A DNA stretch of 64,000 nt from Gemmatimonadota bacterium (GTDB taxonomy: Bacteria; Gemmatimonadota; Gemmatimonadetes; Gemmatimonadales; GWC2-71-9): NCBI GenBank assembly GCA_003222035.1, contig QHUS01000052.1, positions 6,003-70,002 of the forward strand, in the 5' to 3' direction. The number at the start of each line of letters is the position of its first letter. Within the stretch, counting starts at the first letter, position 1. The translations under genes were made by a program, and so were the position numbers. Below, one piece after another: positions 1 through 64,000 of the stretch. A model generated the notes under the pieces. The model saw only the letters and a program-made list of their open reading frames with translations. It was not told where the DNA came from and did not search any database.

Positions 1-739
1 TGATGTTCCGCGCGGCGAACAAATCGTCCACCTTGCCGATCCCCACGCGCGGAATGTCCGCCGCGGCAAGCCGGTCGAGCAGCGTCTCCCCCACCGGCTC
101 GATCGAGAAGTCCTTGCGCCGCGGCGTCCGCTCGTACGCTCCCGGCTTTCCGGCGAAGGGGCGCGCGATCACCCGGCTCACCGCGTGCTCTCCGATCAGC
201 ATGTCGCGCGCGACGCCGCACGCCCGGTACAGCTCGTCCAGCGGCACGGTCTGCTCGTGCGCCGCCACCTGGAAAACCGAGTCCGCCGAGGTGTACACGA
301 TCCACTCGCCGGTCCGCTGGTGCACTTCCCCCAGCTCGGCGATGATCGCCGTACCGGAAGCAGCCTTGTTGCCCAGCCATCCTCGCCCGGTCCGCCGCGC
401 GAACTCGTCGAGCAGCTCCCGCGGAAAGCCGTGCGGGTAGGTGCGAAACGGCTTCGCGAGGAGCACGCCGCACATCTCCCAGTGCCCCGTCGTGCTGTCC
501 TTCCCCGCCGACGCTGGAAGGGCCACACCGTATGCCGCCGCTGGTCGATCCTCGGGCGTGAGGCCCAGTATCGACCGGCACCACCCGAGCCCCAACCGCT
601 GCAGGTTCGGCAGCCGCAACCCGCCCACCGCCCGCGCCACGTTGCCGAGCGTGTCGCTCCCCGCGTCCCCATAGGCCGCCTGGTCGGGACACGCCCCGAT
701 GCCGAGCCCGTCGAGCACGATGATCGCTGCGCGCTTCAA
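1..739 (-). CDS. deoB: phosphopentomutase, N-terminal ~246 aa (3' end runs off the left edge)
   Basis: Absent from the ORF track because there is no stop in the window. My reverse-complement translation from TTG 737-739 gives LKRAAIIVLDGLGIGACPDQAAYGDAGSDTLGNVARAVGGLRLPNLQRLGLG..MCGVLLAKPFRTYPHGFP. This matches the conserved phosphopentomutase N-terminus (VLDxxGIG..GDxGSDTLG). The start overlaps the alr stop (736-738). Confidence 0.8.
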   Translation of the reverse strand, partial: MKRAAIIVLDGLGIGACPDQAAYGDAGSDTLGNVARAVGGLRLPNLQRLGLGWCRSILGLTPEDRPAAAYGVALPASAGKDSTTGHWEMCGVLLAKPFRTYPHGFPRELLDEFARRTGRGWLGNKAASGTAIIAELGEVHQRTGEWIVYTSADSVFQVAAHEQTVPLDELYRACGVARDMLIGEHAVSRVIARPFAGKPGAYERTPRRKDFSIEPVGETLLDRLAAADIPRVGIGKVDDLFAARNI

Positions 740-1824
740 TCGTAGATGCGCGGCAGTCGGGGTCCGAGCCCGACCAAGAACTCGTGCTGCAGCATCCCGC
801 TCCAGGCGGCCCACTGATCGAGCGTGTTGCGCTGCCCGTCCGCTGCGCCGACCAGGGTCGCGACGTCGCCCACCGCGGCGCGACCGTCGCCCACATCGAT
901 CATCGTCAGATCCATCGTCACGACCCCGATCACGGGACAGCGTGCGCCGTGCAACAGCACGGTCGCTTCGCCTTGCAGGCCGACCGAGCGGCCCAGCCCA
1001 TCGGCGTACCCGATCCCGAGCGTGGCCACGGTCGTCGCGCGCGGCGCTGTCCAGGTCGCGTTGTAGCTGACGCTGTCGCCGGGCTGCACCCGGCGGACGC
1101 TCACCACCTCTGCGCGCAGCGCGATCGCCGGCTTGCCCGGCGGCGCACCGCCCGCGGATGCGCCATACAGATAAATGCCCGGACGGATCGCATCGAACGC
1201 GAACGCAGTGCCGCGGAGCGCTGCGGCGCTGTTCGCCACGTGGAGCAGCGGCGGCCGTCGGGCCAGGCGCCCCACCGCAACCCGGAAGCGCTCGAGCTGC
1301 GCCTCGGCCGAGCCGTCGCGCCGGTCGGCCGAATGAAAATGCGTGTAGCAGCCCTCGAGGTACGGCGTGTCGAGCAGATCGGCGAGCGGCTCGATCTCGT
1401 CCCAGCGCACGCCCGTGCGTCCCATCCCCGTGTCGATCTCCAGGTGGAACGCGCCGCCCTGCGCTCCGCGAGCAATCCAGGCGTAGATGCTCGCCCGGTC
1501 ATCGAGCACCGGGGTCAACCGGTGCGCGTGGTAGGCGTCGAACGCCTCAGGTCGGGCCGGCAGGAACACGAGCACCGGGCGCGTGATCCCGGCGGCCCGC
1601 AGCTCGACGCCTTCTTCGACGGTCGCCACGGCGTAGCCCCACGGATCCACGGCTTCCAGCGCCCGGGAAACAGCGACGGCTCCGATCCCATATGCGTTGG
1701 CCTTCACCACAGGGAGGAGCCGCGTGCCCGAGACCCGAGCCACCGTCCGCGCGTTCTCGACCACGGCGCCGAGGTCCACCTCGACCCACGCCCGGGCCTT
1801 CTGCCCGCCGATTGACCCGTTCAC
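736..1824 (-). CDS. alr: alanine racemase
   Basis: ORF 736..1950 contains VVKANAYGIGAV (the PLP-lysine region) and a full-length racemase-like body. I trimmed the start to GTG 1822-1824 (VNGSIGGQKARAWVEVDL) because the upstream residues look non-coding. The start is uncertain. Confidence 0.85.
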   Translation of the reverse strand: MNGSIGGQKARAWVEVDLGAVVENARTVARVSGTRLLPVVKANAYGIGAVAVSRALEAVDPWGYAVATVEEGVELRAAGITRPVLVFLPARPEAFDAYHAHRLTPVLDDRASIYAWIARGAQGGAFHLEIDTGMGRTGVRWDEIEPLADLLDTPYLEGCYTHFHSADRRDGSAEAQLERFRVAVGRLARRPPLLHVANSAAALRGTAFAFDAIRPGIYLYGASAGGAPPGKPAIALRAEVVSVRRVQPGDSVSYNATWTAPRATTVATLGIGYADGLGRSVGLQGEATVLLHGARCPVIGVVTMDLTMIDVGDGRAAVGDVATLVGAADGQRNTLDQWAAWSGMLQHEFLVGLGPRLPRIYD

Positions 1825-1892
1825 AGGCGCGCGAATGATAACGCGGAAATGTAAGACGTAAAAGGGGTTGGTGCGCGGATTATCGTTCACGC

Positions 1893-2702
1893 ATGAGCAC
1901 ACCCCCGTCCCCCCCTCCCGTACCCAGCGACGCTGCGCTCGGCCGCGCACTCGCGCTCGTGCGCGACCTGCGCGCCCGCTGCCCCTGGGACCATGGCCAG
2001 ACCCGCGAGACCCTGCGTCCGTACCTGGTCGAAGAAGCGCTCGAGCTCGACCAGGCGTTGCGACACGGCGATCCCGTCGCGTTGCGCGACGAACTGGGAG
2101 ACCTGCTCCTGCATCTGGCGTTTCAGATCGTGATCGGCGAGGAGCGGCGCGAATTCGACGCGGACGCCGTCACGCGGGGGCTCGAGGAGAAGATGTGGCG
2201 GCGCCATCCACACCTCTTCGGCGACTCGCCGACCCCTGACCACGAAGGGTGGGAGCGCGCGAAAAAAAGGGAGAGGGGAGAAGGGAGAGGGACGCTCCGT
2301 GGTCTACCTCCCACCTTGCCCCGTCTCCTGATGGCGTATCGGCTTCAAGAACGCGCTGCCGGCGTCGGGTTCGATTGGCCGGATGCGCGTGGCCCGCTGG
2401 AGAAGGTTAAGGAAGAGCTGGTCGAGGTCGAACGGGCAACCGGTAACGGGCAACGGACAACGATCGAGGAAGAACTCGGCGACCTGCTCTTCGCCGTCGT
2501 CAATCTCGCCCGCAAGCTCAGCGTCGATCCCCGCGCCGCGCTCGAGAAAGCCAACGAGAAGTTCCGGCGGCGCTTCGAAGCGATGGAGCAGCTCGCGGAG
2601 CAGCGAGGGGTAGAGATCGGCCGGGTGGGACTCGAGGAGCTGGACAAGCTGTGGGAGGAAGTCAAGGCGGTAGAAGTCGGTAGAGGTCGTAGAGGTCGGT
2701 AG
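1893..2702 (+). CDS. mazG: nucleoside triphosphate pyrophosphohydrolase MazG
   Basis: 269-aa ORF with two MazG-type repeats (CPWDHGQTRETLRPYLVEEALEL..DELGDLLLH..HPHLFG, and EELGDLLFAVVNLAR). It is the only plus-strand gene in the window. Confidence 0.9.
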   Translation: MSTPPSPPPVPSDAALGRALALVRDLRARCPWDHGQTRETLRPYLVEEALELDQALRHGDPVALRDELGDLLLHLAFQIVIGEERREFDADAVTRGLEEKMWRRHPHLFGDSPTPDHEGWERAKKRERGEGRGTLRGLPPTLPRLLMAYRLQERAAGVGFDWPDARGPLEKVKEELVEVERATGNGQRTTIEEELGDLLFAVVNLARKLSVDPRAALEKANEKFRRRFEAMEQLAEQRGVEIGRVGLEELDKLWEEVKAVEVGRGRRGR

Positions 2703-2760
2703 AAGATCATCGGAGATACCTCTACCGCCTTCTACCGACCTCTACAACCTCTACGACCTC
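2667..2760. terminator. long hairpin built from GTAGAGGTC(G) tandem units, between convergent mazG and rtcB; probable bidirectional terminator
   Basis: Arm 2680-2705 (gtagaggtcgtagaggtcggtagaag) pairs with 2729-2754 (cttctaccgacctctacaacctctac) for 26 bp with 1 mismatch. The loop is 23 nt, and pairing extends outward with a bulge. The element spans the mazG stop (2700-2702) and abuts the rtcB stop (2759-2761). Confidence 0.6.
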
Positions 2761-3967
2761 AGTCCTTGTACGGATCGAACTCCTCCGCCCCCGCCATCAC
2801 CACGATGAGGGGATGCAGCACGTGCAGCACCTCGACGGTCGGCCCTTGCGCCGCGAGCACGTCCGGGAGCCGGCGGTACACGTGGGGACTTTCGTCCGTC
2901 CCGCCACCTCGCAGCACGACGCCTTTCTGCTCCACCCACGCGAGCATCATGTCGCGTGAGATCGCCCCGGGCTTGAGCACCTTGCCCTTGCGCGTGCGCT
3001 TCCCCGCCGCGGCGGTGCGGCTCATCACCCGGCCGGCGCCGTGCACGGTCGAATACAGCGCGCGCGCCTGCAGGTCCCGGACGTCGGCGCGATCCGACGC
3101 GACCCCCTGAATGATCACCGCGTCGTCGCCCATCGACCCGCCCACGAACCCCTTCTGGCGGGGAAACGCGGGCGTCGCGCCCTTGCGCACGACGTAGAAC
3201 CGCTCGCCGCCGTGCTCTTCCTGCCAGGCGAAGTTGTGGTGGTTGTGGACCAGCTCCTGCTCTCGTCCGCCGAGCAGCGCGACTACCTTGCGCGCCACCC
3301 ACTCGCGGCCCGCGTACGCGTAGCGTCCCGCGAGGTTCATGAGCTGCCAGTAGGCGTCGCCCACGGGACTCGTGACGTCGAGCAGCGTCTCGCGCTCGGG
3401 GACGCGCTCGCCCCAGCTGCGGTTCTGGCCGAGCGCGAGGAAGCCGTGGGCAACGCCGAAGCCGAAGCCGCGGGACCCGAAGTGCACGCCGACCCAGATG
3501 CGGTCGTCGTCGTCGGCGAACACGTCCACGTAGTGGTTGCCGCTGCCCACCGTGCCGAGCTGCTCCCGCGCCTTGGCGCGGAGCCGATCGCGCTCGTGAC
3601 GGTCCGGCACCGCCTCCCACGCCGGGTCCTCGAACAGCGGGTGATCGGTGGGCGCGTCGTCGGCCCGGTTCTTCCGCCCTACGCCGAACGAGATCGCCTC
3701 CTGGATTCCGTCGGCCAGCTCGCGCAGGTGCGGCGCGACGTGCGCGCGGGTCAGGTCGGTACGGATCGCCGCGTTGCCGCACGCGATGTCGAACCCCACC
3801 CCCACGACCGACACGTGATTGCGGTACGCGGCGACGCCCCCGATGGGCATTACGTACCCGAGGTGGCCGTCCGCCATCAGGGCGGCGCGGTCGGCGCGGC
3901 TCGCCACGTCGTGCAGCTGCTCGAGCGTCTTGGGCTCGTGCGTTCCAAAGATCTGAGGCTCGGTCAT
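2759..3967 (-). CDS. rtcB: RNA-splicing ligase RtcB
   Basis: Motifs GSGNHYVDVF, HNHHNFAW, GSMGDD and HGAGR in ORF 2759..4114. The start is trimmed to ATG 3965-3967 (MTEPQIFG), which is preceded by a GGTGGAGGAAGC Shine-Dalgarno. Confidence 0.92.
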   Translation of the reverse strand: MTEPQIFGTHEPKTLEQLHDVASRADRAALMADGHLGYVMPIGGVAAYRNHVSVVGVGFDIACGNAAIRTDLTRAHVAPHLRELADGIQEAISFGVGRKNRADDAPTDHPLFEDPAWEAVPDRHERDRLRAKAREQLGTVGSGNHYVDVFADDDDRIWVGVHFGSRGFGFGVAHGFLALGQNRSWGERVPERETLLDVTSPVGDAYWQLMNLAGRYAYAGREWVARKVVALLGGREQELVHNHHNFAWQEEHGGERFYVVRKGATPAFPRQKGFVGGSMGDDAVIIQGVASDRADVRDLQARALYSTVHGAGRVMSRTAAAGKRTRKGKVLKPGAISRDMMLAWVEQKGVVLRGGGTDESPHVYRRLPDVLAAQGPTVEVLHVLHPLIVVMAGAEEFDPYKD

Positions 3968-4062
3968 GCTTCCTCCACCATGATATACGTCCCGCATCCG
4001 GCCGGAGTGAGGGGGACGACCACCCGCGAGGCTCACCCCGGCCCTGTACGCACCCGGCCCGC

Positions 4063-4371
4063 TTACAGCCCGGGCGGGTCCTCCTGCTCCCGCTCTTCGC
4101 GGAAGCGCCGCCACAGCTCACGCGTCTCCGGAGTCGAGTGCTCGAGTCCTTCGATCGCGCCGGCGCGCACCCGGATGCGCGCCCCCGACAGATCCACGAA
4201 CGTGACCCAGCGCGGCCGCGGCCACCGCTCGAGCTGCCGCTCGATGTGGCGTGCCATCACCGTGCTCACGGGGTGACAGCACTCCCGCATCACGACGAGG
4301 TGGTACTCCGGGTACAGGAACTCCACCCGCTCCTGCTCGGGCCGCTCCTCCCGGCTCTGTCGCTCGACCAT
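4063..4371 (-). CDS. hypothetical protein (102 aa), immediately upstream of rtcB
   Basis: GC3 rises sharply (about 68% to about 93%) at ATG 4369-4371 (MVERQSREERPEQERVEFLYPEYHLVV..), which is preceded by a GGAGG SD. I recognise no family. Confidence 0.55.
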   Translation of the reverse strand: MVERQSREERPEQERVEFLYPEYHLVVMRECCHPVSTVMARHIERQLERWPRPRWVTFVDLSGARIRVRAGAIEGLEHSTPETRELWRRFREEREQEDPPGL

Positions 4372-4751
4372 TGCGCCTCCATCCAGCAGCCCGGCCGGAC
4401 GTTCCGCCCGCTTCGGGAGTCGCGATCCGTCAGGGACTTCCCCTCCGGACCGGGCTGCAAACAGTTCGCCCCACCTCATGCCGGCACGGGGTGGGGCGAT
4501 GCGCATCAGCGAGACGTCGAGAGGTCCCCGCTAGCGCCGTGCTCCCGTGCCGGATGAGCGTGCCCCGACCTGCGCCGCCGGGTACACGCCGCCATCCCGT
4601 CGAAAGGCGAGCCTTCCGACGTCTGGCTGTCCGATCAGTCTGAGCCGAGCACTCCGCAACACGCTGTACCTCCTGAAAACACAAATCGCGCCGCCGTGGT
4701 CACTGAGAAAGTTACGGGACCAACGGGACGCGACTCCCTGAAACGCCGAGA

Positions 4752-4780
4752 ACCTTAGACGGGTGGACCGCCCCTGTCAA
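4752..4780 (-). promoter_or_regulatory. sigma70-like promoter (TTGACA-17 nt-TAAGGT) reading toward 4371
   Basis: The minus strand reads TTGACAggggcggtccacccgtcTAAGGT, with the -35 at 4775-4780 and the -10 at 4752-4757. It sits just after the ABM gene stop. Confidence 0.45.
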
Positions 4781-4783
4781 GGA

Positions 4784-5149
4784 CTAGTCAACGACTTCGA
4801 ACTTCCCGAGGCAAACCTCCACCTCGCACAACTCCAAGAACCGGTTGTCGAGCTCTTCATATTCCCGGGCGAATCGCTCGTTGAATGCCGCGTATGCGTC
4901 GGCACTGGACCAGCGATCAATCGTGAAATAGTCGCGTCCGTTTTTCTGGGCTTCCGCCTCCGACTGTGACGCATCTGCGAGCTCGTCGCGATCGCCAGCG
5001 GGCTCCAGGGTCGCCCGCAGCAATTCGGAGCCCTGATACTCCATACTTCTGCCGAAGAAGCGAGCCCAATCCCCGTGGGGCCCGTACGCCTCCTCGAACG
5101 CCTGCTCTCGCTCAGGCACAACCTGGAATTGCCACAAAATCACATACAT
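4784..5149 (-). CDS. small ABM/Dabb-fold (antibiotic-biosynthesis-monooxygenase-like) protein
   Basis: MYVILWQFQVVPEREQAFEEAYGPHGDWARFF..DYFTIDRWSSADAYAAFNERF resembles ABM-domain proteins. I chose ATG 5147-5149 because the longer ORF (to 5290) would overlap asnS. The gene looks lower in GC than its neighbours. Confidence 0.6.
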   Translation of the reverse strand: MYVILWQFQVVPEREQAFEEAYGPHGDWARFFGRSMEYQGSELLRATLEPAGDRDELADASQSEAEAQKNGRDYFTIDRWSSADAYAAFNERFAREYEELDNRFLELCEVEVCLGKFEVVD

Positions 5150-5217
5150 GGAATCTGTCGAATCTTCCTCTGTCGCTTTACCATCCGTCGCATCTCCGTC
5201 CGTCGCCCCTTCTTTCT

Positions 5218-6516
5218 TCACGGCCACAGCTTGTACAACGTGCGGGGAAACGCGATCGCCTCCCGGATGTGGGGGATACCGCAGATCCACGCCACGGTGC
5301 GCTCCACGCCAAGGCCGAACCCCGCGTGCACGAACGTGCCGTATTTCCGGAGGTCCAGATACCAGCTGTACGCGTCTTCCGGCAGCTTCTCCGCGCGGAT
5401 CCGGGCCAGCAGCTTGTCGTGGTCGTCCTCGCGCTGGCTCCCGCCGATGATCTCCCCGTACCCCTCGGGGGCGAGCATGTCGTTATTGAGCACCGTGCGC
5501 GGGTCGGCGGGGTTTTCCTTCATATAGAAGGCTTTCACGGTCTTGGGATAGTTGAACACCATGACCGGCCGGTCGTATTGCTTCGCCAGCAATGTCTCCG
5601 CTTCGCCTCCCAGGTCCTGTCCCCACGCGATGTCGCTGCCCAGCGTCTTGAGCTTGGCCACGGCGTCGGTGTAGGAGATCCGCGGGAACGGGGTCCGCAC
5701 GGCCTCGAGCGGCTTGACGTCGCGCTCGAGCTCGGCGAGCTCTCCCTTCCGCCGCTCGAGCGCGCGCCCCACGATGTACGCGACGAACTCTTCCTGCAGC
5801 TTCATGTTCGCCTCGGAGTCGTTCCACGCCACTTCGGGCTCGACCATCCAGAACTCGGTCAGGTGGCGCCGGGTCTTCGATTTTTCCGCTCGAAACGTCG
5901 GTCCGAAGCAGTAGACCTTGCCGAGCGCGGCGGCGGCCGCTTCGACGTAGAGCTGACCCGTCTGCGCGAGGTACGCCTTGCCGAGATCGAAATACTCGGT
6001 GGCGAACAGCGTCCCGGCGTGCTCGCCGATCGCCCCGGTGAGGATCGGCGTATCCACCAGCACGAAGTGCCGCTCGTAGAAGAAGTCTCTGATGGCCTGC
6101 ACCACCTCGTGGCGCACCCGCGCGATCGCCACCTGAAGCCGGCTGCGGAGCCAGAGGTGGCGGTGCTCGAAGAGGAACGCCGTGCCGTGCTCCTTCGGGG
6201 TGATCGGGAAATCGTGACTCGGCCCGAGGATCTTGAGATCCGCCGCGGTGAGCTCGACGCCACCGGGGGCGCGCGCATCGAAGCGCACGGTGCCCGTAAC
6301 CTCCACCGAGGTCTCCTGGGTGAGCTGTCCAACGGCCTCCCACGCGGCCTCCGGCATGTCCTTCTTCGAAAGCACGACCTGCAGGTACCCTGTCCCGTCG
6401 CGCAACGTCACGAACCCGATCTTCCCGGAGGACCGCGTGGTCATTACCCAACCGCGAGTGGACACGGTTTGCCCCACAAGTGACGGGAGATCTTCGATCC
6501 GGTGGAACGGAGGCAT
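5218..6516 (-). CDS. asnS: asparagine--tRNA ligase
   Basis: 432-aa class IIb aaRS with an N-terminal OB fold (VSTRGWVMTTRSSGKIGFVTLRDGTG), FRAEKS, and the C-terminus GFGLGVERTVAWICGIPHIREAIAFPR. The length fits AsnRS better than AspRS. Confidence 0.85.
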   Translation of the reverse strand: MPPFHRIEDLPSLVGQTVSTRGWVMTTRSSGKIGFVTLRDGTGYLQVVLSKKDMPEAAWEAVGQLTQETSVEVTGTVRFDARAPGGVELTAADLKILGPSHDFPITPKEHGTAFLFEHRHLWLRSRLQVAIARVRHEVVQAIRDFFYERHFVLVDTPILTGAIGEHAGTLFATEYFDLGKAYLAQTGQLYVEAAAAALGKVYCFGPTFRAEKSKTRRHLTEFWMVEPEVAWNDSEANMKLQEEFVAYIVGRALERRKGELAELERDVKPLEAVRTPFPRISYTDAVAKLKTLGSDIAWGQDLGGEAETLLAKQYDRPVMVFNYPKTVKAFYMKENPADPRTVLNNDMLAPEGYGEIIGGSQREDDHDKLLARIRAEKLPEDAYSWYLDLRKYGTFVHAGFGLGVERTVAWICGIPHIREAIAFPRTLYKLWP

Positions 6517-6525
6517 AGGGGCGGT

Positions 6526-6554
6526 AGACTAGCGGCGGTGATCGACACTGTCAA
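6526..6554 (-). promoter_or_regulatory. asnS promoter-like element (TTGACA-17-TAGTCT); near-leaderless
   Basis: The minus strand reads TTGACAgtgtcgatcaccgccgcTAGTCTaccgccccTATG. Only 9 nt separate the -10 from the asnS ATG (6516), and there is no SD. Confidence 0.5.
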
Positions 6555-6558
6555 ACGA

Positions 6559-6682
6559 GTGCGTGGTACGTGGTGCGTGGTTGCATGAAGCGTGCGTGGT
6601 GAGTGGTGCGTGGTGCATGAAGCGTGCGTGGTGCGTGGTGCGTGGTTAGCACCGTCGGCAACCACGCACCACGCACCACGCA
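6559..6682. repeat. three tandem ~32-nt units rich in GGTGCGT heptamers; the third unit forms a perfect 23-bp hairpin just after the recG stop
   Basis: Unit copies lie at 6559-6591, 6592-6623 and 6624-6647. Stem 6625-6647 (tgcgtggtgcgtggtgcgtggtt) pairs perfectly with 6660-6682 (aaccacgcaccacgcaccacgca), with a 12-nt loop. Confidence 0.8.
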
Positions 6683-6690
6683 GGCATCTC

Positions 6691-8757
6691 TTATCCTACT
6701 CTGAACAGTTCGAACCCCCGTTCGTATCTCGCCACGATCCGCTCCCGATACGCCGCATGCTGCGGCTGCGCGAGCGCCGGATCCCGCGCGATGATTTCGC
6801 CCGCCGCCCGGCGCGCCGCCTCGAGCAGCGGCAGATCGGTCGCGAAGTTCGCATAGCGCAGCGGCACGCCGCCCGACTGACGCGCCCCGGCGAGCTCACC
6901 CATGCCGCGCTCCTGGAGATCGAGCTCGGCGATCTTGAAGCCGTCCGTCGTATCGGCGAACGCCTGCAGCCGCGGCGCCGCCTCCGGAACGTCCGACAAC
7001 AAGATGCAATGGCTCGGCGCCGTCCCTCGCCCCACGCGCCCGCGCAGCTGGTGCAGCTGGGCCAATCCGAAGCGCTCCGCGTGCTCGATCAGCATCACGG
7101 TCGCGTTCGCGACATCGATGCCGACCTCGATCACGCTCGTCGCCACCAGGAGCTGCACCGCGCGGTCCCGGAACGCCCGCATCGTCGCGTCCCGCTCTTC
7201 CGGCCGGAGCCGTCCGTGCACCAGACCGACCGCGAGCTCCGGGAATACTTTCGCGATCCGGCCGGCCATGACCGTCGCGGCCTTCAGGTCGGCCCGCTCC
7301 GATTCCTCGATGACGGGATAGGTGACGTACGCCTGGCGGCCGGCCGCGCACTCCGATCGAATGAACTCGTAGATCTTCGGGCGCGCCGTTTCCGTGCGGA
7401 GCGCGGTTTTCACCGTTCCGCGGCCGGGCGGGCGCTCGCGCAACTGGGTCACGTCCAGGTCGCCGTACAATGTGAGGGCGAGGGAGCGTGGAATCGGCGT
7501 CGCCGTGAGCAGCAGCACGTCCGGGGCGTCGCCCTTCTCGACCAGAGCCGCCCGCTGTTCCACGCCGAAGCGATGCTGCTCGTCGATCACGACGAGACCG
7601 AGCCGATGGAACTGAACGGACTCCTGAATCAGGGCGTGCGTGCCGACTACCAGGCGTGGCCCACCCGCTGCGATGCGCTCGCGCGCGGCGGTTTTTTCCG
7701 CCGCACTGAGCCGCCCGATCAGCAGATCGGGCTTGAGCGACAGCGGCTCAAGCAACCGGCTCAGCGTCGCCACGTGCTGCTCCGCGAGCAGCTCCGTCGG
7801 CGCCATGATCGCCGCCTGATAGTCGTTCTCGACCGCGAGCAGCATCGCGAACAGCGCGACCACCGTCTTCCCGGTCCCGACGTCGCCCATCAACAACCGG
7901 TGCATCCGCAGCGGCGCGAGCATGTCGTCCGTGATCTCGCGGATCGCCTGCCGCTGGTCGCCGGTCAGCTCGAACGGGAGGTGCTGCTTCAGCCGCGTGG
8001 TGAGCGCCTTCTTATTGGTGAAGGTGATGCCCGCGCGGCCCCGTTTCGCGAGCGCGCGCGCCCGCGCCTGCACCAGCTGCTGATCGAACAGCTCGTCGAA
8101 CGCGAGCCGGCGCCGGCCGGCCTCGGCATCCGCCGGCACCGCGGGGCGGTGCACCGCCGCCAGCGCCGGCCGCAGCTCCGGGATTCCGGCCGCCGTGCGC
8201 AGGCTCCTCGGGTGCGGGTCATTGACGAGTGGCAGCAGCTCATCCAGGTGCTGCTGCACCAGCGCGCGGATCTGGCGATGGGTGAGCCCTTCGGTGGCGG
8301 GATACACCGGGAGCACCAGCCCGCGGTCGGGTTCCCCCCCTTCCCCATCCTCCGCGAGGATCACGAACTCGCGCGGTACCAGCTGGCGGCCGTGGTAGTA
8401 GCGTACCGGCCCGGTCACGAGCAGCAGCTGACCCTTTCTGATCTGGCGCTCGAGGAACGGCTGGCCCGGCCAGGCGCACTCGAGCGGGCCGCTCTGGTCC
8501 CGCAGCACGGCCCGGAACACGCGCAGTCCCCGCCGCGTCGGCAGGATACCGGTGCTCGCCACACGCCCGACGCACGTCACGTCCTGGCCCACCTGCGCCT
8601 TGGCGAGCGGCGTCACGGTGGTAGCGTCGAGATAGCGGTGGGGCGCGTGGTACAGCAGGTCGCCCACGCTGCGGATGCCGAGCCGAGCGAGCGCCTCGGC
8701 CCGCTTGGGACCGACGCCCTTCAGGTATTTGACCGAAGTCCTGAGCGACAGCGTCAT
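6691..8757 (-). CDS. recG: ATP-dependent DNA helicase RecG
   Basis: MTLSLRTSVKYLKGVGPKRAEALARLGIRSVGDLLYHAPHRYLD (wedge N-terminus), GDVGTGKT (Walker A), DEQHRFG, and the helicase C motifs. The start ATG 8755-8757 overlaps the ftsY stop (ATGA). Confidence 0.92.
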   Translation of the reverse strand: MTLSLRTSVKYLKGVGPKRAEALARLGIRSVGDLLYHAPHRYLDATTVTPLAKAQVGQDVTCVGRVASTGILPTRRGLRVFRAVLRDQSGPLECAWPGQPFLERQIRKGQLLLVTGPVRYYHGRQLVPREFVILAEDGEGGEPDRGLVLPVYPATEGLTHRQIRALVQQHLDELLPLVNDPHPRSLRTAAGIPELRPALAAVHRPAVPADAEAGRRRLAFDELFDQQLVQARARALAKRGRAGITFTNKKALTTRLKQHLPFELTGDQRQAIREITDDMLAPLRMHRLLMGDVGTGKTVVALFAMLLAVENDYQAAIMAPTELLAEQHVATLSRLLEPLSLKPDLLIGRLSAAEKTAARERIAAGGPRLVVGTHALIQESVQFHRLGLVVIDEQHRFGVEQRAALVEKGDAPDVLLLTATPIPRSLALTLYGDLDVTQLRERPPGRGTVKTALRTETARPKIYEFIRSECAAGRQAYVTYPVIEESERADLKAATVMAGRIAKVFPELAVGLVHGRLRPEERDATMRAFRDRAVQLLVATSVIEVGIDVANATVMLIEHAERFGLAQLHQLRGRVGRGTAPSHCILLSDVPEAAPRLQAFADTTDGFKIAELDLQERGMGELAGARQSGGVPLRYANFATDLPLLEAARRAAGEIIARDPALAQPQHAAYRERIVARYERGFELFRVG

Positions 8758-9605
8758 TGCGATACGAGCCGTCTGGCGTAGCGCTCCGCGTCGAACACCT
8801 CGAGATCCGCGAGACCCTCGCCGGTCCCGAGAAACCTGATCGGAACCTTTACCGCGCGCTCCAGCGCGACCACACTCCCGCCCTTCGCGGTGCCATCGAG
8901 TTTGGTGACGATCAGTCCAGTGAGAGGCACCGCCTCCGCGAAGGTCCGGGCCTGATGCACCGCGTTCTGTCCCACGGTGGCGTCGAGCACCAGCAGCGAC
9001 TCGTGCGGGGCGCCCGGCTGTTGCTTCGCGACGACGCGCACCACCTTCTTCAGCTCCTCGAGCAGCCGCTCTTCCGTGTGGAGCCGCCCGGCCGTGTCCA
9101 CCAGCACCGTGTCGGTGCCCCGCGCGCGCGCGGCGGCGATGGCATCGAACGCCACGGCCGCGGGATCCTTGGTTCCCGTGACACACGGCACGCCCAGCCG
9201 GTCGGCCCAGATCTGCAGCTGCTCGGCCGCGCCCGCGCGAAACGTGTCGGCCGCGGCGAACAGGACCGATCGTCCACCGCCCGCCAGGCGGGCGCCGAGC
9301 TTGGCGAGCGTGGTCGTCTTGCCGACGCCGTTCACACCGAAAACGAGCATGATCGTGGGCGCGACGGTCGCCCGCGCGAGAGCGCCGCCGTCGGAGAGTG
9401 TCGCGCCCGCGAGCGCAGCCACGACGGCACGCTCGAACGCGATCCGAAAGTCGCCATCGGCGCGCGTCAGCGCGTCGAGGATCTGGTCCGTGGCGTCCAC
9501 ACCGAAATCCGCTTCCAGCAGAATCCGCTCCGCCTCCGTCCGCTCAGGTGCCGCCGTGCCGGCTCCAAACACGCGCGCCAATCGCTCCCACAAGGTGCTC
9601 TTCAT
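8754..9605 (-). CDS. ftsY: signal recognition particle receptor FtsY
   Basis: GVNGVGKTTTLAKLG, DTAGRLH, TKLDGTAKGG. The start ATG 9603-9605 (MKSTLWERL) overlaps the upstream TAA by 1 nt. Confidence 0.92.
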   Translation of the reverse strand: MKSTLWERLARVFGAGTAAPERTEAERILLEADFGVDATDQILDALTRADGDFRIAFERAVVAALAGATLSDGGALARATVAPTIMLVFGVNGVGKTTTLAKLGARLAGGGRSVLFAAADTFRAGAAEQLQIWADRLGVPCVTGTKDPAAVAFDAIAAARARGTDTVLVDTAGRLHTEERLLEELKKVVRVVAKQQPGAPHESLLVLDATVGQNAVHQARTFAEAVPLTGLIVTKLDGTAKGGSVVALERAVKVPIRFLGTGEGLADLEVFDAERYARRLVSQ

Positions 9606-11371
9606 TAGGGAAGACCTTGCCGGCGCCGCCACGCCCATTCGGCCGCGAACAGGGCGATCGCGGCGAAGAACAGCCACCACCGCTCCCGCAGCGCCACGCT
9701 CGTGAAGCGATCACCGGAGGCGCCGGTCTGGGCGGCCAGCGTCACCGCGGCAGGCCGCCATTCCTCCGAATAGGTGTCCACGACCACGACGCCGCGCTCC
9801 GGACCGGCGCCGTCCGCGGCCGCGAAGTGGTACACGCCCGGCGGCAGCGCGAGCTCCGCCCGGCCGCCGGCGTCGAACCGCAGTGTATCCACCCGCTGCC
9901 CGCCCTCAGCGGTGAGGGCGACCACGACGTTCCGGGGTGAGCCCGATCCGGCCCATCGCCAAATCATGGGCAACCCGTTCGGAACTTCGTACGTCACCGG
10001 AGCGAACCGTGCCCCGCTCGCCGCTCCCGGGGCGAGGAGCCAGTCGGCCAACGCCGCGATCAGCGCGCGATACGCTTCGCCGCTGGCGCCTCCTCGGAAC
10101 GCCCAGCGATACAGACCGCCGGCGGCGATGATCGCGCGGCGTGCACCAGCCTGGTCGCTGAGCACGATCACGGGCCTGGGTGGGCCGCGTCGCGCCAGGC
10201 GTGCGGTGAGCACCACCGTGCTGGCGCTGTCGGGCCGGAGCTCTGCGAGCGAGCTGGCGGGAGGGAGCGAGTCCCAGGCCACCCCGGACAGTGCGGCCGC
10301 GAGTGGCGACGCACCGGGCGCCTGCACGTACCAGTCTCCGTCCTGACGCCGGGCGCTCGACCAGATCAGGGCGGCCCGTCTCGGGGGAAGGCTCACCCGG
10401 CTGAACATCGCCGGGTCGCCGGCTTGGATCACCAGCGCCGCACCCGCCACCGCTCGCGCTACGTCGCCCTGCGTCCGACCTTCGAGCGTCGCTCCGTCGC
10501 GCCAACCGCTTCCGGGGGTGGCGATACCGGTCTGCACGAACGTGCGCACCGGCACGCGGGCCACCTCCTCGAGCGTGTGCGCGAGAAACCGCGTCTCCCA
10601 ATCCGGCGGCGCCGCCAACAGCACGACCGATGGCTGCGGACTCACGTCGAGCACGAAGAGCCGGGCGTCGTCGCGCGGTTCGGAATCGCCGGCTACGCCT
10701 TCCAGTCGCACCTCGAGCGCGGACCAACCGGGCCGCAGGACGAGGGACGGGGGAAGGGTGATGTCGGTGGACACGATTCCGCTGTCGGGCAACGACACGG
10801 CTCGGGTCGCGAGCCGGCGACCCGCCGCACTGACCGCGAGCGCCGCCGTACCCGCCCCCCGTCCCCCGTCCCGCGTCCCCGCCGTCCCGTAGCTCACCCT
10901 GAGGCGTATCGTGTCGCCCCCACTGACTCGTCTGGGTCCCTCGACGTCGGATACAAAGGCGTCAAAGAACGGCGCGCGGGGCAGCACGATGATGCGCGCC
11001 CGGCGCAACAGGTCGGGTGGCAGGTCGGCCCGATCCGTTATGGCACCGTCGGTCACCACCGCGATGGGTCCGCCGCGCCCGGCCGCGGCGTCGAGGGCCG
11101 GCGCGAGACGGCTCGAGCCGTCCGTGGGTGGGACGGTGTCGAACGCCGCGACGCGGTCCCCGAATCGCCAGATCACGCCGCCGCGCGCGAGGGCGCGGGC
11201 CGTGTCGCGGGCTCCGCGCCAGCTGCCGCCATGGCCCGCCATGCTCAGCGACGCGTCGAGCAGCACCAGCGACTCCCCTCCCGCCGCGACGCTCGAAGTG
11301 CTGGGGTTCCACAGCAGGAGGACGAGTGCCGCCAGGGCGCCGACGCGAAGCGCGGCGAGGCCGGCCGTCAC
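9605..11371 (-). CDS. membrane-anchored VWA-domain protein (BatA/BatB-like architecture)
   Basis: N-terminal TM (LAALRVGALAALVLLLW), a DxSxS MIDAS motif (LLDASLSM), and a C-terminal TM (WWLFFAAIALFAAEWAWRRR). The start GTG 11369-11371 overlaps the hisA stop (GTGA). The longer ORF to 11947 is an overlap artefact. Confidence 0.65.
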   Translation of the reverse strand: MTAGLAALRVGALAALVLLLWNPSTSSVAAGGESLVLLDASLSMAGHGGSWRGARDTARALARGGVIWRFGDRVAAFDTVPPTDGSSRLAPALDAAAGRGGPIAVVTDGAITDRADLPPDLLRRARIIVLPRAPFFDAFVSDVEGPRRVSGGDTIRLRVSYGTAGTRDGGRGAGTAALAVSAAGRRLATRAVSLPDSGIVSTDITLPPSLVLRPGWSALEVRLEGVAGDSEPRDDARLFVLDVSPQPSVVLLAAPPDWETRFLAHTLEEVARVPVRTFVQTGIATPGSGWRDGATLEGRTQGDVARAVAGAALVIQAGDPAMFSRVSLPPRRAALIWSSARRQDGDWYVQAPGASPLAAALSGVAWDSLPPASSLAELRPDSASTVVLTARLARRGPPRPVIVLSDQAGARRAIIAAGGLYRWAFRGGASGEAYRALIAALADWLLAPGAASGARFAPVTYEVPNGLPMIWRWAGSGSPRNVVVALTAEGGQRVDTLRFDAGGRAELALPPGVYHFAAADGAGPERGVVVVDTYSEEWRPAAVTLAAQTGASGDRFTSVALRERWWLFFAAIALFAAEWAWRRRQGLP

Positions 11372-12054
11372 GCCGCGACGCACGCGAGCGCCTCCGCTAC
11401 GGTGAATCGGCCCTCGTGCAGGGCCCGGCCCACGATCGCACCCGCCAGTCCCGCGTCCGCGGCGCGCCGCAGGTCGTCGAGCGACGCGATCCCGCCCGAC
11501 ACGATCACGTCGAGGCCCGCGATCGCGCGCGCGCCGTCCAGGTCGGGTCCGGCGAGCATCCCGTCGCGCGCCGCGTCCGTATAGATCACCGTGCGCGCTC
11601 CGAGCGAGTGAACGATTCGGGCGAGCTCGACGGGCGACATGTCGAACATCACGGGAGACCCGGCGTCGCGGGGGGCCACGCGCCCGTCTCTCGCATCGAT
11701 CCCGATCGCGAGCCGCTCGGGGCCGTGTCGCGCCAGCAGCTGCGCGACCAGGTCGGCGTTCATCGCGGCGCGACTGCCGATCACCACGCGGCCCGCGCCC
11801 CACCCGAGCAGCTCCGCGATGGCCGCTTCCGTCCCGAGTCCCCCACCCAACTGGACGGGGAGGGGCGCACCCGCCAGGAACCGGCGCGTCAGCTCGCGGT
11901 TGTCGCCCGTGCCGTGGGCGCGGTCGAGATCGACGAAATGGATCCAACGGGCCCCGTCGCGCGCGTACCGGCGCGCTACCGCGAGGGGGTCATCGGAAGC
12001 GGCGGAACGCGCGACGCGCCCGCCCCGGACGTCAACGGCGGGATAAAGCTCCAC
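11368..12054 (-). CDS. hisA: ProFAR isomerase HisA (or bifunctional PriA-type)
   Basis: 228-aa (beta/alpha)8 HisA-like sequence: MELYPAVDVRGGR..HFVDLD..VQLGGGL..GIDAR..VIVSGGIASLDDL. Confidence 0.85.
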   Translation of the reverse strand: MELYPAVDVRGGRVARSAASDDPLAVARRYARDGARWIHFVDLDRAHGTGDNRELTRRFLAGAPLPVQLGGGLGTEAAIAELLGWGAGRVVIGSRAAMNADLVAQLLARHGPERLAIGIDARDGRVAPRDAGSPVMFDMSPVELARIVHSLGARTVIYTDAARDGMLAGPDLDGARAIAGLDVIVSGGIASLDDLRRAADAGLAGAIVGRALHEGRFTVAEALACVAA

Positions 12055-12066
12055 AGATGACGGAAC

Positions 12067-13350
12067 CTAATCGCGCGCGGCGGCTACCGGAGGCGCTACG
12101 GGCTGCTTGGGCTCGAGTTGGGCGAGCAGGGCGTCGCGCGCGGCGTCGTAGTCGGCGGTGAGCTGCTGCGGCACCGGCGTCCCCGCGCCCATGTCCCGAC
12201 GTTGGGGGTTCGTGGCCCGGCCGTTGACCAGGAACTCGTAATGCAGGTGCGGCCCGGTCGAGAGTCCCGTGGATCCGACGAAGCCGATCGTCTCGCCCTG
12301 GGACACCTGCTCGCCCGGGCGCAACCCGCGGGCGAAGCCCGACAGGTGACCGTAGCGGGTGCGGATGCCGTTGGGATGGCGCAGCTCGATCAGGTTGCCG
12401 TACCCGCCGTCTTCGCGTCCCACGCGCGTGACGATGCCGTCGGCGGTAGCGCGCACCGGTGTCCCGTAGGCCGCCGCAAAGTCGACGCCCTCGTGCGCCC
12501 GCCAGGCATGCAGGATCGGGTGGTAGCGCGAGCCGAACCGGCTCGAGACCCGGCGGAACTGCAGTGGGGCCCGCAGGAAGGCGCGGCGCAGCGAGCGGCC
12601 GCGCTCATCGTAGAACCCGGTCGCGCCGCCGTCCGAGTCCTCGAAGTAGAACGCGTACTGGGGCGTGCGGGCGACGTCGACCCGCGCGGCGAGCACCCGG
12701 CCGAAGCGCCGCTCTCCTTCACTCGATTCCAGGCGCTCGAGCAGCACCGTGAACCGGTCGCCCGGCCGGATGTCGCGCGTGAAGTCGACCTCCCAGTCGT
12801 ACACGTCGGCGATCGCCCAGGCGAGCTGGCGCCGCTCCGCAGCCGGCAGGAACGTGTCCGCCACCGCCTTGTCCAGGGCCTCGTACAGCGAGGACTCCAT
12901 TATCGCCGACACGCGCAGTCGCGTGATGGTCCACGGAATGGTCTCGACCACCTCGACCCAGCCGGAGTCGCTACCGGCACGAGACACGGTGAGCCGCCGG
13001 TCCGGGGAGAGGCGTACGGTCACCCGACTCGCCACGCTGTCCGTCTTCAGGCGTCGCAGCTGGAACTCCAGGCCCGGGCGCAGGCGGCGCACGGGCAGGG
13101 CCGTTGCGGCGGCGAGGAAGGCGGCGTAGTCGCGCCCCGTGATGCCGCCGCGCGCCAGTACGTCGGACAGCATCTCCCGCCGGCCGAGTCGCGTGGTGAC
13201 TTCGGCGTACGCCGCGTCCACGACGATCGCGGGCGCGGTGAGCGGCCGCCGCCAGGGCCAGGCATCGCTGGTGGCCCCCTCCCAGACAAGGCCGCCGGCG
13301 ACTAGCACGCCGGCGACGATGTAATGGCTCGCCCGCCAGGACGACGGCAT
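12067..13350 (-). CDS. M23 family metallopeptidase (murein endopeptidase-like)
   Basis: An N-terminal TM, then HEGVDFAA..GYGNLIELRH..GSTGLSTGPHLHYE (the M23 HxxxD/HxH motifs). The start ATG overlaps the ftsZ stop by 1 nt. Confidence 0.88.
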   Translation of the reverse strand: MPSSWRASHYIVAGVLVAGGLVWEGATSDAWPWRRPLTAPAIVVDAAYAEVTTRLGRREMLSDVLARGGITGRDYAAFLAAATALPVRRLRPGLEFQLRRLKTDSVASRVTVRLSPDRRLTVSRAGSDSGWVEVVETIPWTITRLRVSAIMESSLYEALDKAVADTFLPAAERRQLAWAIADVYDWEVDFTRDIRPGDRFTVLLERLESSEGERRFGRVLAARVDVARTPQYAFYFEDSDGGATGFYDERGRSLRRAFLRAPLQFRRVSSRFGSRYHPILHAWRAHEGVDFAAAYGTPVRATADGIVTRVGREDGGYGNLIELRHPNGIRTRYGHLSGFARGLRPGEQVSQGETIGFVGSTGLSTGPHLHYEFLVNGRATNPQRRDMGAGTPVPQQLTADYDAARDALLAQLEPKQPVAPPVAAARD

Positions 13351-14510
13351 CAGTCCATCTGCCGCCGGATGAAGGTGGGGATCTCGAGCTCGTTCAGCTC
13401 CGCGGGCGGTGGCGGCGACGCCGCGGGGCGGCGCACCGTCTGCTCGCCGGGCTTCACGTACCCGCCGGGCGGCACCGGCGCGGGCCGCGGCCCGCGCTCG
13501 CGGAAGGGCAGCACGCCCGGCGCCGCGCGCGAGGCTTCCGCCCCCGCGGCCGGTCTGTCGAAGCCGGTCGCGATGACCGTCACGCGAATCTCGCCGTGCA
13601 TCGCCGGATCGTTCACCGTGCCGAAGATGATTTCCGCCTCCTCCCCCGCGGCATCCTTCACCACGTCGGAAATCTGCGTGACCTCGCCCAGCGTGAGATC
13701 CTCGCCGCCCGTGATGTTGATCAGTACACCCGTGGCGCCGGTGATGGAGATATTGTCGAGCAGCGGCGACGAGATCGCCTGTTGCACCGCCTCCATCGCC
13801 CGGTTCTCGCCCCGCCCCATGCCCGTGCCCATGATCGCCGCGCCGCCGTTCTGCATGACGGTGCGGACGTCCGCGAAATCGACGTTAACGATACCCGTGA
13901 CCGTAATGAGCGAGGAGATGCCTTGCGTGGCATGCAGCAGCACTTCGTCGGCTTTCTTGAGGGCGTCCTGGAACGGGATGCCCTTGCCGACGACGGCGAG
14001 CAGGCGCTCGTTCGGCACGACCACCATCGTGTCGACGTGCTTGCGCATCTCGGCGATCCCCATGTCGGCCTGCCGCATCCGCTTGCGCCCCTCGAACAGG
14101 AACGGCTTCGTCACGATGCCGATCGTGAGGGCGCCCAAGTCGCGCGCCATCTGGGCAATGATCGGCGACGCGCCGGTCCCGGTGCCACCGCCCATGCCGC
14201 AGGTGACGAACACCATGTCCGCACCCTGAAGCGAGTGGAGTACCTCGTCGCGGTTTTCCTCGATCGCCTGGCGGCCGATCTCGGGGCGCGCGCCGGCCCC
14301 CAGGCCACGCGTGAGCTTCTTGCCGATTTGCACCTTCACGTCGGCCTTGTTATTGAGCAGGGCCTGCGCGTCGGTGTTCACGGAGATGAACTCGACGCCC
14401 TGGAGTCCTTCGTCGACCATGCGGTTCAGCGCGTTGCCGCCGCCGCCGCCCACGCCGACGACTTTCATCCGGGCGTTCTGCGATACGGTCTCTTCGAGCT
14501 CGAAGATCAT
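13350..14510 (-). CDS. ftsZ: cell division protein FtsZ
   Basis: [32 protein letters not shown] (tubulin signature), and a C-terminal peptide LEIPTFIRR. Confidence 0.97.
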
Positions 14511-14529
14511 GGCTCCCTCGGGTGACCGA

Positions 14530-15810
14530 TCAGAAGAAGTCCTGCAACCACCGCTTCAGCGGTCCAAACCACCGTTCGACGCCCCCCCCGCCCCCGCCCC
14601 CACCCCTTCCGCTCTTGACCAGCGCACCGCTCGGAACGCCGCCGTGTGCCAGTCGCCGTGCCGCGTACAACACGAGCCCTACCGGTACCGCGTAGCGCGG
14701 CGCCTGCACGCTGTCCACGAGTCCCGAGATTCCCTGCTCCGGCGTCCCGGCCCGCACCGGCAGCGCGAACGCCTCGCGCGCCAGCTCGACGGTCCCCGGG
14801 AGGTGCGCCGTCCCACCCGTCAGCACCACGCCGGCCGGCAGCCGCCCGCCGCCGTACCCCGCCCGCTCGAACTCGCGCTGCACCAGCTGGAAGATCTCAT
14901 CCATCCGCTGGTGGATGATGTGCGACAGCAGCTCGCGCGACGCCTGCCGCGCCCCCTGGCTCGGGGTGGACGGCAGGTTGATCATCTCCGACGCGTCCAC
15001 CAGCGGCTGATACGCGATCCCATCCTTCTCCTTCAGCCGCTCCGCGTCGGCCTGTGTCACGCCCAGCCCCGCCACCAGATCGCTCGTGACGTGGGCACCC
15101 GCGAACTTGAGCGAGGCCAGGTGCCGGATCTTTCCCTCGTGGAAGATCGCGACGCCCGTGGATCCGCCGCCGACCTCCACCAGCGCGACGCCCAGCTCCT
15201 TCTCGTCTTCGGTCAGCACCGCGTACGACGCGGCCAACGGCTCGAGCACCAGCTCGGCGGGACGATAGCGCGCCCGTTCCACGCTGCGGCGCAGGTTCTG
15301 CGCGGCGGTGGATTGTACCGTGACCAGGTACATCTCCACCTCGAGCCGCGTGCCCGTCATCCCCACGGGGTCCGAAATGCCGCGCTGCTGGTCGACCACG
15401 TACTCCTGCGGGATGTCGTGCAGCAGCTCGTGGTCCCGTCCCAGCGAAACGGCCCGCGCCACTTCGTTCACGCGCGCCACGTCGTCGGGCGTGATCTCGT
15501 CGGCCGACACCGCCACCACCCCGGGCGAGGTGCGCGCCGACACGTGCTCGCCCGCGATACCGCACGTCACCGCCTGGACCTTCACACCCGCCATCCGCTC
15601 GGCGTCGCGCATCGCGGCCACGATGGAGCGGCTCGTCTCGTCGATGTCGCGTACCATGCCGCGCCGCACGCCGGCGTTCTTCGCGAGCCCGACGCCGAGG
15701 ATTTTGGCGAGCGGCAGCCGCGGGAGCTCGCCCACGACCTCCGCGATCACGGCGCACGTCTTCGTGCTGCCGAGATCGAGCCCGGCGACGATCTGACGAT
15801 CCCGGCTCAC
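14530..15810 (-). CDS. ftsA: cell division protein FtsA
   Basis: [18 protein letters not shown].. actin-like fold, a poly-Gly linker, and a C-terminal amphipathic helix [13 protein letters not shown]. The start GTG 15808-15810 overlaps the ftsQ stop (GTGA). The longer ORF to 16524 is an artefact. Confidence 0.93.
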
Positions 15811-16553
15811 GCGCCACCACCAGCCGCGCTCACAGTCGCCCTTCCCCGCACGATCACCTGGCCGGCGAAGCGTGCGTCCAGCTCCACGTAGCGGCGTCTC
15901 CGCGCCGCGAGATCCTGTGCGACCAAAGCCACGGCTCGTATGACCTCCGGCCCGGCGTCGCGGCCGACCACCACGCGCCGGGCCCCGATCTCCAGGAGCA
16001 CGCCTCCCTGCGCGGCGCGACGCGCGCCCGAGATGGCGTGAAACAGCGCCGGATCGACCGACTGGATCAGCGCCAGCACCCCCACCACCTCGGAGTCGGC
16101 GCGCGCCACGATCGGCAGGTCGAGCGCCGTGCGGGCGGGGTCGAACGGCAACGGGCGCCCCGCGCCATCCACGGCCCGCAGGCCGACGCCCGATCCGCGT
16201 GGCGCGGGCACCAGCGCAGCCGGCTCCACCTCCCGCAGCTCGACCGTGAGCATCGCCGGCAGCCGCCGGACGACCCGCGCGTCGGCGACACCCGCCAGAC
16301 CGCGCACCCGATCCGCGAGCAAGCGCGTGTCGCCGAACACGCTCGCCCGGGGCCCCAGGCGTAACGCCGCGATCACGGCATCCGGCGAGAGGTTGTGCAC
16401 GCCCACCAGCTCGATCTGCCGCACCCGGAACAGCGCGAGCCGCCGCAACACCACGGGCGCGCCAAGCCATAGCGCGACGGCGAGCAACGATCCCGTGAAT
16501 CCCGCGAGTGCGCGGCGGCGCCACCGCGGCCAGGGTCGCGCGCGTCGCCTCAC
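15807..16553 (-). CDS. ftsQ: cell division protein FtsQ
   Basis: N-terminal TM followed by a POTRA-like FRVRQIELVGVHNLSPDAV. The position between murC and ftsA also supports the call. Confidence 0.85.
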   Translation of the reverse strand: MRRRARPWPRWRRRALAGFTGSLLAVALWLGAPVVLRRLALFRVRQIELVGVHNLSPDAVIAALRLGPRASVFGDTRLLADRVRGLAGVADARVVRRLPAMLTVELREVEPAALVPAPRGSGVGLRAVDGAGRPLPFDPARTALDLPIVARADSEVVGVLALIQSVDPALFHAISGARRAAQGGVLLEIGARRVVVGRDAGPEVIRAVALVAQDLAARRRRYVELDARFAGQVIVRGRATVSAAGGGA

Positions 16554-17956
16554 CGCCCCTTCCCCCTTCCCTCGTCCCTCTTCCCGAGCGTGTCGAGGAG
16601 CTCGGGCCCTACCCGCGTCACGTCGCCCGCGCCGAGCGTGAACACCACGTCGCCCGCCCGAACGGTCTCCGCCACGCGCTCGGTGAGCGCCGCCCGCTCA
16701 CGCACCGCGACCGTCGTCGCGCCGGCGCGCGCCGCGCCCTGGGCCACCAGCGCCGCGGTCACGCCCGGGACCGGCTGCTCGCGCGCGCCATAGATCGGCG
16801 CGACGACCACCACGTCCGCCGCGGCGAGTGCGCGGCCGAGCGCCGCGCCGTGCAGCGCCGTGCGCGAGAACAGATGCGGCTGAAACACCGCCACGACGCG
16901 CCGCCCCGGAAACGCTTGTCGCGCCGCGGCGAGCGTCGCCTGGACCTCCGTGGGGTGGTGGGCGTAGTCGTCCACCACCGTCACGCCCCGCGCCTCGCCC
17001 ACACGCTCGAACCGGCGCCCCACCCCGGTGAACTTTCCGAGCGCCTCGACCGCGGCCGCGAGGCTCGCTTCACCACCGAGCTCCAGCGTCACGGCAAGCG
17101 CCGCGGCGGCGTTCCGCACGTTGTGCAATCCCGGCACGCGCAGTCGTAGCGTGATCGCGCCCCCGCCCGGCAAATCGATCCGCGCCGTAGAACCGCGCTC
17201 GTCGAGCTGCGGCTGTGAGATCCGCACGTTGGCATCGGCACCCAGTCCTACCCGCCACACCGGGTTGCGGAGGGCGGCAACGACCCGCTGCGCCCCGGGG
17301 TCGTCGCCGCCGGCGATCACGCGCCGCGCCCGCCCCGCGAACTCTACGAACGCAGCCTCGAGCGTCGCGACGCTGCCGTCGTAGCACTCGAGGTGGTCCG
17401 CCTCGACGTTGTTCACGACCGCCACCGTCGGCGCGAGCGACAGAAACGCGCGGTCGTACTCGTCGGCCTCCACCACGAACAACTCGCGTCCGCCGACTCG
17501 GGCATTTCCACCCCATGGAGCGACGCGGCCGCCGGCGAGTCCCGTGGGATCTCGCCCGGCGGCCGCTAACGCCTCCGTGACCATCACCGTGGTGGTCGTC
17601 TTGCCGTGCGTCCCCGCCACGGCGACCACCGTTCCGCCGGCGACGGCCTGGCTGAGGGCGTCAGCCCGCCGTACCACCGGGACCCCTAGGGCGCGTGCTC
17701 GCTCCAGCTCCGGGTGGTCTCCCGGTACCGCAGCGGTGACCACGAGTGCCCGGGCCCCTGCAACGTGCCGCGGGTCGTGGCCCCGCCATATCTCCACCCC
17801 ATGGGCTGCCAAATCGGCGGCGCCCGATGGGTCGTTATCACAGCCGGTTATCGCGAAGCCTTGCTCTCTGGCGAGGAGCGCCAAGCCGCTCATGCCGGCT
17901 CCGGCGATCCCCATGAAGTGGATCGGACGGGGATCCACCATCGCAAACAAGGTCAT
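16550..17956 (-). CDS. murC: UDP-N-acetylmuramate--L-alanine ligase
   Basis: IHFMGIAGAGMSGLA, GTHGKTTTT, and Mur ligase middle and C-terminal domains. Confidence 0.95.
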   Translation of the reverse strand: MTLFAMVDPRPIHFMGIAGAGMSGLALLAREQGFAITGCDNDPSGAADLAAHGVEIWRGHDPRHVAGARALVVTAAVPGDHPELERARALGVPVVRRADALSQAVAGGTVVAVAGTHGKTTTTVMVTEALAAAGRDPTGLAGGRVAPWGGNARVGGRELFVVEADEYDRAFLSLAPTVAVVNNVEADHLECYDGSVATLEAAFVEFAGRARRVIAGGDDPGAQRVVAALRNPVWRVGLGADANVRISQPQLDERGSTARIDLPGGGAITLRLRVPGLHNVRNAAAALAVTLELGGEASLAAAVEALGKFTGVGRRFERVGEARGVTVVDDYAHHPTEVQATLAAARQAFPGRRVVAVFQPHLFSRTALHGAALGRALAAADVVVVAPIYGAREQPVPGVTAALVAQGAARAGATTVAVRERAALTERVAETVRAGDVVFTLGAGDVTRVGPELLDTLGKRDEGRGKGR

Positions 17957-17968
17957 TAATGGAGGGCT

Positions 17969-17996
17969 AATATAGCGAATCTACGAAACTTGCGAA
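17969..17996 (-). promoter_or_regulatory. candidate internal dcw promoter upstream of murC (TTCGCA-16-TATATT)
   Basis: An unusually AT-rich 56-nt gap. The minus strand reads TTCGCAagtttcgtagattcgcTATATTagccctccattaATG, with 12 nt between the -10 and the ATG and no SD. Confidence 0.4.
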
Positions 17997-18012
17997 AGAG
18001 AGCACGACCAAA

Positions 18013-19101
18013 TCACGCGACTAGTGTCAAAATCCTCGACACGATCTCCCGGGCCGCGTTCGGGTGCCCGCGAGCCTTCGCCCGAGCCCCGAGTGAGTCG
18101 AGTTGGCTGCGGTCGGCGAGCAGGCTGGTGACCTGTTCGGCGAGTGTGAACGGTGAGAGGTGCTCTTCGGAGAGCTGGATGGCGGCGCCGACGGCTGCCA
18201 GGGCGCTCGCGTTGCGGGTCTGGTGGTCGGCCGCGGCGGTGGGAAGCGGCACGAGGATGCTCGGTTTCCCCCAGGCGCACAGCTCGGCGACGGTCATCGC
18301 GCCGGCGCGCGACACTACGAGGTCGGCGGCGCGGTATGGCGGCGCCATCGGGTCGAAGAATCCGCGGACCACCACGCGCCCTGGGACCGCGTAGCGCGCG
18401 AGCGCCGCGGCGTGCGCGGAGCCCGTGCCCCACAGCACGTTGACCGCCTCGAGCAGGCGGCGCTCGAGTGCACCCGCGACGGCGTAATTGATCCGGCGCG
18501 CGCCCTGGCTGCCGCCGAACACGAGCAGTGTGGGACGCGTGGGGAGCAGCCCGAGCTCGGCGAGGGCGGCGTCGCGCGGTCCCGGCTCCGGCACGCGGAT
18601 CGGATTGCCGAGCGCGAACACGGCCGTGTGCGAACCGAGGCGCAGTCGCTCTTGGGCCTCGGGAAAGCCGAGATGCACCTGCCGCGCGCCGTGCGCGAGC
18701 CAGCGCGTCGTGAGTCCGGGGAACGCGTTCTGCTCCTGGAGGACCGTCGGGAGCCGGCGGCGCTGGGCGCGCCACAACACGGGGCCTGCCGCGTACCCAC
18801 CCGTGCCGATCACGATGGCCGGTCGCTCGGCATCGAGCACGCGTCCCACAGCGCGCCAGGCACGTCCGAGGATCAGTGGCCAACGCACGTTCTTCCACCA
18901 GGTGTGCCGGTAGATCGGTTCGATCGGGAGGAGGTGATGGCGGAACGGATAGCGGGGCAGCACGTCCACCTCGATGCCCCGCTGGGCGCCGACCAGGACG
19001 GGCTCGATCCCCCGCCTCGCCTCCTGCAGGGCCTGAGCCAATGCGAGGGCGGGCATGAGGTGGCCGCCGGTGCCGCCGCCCGCGAGGAGAACTCTCATCA
19101 C
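18013..19101 (-). CDS. murG: undecaprenyldiphospho-muramoylpentapeptide beta-N-acetylglucosaminyltransferase
   Basis: MRVLLAGGGTGGHLMPALALA.., GT28 family. The start is GTG 19101 or ATG 19098. Confidence 0.95.
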   Translation of the reverse strand: MMRVLLAGGGTGGHLMPALALAQALQEARRGIEPVLVGAQRGIEVDVLPRYPFRHHLLPIEPIYRHTWWKNVRWPLILGRAWRAVGRVLDAERPAIVIGTGGYAAGPVLWRAQRRRLPTVLQEQNAFPGLTTRWLAHGARQVHLGFPEAQERLRLGSHTAVFALGNPIRVPEPGPRDAALAELGLLPTRPTLLVFGGSQGARRINYAVAGALERRLLEAVNVLWGTGSAHAAALARYAVPGRVVVRGFFDPMAPPYRAADLVVSRAGAMTVAELCAWGKPSILVPLPTAAADHQTRNASALAAVGAAIQLSEEHLSPFTLAEQVTSLLADRSQLDSLGARAKARGHPNAAREIVSRILTLVA

Positions 19102-19108
19102 AGTTCAG

Positions 19109-19227
19109 ATTGCGGATTGTGGATTGCGGATTGCTGATTCGAAGGGGCCAGTTCGATGTGCGATGCCGGGCACACGCCTCGACGAGCGCTCGGTGCAATC
19201 CGCATTCCGAAATCCGCAATCCGCAAT
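19109..19227. repeat. long imperfect hairpin built from ATTGCGG / CCGCAAT heptamer repeats, filling the ftsW-murG intergenic gap
   Basis: Arm 19109-19134 (attgcggattgtggattgcggattgc) pairs with 19202-19227 for 26 positions, with 2 mismatches and 1 G-U. The central region is about 67 nt. Confidence 0.75.
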
Positions 19228-19228
19228 G

Positions 19229-20344
19229 TCATGCTCCCGCGTTCCGCCGCCCTCTCCCAATGCTGATCAACACGCCCGTCGCCACTAGGGCCACGAACAG
19301 GCTCGACCGCCCGTACGAGATGAAGGGCAGCGTGATGCCGGTGGCGGGAAGGAGCGCGAGGGTCACGCCCACGTGCAGCACGACCGTGATTCCGATCATC
19401 GCGGTGAGCCCGACGGCGAGCAGTCGGCCGAACGGATCGCTCGACGAGGTCGCGATGCGGAAGCCGAGCCAGACGAACGTGCCGAACAGAACGAGGATCG
19501 CGAACACGCCGACGAACCCCCACTCCTCGCCGATCGTGGAGAAAATGAAATCCGAATAGGCATATGGCAGGTAGCCGAGCTTCTGCTGCCCCTGCCCCAA
19601 CCCGACGCCGAACAGACGGCCCGCGCCGAGGCCGACGAGCGACTGATGGACCTGCCACGTGGCCTCAGCGGGCGCGCTCCCGGGATTCAGGAACGTCACG
19701 ACGCGCGCGAGGCGGTACTGTGCGCTCGCGACCGCACCGAACAGAATCGGCGTCGCCACCAGCCCGACGGCGAGGAAATGGCCGATGCGCGCGCCGGCGG
19801 TGAACAGCACCACGCCCGCCAGCGCCGTGACCAGCACCGCCTGGGAGAGGTTCGGCTCGAGGAAGATCAGCCCGACGAGCGGCCCGAGCACGACGATGAA
19901 CGGCAGCACGCCGTACTGGAACGTGCGGATGCGCTCGCCTTTCTTCGCCGCGAGCATCGCGGTCCACACGACGACGGCGAACTTCGCGAGCTCGGACGGC
20001 TGCACCGTCACGAATCCGAGATTCACCCAGCGCCTGGCGCCGTTGATGCCCGGCGCGATGGCGTAGGTGAACGGGAGGAGCGGGAGCAGCAGCAGCACCC
20101 CGACGACCGCGAGCACCGGCCACGCCCAGCGGCGCCACTTGTGGTAGTCCGAGCGCGCGAGTAGCGCGGCGACGATCCCCCCGACGGCGGCACCGAGAGC
20201 CTGCTTCAGAGCGAAGCTCGAGCCGACTTGCCCGCCCGAGATCGTCAGCAAACTCGACGCGCCGTAAACGGCGGTGAGCCCGAACACGACCAAGATCGCC
20301 GCGACGAGCGCGAGCAGACGCGTCTCCCAACGGGCGTCTCTCAC
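19229..20344 (-). CDS. ftsW: SEDS peptidoglycan polymerase FtsW
   Basis: 371-aa multi-TM SEDS protein (..QPSELAKFAVVVW.., YAYSDFIFSTIGEEWGF) in the canonical dcw position. Confidence 0.92.
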   Translation of the reverse strand: MRDARWETRLLALVAAILVVFGLTAVYGASSLLTISGGQVGSSFALKQALGAAVGGIVAALLARSDYHKWRRWAWPVLAVVGVLLLLPLLPFTYAIAPGINGARRWVNLGFVTVQPSELAKFAVVVWTAMLAAKKGERIRTFQYGVLPFIVVLGPLVGLIFLEPNLSQAVLVTALAGVVLFTAGARIGHFLAVGLVATPILFGAVASAQYRLARVVTFLNPGSAPAEATWQVHQSLVGLGAGRLFGVGLGQGQQKLGYLPYAYSDFIFSTIGEEWGFVGVFAILVLFGTFVWLGFRIATSSSDPFGRLLAVGLTAMIGITVVLHVGVTLALLPATGITLPFISYGRSSLFVALVATGVLISIGRGRRNAGA

Positions 20345-20444
20345 GCGGAGTCGCGGCTCAAGCCGCCGCTCGGCCGTGCCGCTGAAGCGGCTTGTCGCCC
20401 GTTCACGGGCAGATGCCGAGCCGCGTGTTTCCTCGCGCCCGTGC

Positions 20445-21657
20445 TCACATTCCCTCCACTAACTTGCGGAAGGTACTACCGCGCTCTTCATAGTTTTTGA
20501 ACATGTCGTAGCTCGAGCACGCGGGAGACAGCAGGACCGCGTCGCCCGGCCGCGCGGCCCGGCGCGCCCGGGCGACGACGTCCGCGAACGTCGTGCCGCG
20601 CTCGAGCGCCACCTTCCCCTTCAGGTCGCGCTCGATCAGGTCACCCGACTCGCCGTAGGCAATCACGAGGCGGCACCGCTGCTCCAGCAGCGGCGCCAGG
20701 CGGGTGTACGGCTCTCCTTTGTGCCGGCCGCCGAGCATCAACACGAACGGCCGATCCATCGCCTCGATCGCCACGACGGTCGGGAGTCACGCCCGCCTCG
20801 CGGACCGCGAGGGCGGCCGCCAGCGCATTGGCGACGTTGTGGTCGCCCAGCAGACGCAGCTCGTCGCGCGCGAGCAGGGCGTCGTCGCCGAGGTGCAGCC
20901 GGCGCGCGGATGCGTCGTACCATCCGTCCGCCCGGCGCCGCAGGGCGAACAGCACGCGGCGACCCGGCGCCTGGCCGGCGAGATCGAGCACGGGTGGCTC
21001 GTCCCCGTTCAGCACCCAGACGTCCCCCGCGCGCGCGTTCCGGAAGAGCAGCTGCTTGTCGGCGTAGTACGCCTCGACGGTGGGATAACGATCCAGGTGA
21101 TCGGGAGCGAGGTTCGTGACGATGCCGATCTCGGGAGCGAAATGGGGGCTGTCGTGCAGCTGGAACGACGACACCTCGATCGCCAGCCACTGGTAGCGAT
21201 CGCCGCTCAGCGCGATGTCCGCGAGCGGCCGCCCGATATTTCCGGCCGCCTCGGCGCGCAGCCCCGCGCCGCGCAACAGGTGCGCCACCAGTGCGGTGGT
21301 CGTCGTCTTGCCGTTCGTGCCCGTGATGGCGATGCCATGCGTGCCTGCGGCGGCCAACGCGCGGAAGCCGAGGTCGATCTCGGACAGGATCGGGACCCGC
21401 GCTTCGCGTGCGGCGGCGAGCGGTGGCGCCTCCGGCGGCACGCCCGGGGAGACGATCACCGCCGCGGCCGAGCGTATCCGCGCCAGGTCGTGTCGCCCGA
21501 CGTCCAGCGCCACGCCGTCGAGCGACTGGAGGGCGGCGAGCGCCTCGGCGCCGTAGGGATGGTCGGACGCGTCGCTCGCGTATACCGGCACGCCCTCGCG
21601 CGCGAGCAGCCGCGTGGCCGCCACGCCGCTCTTCCCCAGCCCCACCACGGCCACCAC
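20445..21657 (-). pseudogene. murD: UDP-N-acetylmuramoylalanine--D-glutamate ligase, disrupted (internal ~39-aa deletion plus frameshift) as sequenced
   Basis: One frame encodes the N-terminal and central domains (VVAVVGLGKSG..ITGTNGKTTTT..LLGDHNVANALAAALAVREAGVTPD), down to about 20779. A different frame (20445-20783) encodes ..TVVAIEAMDRPFVLMLGGRHKGEPY..LLSPACSSYDMFKNYEERG. The conserved block between them (GLPHRxE...NDSKATN) is missing. Confidence 0.75.
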
Positions 21658-21680
21658 GCCGCGGCGCCAGGTCGCGGGGA

Positions 21681-22802
21681 TCAGCGCACCTTCAACGTCG
21701 CCAGCGCGATCGCTGCGCACAGCACCCCCAGGATGTAGAACCGCGTCACCACCTGCGGCTCCGCCCAACCGAGTTTCTCGAAATGGTGGTGGAGCGGAGC
21801 CATGCGAAACACGCGGTGGGCGTCGGCGTACTCTTTGCCGCGCCGCCGCTTGTGCCACCGGTACACCCACACCTGGAGCATGACCGACACGGCCTCGGCC
21901 GCGAACACGCCGCCGGCGATCAACAAGAGGAATTCGGCCTTGAGCATGATCGCAACCGCGCCGAGCGCGCCGCCGATCGCGAGCGAGCCGGTGTCCCCCA
22001 TGAACACCTGCGCTGGATGGGCGTTGAACCACAGAAAGCCGAGAGCAGCGCCGGCGAGCGCCCCGCAAAAGATCGTCATCTCTTGCGCGCCGGGCAGGAA
22101 GTACACCAGCAGGTAGCGCGTCCAGTCGATCCGGCCGAACACGTACGCGAAGGCCGCGAAGGAGCCGGCGAGGATCGCCGTCAACCCGGCCGCGAGACCA
22201 TCCAGTCCGTCGGTCAGATTCACGGCGTTCGACGTGCCTGTGACGACCAGCGTGACGAACGCCACGTACAAGACCGGCGGCATGACCAACAGGGTGTACT
22301 TGAACAGCGGTACCTGTGTCGACGCCGGCGGCAGATCCGGCGCGAGGGGCCAGTACAGCAACGTCACCCCCAACGCGATGCCGAAGGAGACCTGACCGAT
22401 CAACTTCCAGCGGGCGACCAACCCCTGGGATTTGCTGCGGACGATCTTCAGGTAGTCGTCGATGAAGCCGATCGTCCCCGCCCACAGCATAGCGAGCACT
22501 GCGACGACCACGTACCGGCTGTCGAGCCGCGCCCACAAGAGCGTCGGGATGACCGTGGCCATCAGGATGATGAGCCCGCCCATCGTAGGCGTGCCGCGCT
22601 TGGTCTGGTGGCTGGCCGGCCCCTCGGCGCGGATCACCTGCCCGACGTTGCGCGCCCGCAGCCAGCGAATGACGGCAGGGCCGCACAGGAAGGCGAGCAG
22701 CAGGGCGGTCACGACGGCGCCCGCCGCGCGGAACGTCAGATAGTTGAACAGGTTGAAAAAGATGTGCTGCTTCGCGAGCGGCGCGAGCAGGTGATAGAGC
22801 AC
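21681..22802 (-). CDS. mraY: phospho-N-acetylmuramoyl-pentapeptide transferase
   Basis: MLYHLLAPL..KRGTPTMGGLIIL..NAVNLTDGLDGLA.. Confidence 0.96.
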   Translation of the reverse strand: MLYHLLAPLAKQHIFFNLFNYLTFRAAGAVVTALLLAFLCGPAVIRWLRARNVGQVIRAEGPASHQTKRGTPTMGGLIILMATVIPTLLWARLDSRYVVVAVLAMLWAGTIGFIDDYLKIVRSKSQGLVARWKLIGQVSFGIALGVTLLYWPLAPDLPPASTQVPLFKYTLLVMPPVLYVAFVTLVVTGTSNAVNLTDGLDGLAAGLTAILAGSFAAFAYVFGRIDWTRYLLVYFLPGAQEMTIFCGALAGAALGFLWFNAHPAQVFMGDTGSLAIGGALGAVAIMLKAEFLLLIAGGVFAAEAVSVMLQVWVYRWHKRRRGKEYADAHRVFRMAPLHHHFEKLGWAEPQVVTRFYILGVLCAAIALATLKVR

Positions 22803-22811
22803 GTGTGGTCC

Positions 22812-24158
22812 TCAGTTCAGGTGCCGCAACACTCGCTCGAGCGCCACCCCGCGAGACGCTTTGAGCAGGACGATCTCGTTGCCCGTGAGCACCCCCCGGA
22901 GCCGCGGGCCGAGCGCCTCCGCGTCGGGCGCCGTGAGCAGCCGGTTCCCGAGCGCCGCACGATGCGGCTCGAACGCGGGCACGAACTCTCCCACCGCCCC
23001 TACGAGCGCCGGGGGGGGAGCGAGCGCCGCGATTTCCGCCGCCGCGACCGCATGCAATCTCGCACTCTCGGGCCCGAGCTCCAACATCGAGCCGACGACC
23101 ACCGCGAGGGGGCGCCGTCGCCGGTCGGCGAGCCAGTGCGCGAACTTCACCGCCCAGTGGAGCGAGCCCGGGTTCGCGTTGTAGGTATCGTCGATCACCG
23201 TGAGGCCGCCGAGGGAAAGAACGGCGCCGCGACCCGCCGGGATGTGCACGTCGGCGAGCGCGGCGACGGCGCGCCCCGGGTCGGCGCCGGCGTGGCTCCC
23301 CACCGCGAGGGCCAGCATCGCATTCTCGATCTGGTGGAACCCGGCCAGCGGCAGGGTCACCGAGTGCCCCCGCCACGTGAGGTGGGCGTGCCCGGCGTCG
23401 TCCAGGTCGGCCGCGTCGGGACGCACGTCCGCCGCCGGGCCGGTGCCGGCGACGACGGTCGGCGCACGACGCCGCGCCTCCGCCGCCAGCGCCGGCGGGT
23501 CGGTCCCCACGACCGCCAGCCGCGCACCCTCCGTGAGCGACACCTTCTCCTGCATCACCCCGGCGAGCGACCCGAAGCCCTCCACGTGCGCGTACCCGAC
23601 ATTCGTGATCACCGCGATGGTGGGTTCGATGATCTCGCGCAGCCGGGGGATCTCTCCCGGGACGCTCGCGCCCGCCTCCACGACGAGCGCGTCGGCGTCA
23701 TCTGACGCTCCGAGGATGGTAAGCGGCACACCGATCAGGTTGTTCAGGTTCCCAGTCGTGGCATGCACCCGGTACGTCGTGGTGAGCACCGCCCGGATCA
23801 TCTCGCGGGTGCTGGTCTTCCCGCTCGAGCCCGTGACCGCGACCACCGGACTGCCGGCCGGCAAAAGCCGGCGCCGCGCGCGCGCCAGCAGACCGAGGGC
23901 GACGAGCGTGTCCGGGACCTCGAAGGCCGGCAGGCCGTCGAGGGATGGAGTGCCGCGCCGCACGACGGCAGCCGCCGCGCCCTTGGCCTTCGCCTGGTCG
24001 AGGAACGCATGGGCGTCGAAGCGATCGCCTTTGAGGGCGACGAACAAGGTGCCAGGTGTCAGGTGTCGGGTGTCGGTGCCCACCCCGGTGAAGCGCAGGC
24101 CGCGGGGCCCCGACACCCCCAAGACGCTCGCGACCCACGCCGAGTCCCAGGCGGTCAC
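22812..24158 (-). CDS. murF: UDP-N-acetylmuramoyl-tripeptide--D-alanyl-D-alanine ligase
   Basis: GTDTRHLTPGTLFVALKGDRFDAHAF, VTGSSGKTSTREM. The start is trimmed to GTG 24156-24158, because the longer ORF translates the heptamer repeat element. Confidence 0.9.
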   Translation of the reverse strand: MTAWDSAWVASVLGVSGPRGLRFTGVGTDTRHLTPGTLFVALKGDRFDAHAFLDQAKAKGAAAAVVRRGTPSLDGLPAFEVPDTLVALGLLARARRRLLPAGSPVVAVTGSSGKTSTREMIRAVLTTTYRVHATTGNLNNLIGVPLTILGASDDADALVVEAGASVPGEIPRLREIIEPTIAVITNVGYAHVEGFGSLAGVMQEKVSLTEGARLAVVGTDPPALAAEARRRAPTVVAGTGPAADVRPDAADLDDAGHAHLTWRGHSVTLPLAGFHQIENAMLALAVGSHAGADPGRAVAALADVHIPAGRGAVLSLGGLTVIDDTYNANPGSLHWAVKFAHWLADRRRRPLAVVVGSMLELGPESARLHAVAAAEIAALAPPPALVGAVGEFVPAFEPHRAALGNRLLTAPDAEALGPRLRGVLTGNEIVLLKASRGVALERVLRHLN

Positions 24159-24170
24159 CCCACCACCCCG

Positions 24171-24272
24171 ATTGTGGATTGCGGAGTGCGGAATGCGGAT
24201 TTGAAATGAAAGGTCGGTCGCCGACCGACTCCTCCCTGGATATTCCGCAATCCGCAATCCGCAATCCGCAAT
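24171..24272. repeat. second ATTGCGG / CCGCAAT heptamer-repeat hairpin, filling the murE-murF intergenic gap
   Basis: 24171-24201 pairs with 24242-24272 for 31 positions, with 3 mismatches and 1 G-U. The 40-nt loop holds a nested perfect palindrome gtcggtcgCcgaccgac (24213-24229). Confidence 0.8.
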
Positions 24273-24276
24273 TGCT

Positions 24277-25731
24277 TCATGACGCCCCCAGCTCCCGCAC
24301 GATCACGCGCTCGTCGAACGGCTGCTTTTCGGTTCCCACCACCTGGTAGGTCTCGTGCCCCTTCCCGGCCAGGAGGATCGTGTCACCCGTGCGCGCCTGC
24401 TCGAGCGCGTACGCGATGGCGCGCCGCCGGTCGACCTCGCGATGGTGCCCCTTCCCCCGCATCCCGCCCTCGACCTCGTCGAGGATTCGTTCGGGGTCCT
24501 CGGTGCGCGGATTGTCCGAGGTGACGATCGCCAGGTCCGCCAGGCGTGCGCCCACCTCACCCATGGGCGCCCGCTTGCCGCGGTCCCGATCGCCGCCGGC
24601 GCCGAACACCACGATGAGGCGTCCCGTGGTCAAGGGGCGCAACGTCTCGAGCGCCCGCTCCAGCGCATCGGGCGTGTGGGCGTAGTCGCGCAACACCATG
24701 CAGGGACGTTCGGCGATCCGCTCCATGCGGCCGGGGACCTGCGGTGCGCGCGTGAGGGACTGGGCCACGGTTTCAACGGGCACGCCGAGCCCCCAGGCGC
24801 ACGCCGCCACGCCGAGCGCGTTGACGACGTTGAACCGGCCGAGCAGCGGCAGCCGCACGTCCGCGCGTCCCGTGGGCGTGACGAGCTCGAAGCCGGCACC
24901 CGCGGCGGTGAGCGTTAGGCGCCGCGCCGTCACCTCGCCGCCGCGCTCGCCGAACGTCACGCGGCGATGCTCGCGGCGCAGGCGTTGCCACGCGGGATCG
25001 TCGGCGTTCACCACCTCGAGCCCGTCGGGCGCGAGATAGCCCACGAGCTTGGCCTTGGCGCGAAAGTAGTCGTCGAGCGTCTTGTGATAATCGAGGTGGT
25101 CTCGCGTCAGGTTGGTGAATACGCCTGCCCGGAACACGAGACCGTCGACACGTCCCTGGTCGAGGCTGTGGGAGGACACCTCCATGGCGACCGCGCGCGC
25201 GCCCCGGGCGACCAGGGCGGCCAGGGTCGCCTGGAGATCGATCGGACCGGGCGTCGTGAGGTTGCCCGCTTCGCTCTCCACCGTCGCGCCTTCCTGATCG
25301 AACGCGCCCAGCGTGCCGATGGAGCCCGTCGGCTCGAGCACCGACAGGACGTGGCGGAGCAGCGTGACCGTCGTGGTCTTGCCGTTAGTGCCCGTGACGC
25401 CCACCAGCTCGAGCTTCGCGGCGGGCCGATCGTACCAGGCCTCCGCCGCCGCGGCGGCCGCGCGCCGGCCGTCGCGCACCATCACCTGCGGCAGCTCCGC
25501 CGCTTGCTCGCGCTCGACCAGGGCCGCCGCCGCGCCCCGCTCGCGCGCGGCCGCGACGAACGCGTGCCCGTCCTGGACCGCGCCCCGGATCGCGCAATAC
25601 AGCATCCCGGGCGTCACCCGGCGGCTATCGGCCGTGAGGCCCGTGAGTTCGGGCCAGGTGTGCAGGTCCGGAGTTTCGACGAGGAGTTGCGCACGCTCGA
25701 GCGCGGTCACCACTCGCTCGAGGCTGGTCAT
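24277..25731 (-). CDS. murE: UDP-N-acetylmuramoyl-L-alanyl-D-glutamate--2,6-diaminopimelate ligase
   Basis: LTADSRRVTPGMLYCAIRG, VTGTNGKTTT, DNPRTEDP. The start ATG 25729-25731 overlaps the ftsI stop (ATGA). Confidence 0.93.
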   Translation of the reverse strand: MTSLERVVTALERAQLLVETPDLHTWPELTGLTADSRRVTPGMLYCAIRGAVQDGHAFVAAARERGAAAALVEREQAAELPQVMVRDGRRAAAAAAEAWYDRPAAKLELVGVTGTNGKTTTVTLLRHVLSVLEPTGSIGTLGAFDQEGATVESEAGNLTTPGPIDLQATLAALVARGARAVAMEVSSHSLDQGRVDGLVFRAGVFTNLTRDHLDYHKTLDDYFRAKAKLVGYLAPDGLEVVNADDPAWQRLRREHRRVTFGERGGEVTARRLTLTAAGAGFELVTPTGRADVRLPLLGRFNVVNALGVAACAWGLGVPVETVAQSLTRAPQVPGRMERIAERPCMVLRDYAHTPDALERALETLRPLTTGRLIVVFGAGGDRDRGKRAPMGEVGARLADLAIVTSDNPRTEDPERILDEVEGGMRGKGHHREVDRRRAIAYALEQARTGDTILLAGKGHETYQVVGTEKQPFDERVIVRELGAS

Positions 25732-27722
25732 CGCGAGGGTCCTTTTCCCCGGCGCGGCGTGGCAGGAACGCGCGGCGGCGCGTCGGCACGCCGGCCCGGT
25801 TCGGCCCACAGCGTCACGATGGAGCCGAACGCGGCACTATCGCCGGCCGCGGGCCAGGTGTGCTCCGCCACGCCCCAGCCGCGGAGGGCCACGCGGAATC
25901 CGCGCCGATGCAGCGTGCGGGCGGCTTCGCGCATGCCGACGCCCGTCACGTCGGGGACGGCCAGGCGCGGCGCGGTGCCGGCGCTGTCGGGCCGATACGG
26001 CCAGGGCACCACGTAGGGCACGAGGCCGCCGTCGTCTTCCGCGCGCGTCGCGACCGCGCGCGGCGCGGCGGTCGAGAGCCGGGCGCGGTCGAGCGCCACG
26101 GTGCGGGCCGACAGAGCCTGCTCGAGCATCGACCGCGTCACCGGCGCCGCCGTCTGTGCCGCGAAGTAGCTCCCCTTGTGCGGATTGTCGATTTTCACGA
26201 CGAGCACGAGCTGCGGCCGATCGGCGGGGAACAGCGCGGCGAACGACGCGGTGTACTCGCCCGCCGCATAGCGGCCGTTCACGACGCGACGCGCGGTCCC
26301 GGTCTTCGCTGCCACCGGAAAATTCGTGAGGGCCGCCTCGGTGCCGGTGCCGCGCTCCACGACGCCGCGCAACAGCTGCCGCAGTGTCGCCGCCACCTCC
26401 CGCGACACGACCTGCCGCACCGGCTCGGGACGATGCCGGTACCCCACGCCCAGCGGGGCCCGTGCGTTCCGTACCTCGCGGATCAGCGTCGGCTGCAGCA
26501 GCAGCCCGTCGTTCGCCAGCGCCCCATACGCCACCGCGATCTGGATCGGTGTGACCGAAAGCTCGTAGCCCATCGCGAGGCTCGCTGCGCTCGGTCGCGT
26601 CCACTCGGAGGGTGGGCGCAGGCGGCCGGTGGCCTCGGCCGGAAAGTCGATCCCGGTGTACGCGCCGAACCCGAAGTCCCGGAGCATGGCGTACTGCTCG
26701 GCGGGCGTGAGCCGCGCTGCGAACTTGGCGATTGCGATGTTGCTCGAGACACGGATCGCGTCGGCCAGCGTCAGCGTGGGCTGTGGATCGTCGTCGGTGA
26801 TGGTGCGGCCCAGCACCCGCCACTTGCCTCCCTCCCCCGACACGCGATTCGTGGGTGACACGCGGCTCAACGACAGCAGGGCGGCGGCCGCGAAGATCTT
26901 GGCGAGGGACCCCGGTTCGAAGGTGTCGGTGAACGCGCTGGGGCGGGCGCCGCCGTCCCGCTGCCGGGTCGCGAGCGCCAAGACCTCGCCCGTCCCGGGA
27001 TCGAGCATCACGACGTCACCGCCATCCGCGTCCATGCGGCGCAACGCGTCGTCCAACGCCCGCTGCGCGATCTCCTGCAGCTCCGCGTCGAGCGTGAGCA
27101 CGACGTCGAGCCCCGGCACGGGCGGCGCGATCACGCGCGCCGGTGATTCGTACTCCCGTCCCGCGCGATCCTTCAGGACCACCGCCGCGCCAGCCCGGCC
27201 CACCAGCAGCGTATCGAGGGCTTTCTCGAGGCCCGACGCTCCCTGGCCGTCGTCGGCGAGCCGGCCGATGGTGGCGCGCGCCATGCCGGGATCGGGATAA
27301 AACCGGTTGAGAACGGGCTCGAGGTGAACGCCGCGCAGGTTGCGCAGCGCCTGCACCTCGAGCGCGCTGTAGGGGCCCGCAAAGTATGCGTACCGCCGCC
27401 GCACCGCCTCTTGCCAAGTGCGCGCCGACAGGCCGAGACGCCGGCTGATCAAGGCGCCGTCGGCCGGCGGGTCGCGCAACTCGTTGGGCGCGACGCCGAC
27501 GTGATAAGTCTCCTGCGTGACGGCGAGCGGTGTACCGTGCCGGTCGAACAGCGTGCCGCGACGCGCCGGAAGCACGATCCGCTCGGTACGCTGCGCCTGC
27601 GCCTCTTCCGCCCAGCGGCGGCCCTGGAGGATCTGCACCTGGACGGCGCGGCAAACGAGGAGACCCAGACAGGCGAGCACCCCGAGTTGGACGACCTGGA
27701 TCCGGACCGCGGGCTTCGCCAT
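25728..27722 (-). CDS. ftsI: penicillin-binding protein 3-type transpeptidase
   Basis: N-terminal TM (VVQLGVLACLGLLV), a PBP dimerisation domain, a transpeptidase domain (FEPGSLAKIF matches the SxxK region; KTGTA) and a PASTA-like tail. The start is ATG 27720-27722. Confidence 0.9.
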   Translation of the reverse strand: MAKPAVRIQVVQLGVLACLGLLVCRAVQVQILQGRRWAEEAQAQRTERIVLPARRGTLFDRHGTPLAVTQETYHVGVAPNELRDPPADGALISRRLGLSARTWQEAVRRRYAYFAGPYSALEVQALRNLRGVHLEPVLNRFYPDPGMARATIGRLADDGQGASGLEKALDTLLVGRAGAAVVLKDRAGREYESPARVIAPPVPGLDVVLTLDAELQEIAQRALDDALRRMDADGGDVVMLDPGTGEVLALATRQRDGGARPSAFTDTFEPGSLAKIFAAAALLSLSRVSPTNRVSGEGGKWRVLGRTITDDDPQPTLTLADAIRVSSNIAIAKFAARLTPAEQYAMLRDFGFGAYTGIDFPAEATGRLRPPSEWTRPSAASLAMGYELSVTPIQIAVAYGALANDGLLLQPTLIREVRNARAPLGVGYRHRPEPVRQVVSREVAATLRQLLRGVVERGTGTEAALTNFPVAAKTGTARRVVNGRYAAGEYTASFAALFPADRPQLVLVVKIDNPHKGSYFAAQTAAPVTRSMLEQALSARTVALDRARLSTAAPRAVATRAEDDGGLVPYVVPWPYRPDSAGTAPRLAVPDVTGVGMREAARTLHRRGFRVALRGWGVAEHTWPAAGDSAAFGSIVTLWAEPGRRADAPPRVPATPRRGKGPSR

Positions 27723-27724
27723 CC

Positions 27725-28006
27725 CTAGTGGGACCCGCCCGGCGCCGGGACGAGCACGATCTCGCTGTCGCTCGGCAGGTGCAGGCCCAGACGCACGCCG
27801 CGCGGGACCAGCACGACCCGGCTCTCGGCGACGCGGATGCGGCGCTGGAGGTCGGCCCGGTGACCCTCGAGGTTGGCGCGTCGGGCGCGCAGATCGGCGA
27901 GCTCGCGAGCCGCGCGGTAGGCGGCGGTTTGGCGGGCGTACACGATCCACGTCGTCACGAGAAACGCGACGAGCCAGAGCGCCACCCAGTGGCGGCCTCT
28001 AGCCAT
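27725..28006 (-). CDS. ftsL: FtsL-like cell division protein
   Basis: 93-aa bitopic protein (WVALWLVAFLVTTWIVY followed by a coiled coil LADLRARRANLEGHRADLQRR), positioned between rsmH and ftsI. Confidence 0.7.
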   Translation of the reverse strand: MARGRHWVALWLVAFLVTTWIVYARQTAAYRAARELADLRARRANLEGHRADLQRRIRVAESRVVLVPRGVRLGLHLPSDSEIVLVPAPGGSH

Positions 28007-28913
28007 CGGCGGCCACCTCGAAGGCTCGCAGGCTCGCCGAGCGGGCCCGCGGGTTGGCACGCAGCTCGGCCGCGTCGGGGCGGATTGGCTTGCGCGTGAG
28101 CAGGCGACCCAGGGCGCGCCCGCGGCAGGTGCAGACGGGCTGGCCCGGCGGGCACACGCACGACCGGCTCCAGTCGCGGAACGCGTTCTTCACGATGCGG
28201 TCCTCGCCCGAGTGGTACGTGATCGCGGCCATCCGGCCGCCGGGGACGAGCGTCGCTCGTAGCGCCGGCAGAGCCAGCGCGAGCTGCTCCAGCTCCTGGT
28301 TCACCACGATCCGGAGCGCCTGGAACAGCCGCGCGAAGTCGGATGGCCCCGCGCGCGCGCCCCGGGCCTCCCGAATCGCGTTCACCAGATCGTCGCTGGT
28401 CGCGAACGGCGCGGTCCCCCGCCGCCGCACGATCGCCCGCGCTAGGCGGCGCGCCCGCGGCTCGTCGGCCAGAGTGGCGAACGCGTCGGCCAGCCGCTGT
28501 TCAGGCCACGTATTCAGGAGGTCCGCGGCCGTCACGCCCCGTCCCCCCGCCATCCGCATGTCCAGTGGTGCCCCGGGACGAAAGGTAAACCCGCGCGCAT
28601 CGGTATCGATCTGGTGAGACGAGACGCCGAGGTCGAGCAGGATGCGATCGGGGCGGAACGTTTCGACGGTCCCCAGGACCTTGGCTGATCCGAACGGGCC
28701 GGTCGAATAGCGTATGCCGGTGTCGCCCAAGCGGTCGCGCGCCGCGGCGATCGCCTCGGGATCCCGGTCCACGGCCAGGACCTCGGCGCCGAGCTCCCGA
28801 AACAGCGCCGCGTGGCCCCCGCCGCCGACGGTCGCGTCCACGACGCGGCCCCCCCCCCTCGTCCACTCGCGCACGGCATCGGCCAAGACGGGAACATGGT
28901 AGGTGGCGGTCAA
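27999..28913 (-). CDS. rsmH: 16S rRNA (cytosine1402-N4)-methyltransferase
   Basis: YHVPVLADAV..VDATVGGGGHA..LLDLGVSSHQID..DMRM..ITYHSGEDRIVK. The start is TTG 28911-28913 after a GGGAGGG SD. The longer ORF would run through tRNA-Asp. Confidence 0.9.
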   Translation of the reverse strand: MTATYHVPVLADAVREWTRGGGRVVDATVGGGGHAALFRELGAEVLAVDRDPEAIAAARDRLGDTGIRYSTGPFGSAKVLGTVETFRPDRILLDLGVSSHQIDTDARGFTFRPGAPLDMRMAGGRGVTAADLLNTWPEQRLADAFATLADEPRARRLARAIVRRRGTAPFATSDDLVNAIREARGARAGPSDFARLFQALRIVVNQELEQLALALPALRATLVPGGRMAAITYHSGEDRIVKNAFRDWSRSCVCPPGQPVCTCRGRALGRLLTRKPIRPDAAELRANPRARSASLRAFEVAADG

Positions 28914-28923
28914 TGCCCTCCCG

Positions 28924-28961
28924 AAAAAGACGAAAGCCCCGCCTGCCGTGGCAGACGGGGC
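28924..28961 (-). terminator. rho-independent terminator downstream of tRNA-Asp
   Basis: The minus strand reads GCCCCGTCTGCC-ACG-GGCAGGCGGGGC followed by TTTCGTCTTTTTC. Confidence 0.75.
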
Positions 28962-28992
28962 CGGATGCGTCGTCCCGCGAGGCGGGTTCAGG

Positions 28993-29066
28993 CGGGGCTG
29001 ACGGGGCTCGAACCCGCGACCTCCGGTGTGACAGACCGGCACTCTAACCAGCTGAGCTACAGCCCC
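28993..29066 (-). tRNA. tRNA-Asp (anticodon GTC)
   Basis: The minus strand reads GGGGCTGTAGCTCAGCTGGTTAGAGTGCCGGTCTGTCACACCGGAGGTCGCGGGTTCGAGCCCCGTCAGCCCCG. It folds as a cloverleaf with anticodon loop CTGTCAC. CCA is not encoded. Confidence 0.93.
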
Positions 29067-29083
29067 CTGCGACGGAAGGTCGC

Positions 29084-29112
29084 AATATAGGCCGCCGCGG
29101 AAGTCAATTCAA
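29084..29112 (-). promoter_or_regulatory. tRNA-Asp promoter-like element (TTGAAT-17-TATATT)
   Basis: The minus strand reads TTGAATtgacttccgcggcggccTATATT, ending 17 nt upstream of the mature tRNA 5' end. Confidence 0.55.
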
Positions 29113-29116
29113 TGCC

Positions 29117-30925
29117 TCAGAAATTCTTGCACTTGAACTGTTTCTTCACCTGCGGCATGACCGCCTCGAACTTGGAGACGTTCTGCAGCATCGTGTTGGC
29201 CGTCGGCGGATGCACGCGCGCGCCGAACGTCAGCGCCTCCTTCGTTCGAGCGAGGCGATCGTTGATGACCTTCGCTTCGGTGCAGCTCTTCGACTTGACC
29301 ATCGCGGTGTACGGTGCCGACAGCGATGCGACCGACGAGACGCCGTACCAGAAGCTCCCCTGGAGGCGGATCTGCTGCCGTGGCCCGAGCGTGTCCGCGG
29401 GCGTGCGCGACGCGACGACCTGCACCAGCTGGTCGAGCCACGGGTAGGCCCGGTCGTACGCCCCCGCTTGCGAGATCTTCGATCCCGCGGTCAACATGAA
29501 GACCGATGCGCTGAGCCGGTCGGTCGAATCGGGCGAGGTCAGCGCCGGGGCGATGTACACCTTCGCGCTGTCGATGCGATCGGCGAACGCGTTGCGGAAC
29601 GCCCGCAGGGCGGCGGTGTCGCTCTTGAGCTTGGACGCCTGGGCCGTGTCGTAGGTCGTCCCTTCCACGATGGCGCGCGCTACGAGCAGGGATCCTTTGA
29701 CGTCGGACGGATCGAGTTTCAGGGACTGTTTGTACGCCCAGACCGCCGAGTCCTTTTGACCCCTCAGGTCGTACGCCGAGCCGAGCGCTTTCAAGAAGGC
29801 CGCGGACTTGGGGAAGTGGCGCGCCGCGGCACGGCTGAAGAAGAGGAGCTGCTGTGTGTCGGATAACTGTTGGGACGCGCCGATCGCAGCCTTGAGCAAC
29901 GTCGTATCGGCGAGCTTCGACGTGTCCTTGGTCACCTGCGCGACGAACCCGTCCAGCACGCAGCGCGTCAACTCGCCCTCGATGCACAGCCGCAGCACGA
30001 AGGCGCTCAGCCGCTCGTCGTTCGGGTTCTTGGCGATCCCTTCGTCGAGCACCGCCTTCGCGCGCGGGTACTGTTTCTGCTGCCGCAGCAGCTCGGCGAT
30101 GCCGAGGCGGAGCTGGGTGTTTTGCGGTTCACCCGCCAGCTCCCGGACGTAGGCGTCGATCGCCTTGAGCGTGTCGCCTTTTTGCTGGTACAGGTGGGCG
30201 ATGTTCTCCCACGCGGTCGCATTGAGGGAATCGCCCTTGGCCGCCCGCTGGTACGCCGCGAGCTGGCTGTCCACGCCCAGGTGCTGCGCCTCGTAGATGG
30301 TCGCGATGCAGATGTGCGCAGCCGGGAGGTTCGGCTCGATCGCCATCGCCTTGCGCGCGTCGTCGAGTGCCTTGCCGAACTGGCCTTTCTTGCGCTCGTC
30401 GTCACAGGCGCGCGCCTGTTCCGCTGCACGGATGATGGTGTTGAGCCGCAGCGCGATCGACTCGCCTAACGCCACCGCCGTCCCCGGGTTGCCCCCCGCC
30501 ATCGTGAACAGCGACGCCATGCCGGAGCCGCCGATGTCGCGGACGCGAACCATCGCGGTGAGGTTGCCGCCGCCGCGCTCCAACCATCCAATGGTGTAGG
30601 AGTTGACAGTGAGGAACCGCGCCAGCTGGTTCGCCTGCGTCTCGTCGAGCAGGACGTCGCACGGGTAGTCGGACGCCTTCAGTGCCTCGCACAGCTTGGG
30701 CTTGGGAATGACCTGGACCTTGTAGCGCGCCGTCGAGGCGAGCTTGGTGCGCGCGGCGTCCATCACCGCGACGCTGAACGCCGAGTCACTCTGCGATTTC
30801 ACGAGGAGCGGCAGAACCAGCAGCTTGTCGGTCGGTTGCTGAACTGTCAGTTGCGCCGGAGCCGCGGTGGCGATGCAGCCCAACCCGACCACCCATCGCA
30901 GCAGTCTCACGCGTGCAGTCCTCAC
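29117..30925 (-). CDS. secreted TPR-repeat protein
   Basis: A signal-peptide-like N-terminus (RLLRWVVGLGCIATAAPAQ) and several TPR-like repeats (AHICIATIYEAQH.., AWENIAHLYQQKGD.., LRLGIAELLRQQKQY..). The start is GTG 30925, or more likely GTG 30910, which follows a GAGGA SD. Confidence 0.75.
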   Translation of the reverse strand: MRTARVRLLRWVVGLGCIATAAPAQLTVQQPTDKLLVLPLLVKSQSDSAFSVAVMDAARTKLASTARYKVQVIPKPKLCEALKASDYPCDVLLDETQANQLARFLTVNSYTIGWLERGGGNLTAMVRVRDIGGSGMASLFTMAGGNPGTAVALGESIALRLNTIIRAAEQARACDDERKKGQFGKALDDARKAMAIEPNLPAAHICIATIYEAQHLGVDSQLAAYQRAAKGDSLNATAWENIAHLYQQKGDTLKAIDAYVRELAGEPQNTQLRLGIAELLRQQKQYPRAKAVLDEGIAKNPNDERLSAFVLRLCIEGELTRCVLDGFVAQVTKDTSKLADTTLLKAAIGASQQLSDTQQLLFFSRAAARHFPKSAAFLKALGSAYDLRGQKDSAVWAYKQSLKLDPSDVKGSLLVARAIVEGTTYDTAQASKLKSDTAALRAFRNAFADRIDSAKVYIAPALTSPDSTDRLSASVFMLTAGSKISQAGAYDRAYPWLDQLVQVVASRTPADTLGPRQQIRLQGSFWYGVSSVASLSAPYTAMVKSKSCTEAKVINDRLARTKEALTFGARVHPPTANTMLQNVSKFEAVMPQVKKQFKCKNF

Positions 30926-30945
30926 GTTGCGGTTTGATACCCCAA

Positions 30946-31019
30946 TGGGCGAAGAGGGATTCGAACCCCCGACATCCTGCGTGTAAGGCAGGCGCTCTGA
31001 ACCGCTGAGCTATTCGCCC
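30946..31019 (-). tRNA. tRNA-Val (anticodon TAC)
   Basis: The minus strand reads GGGCGAATAGCTCAGCGGTTCAGAGCGCCTGCCTTACACGCAGGATGTCGGGGGTTCGAATCCCTCTTCGCCCA. It folds as a cloverleaf with anticodon loop CTTACAC. Confidence 0.93.
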
Positions 31020-31034
31020 GGTGCACGGCGGGGC

Positions 31035-31220
31035 CTAAAGGGCGAGGCCTACCGGAAAGAAGACGCAGTATCCCAGGACCAGCAGGATCGGTGCCGCCGT
31101 CGTGGACCCCTGGTGCAACAGCCAGTACCCGACTGCCAGCACGACCACCGCCGCGCCCAGGAACAGCCAGTTGCGAGGTCCGAAATGCAGCCGCGATGCG
31201 ACGACACCCTGATCGGACAT
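31035..31220 (-). CDS. small two-TM membrane protein (61 aa)
   Basis: MSDQGVVASRLHFGPRNWLFLGAAVVVLAVGYWLLHQGSTTAAPILLVLGYCVFFPVGLAL has two clear hydrophobic helices and may belong to the DUF3098 family. Confidence 0.5.
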   Translation of the reverse strand: MSDQGVVASRLHFGPRNWLFLGAAVVVLAVGYWLLHQGSTTAAPILLVLGYCVFFPVGLAL

Positions 31221-31254
31221 AAGGGCAGGAGTTTACGCGGCAATTTCAACGTCG

Positions 31255-32118
31255 TCAAGCAGTTGGATCATCCTCACTTGGCACGGTCCACCCCTCGTCG
31301 AGCAGCGCCCGCCGGGCCCGGTCGCGCCGTCGCCGCAGCCGCACGAGCCAGATCATGGTCAGCCCGAGGATCGCCCACACGAGCCCGACCGCGCCGGCCC
31401 AACCGAGCCAGCCGTACCGCGTCGCGACGTCCTGCTGCCACCGAATCTCGAAATCGTCTTCCGTGATGTGATACGTGTCGCGCAGCGCCGCATCGAACGT
31501 CGGATCCCGCGCGAGGTGCTCGATGAACGGCGCGAGACCGCGATCACCCCCGGCTACGACATTGCCGCCCCCGCCGCCCGCAGCGCTCCACCGTGCGAGC
31601 AACAGCACCGCTGTCGTCGCGAGTGCGTACGCCGTCGTGGCGTCGGGCCGATCTCCGCGCAGCGCCCGATCGAGTTCGTCCAGATCGAACCGCGCGCCTC
31701 GCGCCACCTGCCAGTTCAGCTGCAGGGCATCGAGGCGGTCCCACTCGCCCGCCGCCAGGCTGGCGTAGCCCTCCTCGAACCACAGCGGCAGCGAATGACG
31801 CACGCGTGCCCGCAACGCCAAATGCGCGAGCTCGTGGCGCAGTGCCCCGGCCAGTCGGAGCGTCGGACGGTCGGACAGCAACACCACGACGCCGCGCTCG
31901 GGGAACGCGGCCCCTTCGCTCCACCCGGGCAGCCGTCGGCGTGTCAGCGAATCGAACACGGCGCGGCTCGGGGCGAGGATCAATCGGATCGGGCGATCGG
32001 GCAACGGGCCGACGCCGGGGAACGGCTCAGCCGCGTCGGCCGCCCGGGCGAGCTCGACGGCAAGCGCCTGCTGCGGCGGCCACGCAACCGCAGTCACCCG
32101 GCCCACGGTGACGCTCAT
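31255..32118 (-). CDS. peptidase-MA-like zinc metalloprotease with C-terminal TM anchor
   Basis: HELAHL, with WFEEGYA about 20 residues downstream (gluzincin HExxH..E), and a C-terminal TM (WAGAVGLVWAILGLTMIWLV). The start is ATG 32116-32118. Confidence 0.6.
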   Translation of the reverse strand: MSVTVGRVTAVAWPPQQALAVELARAADAAEPFPGVGPLPDRPIRLILAPSRAVFDSLTRRRLPGWSEGAAFPERGVVVLLSDRPTLRLAGALRHELAHLALRARVRHSLPLWFEEGYASLAAGEWDRLDALQLNWQVARGARFDLDELDRALRGDRPDATTAYALATTAVLLLARWSAAGGGGGNVVAGGDRGLAPFIEHLARDPTFDAALRDTYHITEDDFEIRWQQDVATRYGWLGWAGAVGLVWAILGLTMIWLVRLRRRRDRARRALLDEGWTVPSEDDPTA

Positions 32119-32153
32119 GGGCGCCGCGCCCTGCAGGACCAGCCAGATCAGAC

Positions 32154-33017
32154 TCAGTTGCGCGGCGGCTCCTGTCCCTGGAGAGCCAGCGTGAGCGTGT
32201 CCTGACACTTCTTGCCCCAGGGGTTGAACTTGTTCGCCTTGAATCCCTCTTCCCACGATTGCTTCGCCCGATCCTGATCGCCCGCAAACCAGTAGGCGCG
32301 TCCCAGCTCGTAGTAGGCCTCGATCAGGTTCGGGCCGAGCTTGAGGGTCTTCTGGAAAAACGTCTGCGCGTCCTCGAACATCTCGCGCTGCAGGTAGACG
32401 AGCCCAAGGTAGAAGTGGGCGTACAGCGTCGCCTTCTTGTCGTTGTCGAGGCGGATCGCCTTCGAAAGGTGCTCGATGGCTTCGCCGAAGATGCGCTTCT
32501 TGAGGCAGATGTACCCGACGTTGATGCGGGCGAGGGAGTTGGCGGGCTCCTTCATGAGGACCTTCTGAAACGTGCCGAGCGCGTCGTCGTAGTCCTCATG
32601 CAGCATCTGGCCCCAACCGAGCAGCGACTCGGCCTGCGTCGCGCCGGGGGACAGCTGCAGCGCCTTCTGCAGCGCCTGGATCGCGCCGGCGTAGTCGCCG
32701 AGGGAGATGAGGCTCCATCCCTTTTCGATGAACGTGGACGCACCGATGTGGTCGGCGTGCACAGCGGGTCGCGTGCCGGTGAATTCGGGGGCCGACGCCT
32801 CGGCCGTGGAGGACGCGACCTGCTTGAAGCGCTCGACGAGCTTGCGGACGTCTTCCTTCAGCGCCGACAGCTCGGCAATCAACGCATCCACCCGCTTGAA
32901 GTACGCAATGATCTCGCGCTTCACCGCCTCGCGCTCCGCACCGCCGGTCACCGTGTCGAGGCGCCGCGCGATCTGCTCGTACTCGGCCCGGAGGGCCGGG
33001 AGCGGAGTCTCCGCCAT
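32154..33017 (-). CDS. coiled-coil plus TPR-repeat protein (last gene of the Che/Mgl string)
   Basis: MAETPLPALRAEYEQIARRL.., then TPR repeats (GDYAGAIQALQKALQLSP, YDDALGTFQKVLMKEP, FGEAIEHLSKAIRLD, FEDAQTFFQKTLKLGP). The start ATG overlaps the cheW stop by 1 nt. Confidence 0.8.
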   Translation of the reverse strand: MAETPLPALRAEYEQIARRLDTVTGGAEREAVKREIIAYFKRVDALIAELSALKEDVRKLVERFKQVASSTAEASAPEFTGTRPAVHADHIGASTFIEKGWSLISLGDYAGAIQALQKALQLSPGATQAESLLGWGQMLHEDYDDALGTFQKVLMKEPANSLARINVGYICLKKRIFGEAIEHLSKAIRLDNDKKATLYAHFYLGLVYLQREMFEDAQTFFQKTLKLGPNLIEAYYELGRAYWFAGDQDRAKQSWEEGFKANKFNPWGKKCQDTLTLALQGQEPPRN

Positions 33018-33493
33018 CACGCCTGTGCCGGTTCCCGAACCGCCGTCTCGAGCGCGAGCTTCTCCTTGGACGAGAGGAGACGCGCGGTGTTGAGCACGAT
33101 GATCGTTCGCCCGTCCTTCACGACCAGTCCCGTGATGTACTCCGCCGCGAGACCTTTCACGATGGTCGGCGGCGCCGAGATTTCGGGCGCCGCCACTTGC
33201 AGGACTTCGGTGACCGCGTCGACCACCACGCCCAGCCGTCCCCCCTCCCACTCCAGGATCGCGATCCGCGTCTCCTCACGCAGCGGCGCCGCGACGCCGA
33301 GACGCTTCCGCAGATCCACCAGCGGCACGGGGGCATTCTGATACCGCAGCACGCCTTCGAGAAAGTCCGGCGCCTTGGGGAGCGGCGCGGGCGCCTCATA
33401 GCGGAGAATCCGCTCGACCTGGAAGATGTTGAACGCCAGATCCTGACCGGCCACCTTGAAGGTGACGAGCTGGACGTCGTCGCCTGTCGTCAT
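33017..33493 (-). CDS. cheW: chemotaxis coupling protein CheW
   Basis: LVTFKVAGQDLAFNIFQVERIL..FLEGVLRYQNAPVPLVDLRKRLG..GVVVDAVTEVL. Confidence 0.9.
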   Translation of the reverse strand: MTTGDDVQLVTFKVAGQDLAFNIFQVERILRYEAPAPLPKAPDFLEGVLRYQNAPVPLVDLRKRLGVAAPLREETRIAILEWEGGRLGVVVDAVTEVLQVAAPEISAPPTIVKGLAAEYITGLVVKDGRTIIVLNTARLLSSKEKLALETAVREPAQA

Positions 33494-33918
33494 CCGATCT
33501 TATCTCCCAAGGCATCCAGGTCCAGGATCGGCACCAGGGTGCCGCGACGTCGGGCCACGCCGGAGGCCCAGGGCAGCGACTCGCCGTGCGGTACGGGCAG
33601 GGCACGCTCGCGTACCACGTCGTCGGCGTCGTCCACCTCGAACGCCACCTGGCGCGTGCCCCCGCCCTTTCCGCCGGGCCCCAGCTCCACGAGCACTGCC
33701 GCCCGTCCGCGCTCGGGTGGCGGCGTCCGCTCCCCCAGCAGCGCGCCGAGGTGCACGACGGGAACCAGGCGTCCCCGTAGCGGCGTGAGTCCGCGCATCG
33801 CGGGCAGGGCGCGGGGCACGGAGAGCACTTCGGCCAGGTCTCCGACCTCGAGCACGCGCGCAAGCGGGAGGCCATACTCCTTGCCGTCGACGCGGACCAG
33901 CAGGTAACCGCGGCTCAT
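33490..33918 (-). CDS. CheW-like protein (divergent)
   Basis: LLVRVDGKEYGLPLARVLEV..MRGLTPLRGRLVPVVHLGALLG..AFEVDDADDV; it overlaps the next cheW by 4 nt. Confidence 0.8.
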   Translation of the reverse strand: MSRGYLLVRVDGKEYGLPLARVLEVGDLAEVLSVPRALPAMRGLTPLRGRLVPVVHLGALLGERTPPPERGRAAVLVELGPGGKGGGTRQVAFEVDDADDVVRERALPVPHGESLPWASGVARRRGTLVPILDLDALGDKIG

Positions 33919-33964
33919 GGCTCGCGGCTGAAGCCGCGGCTCGGCCCTGCCGCTAAGGTGGCGC

Positions 33965-35077
33965 TCATTCTGCGCCCCGCACGTTCAATTTGGCTCCCCG
34001 TGCCGTCAGTTGGTCGACCACGCGCTCCGCGATCTCCCCCAAGGGGAAGACCGCGTCTACCCCGCCGATCTGCACGGCGGCCGTCGGCATGCCGGCGATC
34101 ACGGCGGAGGCGCGGTCCTGCGCGATGCCGCCGCCGCCCGCCGCGCGGATCGCGCGTACGCCGTCCGCGCCGTCGCGGCCCATGCCGGTGAGGACGACGC
34201 CGACCGCATGCGGGCCGAACACAAGGGCCACGGAGCGGAACAGTGGATCGGCCGCCGGGCGGACGCCCCAGATAGGCGGCTCCTGGTCGAGCGCGATCGC
34301 GGGGCCATCGGGCGCGCGGACCACCCGCATATGATAATCGCCCGGCGCGACGTACGCCGTGTCGGCGACCACGGGCGTGCCGTCGTCGGCCTCCACCACG
34401 TGGAGCTCGGACAGCGAGTCGAGGCGCTCCGCGAGGGACCGCGTGAAATTCGGCGGCATGTGTTGCACCACGAGCACGGCGGCGCCCCGCCCCGTCGGAA
34501 GCCGCGGGATCAACTCGGCGAGCGCGCGGGGGCCGCCGGTCGACGCGGCCACGGCCACGGCGAACTGGGCCCGCGGGCGGAGCCCCGCTTCGGGCACGCG
34601 GCGGGCGGGCACCGGTGGCCGGGCCATCACGGCGACGCGGGACACGTCGGCCGCGAGGGCGCGGCGCACCGCGGCGCGCAACTCGGGACCCATGCGCAGC
34701 AGCGCCGAGCGGTTCCCTTCGTCGGGCTTGGCGACGATCTCGACTGCGCCCAGCTCCAGCGCGCGGATCGCGGCACCGGTCCCGGGCCCCGCGTGCGCGC
34801 TGACCACCACGATCGGGCGCGGCGTCTCCGACATGATGTAGCCGATCGCGCCCAGGCCGTCGAGCTCGGGCATCTCGAGGTCCATGGTCACGACATCGGG
34901 ATCGAACTGATGCACCTTGCGGACCGCGTCGAATCCGTCGCGGGCGGTCCCCACGACGCGGAACTCGCCGTCCCCCGCGGTATTCGCGCCGCTCAGCACG
35001 TCGCTCAGCACGCGTCGCAGCAACGCGCTGTCATCCACGACGAGAACGCTCGGCCGCCGATCAGAGGACGGTGACAT
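33965..35077 (-). CDS. cheB: protein-glutamate methylesterase CheB (REC plus esterase)
   Basis: [27 protein letters not shown] (REC domain) and [26 protein letters not shown] (esterase domain). The start ATG 35075-35077 overlaps the cheD 3' end by 17 nt. Confidence 0.93.
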
Positions 35078-35582
35078 CGGCCCCCACCGAGCGAACCTCG
35101 ACCCGGCCGTCCCCCACATAGAACCGCACGGAGCGGCCGGACCCACCCCCCACCGCCTCCCGCATCACGGGGATTCCGATGCGACGCAGGACGTCGCGCG
35201 CGGCGACGATGTTCCGTTCGCCCATCTGCATGGAGCCCGGGGTCATGAGCTGGGCGAACATGCTCGCTCCGCCCGCGAGCTTGGCGATCAGGCGCCGCGG
35301 TTCGGCGCCGAGCCGCGTGAGCTCGTGCACCAGCAGCGGGACGGCCGTCTCGGGAAACTTCGCGGGGTTGGTCGCATCGCGTGCGAGGCTGCGCGACGGG
35401 AGCAGGACATGCGCCATCGCCCCGGCCCCCGCCTGCGGATCGTGCAGCATGATCGCGACGCAGGACCCGAGCCCCAGCGTCACGAGCACCGCGCTCCCGC
35501 GTTCGGCGGCCCACTCGGCCACCTTGACGATCCGCTCGGCGGGGGGGAGCGGGGAGGGGGCCGCCCCGTCGCCCGCCCTCAC
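35061..35582 (-). CDS. cheD: chemoreceptor glutamine deamidase CheD
   Basis: [60 protein letters not shown]. The start GTG 35580-35582 overlaps the cheR stop (GTGA). Confidence 0.88.
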
Positions 35583-36403
35583 GCGGGCGTCGCCTTCTGG
35601 TAGATCCGCTCGCGCGGCTCCTCCAGCCGGAACCGGTCCCGCGCGGGGCCGAACAACGTCTCCACCTTGCCGAGGAGCAGCAACCCTCCGGGCGCGAGGG
35701 TATCGGCGAACAGCGTGAACAGCCGTTCCTGCATCGGCCGGTCGAAGTAGATCACGACGTTGCGACACACGATCAGGTCGTAGGGCGCCGCGGGCGCCGG
35801 CTCGCTGGTGAGGTCGTGCTTGAGGACGCGCACGATCCGCTGCAGCTCCGGCACGGGGCGGCGCGGCGGCTCCGGGGTGAAGTAGCGGTGGACCAGCTCG
35901 GCCGGCATCTCGGTGAACGCCGCCTCGGGATACGCGGGTGCCCGGGTGCGCTCGAGACTCGCGCGGTCGATGTCGGTGGCATCGACCCGAGCCCGTCCCA
36001 GCAGCGCGGGCTGGCCCAGCCGGCGCGCCGTCTCGGCGAGCGCCACCGCCATCGTGTATGGCTCCTCCCCCGAGGCGCAGCCGGCGGACCAGGCGCGAAC
36101 CTCCCCGCGGCGCGCTTTCCAGAGTCCCTCGATCCACGGCGCCAGCGCGCGCCACGTTTCCACGTTGCGGAAGAACTTGGTGACGTTGATGGTGAGCGCG
36201 TCGAGCAGCAAATCGTACTCGAGCGCGTCCTCCTCCAGCAGCCGGCCGTAGTCGGCGAACGTGTGAACGCCGCGGGCCCGCATCCGCACCGAGATGCGAC
36301 GCCGCAGGCAGCGGTCCTTGTAGGAGTCGCAGGCGAGGCCCCGCGCCTGCGTGATCTTGCGCGTGAGCGCCCGGAACGCCAGTTCGTCCTGCTCCGACTT
36401 CAC
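35579..36403 (-). CDS. cheR: chemotaxis protein methyltransferase CheR
   Basis: LTINVTKFFRNVETW..VRAWSAGCASGEEPYTMA..IVCRNVVIYFD. The start GTG 36401-36403 overlaps the upstream stop (GTGA). Confidence 0.9.
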   Translation of the reverse strand: MKSEQDELAFRALTRKITQARGLACDSYKDRCLRRRISVRMRARGVHTFADYGRLLEEDALEYDLLLDALTINVTKFFRNVETWRALAPWIEGLWKARRGEVRAWSAGCASGEEPYTMAVALAETARRLGQPALLGRARVDATDIDRASLERTRAPAYPEAAFTEMPAELVHRYFTPEPPRRPVPELQRIVRVLKHDLTSEPAPAAPYDLIVCRNVVIYFDRPMQERLFTLFADTLAPGGLLLLGKVETLFGPARDRFRLEEPRERIYQKATPA

Positions 36404-38016
36404 GACAGCGCGCTCAGGGTGTCCAGATTGGCCTTGACGAGCTCGTGCTTCGGATTGATCTCGAGCGCCTTGCGCCACAGCTGCGCCGCGAGCTCACGGT
36501 TGTTCCGCTTGTACGCAATGTTCCCGAGCTTGAAGTAGACGTCGTCGCCCAGCTCGGGCGCCAGCTCGACCGCCCGACTGTACGCGTCCCAGGCCTCGTC
36601 GTAGCGCGACCCGCGATAGGCCAGGTCGCCGAGATTCTTGGACAGCTGGGGGAGCGACGGCTCGTTCTTGCGCGCCGCCCGCACCAGGTCCTCCGCGCCT
36701 GTCAGATCGCCGGACAGCTCCTTCAGCACGGCGAAGTTGTTCTGCAGCGCGGCGTGCGAGGGATAGGCCTCCACTCCGTCCTCGGCCAGCTCCTCGGCCT
36801 GCTCGAATTCGCCGGCGCCCGCCGCCGCGAGGGAGCGCGCCCAGAACCAGGCGGGCGGGGGCGCTTGTCCGAACAGCTCGCGTGCCCGGTCGAGCCGCCC
36901 GGCGGCGCCGCCGTAGTCACCGCGCTTGAGCGCGACCACGCCCCAGCCGAGATACACTTTGGCATCGGTCCGCGCCCGGGCAGCGGCTTCGGCGTAGGCG
37001 GCCTCCGCCTCGTCCAGCCGCCCCAGCTGCTCGTATGCGAACCCCAGGTTGTGGAACACCGCGGGCCGCCCGCCGCCCTTCTCCGCGGCGAGGCGTAGCG
37101 CCTCCATGGCCTCGCGCCACCGGGCCTGCTTCAACGCCACCAACCCGATGTAGAAGTGGGCACTCGCGTCGCTGCCGCGCAGCTCCGCCACGCGCCGGAA
37201 CTCCCGCGTGGCTTCGTCGAGCATGCCCGTCTTGTAAAACGCCACGCCCAGGTTACGGTGCTCTTCGACGCGCGCGTCGGTAATCTCCGCATCCGCCCCC
37301 GTGGTCGTGCGCCCGGCGCGGTGCACGAACCCCGCCGTGATCAAGCCGTACAGCGCCTTCCCGATCTCGAACTCGCCCAACCCCGAGTCTTCGATCACCT
37401 GGTTCACGTCGCGCGACGCGTCGAGCAGCGGCAGGAGGCGTTGTTGCGCATCCGTGAGTTGGCTTTCGCTGATCGCGATCCGGTCCTTGTCTACGACGAA
37501 GATCAGGTCGAATGACGGGATCTTTTTTTCGATCAGGCTCCATTCGTCCACCCGGCGGGCGCCCTCGAGCAGCAGCGATTCCGGGTTGATCGAGACGAGG
37601 AAATCCTGTGGCCCCGGGCGGACGTCGGCCTCGAAGTTGAAGGTCCCCTGCGTCCACGTGAACAGGTAATAAACCGACTCCTCGATCTGCACGCGCATGT
37701 AGCGCTCGAGATCTCCCTGCGTGATCACCCCCATCGCGACCAGGACCTCGCCCAGCCTCTTGCCGTGCTCCTTGGTCTGCCGGTGCACGGCCACGTCGAG
37801 CTGCTCCTGGGTGATCTTGCTGTGCTTCACGAGGATGTCGCCCAAGCGGTCGCGTCGGTTCACGATCGACGCGTAGCAGATGCGCCCCTTCTCGAAGTAG
37901 ATGTAGCCGAAGTTCGAGCGGTCGGCGATGGACAGGCATCCCGTCTTCTGCCCGAGCGCCAGGAGCTGGAGCACGTCGGGGAGGGACGCTTCCTTGAGCG
38001 AGCCCTTGATGGCCAT
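36400..38016 (-). CDS. PATAN(DUF4388)-like domain protein with MshEN-like helical insert and C-terminal TPR repeats (paralog 1)
   Basis: [49 protein letters not shown] (DUF4388/PATAN signature), tandem RLGxxLV..G.I....L......Q motifs, and at least 6 TPR-like repeats. The start ATG 38014-38016 overlaps the upstream stop by 1 nt. Confidence 0.8.
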   Translation of the reverse strand: MAIKGSLKEASLPDVLQLLALGQKTGCLSIADRSNFGYIYFEKGRICYASIVNRRDRLGDILVKHSKITQEQLDVAVHRQTKEHGKRLGEVLVAMGVITQGDLERYMRVQIEESVYYLFTWTQGTFNFEADVRPGPQDFLVSINPESLLLEGARRVDEWSLIEKKIPSFDLIFVVDKDRIAISESQLTDAQQRLLPLLDASRDVNQVIEDSGLGEFEIGKALYGLITAGFVHRAGRTTTGADAEITDARVEEHRNLGVAFYKTGMLDEATREFRRVAELRGSDASAHFYIGLVALKQARWREAMEALRLAAEKGGGRPAVFHNLGFAYEQLGRLDEAEAAYAEAAARARTDAKVYLGWGVVALKRGDYGGAAGRLDRARELFGQAPPPAWFWARSLAAAGAGEFEQAEELAEDGVEAYPSHAALQNNFAVLKELSGDLTGAEDLVRAARKNEPSLPQLSKNLGDLAYRGSRYDEAWDAYSRAVELAPELGDDVYFKLGNIAYKRNNRELAAQLWRKALEINPKHELVKANLDTLSALS

Positions 38017-39980
38017 CAGCGAAACTCCTCGATCATGCGGTCCGCCACGTCGATCCAGTCCCAGACCATCTTCTCGCGACTCTTGACGCCTCCGAGGCTC
38101 GAGACCACGAGACCGCTGGTGCGAAACCCGCTGGAGCGTCGGCTGTCGCGCGGCGCCTGGCCTTCGAGCACTTCGCGCGCGAGGCCCGCCGAGACAGGCC
38201 GCCCATCCTGGGCGGCCCCCGCCTCGATCACGCGCTGGATCAGGCCCACGAGGCCGCGCACCGAGTCGGCGGGCCGGTCGGCGAGGTAGTCGATCAGCGC
38301 CGGTTCCGGGGTCACGCCCTGCTGCGCCAGCAAACGCTCGAGCACGGCGCGCCTCACGTCGCGGTCGGGCTCCTTGATCTCCGCCACCAGTCCGCCCTCG
38401 AGGCGCGACACGATGCGCTCCTCGATCCCGACCAGCGTATTGGGATGCGCCGGCGCCGTGAACACGAGCTGGCGATCCTTGTCCTGGAGCAGGTTGAACA
38501 GGTTGAACAGCTCTTCCTGTGTCCGTTCCTTGCCGGTCAGCAGATGGATGTCGTCGAGCAACAACGCCGTGGCTCGGCGGTAGCGGGCGCGCCACCAGTC
38601 CACGCGGTTGCCGTCGATCGCGCCGATCAGCTCGTCGATGAACGCCTGGGTGGAGAGGCACGCCACGACGGCGCGGCGGCCGCGCGCCAACTCGAGCCCG
38701 ACCGCGTTGAGCAGGTGCGTCTTGCCGAGCCCGCTCTTCCCGACGAGGACGAGCGGGTTGTACTTCTTCCCCGGCCGCTCGAGCACGGCCCGGGCCGCGC
38801 TGACCGCGACCTGGTTCGACGGGCCCACGGCGTACGCGGCGAGCGGAAACGCCGCTGACGGCCCGGGGGGCGGCGCGGCCCCATCCCGGACCTTCGTAGC
38901 GGCCTGCTCCGCCTCCTGCAGCCGCTCGGGGTCTCGGAACACGCTGTCGCCGGCGGCCTGGGGGTCGAGCTCCCCCACCTCCGCCTCGAGCGCTTTGAGG
39001 CGCTCGACGTCCTCCGCGAACCCCGCGATGGCCTCGTCCACCGCAGTTGGCGCGTCCTGCTGCAGGAGCGCCTCGAGCCGATGCGTGCGGTATCCCTCGC
39101 CTTCCCACCGCAGCACGGCTTCGCCCACCCGAGCGCGCCACGCTTCGACGGCTTTTCCGACGGTGACGGTCACGTCGGCGAGGAATTGTCCGAACTCGTC
39201 CCCGCCGGCCGCGGCGGCCGGGACGGGCCCGGCCTTCTCCGCCGCCCCCTTTGCCCGCTGCGCGTCGAGCCCCAGGATCCGTTTGACCGTCTCCGCGTTG
39301 ATCGAGGTATCGTGGACGGCCTGGAACGCCACGAGCCGGTTCAACGCGCCCATCAACTCGCGCACGTTGCCGAGCTCGGCTTGCGCCACGGTCTCGAGTA
39401 CGCCGGGGTCGAACCGCGCGCCCCGCTCTTCGGCCTTCCGCCGCAGAATCGCCACGCGGGTTTCGTACTCGGGCGTCGCGATGTCCACCACCAGCCCGCC
39501 CGACAGCCGGGAGATCAGCCGCTCGTCGAGATCGGCGATCTCGGCGGGCGGGCGATCGCTCGTCAGGACGATCTGGCGCCCCGCGGCCTGTAACGCCTCG
39601 GTGAGCCGCAGCAGCTCCGACTGCATCTCCTTGCGGTTCGTCAGGAATTGCACGTCGTCCACGAGGAGCACGTCCACGTTCTGGAAGCGGCGACGGAACG
39701 CGTCACCCTGTCCCGCCGCCACGCTCGCGTGGAACGCTTCGACGTACTCGTCGAGCGTCAGGTACTCGATGTTCAGCGCGGGTGCCGCCTTCTTGGCGGC
39801 GTGGCCGATCGCCATGAGGAGATGCGTCTTGCCCAGACCCGGGCCGCTATAGACGAACAGCGGGTTGTATGCCGCGCCCGGGCTCTCGGCCACGGTGCGG
39901 CCCGCCGTGACGGCCAGCCGGTTCGCGGCGCCCACGACGAACGTGTCGAAGGAGTACTTCGGGTTGAGCGCGCTCGTCAT
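38016..39980 (-). CDS. tandem DnaA-type AAA+ ATPase (two DnaA domain-III-like modules; no DnaA domain I/II or DNA-binding domain IV)
   Basis: Module 1: [78 protein letters not shown]. Module 2: [66 protein letters not shown]. The start ATG overlaps the mglA stop (ATGA). Confidence 0.8.
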
Positions 39981-40576
39981 GCCGTGGTCCCGGCGGCGAG
40001 CCTTTTGAGCACCAGCTCGGAGATGCCCTTGAGTGTCTCGAACACGCCCTTCCCGTGCAGCGCGTCAGCGCTGAAGCTCGGGACTCCCCGGAAATTGAGC
40101 GCGTCGTCCAGATCGGACGCCGAGAGGATCAGCTCGCGCGGCAGGTCCTGCTTGTTGTACTGCAGGACCAGCGGAACGGTGCGGATGTCCACGCCGTGCT
40201 CCAGCAAATTGCTCTGCAGGTTCTGCAGGCTCTCGAGGTTCTCATCGAGCTGGCGCGCCTGACTGTCGGCGACGAACACGACGCCGTCGGCCCCCTGGAG
40301 CACCAGCCGGCGCGTGGCGTTGTAGTAGACCTGGCCGGGGACCGTGTAGAGCTGAAACCGCGTCGCGAATCCCGAGATCTGCCCCAGGTCGATCGGCAGA
40401 AAGTCGAAGAACAGGGTGCGGTCGGTCTGCGTGGCCAGGGAGACCATGCGTCCCCGACGCGAGTCCGGGACGCGGCCATAGATGTAGTGCAGGTTCGTCG
40501 TCTTGCCAGACCGCCCCGGCCCGTAGTAGACGATTTTGCACGTGATCTCGCGCGTCGTGAAGTTGACCAGAGACAC
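39977..40576 (-). CDS. mglA: Ras-like small GTPase MglA
   Basis: [77 protein letters not shown] is collinear with, and highly similar to, Myxococcus MglA as I recall it. Confidence 0.92.
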
Positions 40577-40580
40577 GGGG

Positions 40581-41051
40581 CTATCTCCCGAAGAGCGTGT
40601 TGAGACTGGCGCTCAGCTCGCGCTCGAAGTCGGCCGCGAGCACCTGCTTCGGCACGCTGTCTTTGGGGCTCGCCGCCTGCAGATCGGCGGCGAGCTGCTC
40701 AAAGAATAATTGCACCAGGCCGAGCGACGAAACCTCGAGATCGTACACGACCAGCGCCACCAACCGGCCGCGGCCCGTCGCGACTGCCGCCAGGAAGATC
40801 CCGTGCCGCTCACCCTGATGGTTCAACGCGGCGAACGGCGGTTGACCCATCTGCCGCGCGATCTCGTCGGTGGATGCGACGATCGCCGCCCCGAGCGCCG
40901 CCGCTGACATCACGTCCACGGCGCGCGAGAATCCGTGCTGCGCCAGCACCTGGCCCGCCGACGTCATGACCAGCACGAGCCGCGCGCTCGCTTCCTTCAC
41001 GAACTTGACCAGCGGCTCGAGGGTCCAGTTTTCGACGGCGCGCGTCGTCAT
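40581..41051 (-). CDS. mglB: Roadblock/LC7 protein, MglB-like (putative MglA GAP)
   Basis: 156 aa, immediately upstream of mglA (4-nt gap). [52 protein letters not shown] parallels the MglB roadblock fold. Confidence 0.8.
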
Positions 41052-41407
41052 CCGACCACCTCCCCCGCCCGCAGCAGCTCCAGCCGCACGAGGCCGACGT
41101 TCACGTCCGGCTCCGCGACCGCCACGACGAGGGTCCCGCCGGCGGTCGGAACCACCAGCAACGCGCCCTGCTCGGCCTGCAGGTGCCAGAACAGGCTCGC
41201 GCCGACGCCCGCGGCTTCCATCGCGCGGCGCAACCGCGTGGCGAGGCTCGCCGCGAGCGCCGCGACCGCGGGTCCCTTGATCCCCTCCATGAGCTGCTCC
41301 GCCACGATGATCCCGTCGTCGGCGGAGACGAGCATCGCTCCCCGCACGCCGCGCACGCGCGTGACGAGGTCGAGCGCCCGCGTATAATTCGCCGGCGCGG
41401 TCGTCAT
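41048..41407 (-). CDS. Roadblock/LC7 domain protein (second)
   Basis: 119 aa. VRGVRGAMLVSADDGIIVAEQL..AVAALAASLATRL..ALLVVPTAGGTLVVAVAEPDVNVGLVRLELLR. It overlaps both neighbours with ATGA junctions. Confidence 0.75.
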   Translation of the reverse strand: MTTAPANYTRALDLVTRVRGVRGAMLVSADDGIIVAEQLMEGIKGPAVAALAASLATRLRRAMEAAGVGASLFWHLQAEQGALLVVPTAGGTLVVAVAEPDVNVGLVRLELLRAGEVVG

Positions 41408-42288
41408 GCGTGCTTCTCCAGCCAGCGGCGCGCCGCCACGGCCGCGCGCTGGGCGATGATCGCCAACCGTCCCATCGGGACGGCGCGGTCGCGCACGACG
41501 AGCAGCAGCGCGTCGCCCGTGGGCGCGGTCAGATGGACATGTCCGCCGTTGCCCTCCGCCGCAACACCGGTCCACCGTCCCAGAGCCAGCAGCTTGGCCG
41601 TCCGCGCCGCCTCCTGGGAGACGCCGGCGAGGTACGCGGCGACGGCGTCGGTCACGTCCTTGCCCCCGGGGTCCTTGAGCGCTCCGCCGAGCACCCGCCC
41701 CGCCGCGTCGAGCAACAGAAGCCCCTCCTGTGCTCCCTCGAGCCCGGCGAATACGCGGGCCTCCTCGAGAGGCTGGGCCGCCCCGGGGGGTCGGGGGGGG
41801 GGTGGAGGCGCGCGCTCGGTGGGAGCGTCGGAGGCCGGCAGCGCGACGGGCTCCCCCTCGCCCTCGGGGGCGGTGGGGCTAGGGGGGGATTCGCCGCCGC
41901 GCGCCATCGCGAGGGCTTGCGCGATACTCGCATCGGCCGGCGCCACGCGCTGCGCCGCCTCCAGGTGTGCGGCCGCCTGTGCCAGGTCGCCCACCTTGAA
42001 ATAGAGGAAGGCGAGCCCCTTGAGCGCGCCGACGTGGTCAGGAGCGATGCGCAGCGCCATGTCCCACTCGTCGAAGGCGCGCTCGTAGTCGTGCTTGTCT
42101 GCGAGGATGCGCGCGAACAGGTCGTGCGCGTCGGGGAGGTGGGGGTGACGGTCCAGGCCCGTCACGGCCACCCGCTGCGCGGCGTCGAGCTGGCCCTTCA
42201 TGCGCAGCAGCTCCCCCAGGCGCAGGAACACGAGGCTGTCCGGATCCTGCGCCAACTGCGAGGAGAGGGTCTTGATCTCTTCAGCCAT
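41404..42288 (-). CDS. TPR - Pro-rich linker - Roadblock/LC7 fusion protein
   Basis: N-terminal TPRs (SLVFLRLGELLRMKGQLDAA.., DAHDLFARILADKHDYERA.., ALKGLAFLYFKVGDLAQA), a PPPPPRPPG linker, and a C-terminal roadblock-like GLLLLDAAGRVLGGAL..DAVAAYLAGVSQEAART..ALLLVVRDRAVPMGRLAI. Confidence 0.7.
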   Translation of the reverse strand: MAEEIKTLSSQLAQDPDSLVFLRLGELLRMKGQLDAAQRVAVTGLDRHPHLPDAHDLFARILADKHDYERAFDEWDMALRIAPDHVGALKGLAFLYFKVGDLAQAAAHLEAAQRVAPADASIAQALAMARGGESPPSPTAPEGEGEPVALPASDAPTERAPPPPPRPPGAAQPLEEARVFAGLEGAQEGLLLLDAAGRVLGGALKDPGGKDVTDAVAAYLAGVSQEAARTAKLLALGRWTGVAAEGNGGHVHLTAPTGDALLLVVRDRAVPMGRLAIIAQRAAVAARRWLEKHA

Positions 42289-43438
42289 GCGTCGAGTTCC
42301 CCGTGCCCGCCAAGGTCTGGGCGGCGGCCTTGGCGCGGTGCACGGCGTCGCTCTGCGCCAGCTCCGCTTCCGAGTGCGCGGCCAGGCGCTCCCACTGGTC
42401 CCACTGCTCCACGGCCTCGCCGAACCGCCCGGTGGCGGCGAGGGCGTAACCGAGGATGCGGTGCGCGGCGACGCTCAAGGGGTCGAGCCGAAGCGCCCCG
42501 CGCAACTCTTCCACGGCGTCGGCAGCGCGTCCCCCGGCGAGCGCGATGCGGCCCAGCAGCAGGTGCACGTCGGGATCATGGGGATGCACGCCCGCCGCCT
42601 GCTCGGCCAGGCTACGCGCTTCCTCCAGGTCGCGCCGCCGCAGCGCGTCTTCCGCGCGCGCCACGAGCGCCGCCAGATCGGCGGCGAGCGTGGTGTGCTC
42701 GCGCTTGGTCGTACCGGGGTCGGAGAGCACGATCACCCCGGCGCTCTCGAGCCCGAACAGGGTCTTGGCGACGTCGAACTCCGAGCGTCCCAGGTCGGAG
42801 GCGATGGCCCGCACGTCCCGCGCGCCGTTGATCATCGCGAGCATCTCCCACTCGGGCGGTAGCAGGTCGAGCCCGCCCTCGACGCCTCCCTGGGGCGGGG
42901 CGAGCGTGGGCACGACGCCCAGGTGGGGAATGCGGCCCTCGATACGGGACCACTCGTCGATGCGCCGCGCGCCTTCCATCAGCAGCGCCTCCGTGGGAAT
43001 GCGCACGGTGGCGTCCGCCGGCACCTCGTCGGGCAGGCCCTCGGTGAACGAGAAGTAGCCTTCGCGCCAGCTCATGACCTCGAAGACGACCTCTTCGATC
43101 TGGAATCGCACCTGGCGCTCGAGCTCGCGGCGCGTGAGGGCGCCGATCGCGACGAGGATCTCGCCCAGGCGGCGTTTGTCGCCCTGGCGCAGCTGCATGT
43201 CGCGCGCGCGGTGGATGTCGGCCTCGCCGATCTTGCCGGTCCGCAGCAGCAGCGCGCCGATCGGATGGGGGTTCGAGCGAATCTCCGCGGCAATGATGGC
43301 GCCGCCCTCGAACGAGATCATGCCCGCGTTGTTGCGGAGCTCGGAGGTGACACGCAGCGCCCCGGTCTTCCGGCTCAGGTCGAGCAGCTGGAAGACATCG
43401 TGGATACCGAGCTCGCGGAGCGGGCCTTCGATCGGCAT
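42281..43438 (-). CDS. PATAN(DUF4388)-like domain protein with MshEN-like insert and TPR repeats (paralog 2)
   Basis: MPIEGPLRELGIHDVFQLLDLSRKTGALRVTSELRNNAGMISFEGGAIIAA, then RLGEILVAIGALTRRELERQVRFQ, and C-terminal TPRs. The architecture matches 36400..38016. Confidence 0.8.
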   Translation of the reverse strand: MPIEGPLRELGIHDVFQLLDLSRKTGALRVTSELRNNAGMISFEGGAIIAAEIRSNPHPIGALLLRTGKIGEADIHRARDMQLRQGDKRRLGEILVAIGALTRRELERQVRFQIEEVVFEVMSWREGYFSFTEGLPDEVPADATVRIPTEALLMEGARRIDEWSRIEGRIPHLGVVPTLAPPQGGVEGGLDLLPPEWEMLAMINGARDVRAIASDLGRSEFDVAKTLFGLESAGVIVLSDPGTTKREHTTLAADLAALVARAEDALRRRDLEEARSLAEQAAGVHPHDPDVHLLLGRIALAGGRAADAVEELRGALRLDPLSVAAHRILGYALAATGRFGEAVEQWDQWERLAAHSEAELAQSDAVHRAKAAAQTLAGTGNSTHG

Positions 43439-43452
43439 GGGGGGGGGCTGGC

Positions 43453-46149
43453 CTAATCCGAGGCGAAGATGTGTTGCAGGTCGACGGCGGTGCGCGCGTG
43501 CGCGCGCGCCGCCTGTGCGAACGCGCCAGCGGGGTCGATGCGCGTCACTTTCCCCCACGCCTGCACCGCCTCGTCGTAGCGGTGCAGGCGCGCGAGCGCC
43601 ACGCCGAGCTGAAACAGCGCTTCCACCTGGTCGGGGTCGAACTTGAGCGCGCGCTGGAACGCCTCGAGCGCCTGGGCATCGCGCTTGTCGTCCAGCAGGG
43701 TACGCCCGAGCAGCAGCAGCGCCAGCAGATCGTACGGGTCCTGCTCGAGCATCTCTGCGAGTCGCACGACGGCCTGGCGGTGGCGCCCGGAGCGCCGCAG
43801 CAGGTCGGCCAGCGCCAGCCCGGCCTCGTGAAAGGTCGGCAACGCATCGAGGGCGCGCTCGTAGGCGTCCTGGGCGTCGCGCCACGCTTCCTTGTCCTCG
43901 TGCAGCCGGCCCAGGTCGAGCCAGACCTGGATATAGCCGCGGTCGAGCTCGAGCGCGGACCGGTACGCGGCGAGCGCCCCCGCCTTATCGCCGACCTTGA
44001 GGGCGACGTCGCCCTGCAACTTGTGGAGGTCGGCGCGCCCAGGCGCGCGGGTCTGCGCCCGCTGCAGCGCGACGAGAGCTCCGGCGGCATCGCCTGCCGC
44101 CGCCCGCCCTTTGGCCGCGGCGACGAGGGCATCCACGTTCTCCGGTGCGAGCGCCAGCAGTTCCTCCGCCAGCCCGCGCGCCTCGTCGCCACGCGGGCCG
44201 CCCAGGGCGAACAACGCCTTGACCTCCCCGAGGCGCGCGTCGGCGCGGTCGGGTTCGAGCCCCCGGACCTCGCGGTAGCGCTCGAGCGCCTCGCCGTGCA
44301 GGCCCCGCTTCGCGAAGATGTCGCCCAGCAGCACGCCGGCGTGGGCGCGGCTGGCACCCCGCTGCACGGCGCGCACCGTCTCGGCCGCGGCGACATCCAG
44401 CAGGCCCTTGCTCACGTAATCGCGCGCCAGCGCGAGGGGATCGTCGGCGGACTTGGCGGTTGGCGACTCCGCGGCGGCAACCGCCGGCGCCAGGTCCTGA
44501 AAGATGTTGTCGAGCAGCCGCTCGTCGAAGGTGAAGTCCTCGCCGATCGTCTCGGCCGTCACGTCCGCCGAAATCTCGGGCGCGATGCCGATCGTGCCCT
44601 TCTCGTACTGCAGGTCGATGGTGAGGGCGAACTTCTGTGAGACGTAATAGGGATCGAGCTCGAGCGCCCGTTTTGTGGCGCGCAACGCGCCGTCGAAGTC
44701 GCCCAGGTTGGACAGGGTGAAGCTCAGGTTGTAGTGCGCGCCCGCGTGGTGCGGGTCCACCTCGACGGCGCGCACGAAGGCGTTGCGCGCGTCCTGAAAG
44801 CGCTTCAGCTCCACGAGCACCAGCCCCACGCCGTTCCACGCCGGCGCGGAGCTGGCGTCGCTCGACAGGACCTGGCGGTACGCTTCCAGCGACAGTTGGA
44901 AGCGGCGCAGTTGAAACAGCAGCAGGGCCAGGTTGAGGCGCGCGGCGGTGAACGTCCCCTGGAGCCGCAGCGCGGTCCGGAACGACTCGATCGCGGTGTC
45001 GGCGTCTTTGCCCGAGGCCTGGACCACGCCGAGGTTGTTCCACGCCAGCGCGTACTTCAGGTCCACCTCGACCGCCTGGCGGTACGAGGCGACCGCCTGC
45101 GTCGTGCGGCCCGCCTGGTGCAGAACGACGCCGTGCTCGTTCCAGAGCTTGGGCGAGTCGGGGACTTCGCGGAGCAGCGTTTCGTACAGCTCCAGGGCGG
45201 CCGGGAAGTCGCGCTTCAGGAGGTGAACCTCGGCCGTCGCCTGCAGCGCGAGGCGCCGATCCTCGCCGCGCTCGAGCCCGAGCCGGTATTCGCGCAGTGC
45301 CTCGTTATAGTAGCCCTTCTGCCGGAACGCGAGCCCGAGATTGTAGTGGGCCAGCGCGTTGCCCTCCACCACCTGCGGCTCGGGCGCCAGGCGCTGGCGC
45401 CGCTCCTGCATCTTGCGCTCGGCGTTGTAGCGCTCGAGCGAGAGGTTGGTCTGTGCCCGGGCGAGCGGCGGGTTGAGCTCGATGGCGCGCTTGGAGGACG
45501 CACGCGCCTCCTGATGCCGGCCCATGTCGCCCAGCACGAACGCCATCAGGTAGTGGGCGTTGGCGTTGTCGGGGTTCAGCTCCACGGCGCGCTCCAGGGC
45601 GGCGAGCGCCTCCGTGTTCAACCCGCGATTGTAGTAGATCTCGCCGAGGTAGAAGTGCACGACCGTGGACTCGGGCTCGAGTTCGACGGCGCGCGCGAAC
45701 CAGTCGGTCGCCGCCTCGGGACGGCCCCGGTTCTTTTCCGCGAGCCCGAGCTGGATGATCGCGGCCACATCCTTGGAGCGGTGGGCCAGCAGCTGCTCGA
45801 ACTCTTTGACCGCGTCATCGTGCGCGCCGAGGATCGCGTAGGCGCGTCCCAGCTCCCAGCGGGCGTCGCGGTCGTCGGGCGCCTGGCGGAGGCGCTCGCG
45901 CAACTGCGCGACCCGACGGTCGTAATAACCCGTGTCGTGATAGGCGATCTCGAGGTTGCGCTGCGCGACCTGCATCTTCGGATCGAGCTCGAGCGCGCGC
46001 GTGAACGCCCCGATTGCCTCTTCGACGAGGCCCTTCTGGTAGTAGAGAACGCCGAGATTGTTGTGCGCCCCGGCGTCCGACGGATCGATCCGGCGCGCGA
46101 AGGATCGGAGGACGGCGAGGTCGCGTTCCGAGAGCGCCGGCGCCGTCAC
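43453..46149 (-). CDS. large TPR-repeat protein (898 aa)
   Basis: About 20 consecutive TPR units (e.g. AHNNLGVLYYQKGLVEEAIGAFTRALELDP, VHFYLGEIYYNRGLNTEALAALERAVELNP, AWNNLGVVQASGKDADTAIESFRTALRLQ). Confidence 0.85.
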   Translation of the reverse strand: MTAPALSERDLAVLRSFARRIDPSDAGAHNNLGVLYYQKGLVEEAIGAFTRALELDPKMQVAQRNLEIAYHDTGYYDRRVAQLRERLRQAPDDRDARWELGRAYAILGAHDDAVKEFEQLLAHRSKDVAAIIQLGLAEKNRGRPEAATDWFARAVELEPESTVVHFYLGEIYYNRGLNTEALAALERAVELNPDNANAHYLMAFVLGDMGRHQEARASSKRAIELNPPLARAQTNLSLERYNAERKMQERRQRLAPEPQVVEGNALAHYNLGLAFRQKGYYNEALREYRLGLERGEDRRLALQATAEVHLLKRDFPAALELYETLLREVPDSPKLWNEHGVVLHQAGRTTQAVASYRQAVEVDLKYALAWNNLGVVQASGKDADTAIESFRTALRLQGTFTAARLNLALLLFQLRRFQLSLEAYRQVLSSDASSAPAWNGVGLVLVELKRFQDARNAFVRAVEVDPHHAGAHYNLSFTLSNLGDFDGALRATKRALELDPYYVSQKFALTIDLQYEKGTIGIAPEISADVTAETIGEDFTFDERLLDNIFQDLAPAVAAAESPTAKSADDPLALARDYVSKGLLDVAAAETVRAVQRGASRAHAGVLLGDIFAKRGLHGEALERYREVRGLEPDRADARLGEVKALFALGGPRGDEARGLAEELLALAPENVDALVAAAKGRAAAGDAAGALVALQRAQTRAPGRADLHKLQGDVALKVGDKAGALAAYRSALELDRGYIQVWLDLGRLHEDKEAWRDAQDAYERALDALPTFHEAGLALADLLRRSGRHRQAVVRLAEMLEQDPYDLLALLLLGRTLLDDKRDAQALEAFQRALKFDPDQVEALFQLGVALARLHRYDEAVQAWGKVTRIDPAGAFAQAARAHARTAVDLQHIFASD

Positions 46150-46152
46150 GGG

Positions 46153-46770
46153 TCAGCTCAGGCGGATGGCGTCAAAGATGGCCTTGAGCGACGCCAGATC
46201 GGGGAGCAGCAGGAAGTCGCCCCGCAGCCCGTCCCCCGCGTCGATCTGCAACTCGGTCTCGACGCAGAACACGAAGTCGCGCTCGTGCCCGAAATTCAGA
46301 TAGGTGGTCGTGAGCACCGCCGCCGCCAGGTCCACCACGAGGCTCGGGACGGAGGGCAGCAGCAACATCCCCATGAAGTCCGAGAGCGCATTCAGGTACG
46401 CACCCGCCAGGATGTTGCCCGCCTCCTTGAGACAGGACTGCTCCAGCGCGTCGTACACGGCGGTCGTGCCGATGGGCCGGCGCAGCAGCATGTCGCACAG
46501 CCGGCGGCCCGCCGACTCGGGGAACAAGAGCAGCGTGCGCCCCGTCAGATCCCCCAGCATGTGCATCAGGACCGCCGCCACCACGTCCTGCGGATTGCCC
46601 AGCAGGTCGGGGACCTCTTCGAGGCGCGCGATGTTGATCTGCGGCACGCTGATCATGATCCGGCAGTTCGTGAGCTGCGACAGGGCGGTGGCGGCGTGAC
46701 CGGCGCCGATGTTCGCCACCTCGCGCAACGCGTCGATCTGCCGCTCCTTGAGATCCCGCACGTCCTCCAT
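46153..46770 (-). CDS. cheC: CheY-P phosphatase CheC
   Basis: IDALREVANIGAGHAATALSQL and a second EAGNILAGAYLNALS half-site (the CheC/FliY duplicated motif). Confidence 0.88.
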   Translation of the reverse strand: MEDVRDLKERQIDALREVANIGAGHAATALSQLTNCRIMISVPQINIARLEEVPDLLGNPQDVVAAVLMHMLGDLTGRTLLLFPESAGRRLCDMLLRRPIGTTAVYDALEQSCLKEAGNILAGAYLNALSDFMGMLLLPSVPSLVVDLAAAVLTTTYLNFGHERDFVFCVETELQIDAGDGLRGDFLLLPDLASLKAIFDAIRLS

Positions 46771-46786
46771 TGCGCCTCCGCTCGCC

Positions 46787-48682
46787 CTACACTAGCCCGC
46801 CCGCATCGAGAATCAGCGCGGGCATCCCGTCGCCCATGATCGTCGCGCCGCTGAATACCGGCAGCGTGCCGCGAGGGGCGTCGAATCCCTTGACCACGAT
46901 CTCCTGCTGCCCCAGCATCCCGTCGACCACGATGCCGCTGCGCCGGTCACCCATTTCGAGCACGATGATCGGCCAGCGGGCGGGCGGATCGCCGGCCACC
47001 CCGAGCAGCCGCCGGAGGTGCACCAGCGGAACCACGCGGTCGCGCAGTACGATCGCCTCCCGCCCCTCGACGATGGTCGTGGCCTGTACGCCGAATTCCA
47101 CCGTCTCCGCTACGTAGGTGAGCGGCAGCGCGTAGCGCTCCGGTCCCACCCCGGCGATCAGAGCGCGCACGATCGCCAGGGTGACCGGCAGCCGCATCAC
47201 GAACGTAGTGCCCTTCCCCGCCTCCGTCCGGATATCGAGCGAGCCTCCCAGCGCCCGGATGCGCGTCATGGCCACGTCGATGCCCACGCCGCGCCCCGAC
47301 ACGCTCGTTACGGCCTCGGCGGTCGAGAATCCGGGCCGGGCGAGGACGCGCAGCAGCTGATCGTCGGTGAGCGCCTCGGCGTGCGCATCCACGATGCCCT
47401 CCCGCTTGGCCCGCGCGAGGACCTTCGCGCGGTCGATGCCGCGTCCGTCGTCCCGCACGCTGATCGCGACGCTGGCGCGCTCGCGCACCGCCGTCAGCAC
47501 GATCTCTCCCTCGGGCTTCTTGCCGCGGCGCTTGCGGTCGGCGGGCGACTCGATCCCGTGATCCACGGCGTTCCGCAACAGGTGCAGCAGCGGATCGCCC
47601 AGCTCGTCGAGGATCGCGCGGTCGACCTCGATTTCCTTCCCCTCCACGCGGAACGCGACCTGCTTCCCGAGCTCGCGCGCCAGGTCACGCACCAGCCGGG
47701 GGAAGCGATCGAACACCTGCCACACGGGCGTCATGCGCGCCTGGATGATCTCGGCCTGCAGCTCGCTCGAGAGCCGGGACACCTGAATCGCAACGTCGTC
47801 GATCGCGGGGTCACGCCGCTCGGCGGCGAGCTCGTTGAGCCGGCCGCGCACCGTGACGAGCTCGCCGATGAGATCCATCAGACCGTCGAGCCGTCCGAGG
47901 TCGACGCGGATGTGACGGGTCCTGGCGTCCGGCGTCCCGGCGCCCGACGGACCCGGCGCTTCGGGCGCGGGGCGCCGCTCCTCGCCGCCCACCGTGACGT
48001 GCTCGACGTCCCCCGCGGATCGCACCACCCGTTCGATGTCCCCCGGCGCGGCCGCGCCGCCGATCCGGAAGCTGAACCGCCCGTCGAAGTCCTCGGCCTC
48101 GAATGCCACCTCGGGCGGCGTCACGTCGTGGATCTCGCCCAGCGACCGCGCCTTCTTGAGCGCGAGCACCGCGCGTCCCCCCTTGAGCGGCGCCTCGGCG
48201 CGCAGGGTCACCTGGACCAGCCGTCCCGGCGTGATCGGGCCCGCCACCTCCGGCGCCGGCCCGGGCGTGGCGGTCGGGCGGGCGCCCGATCGAACGCCCG
48301 CGAGCGCCGCGGCCGCGCCGTCGAGATCGGCGACGACCTCCGCGACGTCGATCTCGTCCTCGCGGCCCGCGACCGACAGCTCCACCGCGTGCTCGAGCCC
48401 GTCCCGCGCCCGAAACAGCAGCTGCAGGAGGTCGTCCGTGGCCGGTCGCGCGCCGCGCCGCACCAGGTCGAGCAGGTTCTCGGCCCGGTGGGCCAGGTCG
48501 GTGACGCGCGCATAACCCATCGTCGCCGCCATGCCCTTCACGGTGTGCACGGCGCGGAACAGTCCACCGACCGGTGCGGGGTTGGCGGGAGCCCGCTCCC
48601 AGTCGAGCAGCAGCTGGTTGCAGGCGCTCAAGTGCTCCCGGCTTTCCGCGAGGAACAGCTCGGCGTACTGCGACAGGTCCAT
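46787..48682 (-). CDS. cheA: chemotaxis histidine kinase CheA
   Basis: Hpt domain (FRAVHTVKGMAATMG), a dimerisation region, HATPase (HLLRNAVDHGIE..DDGRGID..GRGVGIDV..GKGTTF) and a C-terminal CheW-like domain. Confidence 0.95.
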   Translation of the reverse strand: MDLSQYAELFLAESREHLSACNQLLLDWERAPANPAPVGGLFRAVHTVKGMAATMGYARVTDLAHRAENLLDLVRRGARPATDDLLQLLFRARDGLEHAVELSVAGREDEIDVAEVVADLDGAAAALAGVRSGARPTATPGPAPEVAGPITPGRLVQVTLRAEAPLKGGRAVLALKKARSLGEIHDVTPPEVAFEAEDFDGRFSFRIGGAAAPGDIERVVRSAGDVEHVTVGGEERRPAPEAPGPSGAGTPDARTRHIRVDLGRLDGLMDLIGELVTVRGRLNELAAERRDPAIDDVAIQVSRLSSELQAEIIQARMTPVWQVFDRFPRLVRDLARELGKQVAFRVEGKEIEVDRAILDELGDPLLHLLRNAVDHGIESPADRKRRGKKPEGEIVLTAVRERASVAISVRDDGRGIDRAKVLARAKREGIVDAHAEALTDDQLLRVLARPGFSTAEAVTSVSGRGVGIDVAMTRIRALGGSLDIRTEAGKGTTFVMRLPVTLAIVRALIAGVGPERYALPLTYVAETVEFGVQATTIVEGREAIVLRDRVVPLVHLRRLLGVAGDPPARWPIIVLEMGDRRSGIVVDGMLGQQEIVVKGFDAPRGTLPVFSGATIMGDGMPALILDAGGLV

Positions 48683-48686
48683 GTGG

Positions 48687-49049
48687 TCAGCCGAGCACGC
48701 GCTGAACGGCCTCGAGCACGCGCGATGGCTGGAACGGCTTCACGACGAAGTCCTTCGCGCCGGCCTGGATCGCCTCGACGACGAGGGCCTGCTGGCCCAT
48801 CGCGCTGCACATGAGAATCTTCGCGTCGGGATCCTGCTTGACGATCTCGCGCACCGCGTCGATCCCGCCCATGTCCGGCATCACGATGTCCATGGTGACG
48901 AGATCGGGCTTGAGTTGGCGGTATTTCTCGACGGCCTGCGATCCCGTTTCGGCCTCGCCCACCACCTCGAAGCCGGCTTGCGCCAGGATGTCGCTGATCA
49001 TCGTCCGCATGAAGATGGCGTCGTCGCAGACGAGGACAGTGTGGCTCAC
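48687..49049 (-). CDS. cheY: response regulator CheY
   Basis: 120-aa single REC domain: VLVCDDAIFMR..LVTMDIVMPDMGG..KDFVVKPF. Confidence 0.92.
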   Translation of the reverse strand: MSHTVLVCDDAIFMRTMISDILAQAGFEVVGEAETGSQAVEKYRQLKPDLVTMDIVMPDMGGIDAVREIVKQDPDAKILMCSAMGQQALVVEAIQAGAKDFVVKPFQPSRVLEAVQRVLG

Positions 49050-49058
49050 ACATCCTCC

Positions 49059-49631
49059 CTAGGAAGACAGAATGGGGGTTAGCAGCGCGTCGGTATCGAG
49101 AACCACGAAGAGTTGACCGGCGCGGCGCCCGACGGCCCGCACTAGCGTCGGATCGATGCCGGGCAGTGCCTGCCGGCGTTCCAGCGCCTCTCCACCCACC
49201 GAGAGGAGGTCCACGACCTCATCGACCGTGAAACCGAGGACCTTTTTGCCCCCGTCCAGCTCGAGCAACACCGTCGTCCCCGCCACGTCTCCCCCTTCTC
49301 CTCCCACCCTCTCTCCCCCTCCACCCGCCCCGCCACCGGTCATGGGGTCTGAGGCGGGGGCAGGAGCAGGGGCAGGGCTTGGGGCGGACCCGGAAGCGGG
49401 GGCGGGGGGGAGGGGGGGGGCGGGGGCGGCCTGACGCAACGCCCGCCATCCCTCCACCACCGTCACGAGGGTGCCCCGCACGTTCACAATTCCTGCCACG
49501 ACTGGGGGCGCCCCGGGGATCCGGGTCGGCTCCAGCCGCGGCAGGATTTCACGGACCCGCTCTGCCTCGGTGGCGCAGAGGAGGTTGCCCACCCGAAACA
49601 GCAGCAGTCGGACGACCCCCGCGTCACTCAT
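49059..49631 (-). CDS. CheW-like protein with a ~50-aa Pro/Ala/Gly low-complexity insert
   Basis: LLLFRVGNLLCATEAERVREIL..VAGIVNVRGTLVTVV..LGFTVDEVVDLL, with the insert APAPPLPPAPASGSAPSPAPAPAPAS..GGGAGGGGERVGGEGGD. The start ATG 49629-49631 overlaps the rluD end. Confidence 0.8.
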   Translation of the reverse strand: MSDAGVVRLLLFRVGNLLCATEAERVREILPRLEPTRIPGAPPVVAGIVNVRGTLVTVVEGWRALRQAAPAPPLPPAPASGSAPSPAPAPAPASDPMTGGGAGGGGERVGGEGGDVAGTTVLLELDGGKKVLGFTVDEVVDLLSVGGEALERRQALPGIDPTLVRAVGRRAGQLFVVLDTDALLTPILSS

Positions 49632-50640
49632 CCGATGCGAAGAAGCCAAGATACTGCAAGGGGTTGCGTTGAGCAAGCAAATTCGAATCGGCCGCTGCTT
49701 CCGCGAGGGCCGGGCGAAGCTCCGCCGGCCATTCCGAGCGCAGCGTCAGCTGCGCACCGCTCACCGGATGGGGGAGGGCCAGCAGAGCGGCGTGGAGCAG
49801 CTGGCGCGGAGCAAGGGCTTCGAGGCGTTCGGCCGCCTGTCGCTGTGACGGCGTGACGCGCCGGCTGCCGCCGAAGGCGTACTCGCGGTCGCCGACCACG
49901 GGGTGCCCGACGTGCGCGAGGTGGACGCGAATCTGATGGGTACGCCCCGTGCCGAGCGTGACCCGCAGCAGATCGGTCTGGGCAAAGCGCGCGGTGACGC
50001 GCACGTGCGTGACCGCGTGGCGGCCGCCCGCCCGTACCGTCATGCGCTTGCGATCCGCCGGATCGCGAGCCATCGGTGCCTCGATGTCCACGGGACTCTT
50101 GGCGAAGTGCCCCCAGGCGAGGGCGGCGTAGACGCGGCTCACCTGGCGCCGCTCGATCAGGCTCGTGAGACGGCGGTGTGCGACGTCGGTCTTCGCCACC
50201 AGGAGGAGCCCCGAGGTATCACGGTCGAGTCGATGCACGATACCGGGCCGCCCTTCGGCCGCGCCGTCCGGCGCGAGCGCCGTCCCCCGCTCCGTCAGCA
50301 CGTTCACGAGCGTGTCATCCCAGTGCCCGGGGCCCGGGTGGACGACCAGGCCGGCCGGCTTGTCCAGCACCGCGAGGTGCTCGTCTTCGTATGCAAACGT
50401 CAGGTCGCGGTGCGCGGGGGCGTAGCTTCTGGGCCGCGGTTCCGCGGCGGGCATGTCGACGGACACCACCGCACCCCGCTCCAGTTGCGTCGAGGCGCGC
50501 AGGGGTCGTCCGTGGAGGGTGACGCGTTTGTCGGCGATGATGCGGGCGGCGACGGTGCGGGACAGCGCTAACTGGTCGGCGAGGAACCGGTCGAGCCGCT
50601 CCGTTTCCGGGGTGAGGATGCAGAAGGTGATGGCGGCCAT
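49624..50640 (-). CDS. rluD: 23S rRNA pseudouridine synthase RluD family
   Basis: An S4 domain (RLDRFLADQLALSRTVAARII) and the catalytic HRLDRDTSGLLLVAK, GRTHQIRVH. Confidence 0.9.
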   Translation of the reverse strand: MAAITFCILTPETERLDRFLADQLALSRTVAARIIADKRVTLHGRPLRASTQLERGAVVSVDMPAAEPRPRSYAPAHRDLTFAYEDEHLAVLDKPAGLVVHPGPGHWDDTLVNVLTERGTALAPDGAAEGRPGIVHRLDRDTSGLLLVAKTDVAHRRLTSLIERRQVSRVYAALAWGHFAKSPVDIEAPMARDPADRKRMTVRAGGRHAVTHVRVTARFAQTDLLRVTLGTGRTHQIRVHLAHVGHPVVGDREYAFGGSRRVTPSQRQAAERLEALAPRQLLHAALLALPHPVSGAQLTLRSEWPAELRPALAEAAADSNLLAQRNPLQYLGFFASDE

Positions 50641-51161
50641 CAGGGCTCGGCCGCGCCGGCCTCCTTCGCGCGCTCGTGCGTCCGCCCTTCGAGCCAGAGG
50701 GAGATCGCGAGCGCGATCGCCCCGACCGTGATCGCCGAGTCGGCCACGTTGAAGGTCGGCCACCGCGCGTTGCCGATTCCCACGTCCACGAAGTCCACGA
50801 CGCCCTGCGCGCTGCGAATCCGGTCGATCACGTTGCCGACCGCGCCGGCGCAGACGAGCGCCAGGGCAACGAGCCGGAAGCGATCGCCCGGGCGCGCCGA
50901 GACCACCATGGAGCGCAGCACGAACAGCGCGACGATCGCCAGCCCGAAGAAGATCCAGCGCGAGTACGCTTCGCCGCCGAGGCACAGGCCGAACGCCGCG
51001 CACTTGTTGAACACGAGCCGCAGCTGGACGAAATCGCCGATGACCTGAATCGGGAGGTGACGCGCCAGAACGGCCTCGGCCACGAGCTTGGTGACCAGAT
51101 CCGCCGCGACGACCGCGCCGGCGATCGTCCAGAACAACCGGCGGTCAGCGGCGTTTTCCAT
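50640..51161 (-). CDS. lspA: lipoprotein signal peptidase II
   Basis: DLVTKLV..NKCAAFG..GAVGNVIDR..VDFVDV..WPTFNVADS. Confidence 0.9.
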   Translation of the reverse strand: MENAADRRLFWTIAGAVVAADLVTKLVAEAVLARHLPIQVIGDFVQLRLVFNKCAAFGLCLGGEAYSRWIFFGLAIVALFVLRSMVVSARPGDRFRLVALALVCAGAVGNVIDRIRSAQGVVDFVDVGIGNARWPTFNVADSAITVGAIALAISLWLEGRTHERAKEAGAAEP

Positions 51162-51579
51162 CTTCCTCCTTCGCCTTGCATTTGATGCACAATCGGGCGT
51201 GGGGCAGCGCATCCAGGCGCTCGAAGCCGATCTCCTCGCCGCATTGCTCGCACTTGCCGAACCTGTCGGGGGCCTGGAACAACCGCCGCAGGGCCTGGTT
51301 CACGTGCCAGAGATACCGGCCCTCTTGCGAGGCGAACAGGAATGCCTTCTCGCGCTCCATCGCGTCCGTCCCCTGATCGGCCATGTGGAACGAGTAGCTC
51401 GAGAGGTCCCCGTCGGAGGCCTGCAGGCTCGAATTGAAGGACTCGTCGTAGTAGCCGAGCTCCTTCATCACCCGGGCGCGCTCCTCGTGGAGGCGCTTCT
51501 CGAGGTGGGCCAGCTGCTTCTTGTTCAGGCCGCCCTTGGTCGCCTTGGACTTGACTTTGGTCTTCGATTTCGTCGGCAT
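51145..51579 (-). CDS. DksA/TraR-family C4 zinc-finger protein
   Basis: CEQCGEEIGFERLDALPHARLCIKCK, preceded by a coiled-coil region. Confidence 0.85.
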   Translation of the reverse strand: MPTKSKTKVKSKATKGGLNKKQLAHLEKRLHEERARVMKELGYYDESFNSSLQASDGDLSSYSFHMADQGTDAMEREKAFLFASQEGRYLWHVNQALRRLFQAPDRFGKCEQCGEEIGFERLDALPHARLCIKCKAKEEDGKRR

Positions 51580-54500
51580 TATCGCGTACCGCCCTTTCTT
51601 CCGTCATGGCGCCGGAGCGCAATCGTCACCCGGCGAGCCTCGATGTCAACGTCCCGCTTGAGATCCGCTTCTTCCAGCACCGCTCCCAACACCAGCTTGC
51701 GCGTCAGCGTTTCGCCTTCCACGAACCCCTGGAACGCCGACACAGCGGCGACGACCTCCGGGGCGCCGGCGACGCTCAGCTCGATGCGCGTCGTGTATTC
51801 ATAGCCCGCCTCCTTGCGGAGACGTTGCACACGGTTCACGAGCTCGCGCGCCAGACCCTCCTGGATCAGGTCTGCCGTCAGCCGGGGGTCGACCGCCACC
51901 ACGTAGGGGCCGTCCGCCTGCACCGCCCAGTCGCTCGCGACCTCGCGGGTCACCAGCACGTCCTCGGGCCGGAACTCGAACTCCCCGGACCGCACGGGGT
52001 CACCATGTTCCAGCGCCTGGAGCTCTGCCGCGGTGAGCTGCGACACGGCGGCGGCGGCCCGGGGCGTATCCTTGCCGTAACGCTTGCCCAGCGTGCGGAA
52101 GTCCGGCTTCCCCTTCAGCCGGACGAGGTCGTGATCCGAGCCCGCCACTTCCACGACCTTGGCGTTCACTTCGGCGGCCAAGATATCTAACAGGTCTGCC
52201 AAGGCTGGGCCCCGGACCGCCGGTGGAACCACGACCTGTACCTTGGCGACGGGCTGCCGGACGTGGAGCTGCTTGGTCTCGCGCGCCGCCCGCACCAGCG
52301 AGGCGAGCTTGCGCACGGCCGCCATGGCCAGGAGCAGCTCCGGAGTCCGGCGGCCTTGATCGGCGGGAAACGACGCCAGGTGGACCGAGGTTCCCGTGAG
52401 CGCGCGATGCATCCAGTCGGAGAGGAAGGGCGCGGCCGGCGCGAGCAGACGGGCCGAGGTCACCAGGGCCTCGTGCAGGGTTTCGAGTGCCACGGTATCC
52501 GTGGCCCGATCGGGAGCCCAGAAGCGCGGCCGGTTGCGCCGGACATACCAGCGCGACAGATCCTCGCCCACGAAGTCCATGATCCCCCGTACGCCCGCCG
52601 TCACGTCGTAGTCCGACCACGCGCGCCGTACCTCGCCCACCACCTCGTCGAGCCGCGCGAGCAGCCACCGGTCCGCCGGCGGCCGCTTCTCGAACGCGGT
52701 TCCGGCCCCGTCCGCCGGCGACGGCGGCGTCCAGCTCTCCGCGTAGCGACGGAAGAACTCGTAGGTGCTGCGAAACGCGTTGAGGAATCCCCCCGTGATC
52801 TCGGGCACCTGCCGGCGATCGAACCGCTTTTTCTGCCATACCTGACTCTGACCAAGCAGGTAGAGCCGCACCGCGTCCGCGCCGTACTCCTCGATCACTT
52901 CCCAGGGATTCACGACGTTGCCGCGACTCTTCGACATCTTCTGACCCTGCGCGTCGACGACCAGCTCGTTCACGATCACGTTCTTGTAGACGAGCGCGTC
53001 GAATGCGGTGACACCGATCGCGAGCAACGAATAGAACCAGCCGCGCGTCTGGTCTACGCCCTCGCAAATGAAGTCGGCCGGGTAATGCGCCTTGAAGTCG
53101 GCCTGATGCGCGAACGGGTAGTGCCACTGGGCGTAGGGCATCGCGCCGGAGTCGAACCACGCGTCGATGACCTCGGGCACGCGGCGCATGGTGCCACCGC
53201 ACACGCGGCACCGCCACGAGTACTCGTCGATGGCCGGCTTGTGGGGATCGAAGTCCTTCGGCAAGCGCTTGCCCCAGCGCTCGGCCAGCTCCGCGTACGA
53301 CCCGATCACCTCGCGGTGCTCCGCTTCGGCATCGCACTCCCACACGTTGAGCGGCGTGCCCCAGTATCGGTCCCGCGACAGGGCCCAATCCACGTTGTTC
53401 TCGAGCCATTCGCCGAACCTTCCGGTGCCCATTTCCGGCGGATGCCAGGCGACCTGGGCATTCACTTCCAGCAAGCGCGCCTTCACCGCGGTGGTACGGA
53501 TGAACCACGAGCTCCGCGCGTAATAGATGAGCGCCGAGTCGCAGCGCCAGCAGAAGGGATAGCTGTGGGTGAACGGTAGCGTCTCGAGCCAGCGCCCGTC
53601 GTGTTTCAGCCGCTCGATGATCAGCTGGTTCGTTTCCTTGTCCGTGACGAGCCGGCCGTTGATCTCGGGCCACCGGGTATCCTGGAACGTGCCGTCGGGG
53701 GCGACGGGGTTCACGAACGCCAGGCCGTACTGTTGCGCCGCGGCGTAGTCGTCCGCGCCGAACGCCGGCGCCATGTGCACGAGGCCGGTCCCCTCCTCGG
53801 CGGACACGAAGGTCCCGGCGACCACGATGGCCCGTTGCCCCTCCTGCGGCAGCGGCACGACGTCGAGCGGCGGGACGTAGCGCTGACCGACGAGATCGCG
53901 CCCCCGGTACCCCGCGACCCGCGTCGCCTCGGCGAGCGGCTCGCCGTGCACGTGTACGTGCGCCGCCCGCTCCACGGCAACGACGTAGCGCACCCCTTCC
54001 ACCTCGTACTCGCCGTATTCGAGGTCCGGGTGCACGGCGACCGCGATGTTGGCGAGCAGCGTCCAGGGCGTCGTCGTCCAGACGACGAGTTGGCGTTTCT
54101 CGTCGCTTGCGAGCGGGAACGTGACGAACACGGAATTCGTCTGGACGTCCTCGTAGCCGAGCGCCAGCTCGTGCGACGAGAGGGCGGTGCCGCAGCGTGG
54201 GCAGTACGGGAGCACTTTATGGCCGCGGTACAGCAGCGCCTTGTCGAACAGGCGCTTGAGCAGCCACCACACCGTCTCGATGTACTCGTTCGTGTACGTG
54301 ATGTACGGATGCTCGTAGTCCAGCCAGTAGGCGATCCGCTCCGAGAGCGACTCCCAGTCGGTCTTGTACTTGAAGACGTTCTCGCGGCACAAGCGGTTGA
54401 ACTTCTCGACGCCGTACGCTTCGATCTGCTTCTTGCCCGAGATACCGAGCATCCGCTCGACCTCGATCTCGACCGGCAGGCCGTGCGTGTCCCAGCCGGC

Positions 54501-54749
54501 GATGCGCGTTACCCCCTGCCCCAGCATGGTGTGATAGCGGCATACCAGGTCTTTGATGGTGCGGGCGAACACGTGATGGATGCCCGGCCGCCCGTTGGCG
54601 GTGGGCGGACCCTCGTAGAACACGAACGGCGGACCGTACCGCGCCGCGTCCTGCGTCTTTTGGAACAGGCGCTCGTGCTTCCACTCGGCCAGCAGCCGCT
54701 TCTCCAGGACGTCGGGCGAGAGCTTGGGGTCGAAGAGCGGGTAGGCCAT
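51579..54749 (-). CDS. ileS: isoleucine--tRNA ligase (type 2)
   Basis: PPTANGRPGIHHV (HIGH), KMSKSRGN (KMSKS), 1056 aa. The start ATG 54747-54749 overlaps the PNP stop by 1 nt. Confidence 0.95.
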   Translation of the reverse strand: MAYPLFDPKLSPDVLEKRLLAEWKHERLFQKTQDAARYGPPFVFYEGPPTANGRPGIHHVFARTIKDLVCRYHTMLGQGVTRIAGWDTHGLPVEIEVERMLGISGKKQIEAYGVEKFNRLCRENVFKYKTDWESLSERIAYWLDYEHPYITYTNEYIETVWWLLKRLFDKALLYRGHKVLPYCPRCGTALSSHELALGYEDVQTNSVFVTFPLASDEKRQLVVWTTTPWTLLANIAVAVHPDLEYGEYEVEGVRYVVAVERAAHVHVHGEPLAEATRVAGYRGRDLVGQRYVPPLDVVPLPQEGQRAIVVAGTFVSAEEGTGLVHMAPAFGADDYAAAQQYGLAFVNPVAPDGTFQDTRWPEINGRLVTDKETNQLIIERLKHDGRWLETLPFTHSYPFCWRCDSALIYYARSSWFIRTTAVKARLLEVNAQVAWHPPEMGTGRFGEWLENNVDWALSRDRYWGTPLNVWECDAEAEHREVIGSYAELAERWGKRLPKDFDPHKPAIDEYSWRCRVCGGTMRRVPEVIDAWFDSGAMPYAQWHYPFAHQADFKAHYPADFICEGVDQTRGWFYSLLAIGVTAFDALVYKNVIVNELVVDAQGQKMSKSRGNVVNPWEVIEEYGADAVRLYLLGQSQVWQKKRFDRRQVPEITGGFLNAFRSTYEFFRRYAESWTPPSPADGAGTAFEKRPPADRWLLARLDEVVGEVRRAWSDYDVTAGVRGIMDFVGEDLSRWYVRRNRPRFWAPDRATDTVALETLHEALVTSARLLAPAAPFLSDWMHRALTGTSVHLASFPADQGRRTPELLLAMAAVRKLASLVRAARETKQLHVRQPVAKVQVVVPPAVRGPALADLLDILAAEVNAKVVEVAGSDHDLVRLKGKPDFRTLGKRYGKDTPRAAAAVSQLTAAELQALEHGDPVRSGEFEFRPEDVLVTREVASDWAVQADGPYVVAVDPRLTADLIQEGLARELVNRVQRLRKEAGYEYTTRIELSVAGAPEVVAAVSAFQGFVEGETLTRKLVLGAVLEEADLKRDVDIEARRVTIALRRHDGRKGGTR

Positions 54750-55555
54750 CAGTTGAGGCGCTCCAGCACCCCGCGTACCAACGCCGTCAGGGCAGGCTCG
54801 GCGCCGCGGGCCACGGCGATGATCGCCTCGACCGACGTGGGCGCGAGAGCGTCCGGCAAACACTGATCCGTGATGATCGACACCCCCAGGACCTTCATTC
54901 CCATGTGCACCGCGGTGATCACCTCCGGCACCGTGCTCATGCCCACCACATCCGCCCCCATCGCGCGGAGCACGCGATACTCCGCCCGGGTCTCGAGGTT
55001 CGGCCCGGTGACCGCGACGTACACGCCTTCCCGCAGGATGATGCGCCGCTCCAGCGCGACGGCGCGGGCCAGCGCCCGCAGCGCGCCGTCGTACGCGTCC
55101 GACATGTCCGGGAAGCGCGGGCCGAGGGCCTCGTCGTTCGGGCCCACGAGCGGGTTGCCGTCGAGCAGATTGATGTGGTCCGCGATGAGCATGAGATCGC
55201 CGGGGCGCCACAGCGGGTGCATCCCGCCGCACGCGTTGGACACCACGAGGGTCCGGGCGCCGAGCCGGCCGAGGATCCGCACGGGCAACCCGATCTGCTG
55301 CGGCGTATAGCCCTCATAGCGGTGGAATCGCCCTCGCATCGCGACCACCCGTCTGCCGGCCAGGGTGCCGACGAGCAGCTCCCCCGCGTGGCTCTCGACC
55401 GTCGCGACCGGAAACCCGGGGATCTCCGTGTAGGGAATCCGCGCGTCCACCGCCACGTCTTCGGCGAGCCCGCCCAGCCCGGTGCCGAGGATGATCGCGA
55501 CGTCGGGTACCACGCTCGTCCGCGCCCGGATGGCGCGGACCGCCGCGTCGATCAT
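54749..55555 (-). CDS. punA: purine nucleoside phosphorylase (trimeric PunA type)
   Basis: AIILGTGLGGL..GFPVATVESHAGELLVG..GRFHRYEG..VSNACGG..DHINLL..GMSTVPEV. Confidence 0.9.
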   Translation of the reverse strand: MIDAAVRAIRARTSVVPDVAIILGTGLGGLAEDVAVDARIPYTEIPGFPVATVESHAGELLVGTLAGRRVVAMRGRFHRYEGYTPQQIGLPVRILGRLGARTLVVSNACGGMHPLWRPGDLMLIADHINLLDGNPLVGPNDEALGPRFPDMSDAYDGALRALARAVALERRIILREGVYVAVTGPNLETRAEYRVLRAMGADVVGMSTVPEVITAVHMGMKVLGVSIITDQCLPDALAPTSVEAIIAVARGAEPALTALVRGVLERLN

Positions 55556-56025
55556 CAGCCCCGCTGACCGTCCAGTGCGCGCAGCTCGGCGAGTTGACGC
55601 TCGAGCAGCGCGCGGAACCCCGCCACGTACGCCAGGAACTGGCGCTCGACGTCGGCGCTCTGGCGCTGCACCTCGTTCTGGGAGGCCTTCGCCTCGTCCA
55701 CCAGGCGCCGGCCTTCGGCTTGGGCCTCGCGCACGATCACTTGGGCCTCCCGCTCGGCCGTGGCCCGCGTTTCCTCGCGCAGCTGCTGCGCCGCCACGAG
55801 GGCGTCGTTCATCGCGCGCTCCCGCTCGCGGTACGCCTTGAGCTGCTCCCCGAGCGCCGCCAGCCGCTCCTCCAGCACCGACTTCTCCCGCAGGATCCGC
55901 TCGAGCTCGTCGGCCACACGTGCGCGAAAGTCCTCGACGCCCAGCGGCTCATAGCCCCGCAGGGTACGGCGGAAGTCCTGCTTGCGGACGTCGTGCGGAG
56001 TGAGATGGAACGCGTCGCCGCTCAC
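55555..56025 (-). CDS. DivIVA-domain protein
   Basis: HLTPHDVRKQDFRRTLRGYEPLGVEDFRARVADELE followed by a long coiled coil. The start GTG overlaps the yggS stop (GTGA). Confidence 0.85.
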   Translation of the reverse strand: MSGDAFHLTPHDVRKQDFRRTLRGYEPLGVEDFRARVADELERILREKSVLEERLAALGEQLKAYRERERAMNDALVAAQQLREETRATAEREAQVIVREAQAEGRRLVDEAKASQNEVQRQSADVERQFLAYVAGFRALLERQLAELRALDGQRG

Positions 56026-56777
56026 GCCGGGTCCTCCCCGCCCCCCCTCTCGCGCTCCACTGTCTCCTCCCCCGCCCTCTCCGTTGTCCGCGGCCCGAAC
56101 AGGACGGTCCCCAAGCGGATCACTGTTGCCCCTTCCTCGACGGCGGTGCCGTAGTCCGCGGACATCCCCATCGAGAGCGTCGGCAGCCATAGCCCCTCCT
56201 CCTGCTGCAGGGCGTCCCGCAACGCGCGCAATCCGCGGAACGTTCGCCGCTGCACGTCCTCGTCATCGGTGAACGGCGCGATCGTCATCAGGCCTTCGAG
56301 CGCGAGATGCGGCTGCGCCGCGACGTGGCGCGCCAGCGACGACGCCTCGGCCGGCGTGCAGCCGCTCTTCTGCGCTTCTCCGGCCATGTTCACCTGCAGC
56401 AGCACGCGCTGCGTCGCGCCGTGCGCCGCGGCCCGCCGGTCCAGCTCATCGGCGAGCGCCACCGAATCAAGCGAATGGACCAGCGCGAAGCGCCCGGCCA
56501 CGTGCTTCGCCTTGTTGCGTTGCAGATGCCCGATCAAGTGCCACGCCACCCGCCGGCCCGCGAGCGGTGGAGCGTCGAGCTTCTGCAGCGCCTCCTGCAC
56601 CCGGTTCTCTCCCAGGTCGGTGACGCCCGCAGCCAGTGCGGCTTCCACCGCATCCACTCCGAAGCCCTTGGTGACCGCGACGAGCGTGACCGGGCCGGTC
56701 CGGCCCGCCGCGGCCTGCCGTCGAGCGATCTCGGCCCGTACGTGGGCCAGCCGCTCGGGCAGGGCTCCAAAATCCAT
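56022..56777 (-). CDS. yggS: YggS-family pyridoxal-phosphate homeostasis protein
   Basis: LVAVTKGF..LGENRVQE..WHLIGHLQRNK..VHSLDS..LSMGMSADY. Confidence 0.9.
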   Translation of the reverse strand: MDFGALPERLAHVRAEIARRQAAAGRTGPVTLVAVTKGFGVDAVEAALAAGVTDLGENRVQEALQKLDAPPLAGRRVAWHLIGHLQRNKAKHVAGRFALVHSLDSVALADELDRRAAAHGATQRVLLQVNMAGEAQKSGCTPAEASSLARHVAAQPHLALEGLMTIAPFTDDEDVQRRTFRGLRALRDALQQEEGLWLPTLSMGMSADYGTAVEEGATVIRLGTVLFGPRTTERAGEETVERERGGGEDPA

Positions 56778-56785
56778 AACCGCAA

Positions 56786-56814
56786 AAAGTATCTCGGGGC
56801 CCTGCGTGAAACAA
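56786..56814 (-). promoter_or_regulatory. candidate yggS promoter (TTGTTT-17-TACTTT), near-leaderless
   Basis: The minus strand reads TTGTTTcacgcagggccccgagaTACTTTttgcggttATG, with 8 nt from the -10 to the ATG and no SD. The match to consensus is weak. Confidence 0.35.
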
Positions 56815-56822
56815 TCGGGGGG

Positions 56823-57623
56823 TCAGCTGGCTGGTGCCGTAACTCGTTCGCCACCTTCGAGGTGCGAGATCGCGCCGGACAGGAGGTCGCGCACCTGCGG
56901 CGCGCTCAGGTGGCGATGCAGCAGCCCGTGACTCGCCACGGAGATCGTCGAGGTCTCCTCGGAGACGACCAGGACGGTGGCGTCGGTCTCCTCGGAGAGC
57001 CCGAGCGCCGCGCGGTGACGCGTACCGAGGGACTTGTCCGCCACCTTGAACTGCGTGAGGGGCAGGACGCAGCCGGCGCCGATGATGCGGTCGCCCCGCA
57101 CCAACACGGCGCCGTCGTGCAACGGAGAGTAAGGCGTGAAAATCGTCGTCAGGAGGTCGGCGGACACCTTGGCCTCCATCGGCACGCCGGACGAGATGAA
57201 TTCTTCCAGACCGATGTCGCCTTCCACGGCGATGATGGCGCCCGTGCCGCCGCGCGACAGGCGGTCCAGCGCTTCGGCGATCTCTTCGGCGACCGATTGC
57301 CGCTCGCTCTGCGAAAACCGACGCATGAAGCGGGACTGGCCCAGCCGGGCGAGGGCGTTCCGGAGCTCGGGCTGGAACACGACGACCGCCGCGAACGCGC
57401 CGAAGGTGAACACGTACGACAGCAGCGCGCTGATCATGGTGAACTTGGCGAGCAGCGCGCCGAAATACGCGACCGACAGGATCATCACGCCGACGACGAT
57501 CTGCATCGCCCGCGTGCCGACGAGGAACAGGAGGAAACGGTAGATGACGAACGCGACGAGAATGATCTCGACCACGTCCGGCCAGAACCGCGGGATGAGG
57601 AACTGGTAGGCTTCGAGGTTCAC
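56823..57623 (-). CDS. cdaA: diadenylate cyclase CdaA (c-di-AMP synthase)
   Basis: Three N-terminal TM helices followed by a DAC domain (GAIIAVEG..PLHDGAVLV..GTRHRAALGLSEETDATVLVVSEETSTIS). The start GTG overlaps the folP stop (GTGA). Confidence 0.9.
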   Translation of the reverse strand: MNLEAYQFLIPRFWPDVVEIILVAFVIYRFLLFLVGTRAMQIVVGVMILSVAYFGALLAKFTMISALLSYVFTFGAFAAVVVFQPELRNALARLGQSRFMRRFSQSERQSVAEEIAEALDRLSRGGTGAIIAVEGDIGLEEFISSGVPMEAKVSADLLTTIFTPYSPLHDGAVLVRGDRIIGAGCVLPLTQFKVADKSLGTRHRAALGLSEETDATVLVVSEETSTISVASHGLLHRHLSAPQVRDLLSGAISHLEGGERVTAPAS

Positions 57624-58786
57624 CGTGCGCTCGTGGTCGCGCCGGCCACCCGCAGCGCCTCGCGCGCGAGCGCGGCGTCGTGTACCCGGAACAGGCGCGC
57701 GCCCCGCTCCCACGCGAGGGCGCACGCCACGGCCGTCGCGCGGTCGCGGTCTTCGACCGGCCGCCCGGTGGCGGCCCCCAGGAACCGCTTGCGCGACGGT
57801 CCCACCGCTACAGGATAGCCCAACGCGACCACCGTTGCCAGTTCATCGAGCAGTCGAAAGTTCTGCTCGGGGGTCTTCGCGAACCCGAACCCCGGGTCCA
57901 CGACGATGCGCGGCGGCGCGACGCCCCCGGCCTCCGCCCGCGCCGCCGCGGTCCCGAGCTCCGCCGCCACCTCCGCCGGCACGTGCCGGTACACGGCGAG
58001 CGAGTCCATCGTGTCGGGCGTGCCCCGCATGTGCATCACGATCAGTCCGGCGCCGGCGTCGCCCACGACACGGGCGAGCGCCGGATCGAACGCCAGCCCC
58101 GACACGTCGTTCACCACGGCGGCGCCCGCGGCGAGCGCGGCGCGCGCCACCGCGCCCTTGCGCGTGTCCACCGACACCGGGCCCAGCCCGCGCCGCGCCA
58201 GCTGCTCGATGACCGGCGCCACGCGCCTGATCTCCTCCTCCGCGGTTACCGGCGCCGCGCCCGGCCGCGTGGACTCGCCGCCCACGTCCAGCAGCTCGCA
58301 CCCGTCGGCCACGAGCCGCTCGGCCTGCGCGACGGCGCGGTCCGCAGTGGCGAAGCGCCCGCCGTCCGAGAAGGAGTCGGGCGTCACGTTCACGATGCCG
58401 ATGAGCACTGGGTGATCGAGGGTGAGGACGCCGCCGGAGATTTCCCAGCGGCGCGGCGGATCAGCGTAGCTCGCGAGGAACCGGCCCAGCTCGGGCGCCA
58501 GCGCCTCGAGCCCGGGCGGCAGCCGGTCGGGGCGCGCCAGCGGCGCCAGCCGGCTCGCGGCCGCCCCGACCAGCGCCCAGCCGTCGCCGGTGAGGACGTC
58601 GGCACCGGCCTTGGCGCCCCAGCGCACCAGACTCTCGCGCTCGGGTTCGCTGACTTCATCGAGCAGGACGACCAGGGATTGTACGCCGGTGGCGGCGAAC
58701 CAGGCGGGCTGGGTCTCCCAGCCGCGGGCCGCGAGCGCCGCGCGCACCGCTTCGGGTGTGTGCGCGGCGAGCGCGGTCAACTTCAC
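57620..58786 (-). CDS. folP: dihydropteroate synthase with ~115-aa N-terminal extension
   Basis: IGIVNVTPDSFSDGG..LDVGGESTRPG..VSVDT..INDVSG..DPGFGF..SRK in the C-terminal ~270 aa. The N-terminal 115 aa have coding-like GC3 but match no family I recognise. Confidence 0.9.
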   Translation of the reverse strand: MKLTALAAHTPEAVRAALAARGWETQPAWFAATGVQSLVVLLDEVSEPERESLVRWGAKAGADVLTGDGWALVGAAASRLAPLARPDRLPPGLEALAPELGRFLASYADPPRRWEISGGVLTLDHPVLIGIVNVTPDSFSDGGRFATADRAVAQAERLVADGCELLDVGGESTRPGAAPVTAEEEIRRVAPVIEQLARRGLGPVSVDTRKGAVARAALAAGAAVVNDVSGLAFDPALARVVGDAGAGLIVMHMRGTPDTMDSLAVYRHVPAEVAAELGTAAARAEAGGVAPPRIVVDPGFGFAKTPEQNFRLLDELATVVALGYPVAVGPSRKRFLGAATGRPVEDRDRATAVACALAWERGARLFRVHDAALAREALRVAGATTSAR

Positions 58787-59955
58787 GATGCCCGCAACGC
58801 GTTCACGATGTTGAGGCGCGCCGCCCGCACCGCCGGAAGGAACCCGCCGACCACACCCATCACGACGGCGAAGATCAGCGCGTTCTTGACGACCCCGGGC
58901 GACAGGGCGAACCCGAAGCCGATCTCGGAGAAGCTCTGGAAGTTGACGACCGAAATGCGCGCGAACGACAGCAGCGCGGCGAGCGCGACGCCGATGCCGC
59001 CACCCACGAGCGCGAGCACCACGGATTCCACCAGGAACGCGGCCAGCACGCTGCGCCGCCGGAACCCCAGGGCACGCAGCGTGCCCACTTCCACCGTTCG
59101 GTTCGCGACGGCGGCGTACATGGTGATCATCGCCCCGATCATCGCTCCGAAGCTGAAGATGGTGGTCACGACGAGCCCGAGGATCCGGATGAACTTCGCG
59201 AGCGTCTGCGACTGCTCCTTGTAGTAGTCGCGCTCGTGCTTGAGCTCCACGGACTGGAAGCGGGGATCGGCCTGGAGGCGCGCCTTGAGCTGATCGAACC
59301 GGGCCGGCTCGGCGAGGCGGAACGTCAACGACGAATACCCCGGCCGCCCGGCCGCCTGCATGAACTGGTCGGCGTCGCCCCAGATCTCCGAGTCGAAGCC
59401 CGTGCCGCCGGCGTCCATGGTCCCCACGATGGTCCAGCGGTCGCCCGCGAAGGCGAGCTCCGCCCCGAGGGCCACCCCTTTGAACCGGGAGGCGATGCTT
59501 TTCCCGACCACGATCTCGTGCGTGCCGAACTGGAAAGGCCTTCCCTGGATGATGCGCACGCCGTGGCGGACCTCCAGCGCGTGGGCTGAGACACCCCGAG
59601 TCGACACGTTGCCGAGCGCGCCGCTCTTCTTTTTGTAGAGGTTGATGATGAGCATGACGTCGCGCGACAGGAGCGCACGACCGTCGCCCGCACGGGCTAC
59701 ACCGTTCTCGGCCTCGAGTGCGTCCGCCGTCGCGCGGTCGATCTGACTCGACAGCTCAGACGTCGCCGAGCGCCTGAGCACGATCACGTTGTCCGCCGAG
59801 CCCGTCTCGACGAGGGTGGCTTCCAGGCCGCGGGCGAGCATGAGCACGCCGGCGAACACGAACACGACGAGAGCCACGCCGCCGACCGTGAGCGCCGTGG
59901 TGAGGCGGCGGGCCCAGAGGCTCCGCCAGCTATACGCGAATGGGATGCGCGCCAT
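58783..59955 (-). CDS. ABC transporter permease (FtsX/MacB-type)
   Basis: An N-terminal TM, a large periplasmic loop, and a C-terminal FtsX 3-TM bundle (VEVGTLRALGFRRRSVLAAFLVES). Confidence 0.88.
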   Translation of the reverse strand: MARIPFAYSWRSLWARRLTTALTVGGVALVVFVFAGVLMLARGLEATLVETGSADNVIVLRRSATSELSSQIDRATADALEAENGVARAGDGRALLSRDVMLIINLYKKKSGALGNVSTRGVSAHALEVRHGVRIIQGRPFQFGTHEIVVGKSIASRFKGVALGAELAFAGDRWTIVGTMDAGGTGFDSEIWGDADQFMQAAGRPGYSSLTFRLAEPARFDQLKARLQADPRFQSVELKHERDYYKEQSQTLAKFIRILGLVVTTIFSFGAMIGAMITMYAAVANRTVEVGTLRALGFRRRSVLAAFLVESVVLALVGGGIGVALAALLSFARISVVNFQSFSEIGFGFALSPGVVKNALIFAVVMGVVGGFLPAVRAARLNIVNALRAS

Positions 59956-59962
59956 GAGCCGG

Positions 59963-61120
59963 CTACCCCACTGTCCGCAGGCCCAAAACGATGGGCATGC
60001 GGACCACGCGGTTGACGGGGACCGCGGCGGCTGCCAGGCCGGCCAGCAGGGCCGCGCCGAGACCCAACGCCATCGTGAGTGGGGCGACGCTGATCACCGG
60101 GAAGAAGGTCGGGAGCGCCTTCGCGAACCCCTGGACCATGGGGAACGTCAGGAGCAGCCCGAGCACGCCTCCCGACAAAGAGATCACGAGCGCCTCGCCG
60201 AGGACGAGGGCCCCGAGGTGGCGCCCCGAGAAGCCGAGGGTCTTCAGCACCGCGTACTCGCGCGTCCGCTCCCGCACCGACATGATGATCGTGTTCGCCA
60301 GCACGAGCAGGATGATCCCGACGATCACGACCGAGATCACCTGCAGCGACGTGATGATCGCCGACGACATCTGGACGAAGCTCTGCTGAAACTCGCGTTC
60401 ACTCTCGGTCTTCGTGGGGGCGCGCGAGTTCACGAACTGCGTGTCGATCGCCGCCGCCACGCGGGCCATCGCGTCGGGCGACCCGACGCGCAGGACGTAA
60501 AACCCCGCGTCCACGGGCCGGCCGGGCTCGCGCGCACGCACCTGCTCGTAGAGGTAGGCAAACTGGAAGAACATCTGCGTCTCGTCGGTCGACGGGTCGC
60601 GGCCGGTGTAGATCCCGCGCACCACCCACTGCCAGCTTCCAGGATAGATGTCGCCTTCCATCGTGATGACGTCGCCGAGCTTGAAGCCGTGCTGCTGCGC
60701 CAGCTTGCGGCCGATGATGCACGCGTTGCGCTCCTTCTTGAACGCGGCCAGCTGGTCCGGCGGCACCTGGAACTCCGGGTAGAGATCGAAGTACGTGTCC
60801 GGATCGACCGCGAAGCGCGGCCAGAAATTCTTGAAATCGTTCGGGTCCCCAAACACACCGCCGAACCAGTTGCCCCACGACACGCCCGTCACGCCCGGCA
60901 CCTTGGCGATGTCGTTCCGGTAGGGCAGCGGGATCGGGAAGATCAGCGACACGCGGTGCTGGGTGATCATGCGATTGGAGGCGGCCCCCGTGACGCCGGC
61001 GTTCCACGCGCCTACGATCGTCCGAATGAGGGCGAACCCCATCACCGCCGCCGCGATCCCGAGGATCGTGAGCGCGGTGCGGAGGCGGTGCCGGAACAGG
61101 TTCTTGAAGACCAATTTCAT
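59963..61120 (-). CDS. ABC transporter permease (FtsX/MacB-type)
   Basis: MKLVFKNLFRHRLRTALTILGI.., REYAVLKTLGFSGRHLGALVLGEA. Confidence 0.88.
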   Translation of the reverse strand: MKLVFKNLFRHRLRTALTILGIAAAVMGFALIRTIVGAWNAGVTGAASNRMITQHRVSLIFPIPLPYRNDIAKVPGVTGVSWGNWFGGVFGDPNDFKNFWPRFAVDPDTYFDLYPEFQVPPDQLAAFKKERNACIIGRKLAQQHGFKLGDVITMEGDIYPGSWQWVVRGIYTGRDPSTDETQMFFQFAYLYEQVRAREPGRPVDAGFYVLRVGSPDAMARVAAAIDTQFVNSRAPTKTESEREFQQSFVQMSSAIITSLQVISVVIVGIILLVLANTIIMSVRERTREYAVLKTLGFSGRHLGALVLGEALVISLSGGVLGLLLTFPMVQGFAKALPTFFPVISVAPLTMALGLGAALLAGLAAAAVPVNRVVRMPIVLGLRTVG

Positions 61121-61791
61121 TGCAGTTCACCCTTGTCCAAGTGGCGCACCAGGTGTGCGCGCTCGGCGGCGTGCGGGTCGTGCGTCACCATCACGATGGT
61201 CTTCTTGAACTCTCGATTGAGGCGCTCCAGCAGCGTCAGGATCTCCTCCGCGGACTTGCGGTCGAGGTCGCCCGTCGGCTCGTCCGCCACGATGATCGTG
61301 GGGTCGGTGGCGATGGCGCGGGCGATCGCGACGCGCTGCTCCTGGCCACCCGAGAGCTGGCGTGGATAGTGGTGCACCCGGTCGGCGAGGTCCACGAGCG
61401 CGAGCGCTGTTTCGACGTGCTGTTTCCGTTCCCTCTTGGAGAGCGACGTGAGCAGCAGCGGCAGCTCGACGTTTTCGAAGGCCGTGAGCACCGGGATCAG
61501 ATTGTAGAACTGGAACACGAACCCGATGTGGGTGGCGCGCCAGCGGGCGAGCTGCGACTCGCTGAGCGTCGTCACGTCGGTGCCCGCGACCAGCACGCTC
61601 CCGGCGTCCGGCCGATCGATCCCCGCGATCAGGTTCAACAGGGTGGTCTTGCCGGAGCCGGAGGGACCCATCAGCCCGAGGAACTCCCCTTCGGGGACCT
61701 CGAGCGTGATGTCCCGCAACACGGGGATCTGCATACTGTCGCGTCGATAGGCCTTCGAGAGACCGCGGATCTGGACGATCGGATTGGGCAT
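61117..61791 (-). CDS. ABC transporter ATP-binding protein (MacB/LolD-type)
   Basis: GPSGSGKTTLLN (Walker A), LSGGQEQRVAIARA (signature), IIVADEPTGDLD (Walker B). The start ATG 61789-61791 follows a GAGGAG SD. Confidence 0.93.
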   Translation of the reverse strand: MPNPIVQIRGLSKAYRRDSMQIPVLRDITLEVPEGEFLGLMGPSGSGKTTLLNLIAGIDRPDAGSVLVAGTDVTTLSESQLARWRATHIGFVFQFYNLIPVLTAFENVELPLLLTSLSKRERKQHVETALALVDLADRVHHYPRQLSGGQEQRVAIARAIATDPTIIVADEPTGDLDRKSAEEILTLLERLNREFKKTIVMVTHDPHAAERAHLVRHLDKGELQ

Positions 61792-61799
61792 GCGCTCCT

Positions 61800-63020
61800 C
61801 TACTGCACGGTGACCTTGACGCCGCCACGCAGGCGGGCGCCGACGCTGTCCACCACCTGAGTGCCGGGACGCACTCCTTCGCGGATGGCCACGGACGAGC
61901 CCACCTGTCGGCCGACGACGACCGGCACCTCCACCGCCCGGCCCCCCTCGACGACGAAAACCACACTGCGGCCGTTTCGCTCGGACACCGCAGTGCCGGG
62001 GACCACCAGAACCGACTGCGTATCCACGGCAACCCGCGAGGGACGCGGCAGGAAGTGGACCTTGGCGCTCATTTCGGGCAGCACGCGGGCGTCGTACGAG
62101 CGAAACGCGACCTTGACTTGCACCGTGGCCTTCGCGCGGTCCGCGGTCGGCACGATCTTCGCCACGACGCCGGGATACCGCACGTCGGGATACGCATCCA
62201 GCACGATCTCGCACGGCTGGCCCGGGCTGACGGCCTCGAGGTTCGATTCCGCGACGTCGGCCTCGACCTGGAGCGAGCGCAAGTCGGCGATCGTGACCAC
62301 CGCGCTCTTGGAGAAGGCGCTGGCCGCGAGGGGCGCCACCACCTCCCCGACGTCGGCGTTCTTCGTCAGCACCGTGCCATCGAACGGCGCACGGATCACT
62401 GTATTCTCGAGCGCCACTTGCGCCACTTCAACGGCGGCCTCCGCGGTCGCGATACTGGCTTTCACCCGCTGGTAGCGAGCCTCCGCGGCGTCCACACTCG
62501 CCTGCGACGAGGCTCCACTGTCGCTGAGAAACCGCTCCCGCTCGAGCGAGCGCCCGGCATCGTGGAGCTCGGCTCGACTCAGCTGCACGTTGGCCTGGGC
62601 CTGGGCGAGTTGGGCTTTGACGTCGGCGTCCTCGATGCGGGCTATCACCTGGCCGGCCCGCACCCGGTCCCCTTCCGCGACCCCGAGGTAGACGAGCCGG
62701 CCGGTCCCCTTGGAGGCGACCGCGGCCTTGCGTTGAGCAACGACGTAGCCGCTCGCGATGAGCACGGCGCCCGCGCGCATCGGCGACACCATGGTCGCGG
62801 GGGTCAGATGCACGGGCACCGCCGACCCGAGGGCACCGCTCGTGATCAGGACGACGGCCGCGAGAACCAGGATGGCGGCGGCAGGGAGCCCGATCGCGAG
62901 CCACACCCGGGTGCGGCGCCGTGGCGCCGGTCCGGCCGACTCACCGGAGCGATTGATACGCAGCGCGGCAAGGTCCGCGTTTTTCGCTTCCATCGACTTC
63001 AATCCTAACACCCCGGGCAC
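61800..63020 (-). CDS. efflux periplasmic adaptor (HlyD/MacA-type membrane fusion protein)
   Basis: TM anchor, barrel-sandwich and coiled-coil hairpin (IARIEDADVKAQLAQAQANV..AEARYQRVKASIATAEAAVEVAQVALENTVIRAPFDGTV). An alternative start is ATG 62993 (MEAKNADL). Confidence 0.88.
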   Translation of the reverse strand: MPGVLGLKSMEAKNADLAALRINRSGESAGPAPRRRTRVWLAIGLPAAAILVLAAVVLITSGALGSAVPVHLTPATMVSPMRAGAVLIASGYVVAQRKAAVASKGTGRLVYLGVAEGDRVRAGQVIARIEDADVKAQLAQAQANVQLSRAELHDAGRSLERERFLSDSGASSQASVDAAEARYQRVKASIATAEAAVEVAQVALENTVIRAPFDGTVLTKNADVGEVVAPLAASAFSKSAVVTIADLRSLQVEADVAESNLEAVSPGQPCEIVLDAYPDVRYPGVVAKIVPTADRAKATVQVKVAFRSYDARVLPEMSAKVHFLPRPSRVAVDTQSVLVVPGTAVSERNGRSVVFVVEGGRAVEVPVVVGRQVGSSVAIREGVRPGTQVVDSVGARLRGGVKVTVQ

Positions 63021-63063
63021 CCGGCAGCGACGCTAACGCTAACCGGCTATTTATGTCCGAGCG

Positions 63064-64000
63064 TCAGGCGCCGGCGGGTTCGGGCGGCGGGCTCCCCAGC
63101 ACGGGGCCGCGTTGTGCGGGTGCCTTCTCGCGCGCGCCCTCGCCGGACGGCGCCGGCGGTGCCGCGGGCGGTGGGGGGACGGGCGGTAGCGGCTTGCCCG
63201 CGACGACCAGCTCGACGTCTTCGCGATCGAGCGTTTCGCGCTCGAGCAGCGCCGCGGCTAGGCGATCGAGCCCATCGCGATGCTCGAGCACCACGGTCTT
63301 GGCTGTCTCGTACGCATCACCCAGAATGCGCTTCACTTCGGTATCGACGAGCTCCGCCGTCCGCTCCGAGATCTCCCGCCGCTGGACGATCTCACGGCCC
63401 AGGAAGATCTCCGCCTCGCGGTCGCCCACCGCGATCGGCCCGATCGTGTCGCTCATGCCGTACTGCGTCACCATGCGCCGCGCGATGTCCGTGGCATGTT
63501 GGATGTCCTGCGCGGCGCCGGTCGTGACTTTCTCCGGACCGAAGACCAGCTCCTCCGCGACGCGCCCGCCGTAGGCCATGGCGAGGCGCGACAGGATGGA
63601 CTGCTTCGTGTACTTGTGCAGCTCCTCCTCGGGGAGGTACGCCGTGATCCCGAGTGCCCGCCCGCGGGGAATGATCGTGACCTTATGCAGCGGGTCCGAC
63701 CCCGGGAGGTTGAGGGACACGAGCGCGTGTCCCGCCTCGTGATAGGCGATGAGGCGCCGCTCCTCCTCCGACAGGACCCGACTGCGGCGCTCGAGGCCGA
63801 GCATCACCTTGTCCTTGGCGTCCTCGAGGTCCTGCATGTCCACCGCCGCCTTGTTGCGCCGGGCCGCAAGCAAGGCGGCCTCGTTCACGACGTTCGCGAG
63901 CTCGGCGCCCGCGAGGCCGGGTGTGCCGCGCGCGATGCGCTCCAGGTCTACGTTGGAGCCGAGCGGAATCTTGCGCGTGTGCACGCGCAGGATCTGCTCG
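63064..64000 (-). CDS. ftsH: ATP-dependent zinc metalloprotease FtsH, C-terminal part (5' end beyond the right edge)
   Basis: ..RVHTRKIPLG..GTPGLAGAELANVVNEAALLAAR..AYHEAGHALV (HExxH)..VTIIPRGRALG.. The reading frame continues to position 64000. Confidence 0.93.
   Translation of the reverse strand, partial: EQILRVHTRKIPLGSNVDLERIARGTPGLAGAELANVVNEAALLAARRNKAAVDMQDLEDAKDKVMLGLERRSRVLSEEERRLIAYHEAGHALVSLNLPGSDPLHKVTIIPRGRALGITAYLPEEELHKYTKQSILSRLAMAYGGRVAEELVFGPEKVTTGAAQDIQHATDIARRMVTQYGMSDTIGPIAVGDREAEIFLGREIVQRREISERTAELVDTEVKRILGDAYETAKTVVLEHRDGLDRLAAALLERETLDREDVELVVAGKPLPPVPPPPAAPPAPSGEGAREKAPAQRGPVLGSPPPEPAGA

Follow-up and report, generated by a model that had tools for sequence, protein, structure and literature searches.

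A predicted c-di-GMP-binding, MshEN_N-type insert in a PATAN-TPR adaptor of a Che-MglA/MglB gene cluster

The PATAN1 gene and its neighborhood

The 64-kb stretch of DNA analysed here (the window) carries a Che-MglA/MglB gene cluster that includes two PATAN-TPR paralogs, PATAN1 and PATAN2:

33017..36403, minus strand: downstream part of the cluster, with CheR, CheD, CheB, CheW and CheW
36400..38016, minus strand: PATAN1, a 538-aa PATAN(DUF4388/PatA_N)-winged-helix-like-TPR adaptor (ORF, translation, Pfam)
38016..39980, minus strand: tandem DnaA-type AAA+ ATPase, 654 aa, the upstream neighbor, translationally coupled to PATAN1
39977..40576, minus strand: MglA-type small GTPase (Pfam Arf and TIGR00231 small_GTP matches; synteny)
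40581..42288, minus strand: three Roadblock/LC7 (MglB-like) genes, the last one fused to TPR (Pfam Robl_LC7)
42281..43438, minus strand: PATAN2, a 385-aa PATAN-TPR paralog (ORF, Pfam)
43453..49049, minus strand: upstream part of the cluster, with a TPR protein (898 aa), CheC, CheA and CheY

Synteny of the cluster extends to 80 genomes, and the DnaA-type ATPase gene is syntenic in every locus reaching it. The small GTPase resembles Myxococcus xanthus MglA in sequence, and the Roadblock/LC7 genes give a weak match to the MglB profile NF052242.

The PATAN1 translation begins MAIKGSL; its start and the stop of the upstream gene overlap in TGATG, as do its own stop and the CheR start in GTGA. Membership in the PATAN family is clear (Pfam PF14332, 135.4 bits against a gathering score of 25, E 1.4e-39). 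A Pfam search found no Response_reg (REC) domain in the protein, whose C-terminus is instead TPR, so that it is not a PatA-type response regulator. Its parts are as follows:

37849..38016, minus strand: PATAN core, N-terminal part, residues 1-56, strand-helix-three strands (Pfam DUF4388 profile positions 1-~50; AlphaFold (AF2) model)
37777..37848, minus strand: motif I, residues 57-80, with predicted helices a1 (58-64) and a2 (70-82) (translation, profile, AF2)
37759..37776, minus strand: spacer TKEHGK, residues 81-86 (translation)
37687..37758, minus strand: motif II, residues 87-110, with predicted helices a3 (88-94) and a4 (100-119) (translation, profile, AF2)
37507..37686, minus strand: PATAN core, C-terminal part, residues 111-170 (second Pfam DUF4388 stretch; AF2)
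37309..37506, minus strand: winged-helix-like subdomain, residues 171-236 (AF2 secondary structure; Foldseek match to winged helix 2yu3, prob 0.97)
36412..37278, minus strand: TPR array, residues ~247-535 (Pfam TPR_1/2/8/11/12/14/16/19 matches)

Motif, profile matches and predicted fold of the insert

The initial annotation had placed a tandem pair of MshEN-type motifs at 37687-37848, as residues 57-110 of PATAN1, and minus-strand translation reproduces exactly these 54 residues: RLGDILVKHSKITQEQLDVAVHRQ-TKEHGK-RLGEVLVAMGVITQGDLERYMRVQ. MshEN_N is defined by two copies of RLGxx(L/V/I)(L/V/I)xxG(L/V/I)(L/V/I)xxxxLxxxLxxQ with a spacer of about 5 residues, an arrangement that PATAN1 has, with a spacer of 6 residues as against 5 in MshE. 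Motif II departs from the strict consensus solely, and conservatively, by M for L at position 21, just as had been described; for motif I the serine at position 10 had been correctly noted, and two further departures, K11 and V21, had been overlooked. Wang et al. (2016) also give a relaxed pattern, which every motif position fits except K11. Across the six frames of the window this 24-residue pattern occurs twice, as against 0.095 expected from shuffles, both times in the PATAN paralogs, and the tandem form occurs once, as against none in 200 shuffles.

The curated NCBIfam profile for the MshE-related c-di-GMP motif (NF053729.1) aligns over its full length (1-53 of 53) with residues 57-110, at 55.8 bits (cutoff 38; E 2.9e-15), or 57.8 bits when a 240-aa fragment of PATAN1 is searched; there are weaker local matches of the insert to the profiles for NfrB and EpsG, both MshEN proteins. 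Among PDB sequences, phmmer finds PilF (6f8l, 4.4e-7), MshE (5htl, residues 6-63 aligned with PATAN1 54-112, 1.1e-5) and PilB (5zfr/6olj/5tsg, ~9e-5). Pfam PF05157 (T2SSE_N), the search originally proposed, has no match at E<=10 to either the whole protein or the 54-residue segment. Since that model spans the whole two-subdomain MshEN/T2SSE_N and only the N-terminal subdomain occurs in PATAN1, the miss is not taken as a refutation; with the C-terminal subdomain absent, the insert is no full MshEN/GSPII domain.

In the AF2 model of PATAN1 (pLDDT 87.8) the four helices of the insert lie between strand 45-52 and a core helix, the position of the PATAN "alpha-clip". Close relatives were found that lack exactly the 54-residue segment, with their residue ~56 joined directly to the C-terminal part of the PATAN core, so that the insert appears as a discrete accessory module; the model and these relatives bear out the earlier placing of the motifs in an alpha-helical PATAN insertion. 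The insert is predicted to be a compact four-helix bundle superposable on ligand-bound MshEN_N: Foldseek matches the model to 5htl, 8pdk and 9gl5 with prob 1.00 and rmsd 1.1-1.6 Å, including 1.5 Å over 56 columns (36% identity) for MshE with c-di-GMP (5htl) and 1.1 Å for PilF GSPII-B with c-di-GMP (8pdk). In the model a loop precedes a1, which starts at L58, as in c-di-GMP binders, and a4 is continuous with a PATAN core helix.

The corresponding insert of PATAN2 (residues 59-113, window 43100-43264), PIGALLLRTGKIGEADIHRARDMQ-LRQGDKR-RLGEILVAIGALTRRELERQVRFQ, is degenerate and at 27.1 bits falls under the NF053729 cutoff. Its motif I has P at the first position and R at the 21st, both conserved in 53 orthologs.

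Conservation of the motif positions

In 79 Gemmatimonadales orthologs of PATAN1 the invariant positions are R57, G59, L62, L73 and Q80 in motif I and [KR]87, G89, L103 and Q110 in motif II; G89 and Q110 are also invariant across 37 diverse PATAN relatives. Mean entropy in the orthologs is 0.23 bits at the ligand-contact positions (1, 2, 3, 17, 21 and 24 of each repeat), 1.07 at the x positions, 1.94 in the turn, whose glycine is not conserved, and 1.49 in the spacer. The residues expected to contact the ligand are thus selectively conserved within the insert. The PATAN core has an entropy of 0.21-0.28 bits, however, and the entire N-terminal domain is strongly conserved, so that the hydrophobic motif residues may be conserved for structural reasons. 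The identification of the tandem motif as MshEN-type stands on several kinds of evidence: curated profile, PDB sequence matches, predicted fold, position-specific conservation and the literature.

Possible c-di-GMP binding and its alternatives

Three groups of characterized proteins offer comparisons. MshEN_N of Vibrio cholerae MshE (5HTL; PMC5013675) has the same tandem RLGxxhhxxGhhxxxxLxxxLxxQ repeats forming a four-helix bundle, and the PATAN1 insert (34-36% identity, model rmsd 1.5-1.6 Å) retains all of its ligand-contact positions; besides the spacer and residue differences already given, PATAN1 lacks the MshEN_C/T2SSE_N1 subdomain and the ATPase, and carries the module inside another domain rather than at the N-terminus. 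Alone or fused to unrelated domains, MshEN_N bound c-di-GMP at ~0.5 uM or better (PMC5013675). PilF GSPII-B/C of Thermus thermophilus (PMC11731258, PMC12002112) has the same bundle, and GSPII-C, a c-di-GMP binder of nanomolar affinity, shares K11 with PATAN1 motif I; unlike PATAN1, the GSPII domains belong to a pilus/DNA-uptake ATPase. The PatA-type regulators PixG, PixE and PilG of Synechocystis (Han et al. 2021/2022) have PF14332 with a two-repeat helical insert in the same place, and share motility, MglA/MglB and che neighbors with PATAN1, which ends in winged-helix and TPR regions rather than in a REC receiver. The pilus motor PilB/PilC is a binding partner of PATAN-REC proteins, and PATAN is a known neighbor of MglA/MglB.

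The reading we favor, and consider reasonably probable, is that residues 57-110 form a true MshEN_N-type module, predicted to bind c-di-GMP and to give the polarity/motility module one more modulatory input. This alpha-clip, a four-helix bundle of two 24-residue repeats that interrupts PATAN in a cytoplasmic PATAN-winged-helix-TPR adaptor, would most likely hold one extended c-di-GMP monomer between the repeats, as in MshE and PilF GSPII-B/C. Because the last bundle helix runs into the PATAN core helix, we infer that the ligand would stiffen or re-orient the PATAN/TPR scaffold, altering the partners held. Partners and output are conjectural: candidates are CheR and the DnaA-like ATPase, both translationally coupled to PATAN1, MglA/MglB, or a pilus motor. 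The second messenger would be an added input at the level of adaptor or output, with no substitution for chemoreceptors. MapZ, a small PilZ adaptor that tunes chemotaxis through the methyltransferase CheR1 in Pseudomonas aeruginosa on binding c-di-GMP (PMC6370697), may offer a functional analogy, the gene for the predicted PATAN1 receptor being translationally coupled to cheR; the folds are unrelated.

One alternative is that the likeness to MshEN_N arose by chance in a helical, Leu/Arg-rich protein, the 70% GC of the window enriching R, L, G and A. It is so improbable that we reject it in view of the profile E-value, the shuffles that never produced the tandem pattern, the independent PDB matches, the close superposition and the retention of the motif across thousands of relatives. 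A more serious alternative, though still a doubtful one, is that the insert is homologous to MshEN_N and serves as a ligand-independent protein-interaction surface, the motif residues merely maintaining the bundle; it could then mimic the N-terminus of a PilB/GspE-type ATPase and compete for one partner. A shared or competing partner of the alpha-clip was proposed by Han et al., and the cyanobacterial literature treats the alpha-clip as a possible interaction surface only; in the literature searched, no paper reported c-di-GMP binding by a PATAN insert. Moreover, a consensus motif is insufficient: helix capping and contacts between subdomains keep PilF GSPII-A from binding with near-consensus motifs, and even after every consensus residue has been put back (PMC12002112); by analogy, the PATAN context could occlude the predicted pocket. 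The unconserved turn glycine points the same way, as does the census of Wang et al. (2016; PMC5013675), with one MshEN protein in Nostoc PCC 7120 and three in Synechocystis (1-3 per cyanobacterial genome): Synechocystis has six PatA-type PATAN-REC regulators (Han et al.), which suggests that the alpha-clips there were not judged binders. Binding is favored by R57, Q80, [KR]87 and Q110, which would touch the ligand, add little to packing and are invariant or K/R-only in the 79 orthologs; by the wider invariance of G89 and Q110; by a profile score well over the curated cutoff; and by the finding that all MshEN_N-only constructs tested by Wang et al. bound c-di-GMP.

The initial annotation went further, proposing that c-di-GMP may take the place of an MCP in supplying the Che/MglA module with its sensory input. 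A regex scan of the window for MCP, GGDEF, EAL, HD-GYP and PilZ signatures found no MCP signature, nor was one found among the gene calls of one syntenic locus; the sole GGDEF string falls within a linker of the DnaA-like protein, where a GGDEF domain is absent. The arrangement without an MCP is kept in 80 loci, and the overlap of PATAN1 with CheR could also be cited in support of such a replacement. The conserved cluster nonetheless includes CheR, CheB and CheD, which modify MCPs, and two CheW and a CheA-CheW fusion, which couple receptors, so that receptors encoded elsewhere are to be expected; MCP genes commonly lie apart from che operons. This part of the proposal is therefore not supported, and sensing by PATAN1 as the primary input in place of an MCP seems very unlikely. 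Also unlikely is a broader scheme in which alpha-clips are a class of c-di-GMP receptors, PATAN1 gates CheR and/or the DnaA-like ATPase-MglA, and the MCP-less cluster is driven mainly by the second messenger.

How widespread might such an input be, if PATAN1 does bind c-di-GMP as we favor? The 235-residue N-terminal region of PATAN1 is matched by 15,095 cluster representatives, and the motif is present in 33 of the 37 diverse relatives sampled. It thus appears to be generic to PATAN inserts, an outcome that the initial annotation had listed against its own claim; it lowers the novelty and is no argument against binding. M. xanthus MXAN_3211, a PATAN-domain protein according to other literature, is among the MshEN proteins predicted to bind c-di-GMP by Wang et al. 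(2016, Suppl. Tables 3-4), whose listing also has MshEN_N fusions to CheA and CheX; this protein and the "MshEN_N-only" architectures belong to another phylum and have other partners, binding there is predicted, and MXAN_3211 is likened to PATAN1 by description. According to Han et al., the alpha-clip had been tied to secretion-ATPase N-termini in 2006 (Makarova et al.). With this homology, the portability of MshEN_N and a PATAN protein among predicted binders already published, the PATAN1 locus is a good test case and no new principle. If binding is true, c-di-GMP would act directly on a PATAN/TPR adaptor that belongs to an MglA-MglB-Che polarity module, and many of the thousands of insert-bearing PATAN proteins would be receptors, easing the long-standing shortage of these relative to cyclases; it would also be worth asking again whether c-di-GMP controls the PATAN regulators of pilus polarity in cyanobacteria and myxobacteria.

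A profile search for distant relatives brought little further diversity, returning mostly the same Gemmatimonadota orthologs, all named "DUF4388 domain-containing protein."

Tandem MshEN-type repeats and predicted fold

Residues 57-110 of a 538-residue PATAN-winged-helix-TPR protein (PATAN1) read RLGDILVKHSKITQEQLDVAVHRQ TKEHGK RLGEVLVAMGVITQGDLERYMRVQ on minus-strand translation, as in the initial annotation; the placement is from ORF calling and translation:

36400-38016 (-): PATAN1 ORF
37687-37848 (-): PATAN1 insert; copy 1 (residues 57-80), linker (81-86), copy 2 (87-110)
42281-43438 (-): PATAN2, a 385-residue PATAN-TPR paralog in the same cluster
43100-43264 (-): PATAN2 insert

Copy 2 keeps the strict MshEN consensus save for the L-to-M change at position 21 already noted, but copy 1, described as deviating only at S10, departs from it at S10, K11 and V21; the spacer is six residues. 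A chance origin is ruled out for the PATAN1 motif by comparison with shuffled sequence: the relaxed 24-residue pattern of Wang et al. has two matches in six frames of the 64-kb window (0.095 expected), both falling in PATAN1 and PATAN2, and the tandem pattern has one, against none in 200 shuffles.

Pfam assigns DUF4388 (now PatA_N, the PATAN domain; 1.4e-39) to PATAN1, followed by many TPR families. The Pfam profile proposed as a check on the motif, PF05157 (T2SSE_N/MshEN), finds no match in PATAN1 even at E<=10. NCBIfam NF053729 ([quoted passage not shown]; curated cutoff 38 bits) spans residues 57-110 with profile positions 1-53 of 53 (55.8 bits, E 2.9e-15), and there are weaker local matches to NfrB and EpsG, which are known to carry MshEN. 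Among PDB sequences, residues 1-235 match by phmmer only the N-termini of pilus/secretion ATPases.

Residues 1-240 were modeled with AlphaFold2 from 73 homologs (mean pLDDT 87.8). The model has a strand-helix-three-strand unit (3-52), four insert helices (58-64, 70-82, 88-94, 100-119), the last of which runs on as the PATAN core helix, one more strand and helix, and a winged-helix-like unit (171-236). Foldseek aligned the insert to three ligand-bound PDB structures, each with probability 1.00; so short an alignment yields weak E-values (0.03-0.3).

Matches of PATAN1 in the PDB
Foldseek, MshE with c-di-GMP (5HTL): rmsd 1.5-1.6 Å, 56-58 columns, 34-36% identity
Foldseek, PilF GSPII-B with c-di-GMP (8PDK): rmsd 1.1 Å
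Foldseek, PilF GSPII-B Q190E mutant with c-di-GMP (9GL5): rmsd 1.5 Å
phmmer, T. thermophilus PilF: 4.4e-7
phmmer, V. cholerae MshE (5HTL): 1.1e-5, PATAN1 54-112 to 6-63
phmmer, PilB (5ZFR, 6OLJ, 5TSG): about 9e-5

Homology of the insert to MshEN_N, the c-di-GMP-binding N-subdomain of MshE, in both sequence and predicted fold, is thus close to certain. The whole model has no PDB match at E<=0.001. Its PATAN core and winged-helix unit (residues 1-56 and 111-236; window 37849-38016 and 37309-37686) weakly match chains of complexes that contain GATOR1 (E 0.015-0.08, probability 0.5-0.85, TM about 0.27), which we take to be the Nprl2/Nprl3 subunits, of longin/roadblock plus winged-helix architecture; these matches hint that PATAN may have a longin/roadblock-like GTPase-regulator fold.

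Conservation and spread of the insert

PATAN1 orthologs are encoded in 80 Gemmatimonadales genome loci (71-93% identity over residues 1-235; 79 distinct sequences) and are named by NCBI only as "DUF4388 domain-containing protein." The c-di-GMP contacts are positions 1, 2, 3, 17, 21 and 24 of each repeat (Wang 2016, PMC5013675; Neissner 2025, PMC12002112). None of the 79 sequences has a substitution at R57, G59, L73, Q80, G89, L103 or Q110; residue 87 is always K or R, residue 77 only I or V, and residue 107 only M or I. Mean entropy is 0.23 bits at contact positions, 1.07 at x positions, 1.49 in the linker and 1.94 at turn positions 10-11, so the consensus "G10" is not conserved here; Glu is the most frequent residue at position 66, which suits a place in the turn and not one in contact with the ligand. 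At the level of sequence, then, every ligand-contacting residue is shown to be kept, under stronger constraint than its neighbors.

When all 1.84 billion cluster representatives were scanned with HMMER, 15,095 proteins passed E<=1e-3, of which 551 also passed E<=1e-30. In the best 150 of the 15,095, almost every full-length sequence has the tandem RLG...Q/RLG...Q at about residue 57. NF053729 is matched at E<=7e-10, roughly its cutoff, by 33 of 37 diverse relatives (35-62% identical to PATAN1), in line with the reservation in the initial annotation that the motif might be a generic feature of PATAN inserts and not special to PATAN1. G89 and Q110 never vary in the alignment of these 37, and repeat 2 has decayed in some sub-lineages (QLGRILV, NLGQILV, RVSKLLV). 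Some close relatives (P0171, P0208, P0221, P0224, P0237, P0251) lack the insert: "...ASIVNR" is linked to "...VY.LFTWT" by about six residues, with 54 residues absent. The insert is therefore a discrete, optional module, and by these alignments one gained or lost within the PATAN1 family.

The PATAN2 insert scores 27.1 bits with NF053729, under the cutoff. Its repeat I has P at position 1 and, at position 21, R; the 53 orthologs of PATAN2 keep both. Since PilF GSPII-C, which is binding-competent, likewise has P at position 1, PATAN2 is not certainly non-binding; in studies of binding it would be a natural internal control.

c-di-GMP and the Che/MglA module

The MshE region corresponding exactly to the PATAN1 insert binds c-di-GMP, and MshEN_N, alone or fused to other domains, does so with an affinity of about 0.5 uM or better; >10,000 proteins of many architectures, CheA and CheX fusions among these, carry the 53-residue motif (Wang et al., 2016, PMC5013675). 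The supplement to that paper includes, among predicted M. xanthus binders, MXAN_3211, a PATAN-domain protein per a later paper. Makarova et al. (2006), as recounted by Han et al., linked the alpha-clip (the alpha-helical insert of PATAN domains) to secretion-ATPase N-termini, and PATAN genes adjoining mglA/mglB have been noted earlier (Han et al. among the sources); no paper stating or testing the PATAN insert as a c-di-GMP site was found in the open-access literature. Motif integrity looks necessary but is not sufficient, since PilF GSPII-A does not bind even with all six deviating residues set to consensus, attributed to helix capping and inter-subdomain contacts (Neissner et al., PMC12002112). 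PATAN1 helix 1 begins at L58 after a loop, and so has no extension like the site-blocking GSPII-A helix. We predict that the PATAN1 insert probably binds c-di-GMP.

The matched records place the organism in the Gemmatimonadales. Gene order is identical in all 80 loci as far as each extends, and an independent gene call concurs:

33017-49049 (-): complete che set (CheY, CheA, CheC, CheR, CheD, CheB, two CheW), no MCP gene; set among the che genes are those for MglA, three Roadblock/MglB-like proteins, the two PATAN-TPR paralogs and several further TPR proteins
Order, start: CheA, CheC, TPR protein, PATAN2, TPR-Roadblock, Roadblock, Roadblock, MglA
Order, continued: tandem DnaA-type ATPase, PATAN1, CheR, CheD, CheB, CheW, CheW
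Order, end: TPR protein, MA-type peptidase-like protein, TPR protein
38016-39980 (-): 654-residue protein with two DnaA-type AAA+ modules (Pfam Bac_DnaA twice, 2.4e-99)
~39206 (-): literal GGDEF string in its inter-module linker

CheY lies ahead of CheA in the window, and the whole cluster lies between rluD/lspA/ileS and the dcw cluster. The interleaved arrangement, without an MCP gene, is kept across 80 genomes. The PATAN1 start overlaps the DnaA-like stop (TGATG) and its stop the CheR start (GTGA).

If the insert takes one extended c-di-GMP, occupancy could shift the geometry or dynamics of the PATAN-winged-helix-TPR scaffold, helix 4 being continuous with the PATAN core helix, and hence its partners. 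One candidate is CheR, given its translational coupling to PATAN1 and the analogy of the PilZ adaptor MapZ, which works via CheR1 (PMC6370697); others are the DnaA-like ATPase, MglA/MglB, and a pilus motor, prompted by the binding of PilB and PilC by PATAN-REC proteins (Han et al.). Any particular partner is much less likely than c-di-GMP binding itself.

Does c-di-GMP replace chemoreceptors as the module's input, as initially proposed? No MCP signature occurs in the 64-kb window or in one syntenic locus. CheR, CheB and CheD modify MCPs, however, and CheW and CheA-CheW fusions couple to them; since the cluster conserves all three modifying genes, two CheW and a CheA-CheW fusion, unlinked receptors are the simpler expectation, and replacement seems quite improbable. 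An added, modulatory c-di-GMP input is the better reading.

The insert is real, correctly recognized and biologically sensible, a further instance of an already cataloged portable module. One operon with intact and degenerate paralogs, together with the insert-less relatives, makes a clean test case that could settle whether PATAN alpha-clips are generally c-di-GMP receptors.

It is unusual for a motility/polarity operon to include a DnaA-like ATPase. The gene, translationally coupled to PATAN1, lies between mglA and PATAN1 in every one of those loci, among the 80, that extend to that point; TIGR00362 matches the protein only over profile positions 101-336, and neither DnaA domain I nor DNA-binding domain IV is present. 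The GGDEF string belongs to no GGDEF domain and so could mislead a motif-only scan. A separate gene shows that the organism makes c-di-AMP:

56823-57623 (-): CdaA-type diadenylate cyclase (Pfam DAC 1.3e-38, plus CdaA_N), adjoining folP, with divIVA nearby

Follow-up and report, generated by a model that had tools for sequence, protein, structure and literature searches.

The stretch of DNA analysed here (the window, 64,000 nucleotides of Gemmatimonadota contig QHUS01000052.1) contains a Che-like operon in which two PATAN-TPR paralogs bracket an mglA/mglB/Roadblock/DnaA-like block. The genes between the paralogs were assigned by Pfam scan. The genes of the block and the two paralogs are as follows, in window coordinates.

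36400..38016, minus strand: PATAN-TPR paralog 1, 538 aa; ATG start and stop codon of the DnaA-like gene overlapping in TGATG
38016-39980, minus strand: double DnaA-type ATPase
39977-40576, minus strand: MglA-like GTPase
40581-41051, minus strand: first Roadblock/MglB-like gene
41048-41575, minus strand: second Roadblock/MglB-like gene (bounds of the ORF, not the gene start)
41404-42288, minus strand: TPR-Roadblock gene
42281..43438, minus strand: PATAN-TPR paralog 2, 385 aa, ATG at 43438, stop codon counted in

Three Roadblock genes and the MglA-like GTPase gene lie directly downstream of paralog 2. PATAN genes are known neighbours of mglA/mglB (Wuichet and Sogaard-Andersen). The PATAN gene pair was detected in 41 of 41 related genomes, mostly about 5.3 kb apart and adjacent where both are on one contig. 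In the related loci, a regular expression composed by hand for the start of PATAN matched nothing, and tblastn was used in its place. An earlier note on this DNA had placed a tandem motif module in each of the two PATAN-TPR paralogs, on either side of the roadblock/mglBA/DnaA-like genes, and this arrangement was confirmed. Its statement that the module is retained in both paralogs holds for this genome but not everywhere, as exactly the insert segment is missing from paralog 1 in one related genus.

Paralog 2 was translated from the reading frame at 42281-43885 (minus strand). Pfam DUF4388 (PF14332) matches its N-terminal part over the complete profile (positions 1-122 of 122) with an E-value of 4.2e-30 and a score of 104.7 bits (cut-off 25). 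The match takes up 161 residues for the 122 profile positions, and a helical insertion of two repeated hairpins splits the domain. Current Pfam annotation does not flag this insert. In paralog 1 the DUF4388 match is found in two parts (profile 1-77 and 49-122), and the PATAN domains of the two paralogs share about 42% identity. Orthologs of paralog 2 are 383 to 387 aa long and begin with MAIEGPL. The AF2 model of the paralog 2 PATAN domain (pLDDT 78.9, pTM 0.73) runs from beta strands through helices at residues 60-66, 72-83, 91-97 and 103-122 to a strand and a helix. The parts of the protein and the two inserts are listed below.

42947..43429, minus strand: PATAN (DUF4388) domain of paralog 2, split by the insert, residues 4-164
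43193..43264, minus strand: motif copy 1, degenerate half-site, PIGALLLRTGKIGEADIHRARDMQ, residues 59-82
43172..43192, minus strand: spacer LRQGDKR, residues 83-89, length 7 (canonical 5)
43100..43171, minus strand: motif copy 2, near-canonical half-site, RLGEILVAIGALTRRELERQVRFQ, residues 90-113
42410..42673, minus strand: C-terminal TPR repeats of paralog 2, residues ~256-343 (Pfam TPR_16, TPR_19, TPR_2, TPR_14)
37687..37848, minus strand: insert of paralog 1, RLGDILVKHSKITQEQLDVAVHRQ-TKEHGK-RLGEVLVAMGVITQGDLERYMRVQ, spacer of 6

Residues 59-113 of paralog 2 read PIGALLLRTGKIGEADIHRARDMQ-LRQGDKR-RLGEILVAIGALTRRELERQVRFQ, with residue 59 starting at 43264 and residue 113 ending at 43100; retranslation reproduced exactly the reading and the coordinates (43100-43264) given before. 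Both copies were scored against the relaxed 24-residue pattern (R/K/L)LGxxhhxxGhhxxxxLxxxLxxQ (Wang et al. 2016, PMC5013675), and positions 1, 2, 3, 17, 21 and 24 of each motif were counted as ligand-contact positions. Copy 2 shows no mismatch and retains six of six contact positions, with V in place of L at position 21, in agreement with the earlier statement that it fits the MshEN consensus. Copy 1 mismatches the pattern twice, with K at position 11 and with R at position 21, and retains four of six contacts (I2, G3, I17 and Q24), R1 being replaced by P and L21 by R. Against the strict extended consensus there are three mismatches in copy 1 and one in copy 2. Copy 1 had been described as having lost its Arg-Leu. 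The Arg is indeed lost (P59), but only the Arg: at the next position Ile conservatively replaces Leu, which 110 of 112 orthologs retain. That description was also incomplete in that it overlooked the 7-residue spacer and the more consequential Leu21Arg. The insert of paralog 1 has one mismatch in its first copy and none in its second (relaxed pattern), and all contact residues (6+6) are retained. Copy 1 of paralog 2 therefore falls short of six contact residues per motif, and neither paralog has a five-residue spacer (seven in paralog 2, six in paralog 1). Five residues are not strictly required, since the GSPII-C domain of PilF, a binder, also has seven. That the two paralogs may differ in ligand affinity, as the earlier note suggested, is plausible.

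In the MshEN_N domains of MshE, PilB and PilF, one c-di-GMP is bound between two tandem 24-residue helix-turn-helix motifs. We built a profile from 43 diverse PATAN inserts and searched it against the PDB. It matched PilF (E = 2.9e-30), PilB (5.9e-15), MshE (5HTL, 1.8e-14) and PilF GSPII-B (2.7e-8); XpsE reached E = 0.1 only. The significant matches were MshEN/GSPII domains only, with no unrelated protein among them. Two results and the base composition could be taken to mean that the resemblance arose by chance in an Arg/Leu/Gly-rich protein of a high-GC genome (70% GC). Pfam T2SSE_N/MshEN (PF05157) matched neither the full-length protein nor, even at E <= 10, the 63-residue segment, and the top match of a single-sequence phmmer search against the PDB was 5HTL at only E = 0.064 (residues 60-114 of paralog 2 on MshE 10-62), so that the family profile was needed. 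The PF05157 negative is uninformative because the model does not include these helices: in the genome's own PilB it matches only the C-terminal subdomain (C70:12740-13003), past the 53-residue motif and downstream of it (13004-13162). When the complete 3.58-Mb genome was scanned in six frames for tandem motif pairs with a total of two mismatches or fewer, four were found: PilB with a perfect motif (0+0), paralog 1 (1+0), paralog 2 (2+0) and a hydrophobic membrane-like stretch. About 0.1 were expected genome-wide from composition, and the top three are PilB and both PATAN paralogs. The tandem motif also sits at the identical place in 104 diverse PATAN domains. A chance match is thus refuted by the genome-wide scan, the 104-member family and the profile search, and we regard it as vanishingly improbable. 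The earlier note had argued against chance as well. The predicted fold bears this out, and so does the profile, whose matches to MshEN/GSPII domains of solved structure reach E-values of 1e-14 to 1e-30.

AF2 modelled the insert by itself as four helices (pLDDT 80.7). In a Foldseek search of the PDB with this model, the best nine matches were MshE or PilF GSPII domains, eight of the nine being c-di-GMP-bound entries (TM 0.64-0.77, rmsd 1.1-2.1 Å). The model superposed on c-di-GMP-bound MshE at 1.1-1.7 Å, and the X. citri PilB-PilZ complex was among the weaker matches. Fold match and sequence homology are not two independent lines of evidence, since the PDB entries used in AF2 training include 5HTL. 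MshE and PilF were retrieved only when the insert was modelled alone; the model of the whole PATAN domain had no significant match (best E = 0.14, with proteasome and EspG entries as noise), and no solved PATAN structure was detected in that search. It was concluded from the sequence comparisons that residues 59-113 of paralog 2 are the four-helix alpha-clip insertion of PATAN and that they are homologous to MshEN_N.

Constraint on the insert was examined in two sets, 112 close orthologs of paralog 2 and 104 diverse homologs (representatives of 50%-identity clusters). Alignment of orthologs had been proposed earlier as a check for constraint, and the 104 diverse homologs confirm it: column entropy is 1.57 bits at motif positions and 2.70 bits in the other insert columns (p = 8e-7). 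Among these representatives the G, L, G and Q of copy 1 are found in 92, 99, 88 and 82 sequences, and those of copy 2 in 91, 101, 90 and 87. Two of the seven spacer columns are gapped in ~40-45% of the family members, from which the usual family spacer is taken to be five. In the close orthologs both Gln24 residues (Q82 and Q113) and G61/G92 are invariant, and the spacer is kept at length 7, with xRQGDxR nearly invariant. P59 is found in 112 of 112 and R79 in 111 of 112. Copy 1 as a decaying relic was rejected, as these 112 sequences show essentially no variation in P59, K69, R79 or the length-7 spacer. The degeneracy of copy 1 pointed out in the earlier note is fixed in the orthologs and thus represents a clade state, not erosion. 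Homology, predicted fold and conservation of the insert were established in this way.

What the insert binds, and with what output, is inferred from these data and from solved relatives. About 19 matches to the GGDEF domain in the genome indicate that the host makes c-di-GMP. We predict, at about even chances, that paralog 2 binds c-di-GMP. Mapped on the residues, the second guanine site is intact (R90, G92, Q113 and the hydrophobic cluster I60/L106/V110) and the first is altered on both faces, with P59 for the stacking Arg and R79 for one Leu of the I75/R79/L91 cluster. The insert may nevertheless retain c-di-GMP binding, likely weaker or more asymmetric than in paralog 1. Occupancy could then change how the adaptor engages its partners. 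These would come from the co-transcribed Che-like/MglA-MglB/Roadblock polarity module and might include the type IV pilus motor. This favoured explanation, with c-di-GMP bound by the alpha-clip insert and the partner contacts of the PATAN-TPR adaptor tuned by it, could in our estimate equally well be right or wrong. Paralog 2 is therefore a credible candidate for a second-messenger sensor of an already recognised kind. In the literature searched, we found no published c-di-GMP binding results for any PATAN insert.

Somewhat short of an even chance is given to the reading that the insert, although homologous to MshEN_N, does not sense nucleotide in paralog 2 and serves as a structural or protein-interaction surface. 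Its partners might be MglA/MglB-Roadblock proteins, neighbouring TPR proteins or PilB/PilC, and the motif residues would be kept for bundle stability and contacts. Copy 1 departs at two of six contact positions, one on each face of the pocket for the first guanine, and its L21R is a change found in XpsE, a non-binder; L29R of XpsE is among the changes listed as abolishing binding (Wang et al., PMC5013675). Nor does binding occur in PilF GSPII-A, where a good motif is paired with a degenerate one (PMC11731258). Degenerate MshEN_N domains are known as protein-binding surfaces; in X. citri the N-terminal MshEN-like domain of PilB, seen among the fold matches in its complex with PilZ, binds the PilZ protein and not c-di-GMP. 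PATAN domains are themselves documented protein-interaction modules, those of Synechocystis binding PilB and PilC (Han et al., bioRxiv 10.1101/2021.06.11.447907), and since one genus has a paralog 1 without the insert, it is dispensable there. The conserved motif residues are mostly hydrophobic bundle core. In MshE, however, both Gln residues contact the ligand only, and this ligand-only pair and G61/G92 are invariant in the orthologs and highly conserved family-wide. Half-site 2 is wholly intact, and three of the four deviations have precedent in a binding domain: Pro1, Lys11 and the 7-residue spacer all occur in PilF GSPII-C, leaving Leu21Arg as the only one without.

The fixed pair P59/R79 allows a further reading, in which the clade state would adapt the pocket to another or an asymmetric ligand, the candidates being 3'3'-cGAMP, pGpG, c-di-AMP, and c-di-GMP with a stacking Arg supplied from helix 2. 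Both residues are fixed among the 112 orthologs, the two changes fall on opposite faces of one guanine pocket (mapped through the descriptions of MshE and PilF), and Pro1 and Arg21 co-occur in the family, Arg21 being present in 14 of 18 Pro1-bearing inserts and in 17 of the 86 others (n = 104). Against this, the co-occurrence falls within one clade and may be a single ancestral event, Arg21 is found in the wider clade with Arg, Leu or Gln at position 1 too, and specificity for c-di-GMP has been reported for MshEN domains. We set aside P59/R79 co-variation as evidence for compensation, as it is confined to one clade, and consider a re-tuned pocket very doubtful. That the fixed Pro1/Arg21 copy 1 represents a distinct MshEN mode, with a stacking Arg from helix 2 or a pocket for an asymmetric or different dinucleotide, is likewise unlikely. 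If such a mode were real, the two paralogs could read different nucleotide signals or concentration ranges and provide a two-threshold polarity input.

If PATAN inserts bind c-di-GMP as in the favoured explanation, a large and widespread class of receptor candidates would become visible; PATAN-domain matches at E <= 0.001 number 8,751 representative proteins of 50%-identity clusters. In many phyla, both the MglA/MglB polarity switch and PATAN-PilB contacts would then have c-di-GMP directly upstream of them, and c-di-GMP input would not be confined to the pilus ATPase. The paralog pair offers, within a single operon, a near-canonical and a half-degenerate site that occur naturally together and are convenient for testing motif positions.

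V. cholerae MshE (5HTL; PMC5013675) has, like paralog 2, two tandem 24-residue motifs in a four-helix unit (predicted for paralog 2), and copy 2 of paralog 2 retains the R, L, G, L17, V21 and Q24 of this module. The isolated 62-residue MshEN_N binds c-di-GMP at 0.35 µM, single hydrophobic substitutions cost more than 10-fold in affinity, and motif position 1 tolerates K or L. The MshE module is located at the N-terminus of a T2SS/T4P ATPase, whereas that of paralog 2 lies inside PATAN and has no MshEN_C (T2SSE_N1). The spacer is five residues in MshE and seven in paralog 2, and in copy 1 of the latter R1 is replaced by P, the hydrophobic residue at position 11 by K and L21 by R. T. thermophilus PilF GSPII-C, to which a site of ~0.3-0.5 µM is attributed (Neissner et al. 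2024, PMC11731258), shares with paralog 2 the 7-residue spacer, Lys at motif I position 11 and a motif that begins with Pro. In GSPII-C this is motif II, and both LxxxL pairs are intact; in paralog 2 it is motif I, and the Pro is accompanied by L21R. GSPII-C also has a third motif and a C-terminal subdomain, unlike the paralog 2 insert. [quoted passage not shown] XpsE carries eight deviations including both Gly3 and Q61, while paralog 2 carries three hard ones and retains both Gly3 and both Gln24.

Within the PATAN family, Synechocystis PixE/PixG (PatA-type) share the DUF4388 domain and the two-hairpin insertion with paralog 2. PatA-type regulators have a receiver domain; Gemmatimonadales paralog 2 has C-terminal TPR repeats in its stead. 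The genomic association with mglB/mglA is common to paralog 2 and to the PATAN family with alpha-clip. According to Han et al. (bioRxiv 10.1101/2021.06.11.447907), from whose account we know the work of Makarova et al. (2006), the latter described the alpha-clip as a helical insertion of PATAN and noted its recurrence at the N-terminus of T2SS/T4P ATPases. Wang et al. (2016, PMC5013675) include M. xanthus MXAN_3211, a PATAN protein, among the MshEN proteins predicted to bind c-di-GMP; likened by description only, it has an architecture and a prediction similar to those of paralog 2 and differs in lineage and gene context. The idea is thus already known, the link between the alpha-clip and the ATPase N-terminus dating from 2006 and the counting of PATAN proteins as MshEN from 2016. 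To this known kind of alpha-clip the insert of paralog 2 adds a Gemmatimonadales example in a motility/polarity gene cluster.

Paralog 2, the 385-aa PATAN-TPR protein under study, is encoded in a window of 70% GC in which the minus strand holds most genes. Translation of 42281-43885 (-) gives the 385-aa product from an ATG at 43438. Residues 59-113 read PIGALLLRTGKIGEADIHRARDMQ / LRQGDKR / RLGEILVAIGALTRRELERQVRFQ and map exactly to 43100-43264 (-), which agrees with the peptide, numbering and coordinates in the earlier note. Paralog 2 orthologs are 383 to 387 aa long and share a common start position. No Shine-Dalgarno sequence is visible ahead of the ATG in 43439-43452 (-); a C9 homopolymer lies there, between the TAG stop of an 898-aa TPR gene and the ATG.

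Features of the two PATAN-TPR proteins
42281-43438, minus strand: paralog 2
Residues 4-164 of paralog 2: DUF4388 (PATAN), Pfam, all 122 profile positions matched
43100-43264, minus strand: insert, residues 59-113, with copy 1 (59-82) and copy 2 (90-113) of the motif
Residues ~256-343 of paralog 2: TPR repeats, Pfam
36400-38016, minus strand: paralog 1, the second PATAN-TPR protein, with an insert of its own

Since residues 4-164 cover all profile positions, the PATAN domain of paralog 2 holds an insertion of ~40-55 residues. Residues 59-113 form a genuine, conserved module of the MshEN_N type, the same kind of element as the known alpha-clip of PATAN domains. Makarova et al. (2006), according to the summary of Han et al. 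(10.1101/2021.06.11.447907), described this helical insertion and its recurrence at the N-terminus of T2SS/T4P ATPases.

The published MshEN consensus is RLGxx(L/V/I)(L/V/I)xxG(L/V/I)(L/V/I)xxxxLxxxLxxQ, present twice with a 5-residue spacer, and the relaxed search pattern is [RKPN]hGxxhhxx[GAS]hhxxxxhxxxhxx[QNKRYWST] (Wang et al. 2016, PMC5013675). Copy 2 matches the relaxed pattern with no mismatch, in line with its earlier description as a fit to the consensus. Copy 1 is indeed degenerate; the deviating residues had been given imprecisely as the initial Arg-Leu, and its mismatches are Lys at position 11 and Arg at position 21. A genome-wide scan in six frames (7.16 million residues, spacers of 3 to 9) found four tandem pairs with two or fewer total mismatches. 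The amino acid composition predicts 0.1 such pairs (0.003 at one or fewer), and both paralogs are among the four, which upholds the claim that the module is retained in both and is not a chance match.

Tandem pairs with at most two mismatches, genome scan
PilB: 0+0 mismatches, spacer 5
Paralog 1: 1+0 mismatches, spacer 6
Paralog 2: 2+0 mismatches, spacer 7
Fourth pair: a hydrophobic membrane-like stretch

The genome's PilB lies outside the window (contig C70:11483-13240 (-)) and carries the perfect tandem motif KLGEILLREGLITHDQLKKALLEQ-KNTGM-RLGYTLVKLGFVEETEISKMLARQ. A second T2SSE_N-containing ATPase, also outside the window (contig C52:72788-73024 (-); 753-aa open frame with a PF05157 match), gave no tandem motif in that scan at up to three mismatches and is probably a non-binding GspE/PilB-like paralog.

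The Pfam T2SSE_N/MshEN model (PF05157) does not match the insert segment of paralog 2. This miss is uninformative because, even in the genome's own PilB, the model aligns only to sequence downstream of the 53-residue motif; without the ligand-binding helices in PF05157, PATAN inserts stay unannotated. In a phmmer search of all PDB chains with the single 180-residue PATAN domain, the best match was MshE (5HTL residues 10-62, E = 0.064). At E <= 0.001, 8,751 proteins matched in an exhaustive search of 1.84 billion cluster representatives. From the 150 best of these we took the 102 domain matches with full coverage and aligned them with both window paralogs; essentially all 104 PATAN domains carry the tandem motif at the same location. 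A profile built from 43 of the aligned inserts gave significant PDB matches only to MshEN/GSPII domains: T. thermophilus PilF (E = 2.9e-30, three domains), PilB (5.9e-15), MshE (1.8e-14) and PilF GSPII-B (2.7e-8), with the non-binder XpsE trailing at E = 0.1. Three proteins of ~1450-1490 aa among the PATAN matches have up to five PATAN-like stretches each, several bearing their own tandem MshEN-type insert.

AlphaFold2 modeled residues 1-180 (pLDDT 78.9, pTM 0.73) as beta strands followed by helices 60-66, 72-83, 91-97 and 103-122 and then the remaining PATAN core. A Foldseek search of the PDB with this whole model found nothing, and no solved PATAN structure was detected. With the insert alone (pLDDT 80.7), the top matches were MshE with c-di-GMP (TM 0.73-0.77, rmsd 1.1-1.7 A, 55-56 columns), and unrelated folds ranked below the MshEN/GSPII matches. 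The predicted fold agrees with the homology; it is not independent evidence, because 5HTL is older than the AlphaFold2 training.

Paralog 2 belongs to a long same-strand gene string in a genome that homolog names assign to the Gemmatimonadales.

Minus-strand gene order
CheW-like, CheY, CheA, CheC/X, 898-aa TPR protein, PATAN-TPR paralog 2
TPR-Roadblock, Roadblock, MglB-like Roadblock, MglA-like GTPase, double DnaA-type ATPase
PATAN-TPR paralog 1 (36400-38016), CheR, CheB, CheW, TPR protein

The paralog 1 ATG overlaps the stop of the preceding gene as TGATG. The Che-like genes around the MglA/PATAN block at 32154-49676 (-) are CheW, CheY, CheA, CheC/X, CheR, CheB and CheW; no obvious MCP gene was seen among the Pfam-scanned ORFs there. 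The two paralogs are the only PATAN genes in the 3.58-Mb genome, which also encodes ~19 GGDEF domains. A search of 41 related genomes from 11 genera found two PATAN genes in every one, mostly ~5.3 kb apart where both are on one contig. In one related genus (G031, G035; locus L001, G035:C4:58000-67000, at 2532-3866 and 4045-6598 (-)) the alpha-clip insert is missing altogether from the paralog-1-like gene (...AAIVNRPLDTENAVYTLFTWT...), and there is no double DnaA-like ATPase gene between that gene and mglA. The paralog-2-like protein of this genus is just 247 aa long; it retains the insert, whose first motif has Leu at position 1.

Residue counts at motif positions in 104 diverse PATAN domains
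Position 1: copy 1 R 57, P 18; copy 2 R 58, K 12
Position 2: copy 1 L 72, I 22; copy 2 L 71
Position 3: copy 1 G 92; copy 2 G 91
Position 6: copy 1 L 99; copy 2 L 101
Position 7: copy 2 V 71
Position 10: copy 1 G 88; copy 2 G 90
Position 11: copy 1 K 38, R 35
Position 12: copy 1 I 62
Position 17: copy 1 L 77; copy 2 L 71
Position 21: copy 1 L 33, R 31; copy 2 V 41, L 34
Position 24: copy 1 Q 82; copy 2 Q 87

Motif columns are less variable (mean entropy 1.57 bits) than the remaining columns of the insert (2.70 bits; Mann-Whitney p = 8e-7). The spacer is usually 5 residues long, and two of the seven paralog 2 spacer columns are gapped in ~40-45% of the 104 members. All twelve ligand-contact residues are kept in 27 domains, paralog 1 included; paralog 2 retains 4+6, a count found in 13 of the 104. 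In 112 close orthologs (78-91% identical), P59, Q82 and Q113 are invariant, K69 is found in 109 and R79 in 111, and the 7-residue spacer hardly departs from xRQGDxR. The ortholog alignment proposed in the earlier note thus came out on the side of conservation. Since P59, K69, R79 and the spacer are near-constant, the degenerate copy 1 is a fixed clade state, and the half-degenerate predicted site is a stable lineage feature. Minor private deviations of paralog 2 are I60, I75 and H76 (ortholog L, L and E).

The reading itself was already known in outline, and the earlier note was right in substance and less precise on the deviating residues. For M. xanthus, Wang et al. (2016, PMC5013675) counted 22 MshEN proteins, with MXAN_3211 listed as a predicted binder; Oklitschek et al. 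call MXAN_3211 a PATAN protein. The association of PATAN genes with MglB/MglA has been published (Wuichet and Sogaard-Andersen), and Synechocystis PATAN domains bind PilB1 and PilC (Han et al., 10.1101/2021.06.11.447907). Our literature search found no paper explicitly stating or testing c-di-GMP binding by a PATAN insert.

We placed paralog 2 residues onto the published MshE and PilF descriptions. There, the first guanine is sandwiched by motif-I position 1 against a cluster of motif-I 17 and 21 and motif-II 2 (by alignment, P59 versus I75/R79/L91), and the second by motif-II position 1 against motif-I 2 and motif-II 17 and 21 (R90 versus I60/L106/V110). The predicted half-site 2 is intact and the predicted half-site 1 is altered on both faces. 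Weighed with the precedents below, the chances that the paralog 2 insert binds c-di-GMP are about even, and its predicted binding is probably weaker than that of paralog 1. The missing C-terminal subdomain is no obstacle because the isolated 62-residue MshEN_N binds unaided (Wang et al. 2016, PMC5013675). In MshE, mutation of Arg9 costs less than 5-fold and single hydrophobic substitutions more than 10-fold. R79 is the equivalent of L29R, among the changes listed for non-binding XpsE (Wang et al. 2016, PMC5013675). No binding occurs in PilF GSPII-A, where a good motif is paired with a badly degenerate one (Neissner et al. 2024, PMC11731258). K or L is tolerated at motif position 1, with higher affinity (PilF description). 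The second c-di-GMP site of PilF (~0.3-0.5 uM) was attributed to GSPII-C (Neissner et al. 2024, PMC11731258). Paralog 2 shares three features with GSPII-C (RLGEVLVQEGKLSREALKEALEVQ-KGLPRAK-PLGEILVELG...): a spacer of 7 residues, a Lys at position 11, and a Pro that opens one of the motifs, as P59 opens copy 1.
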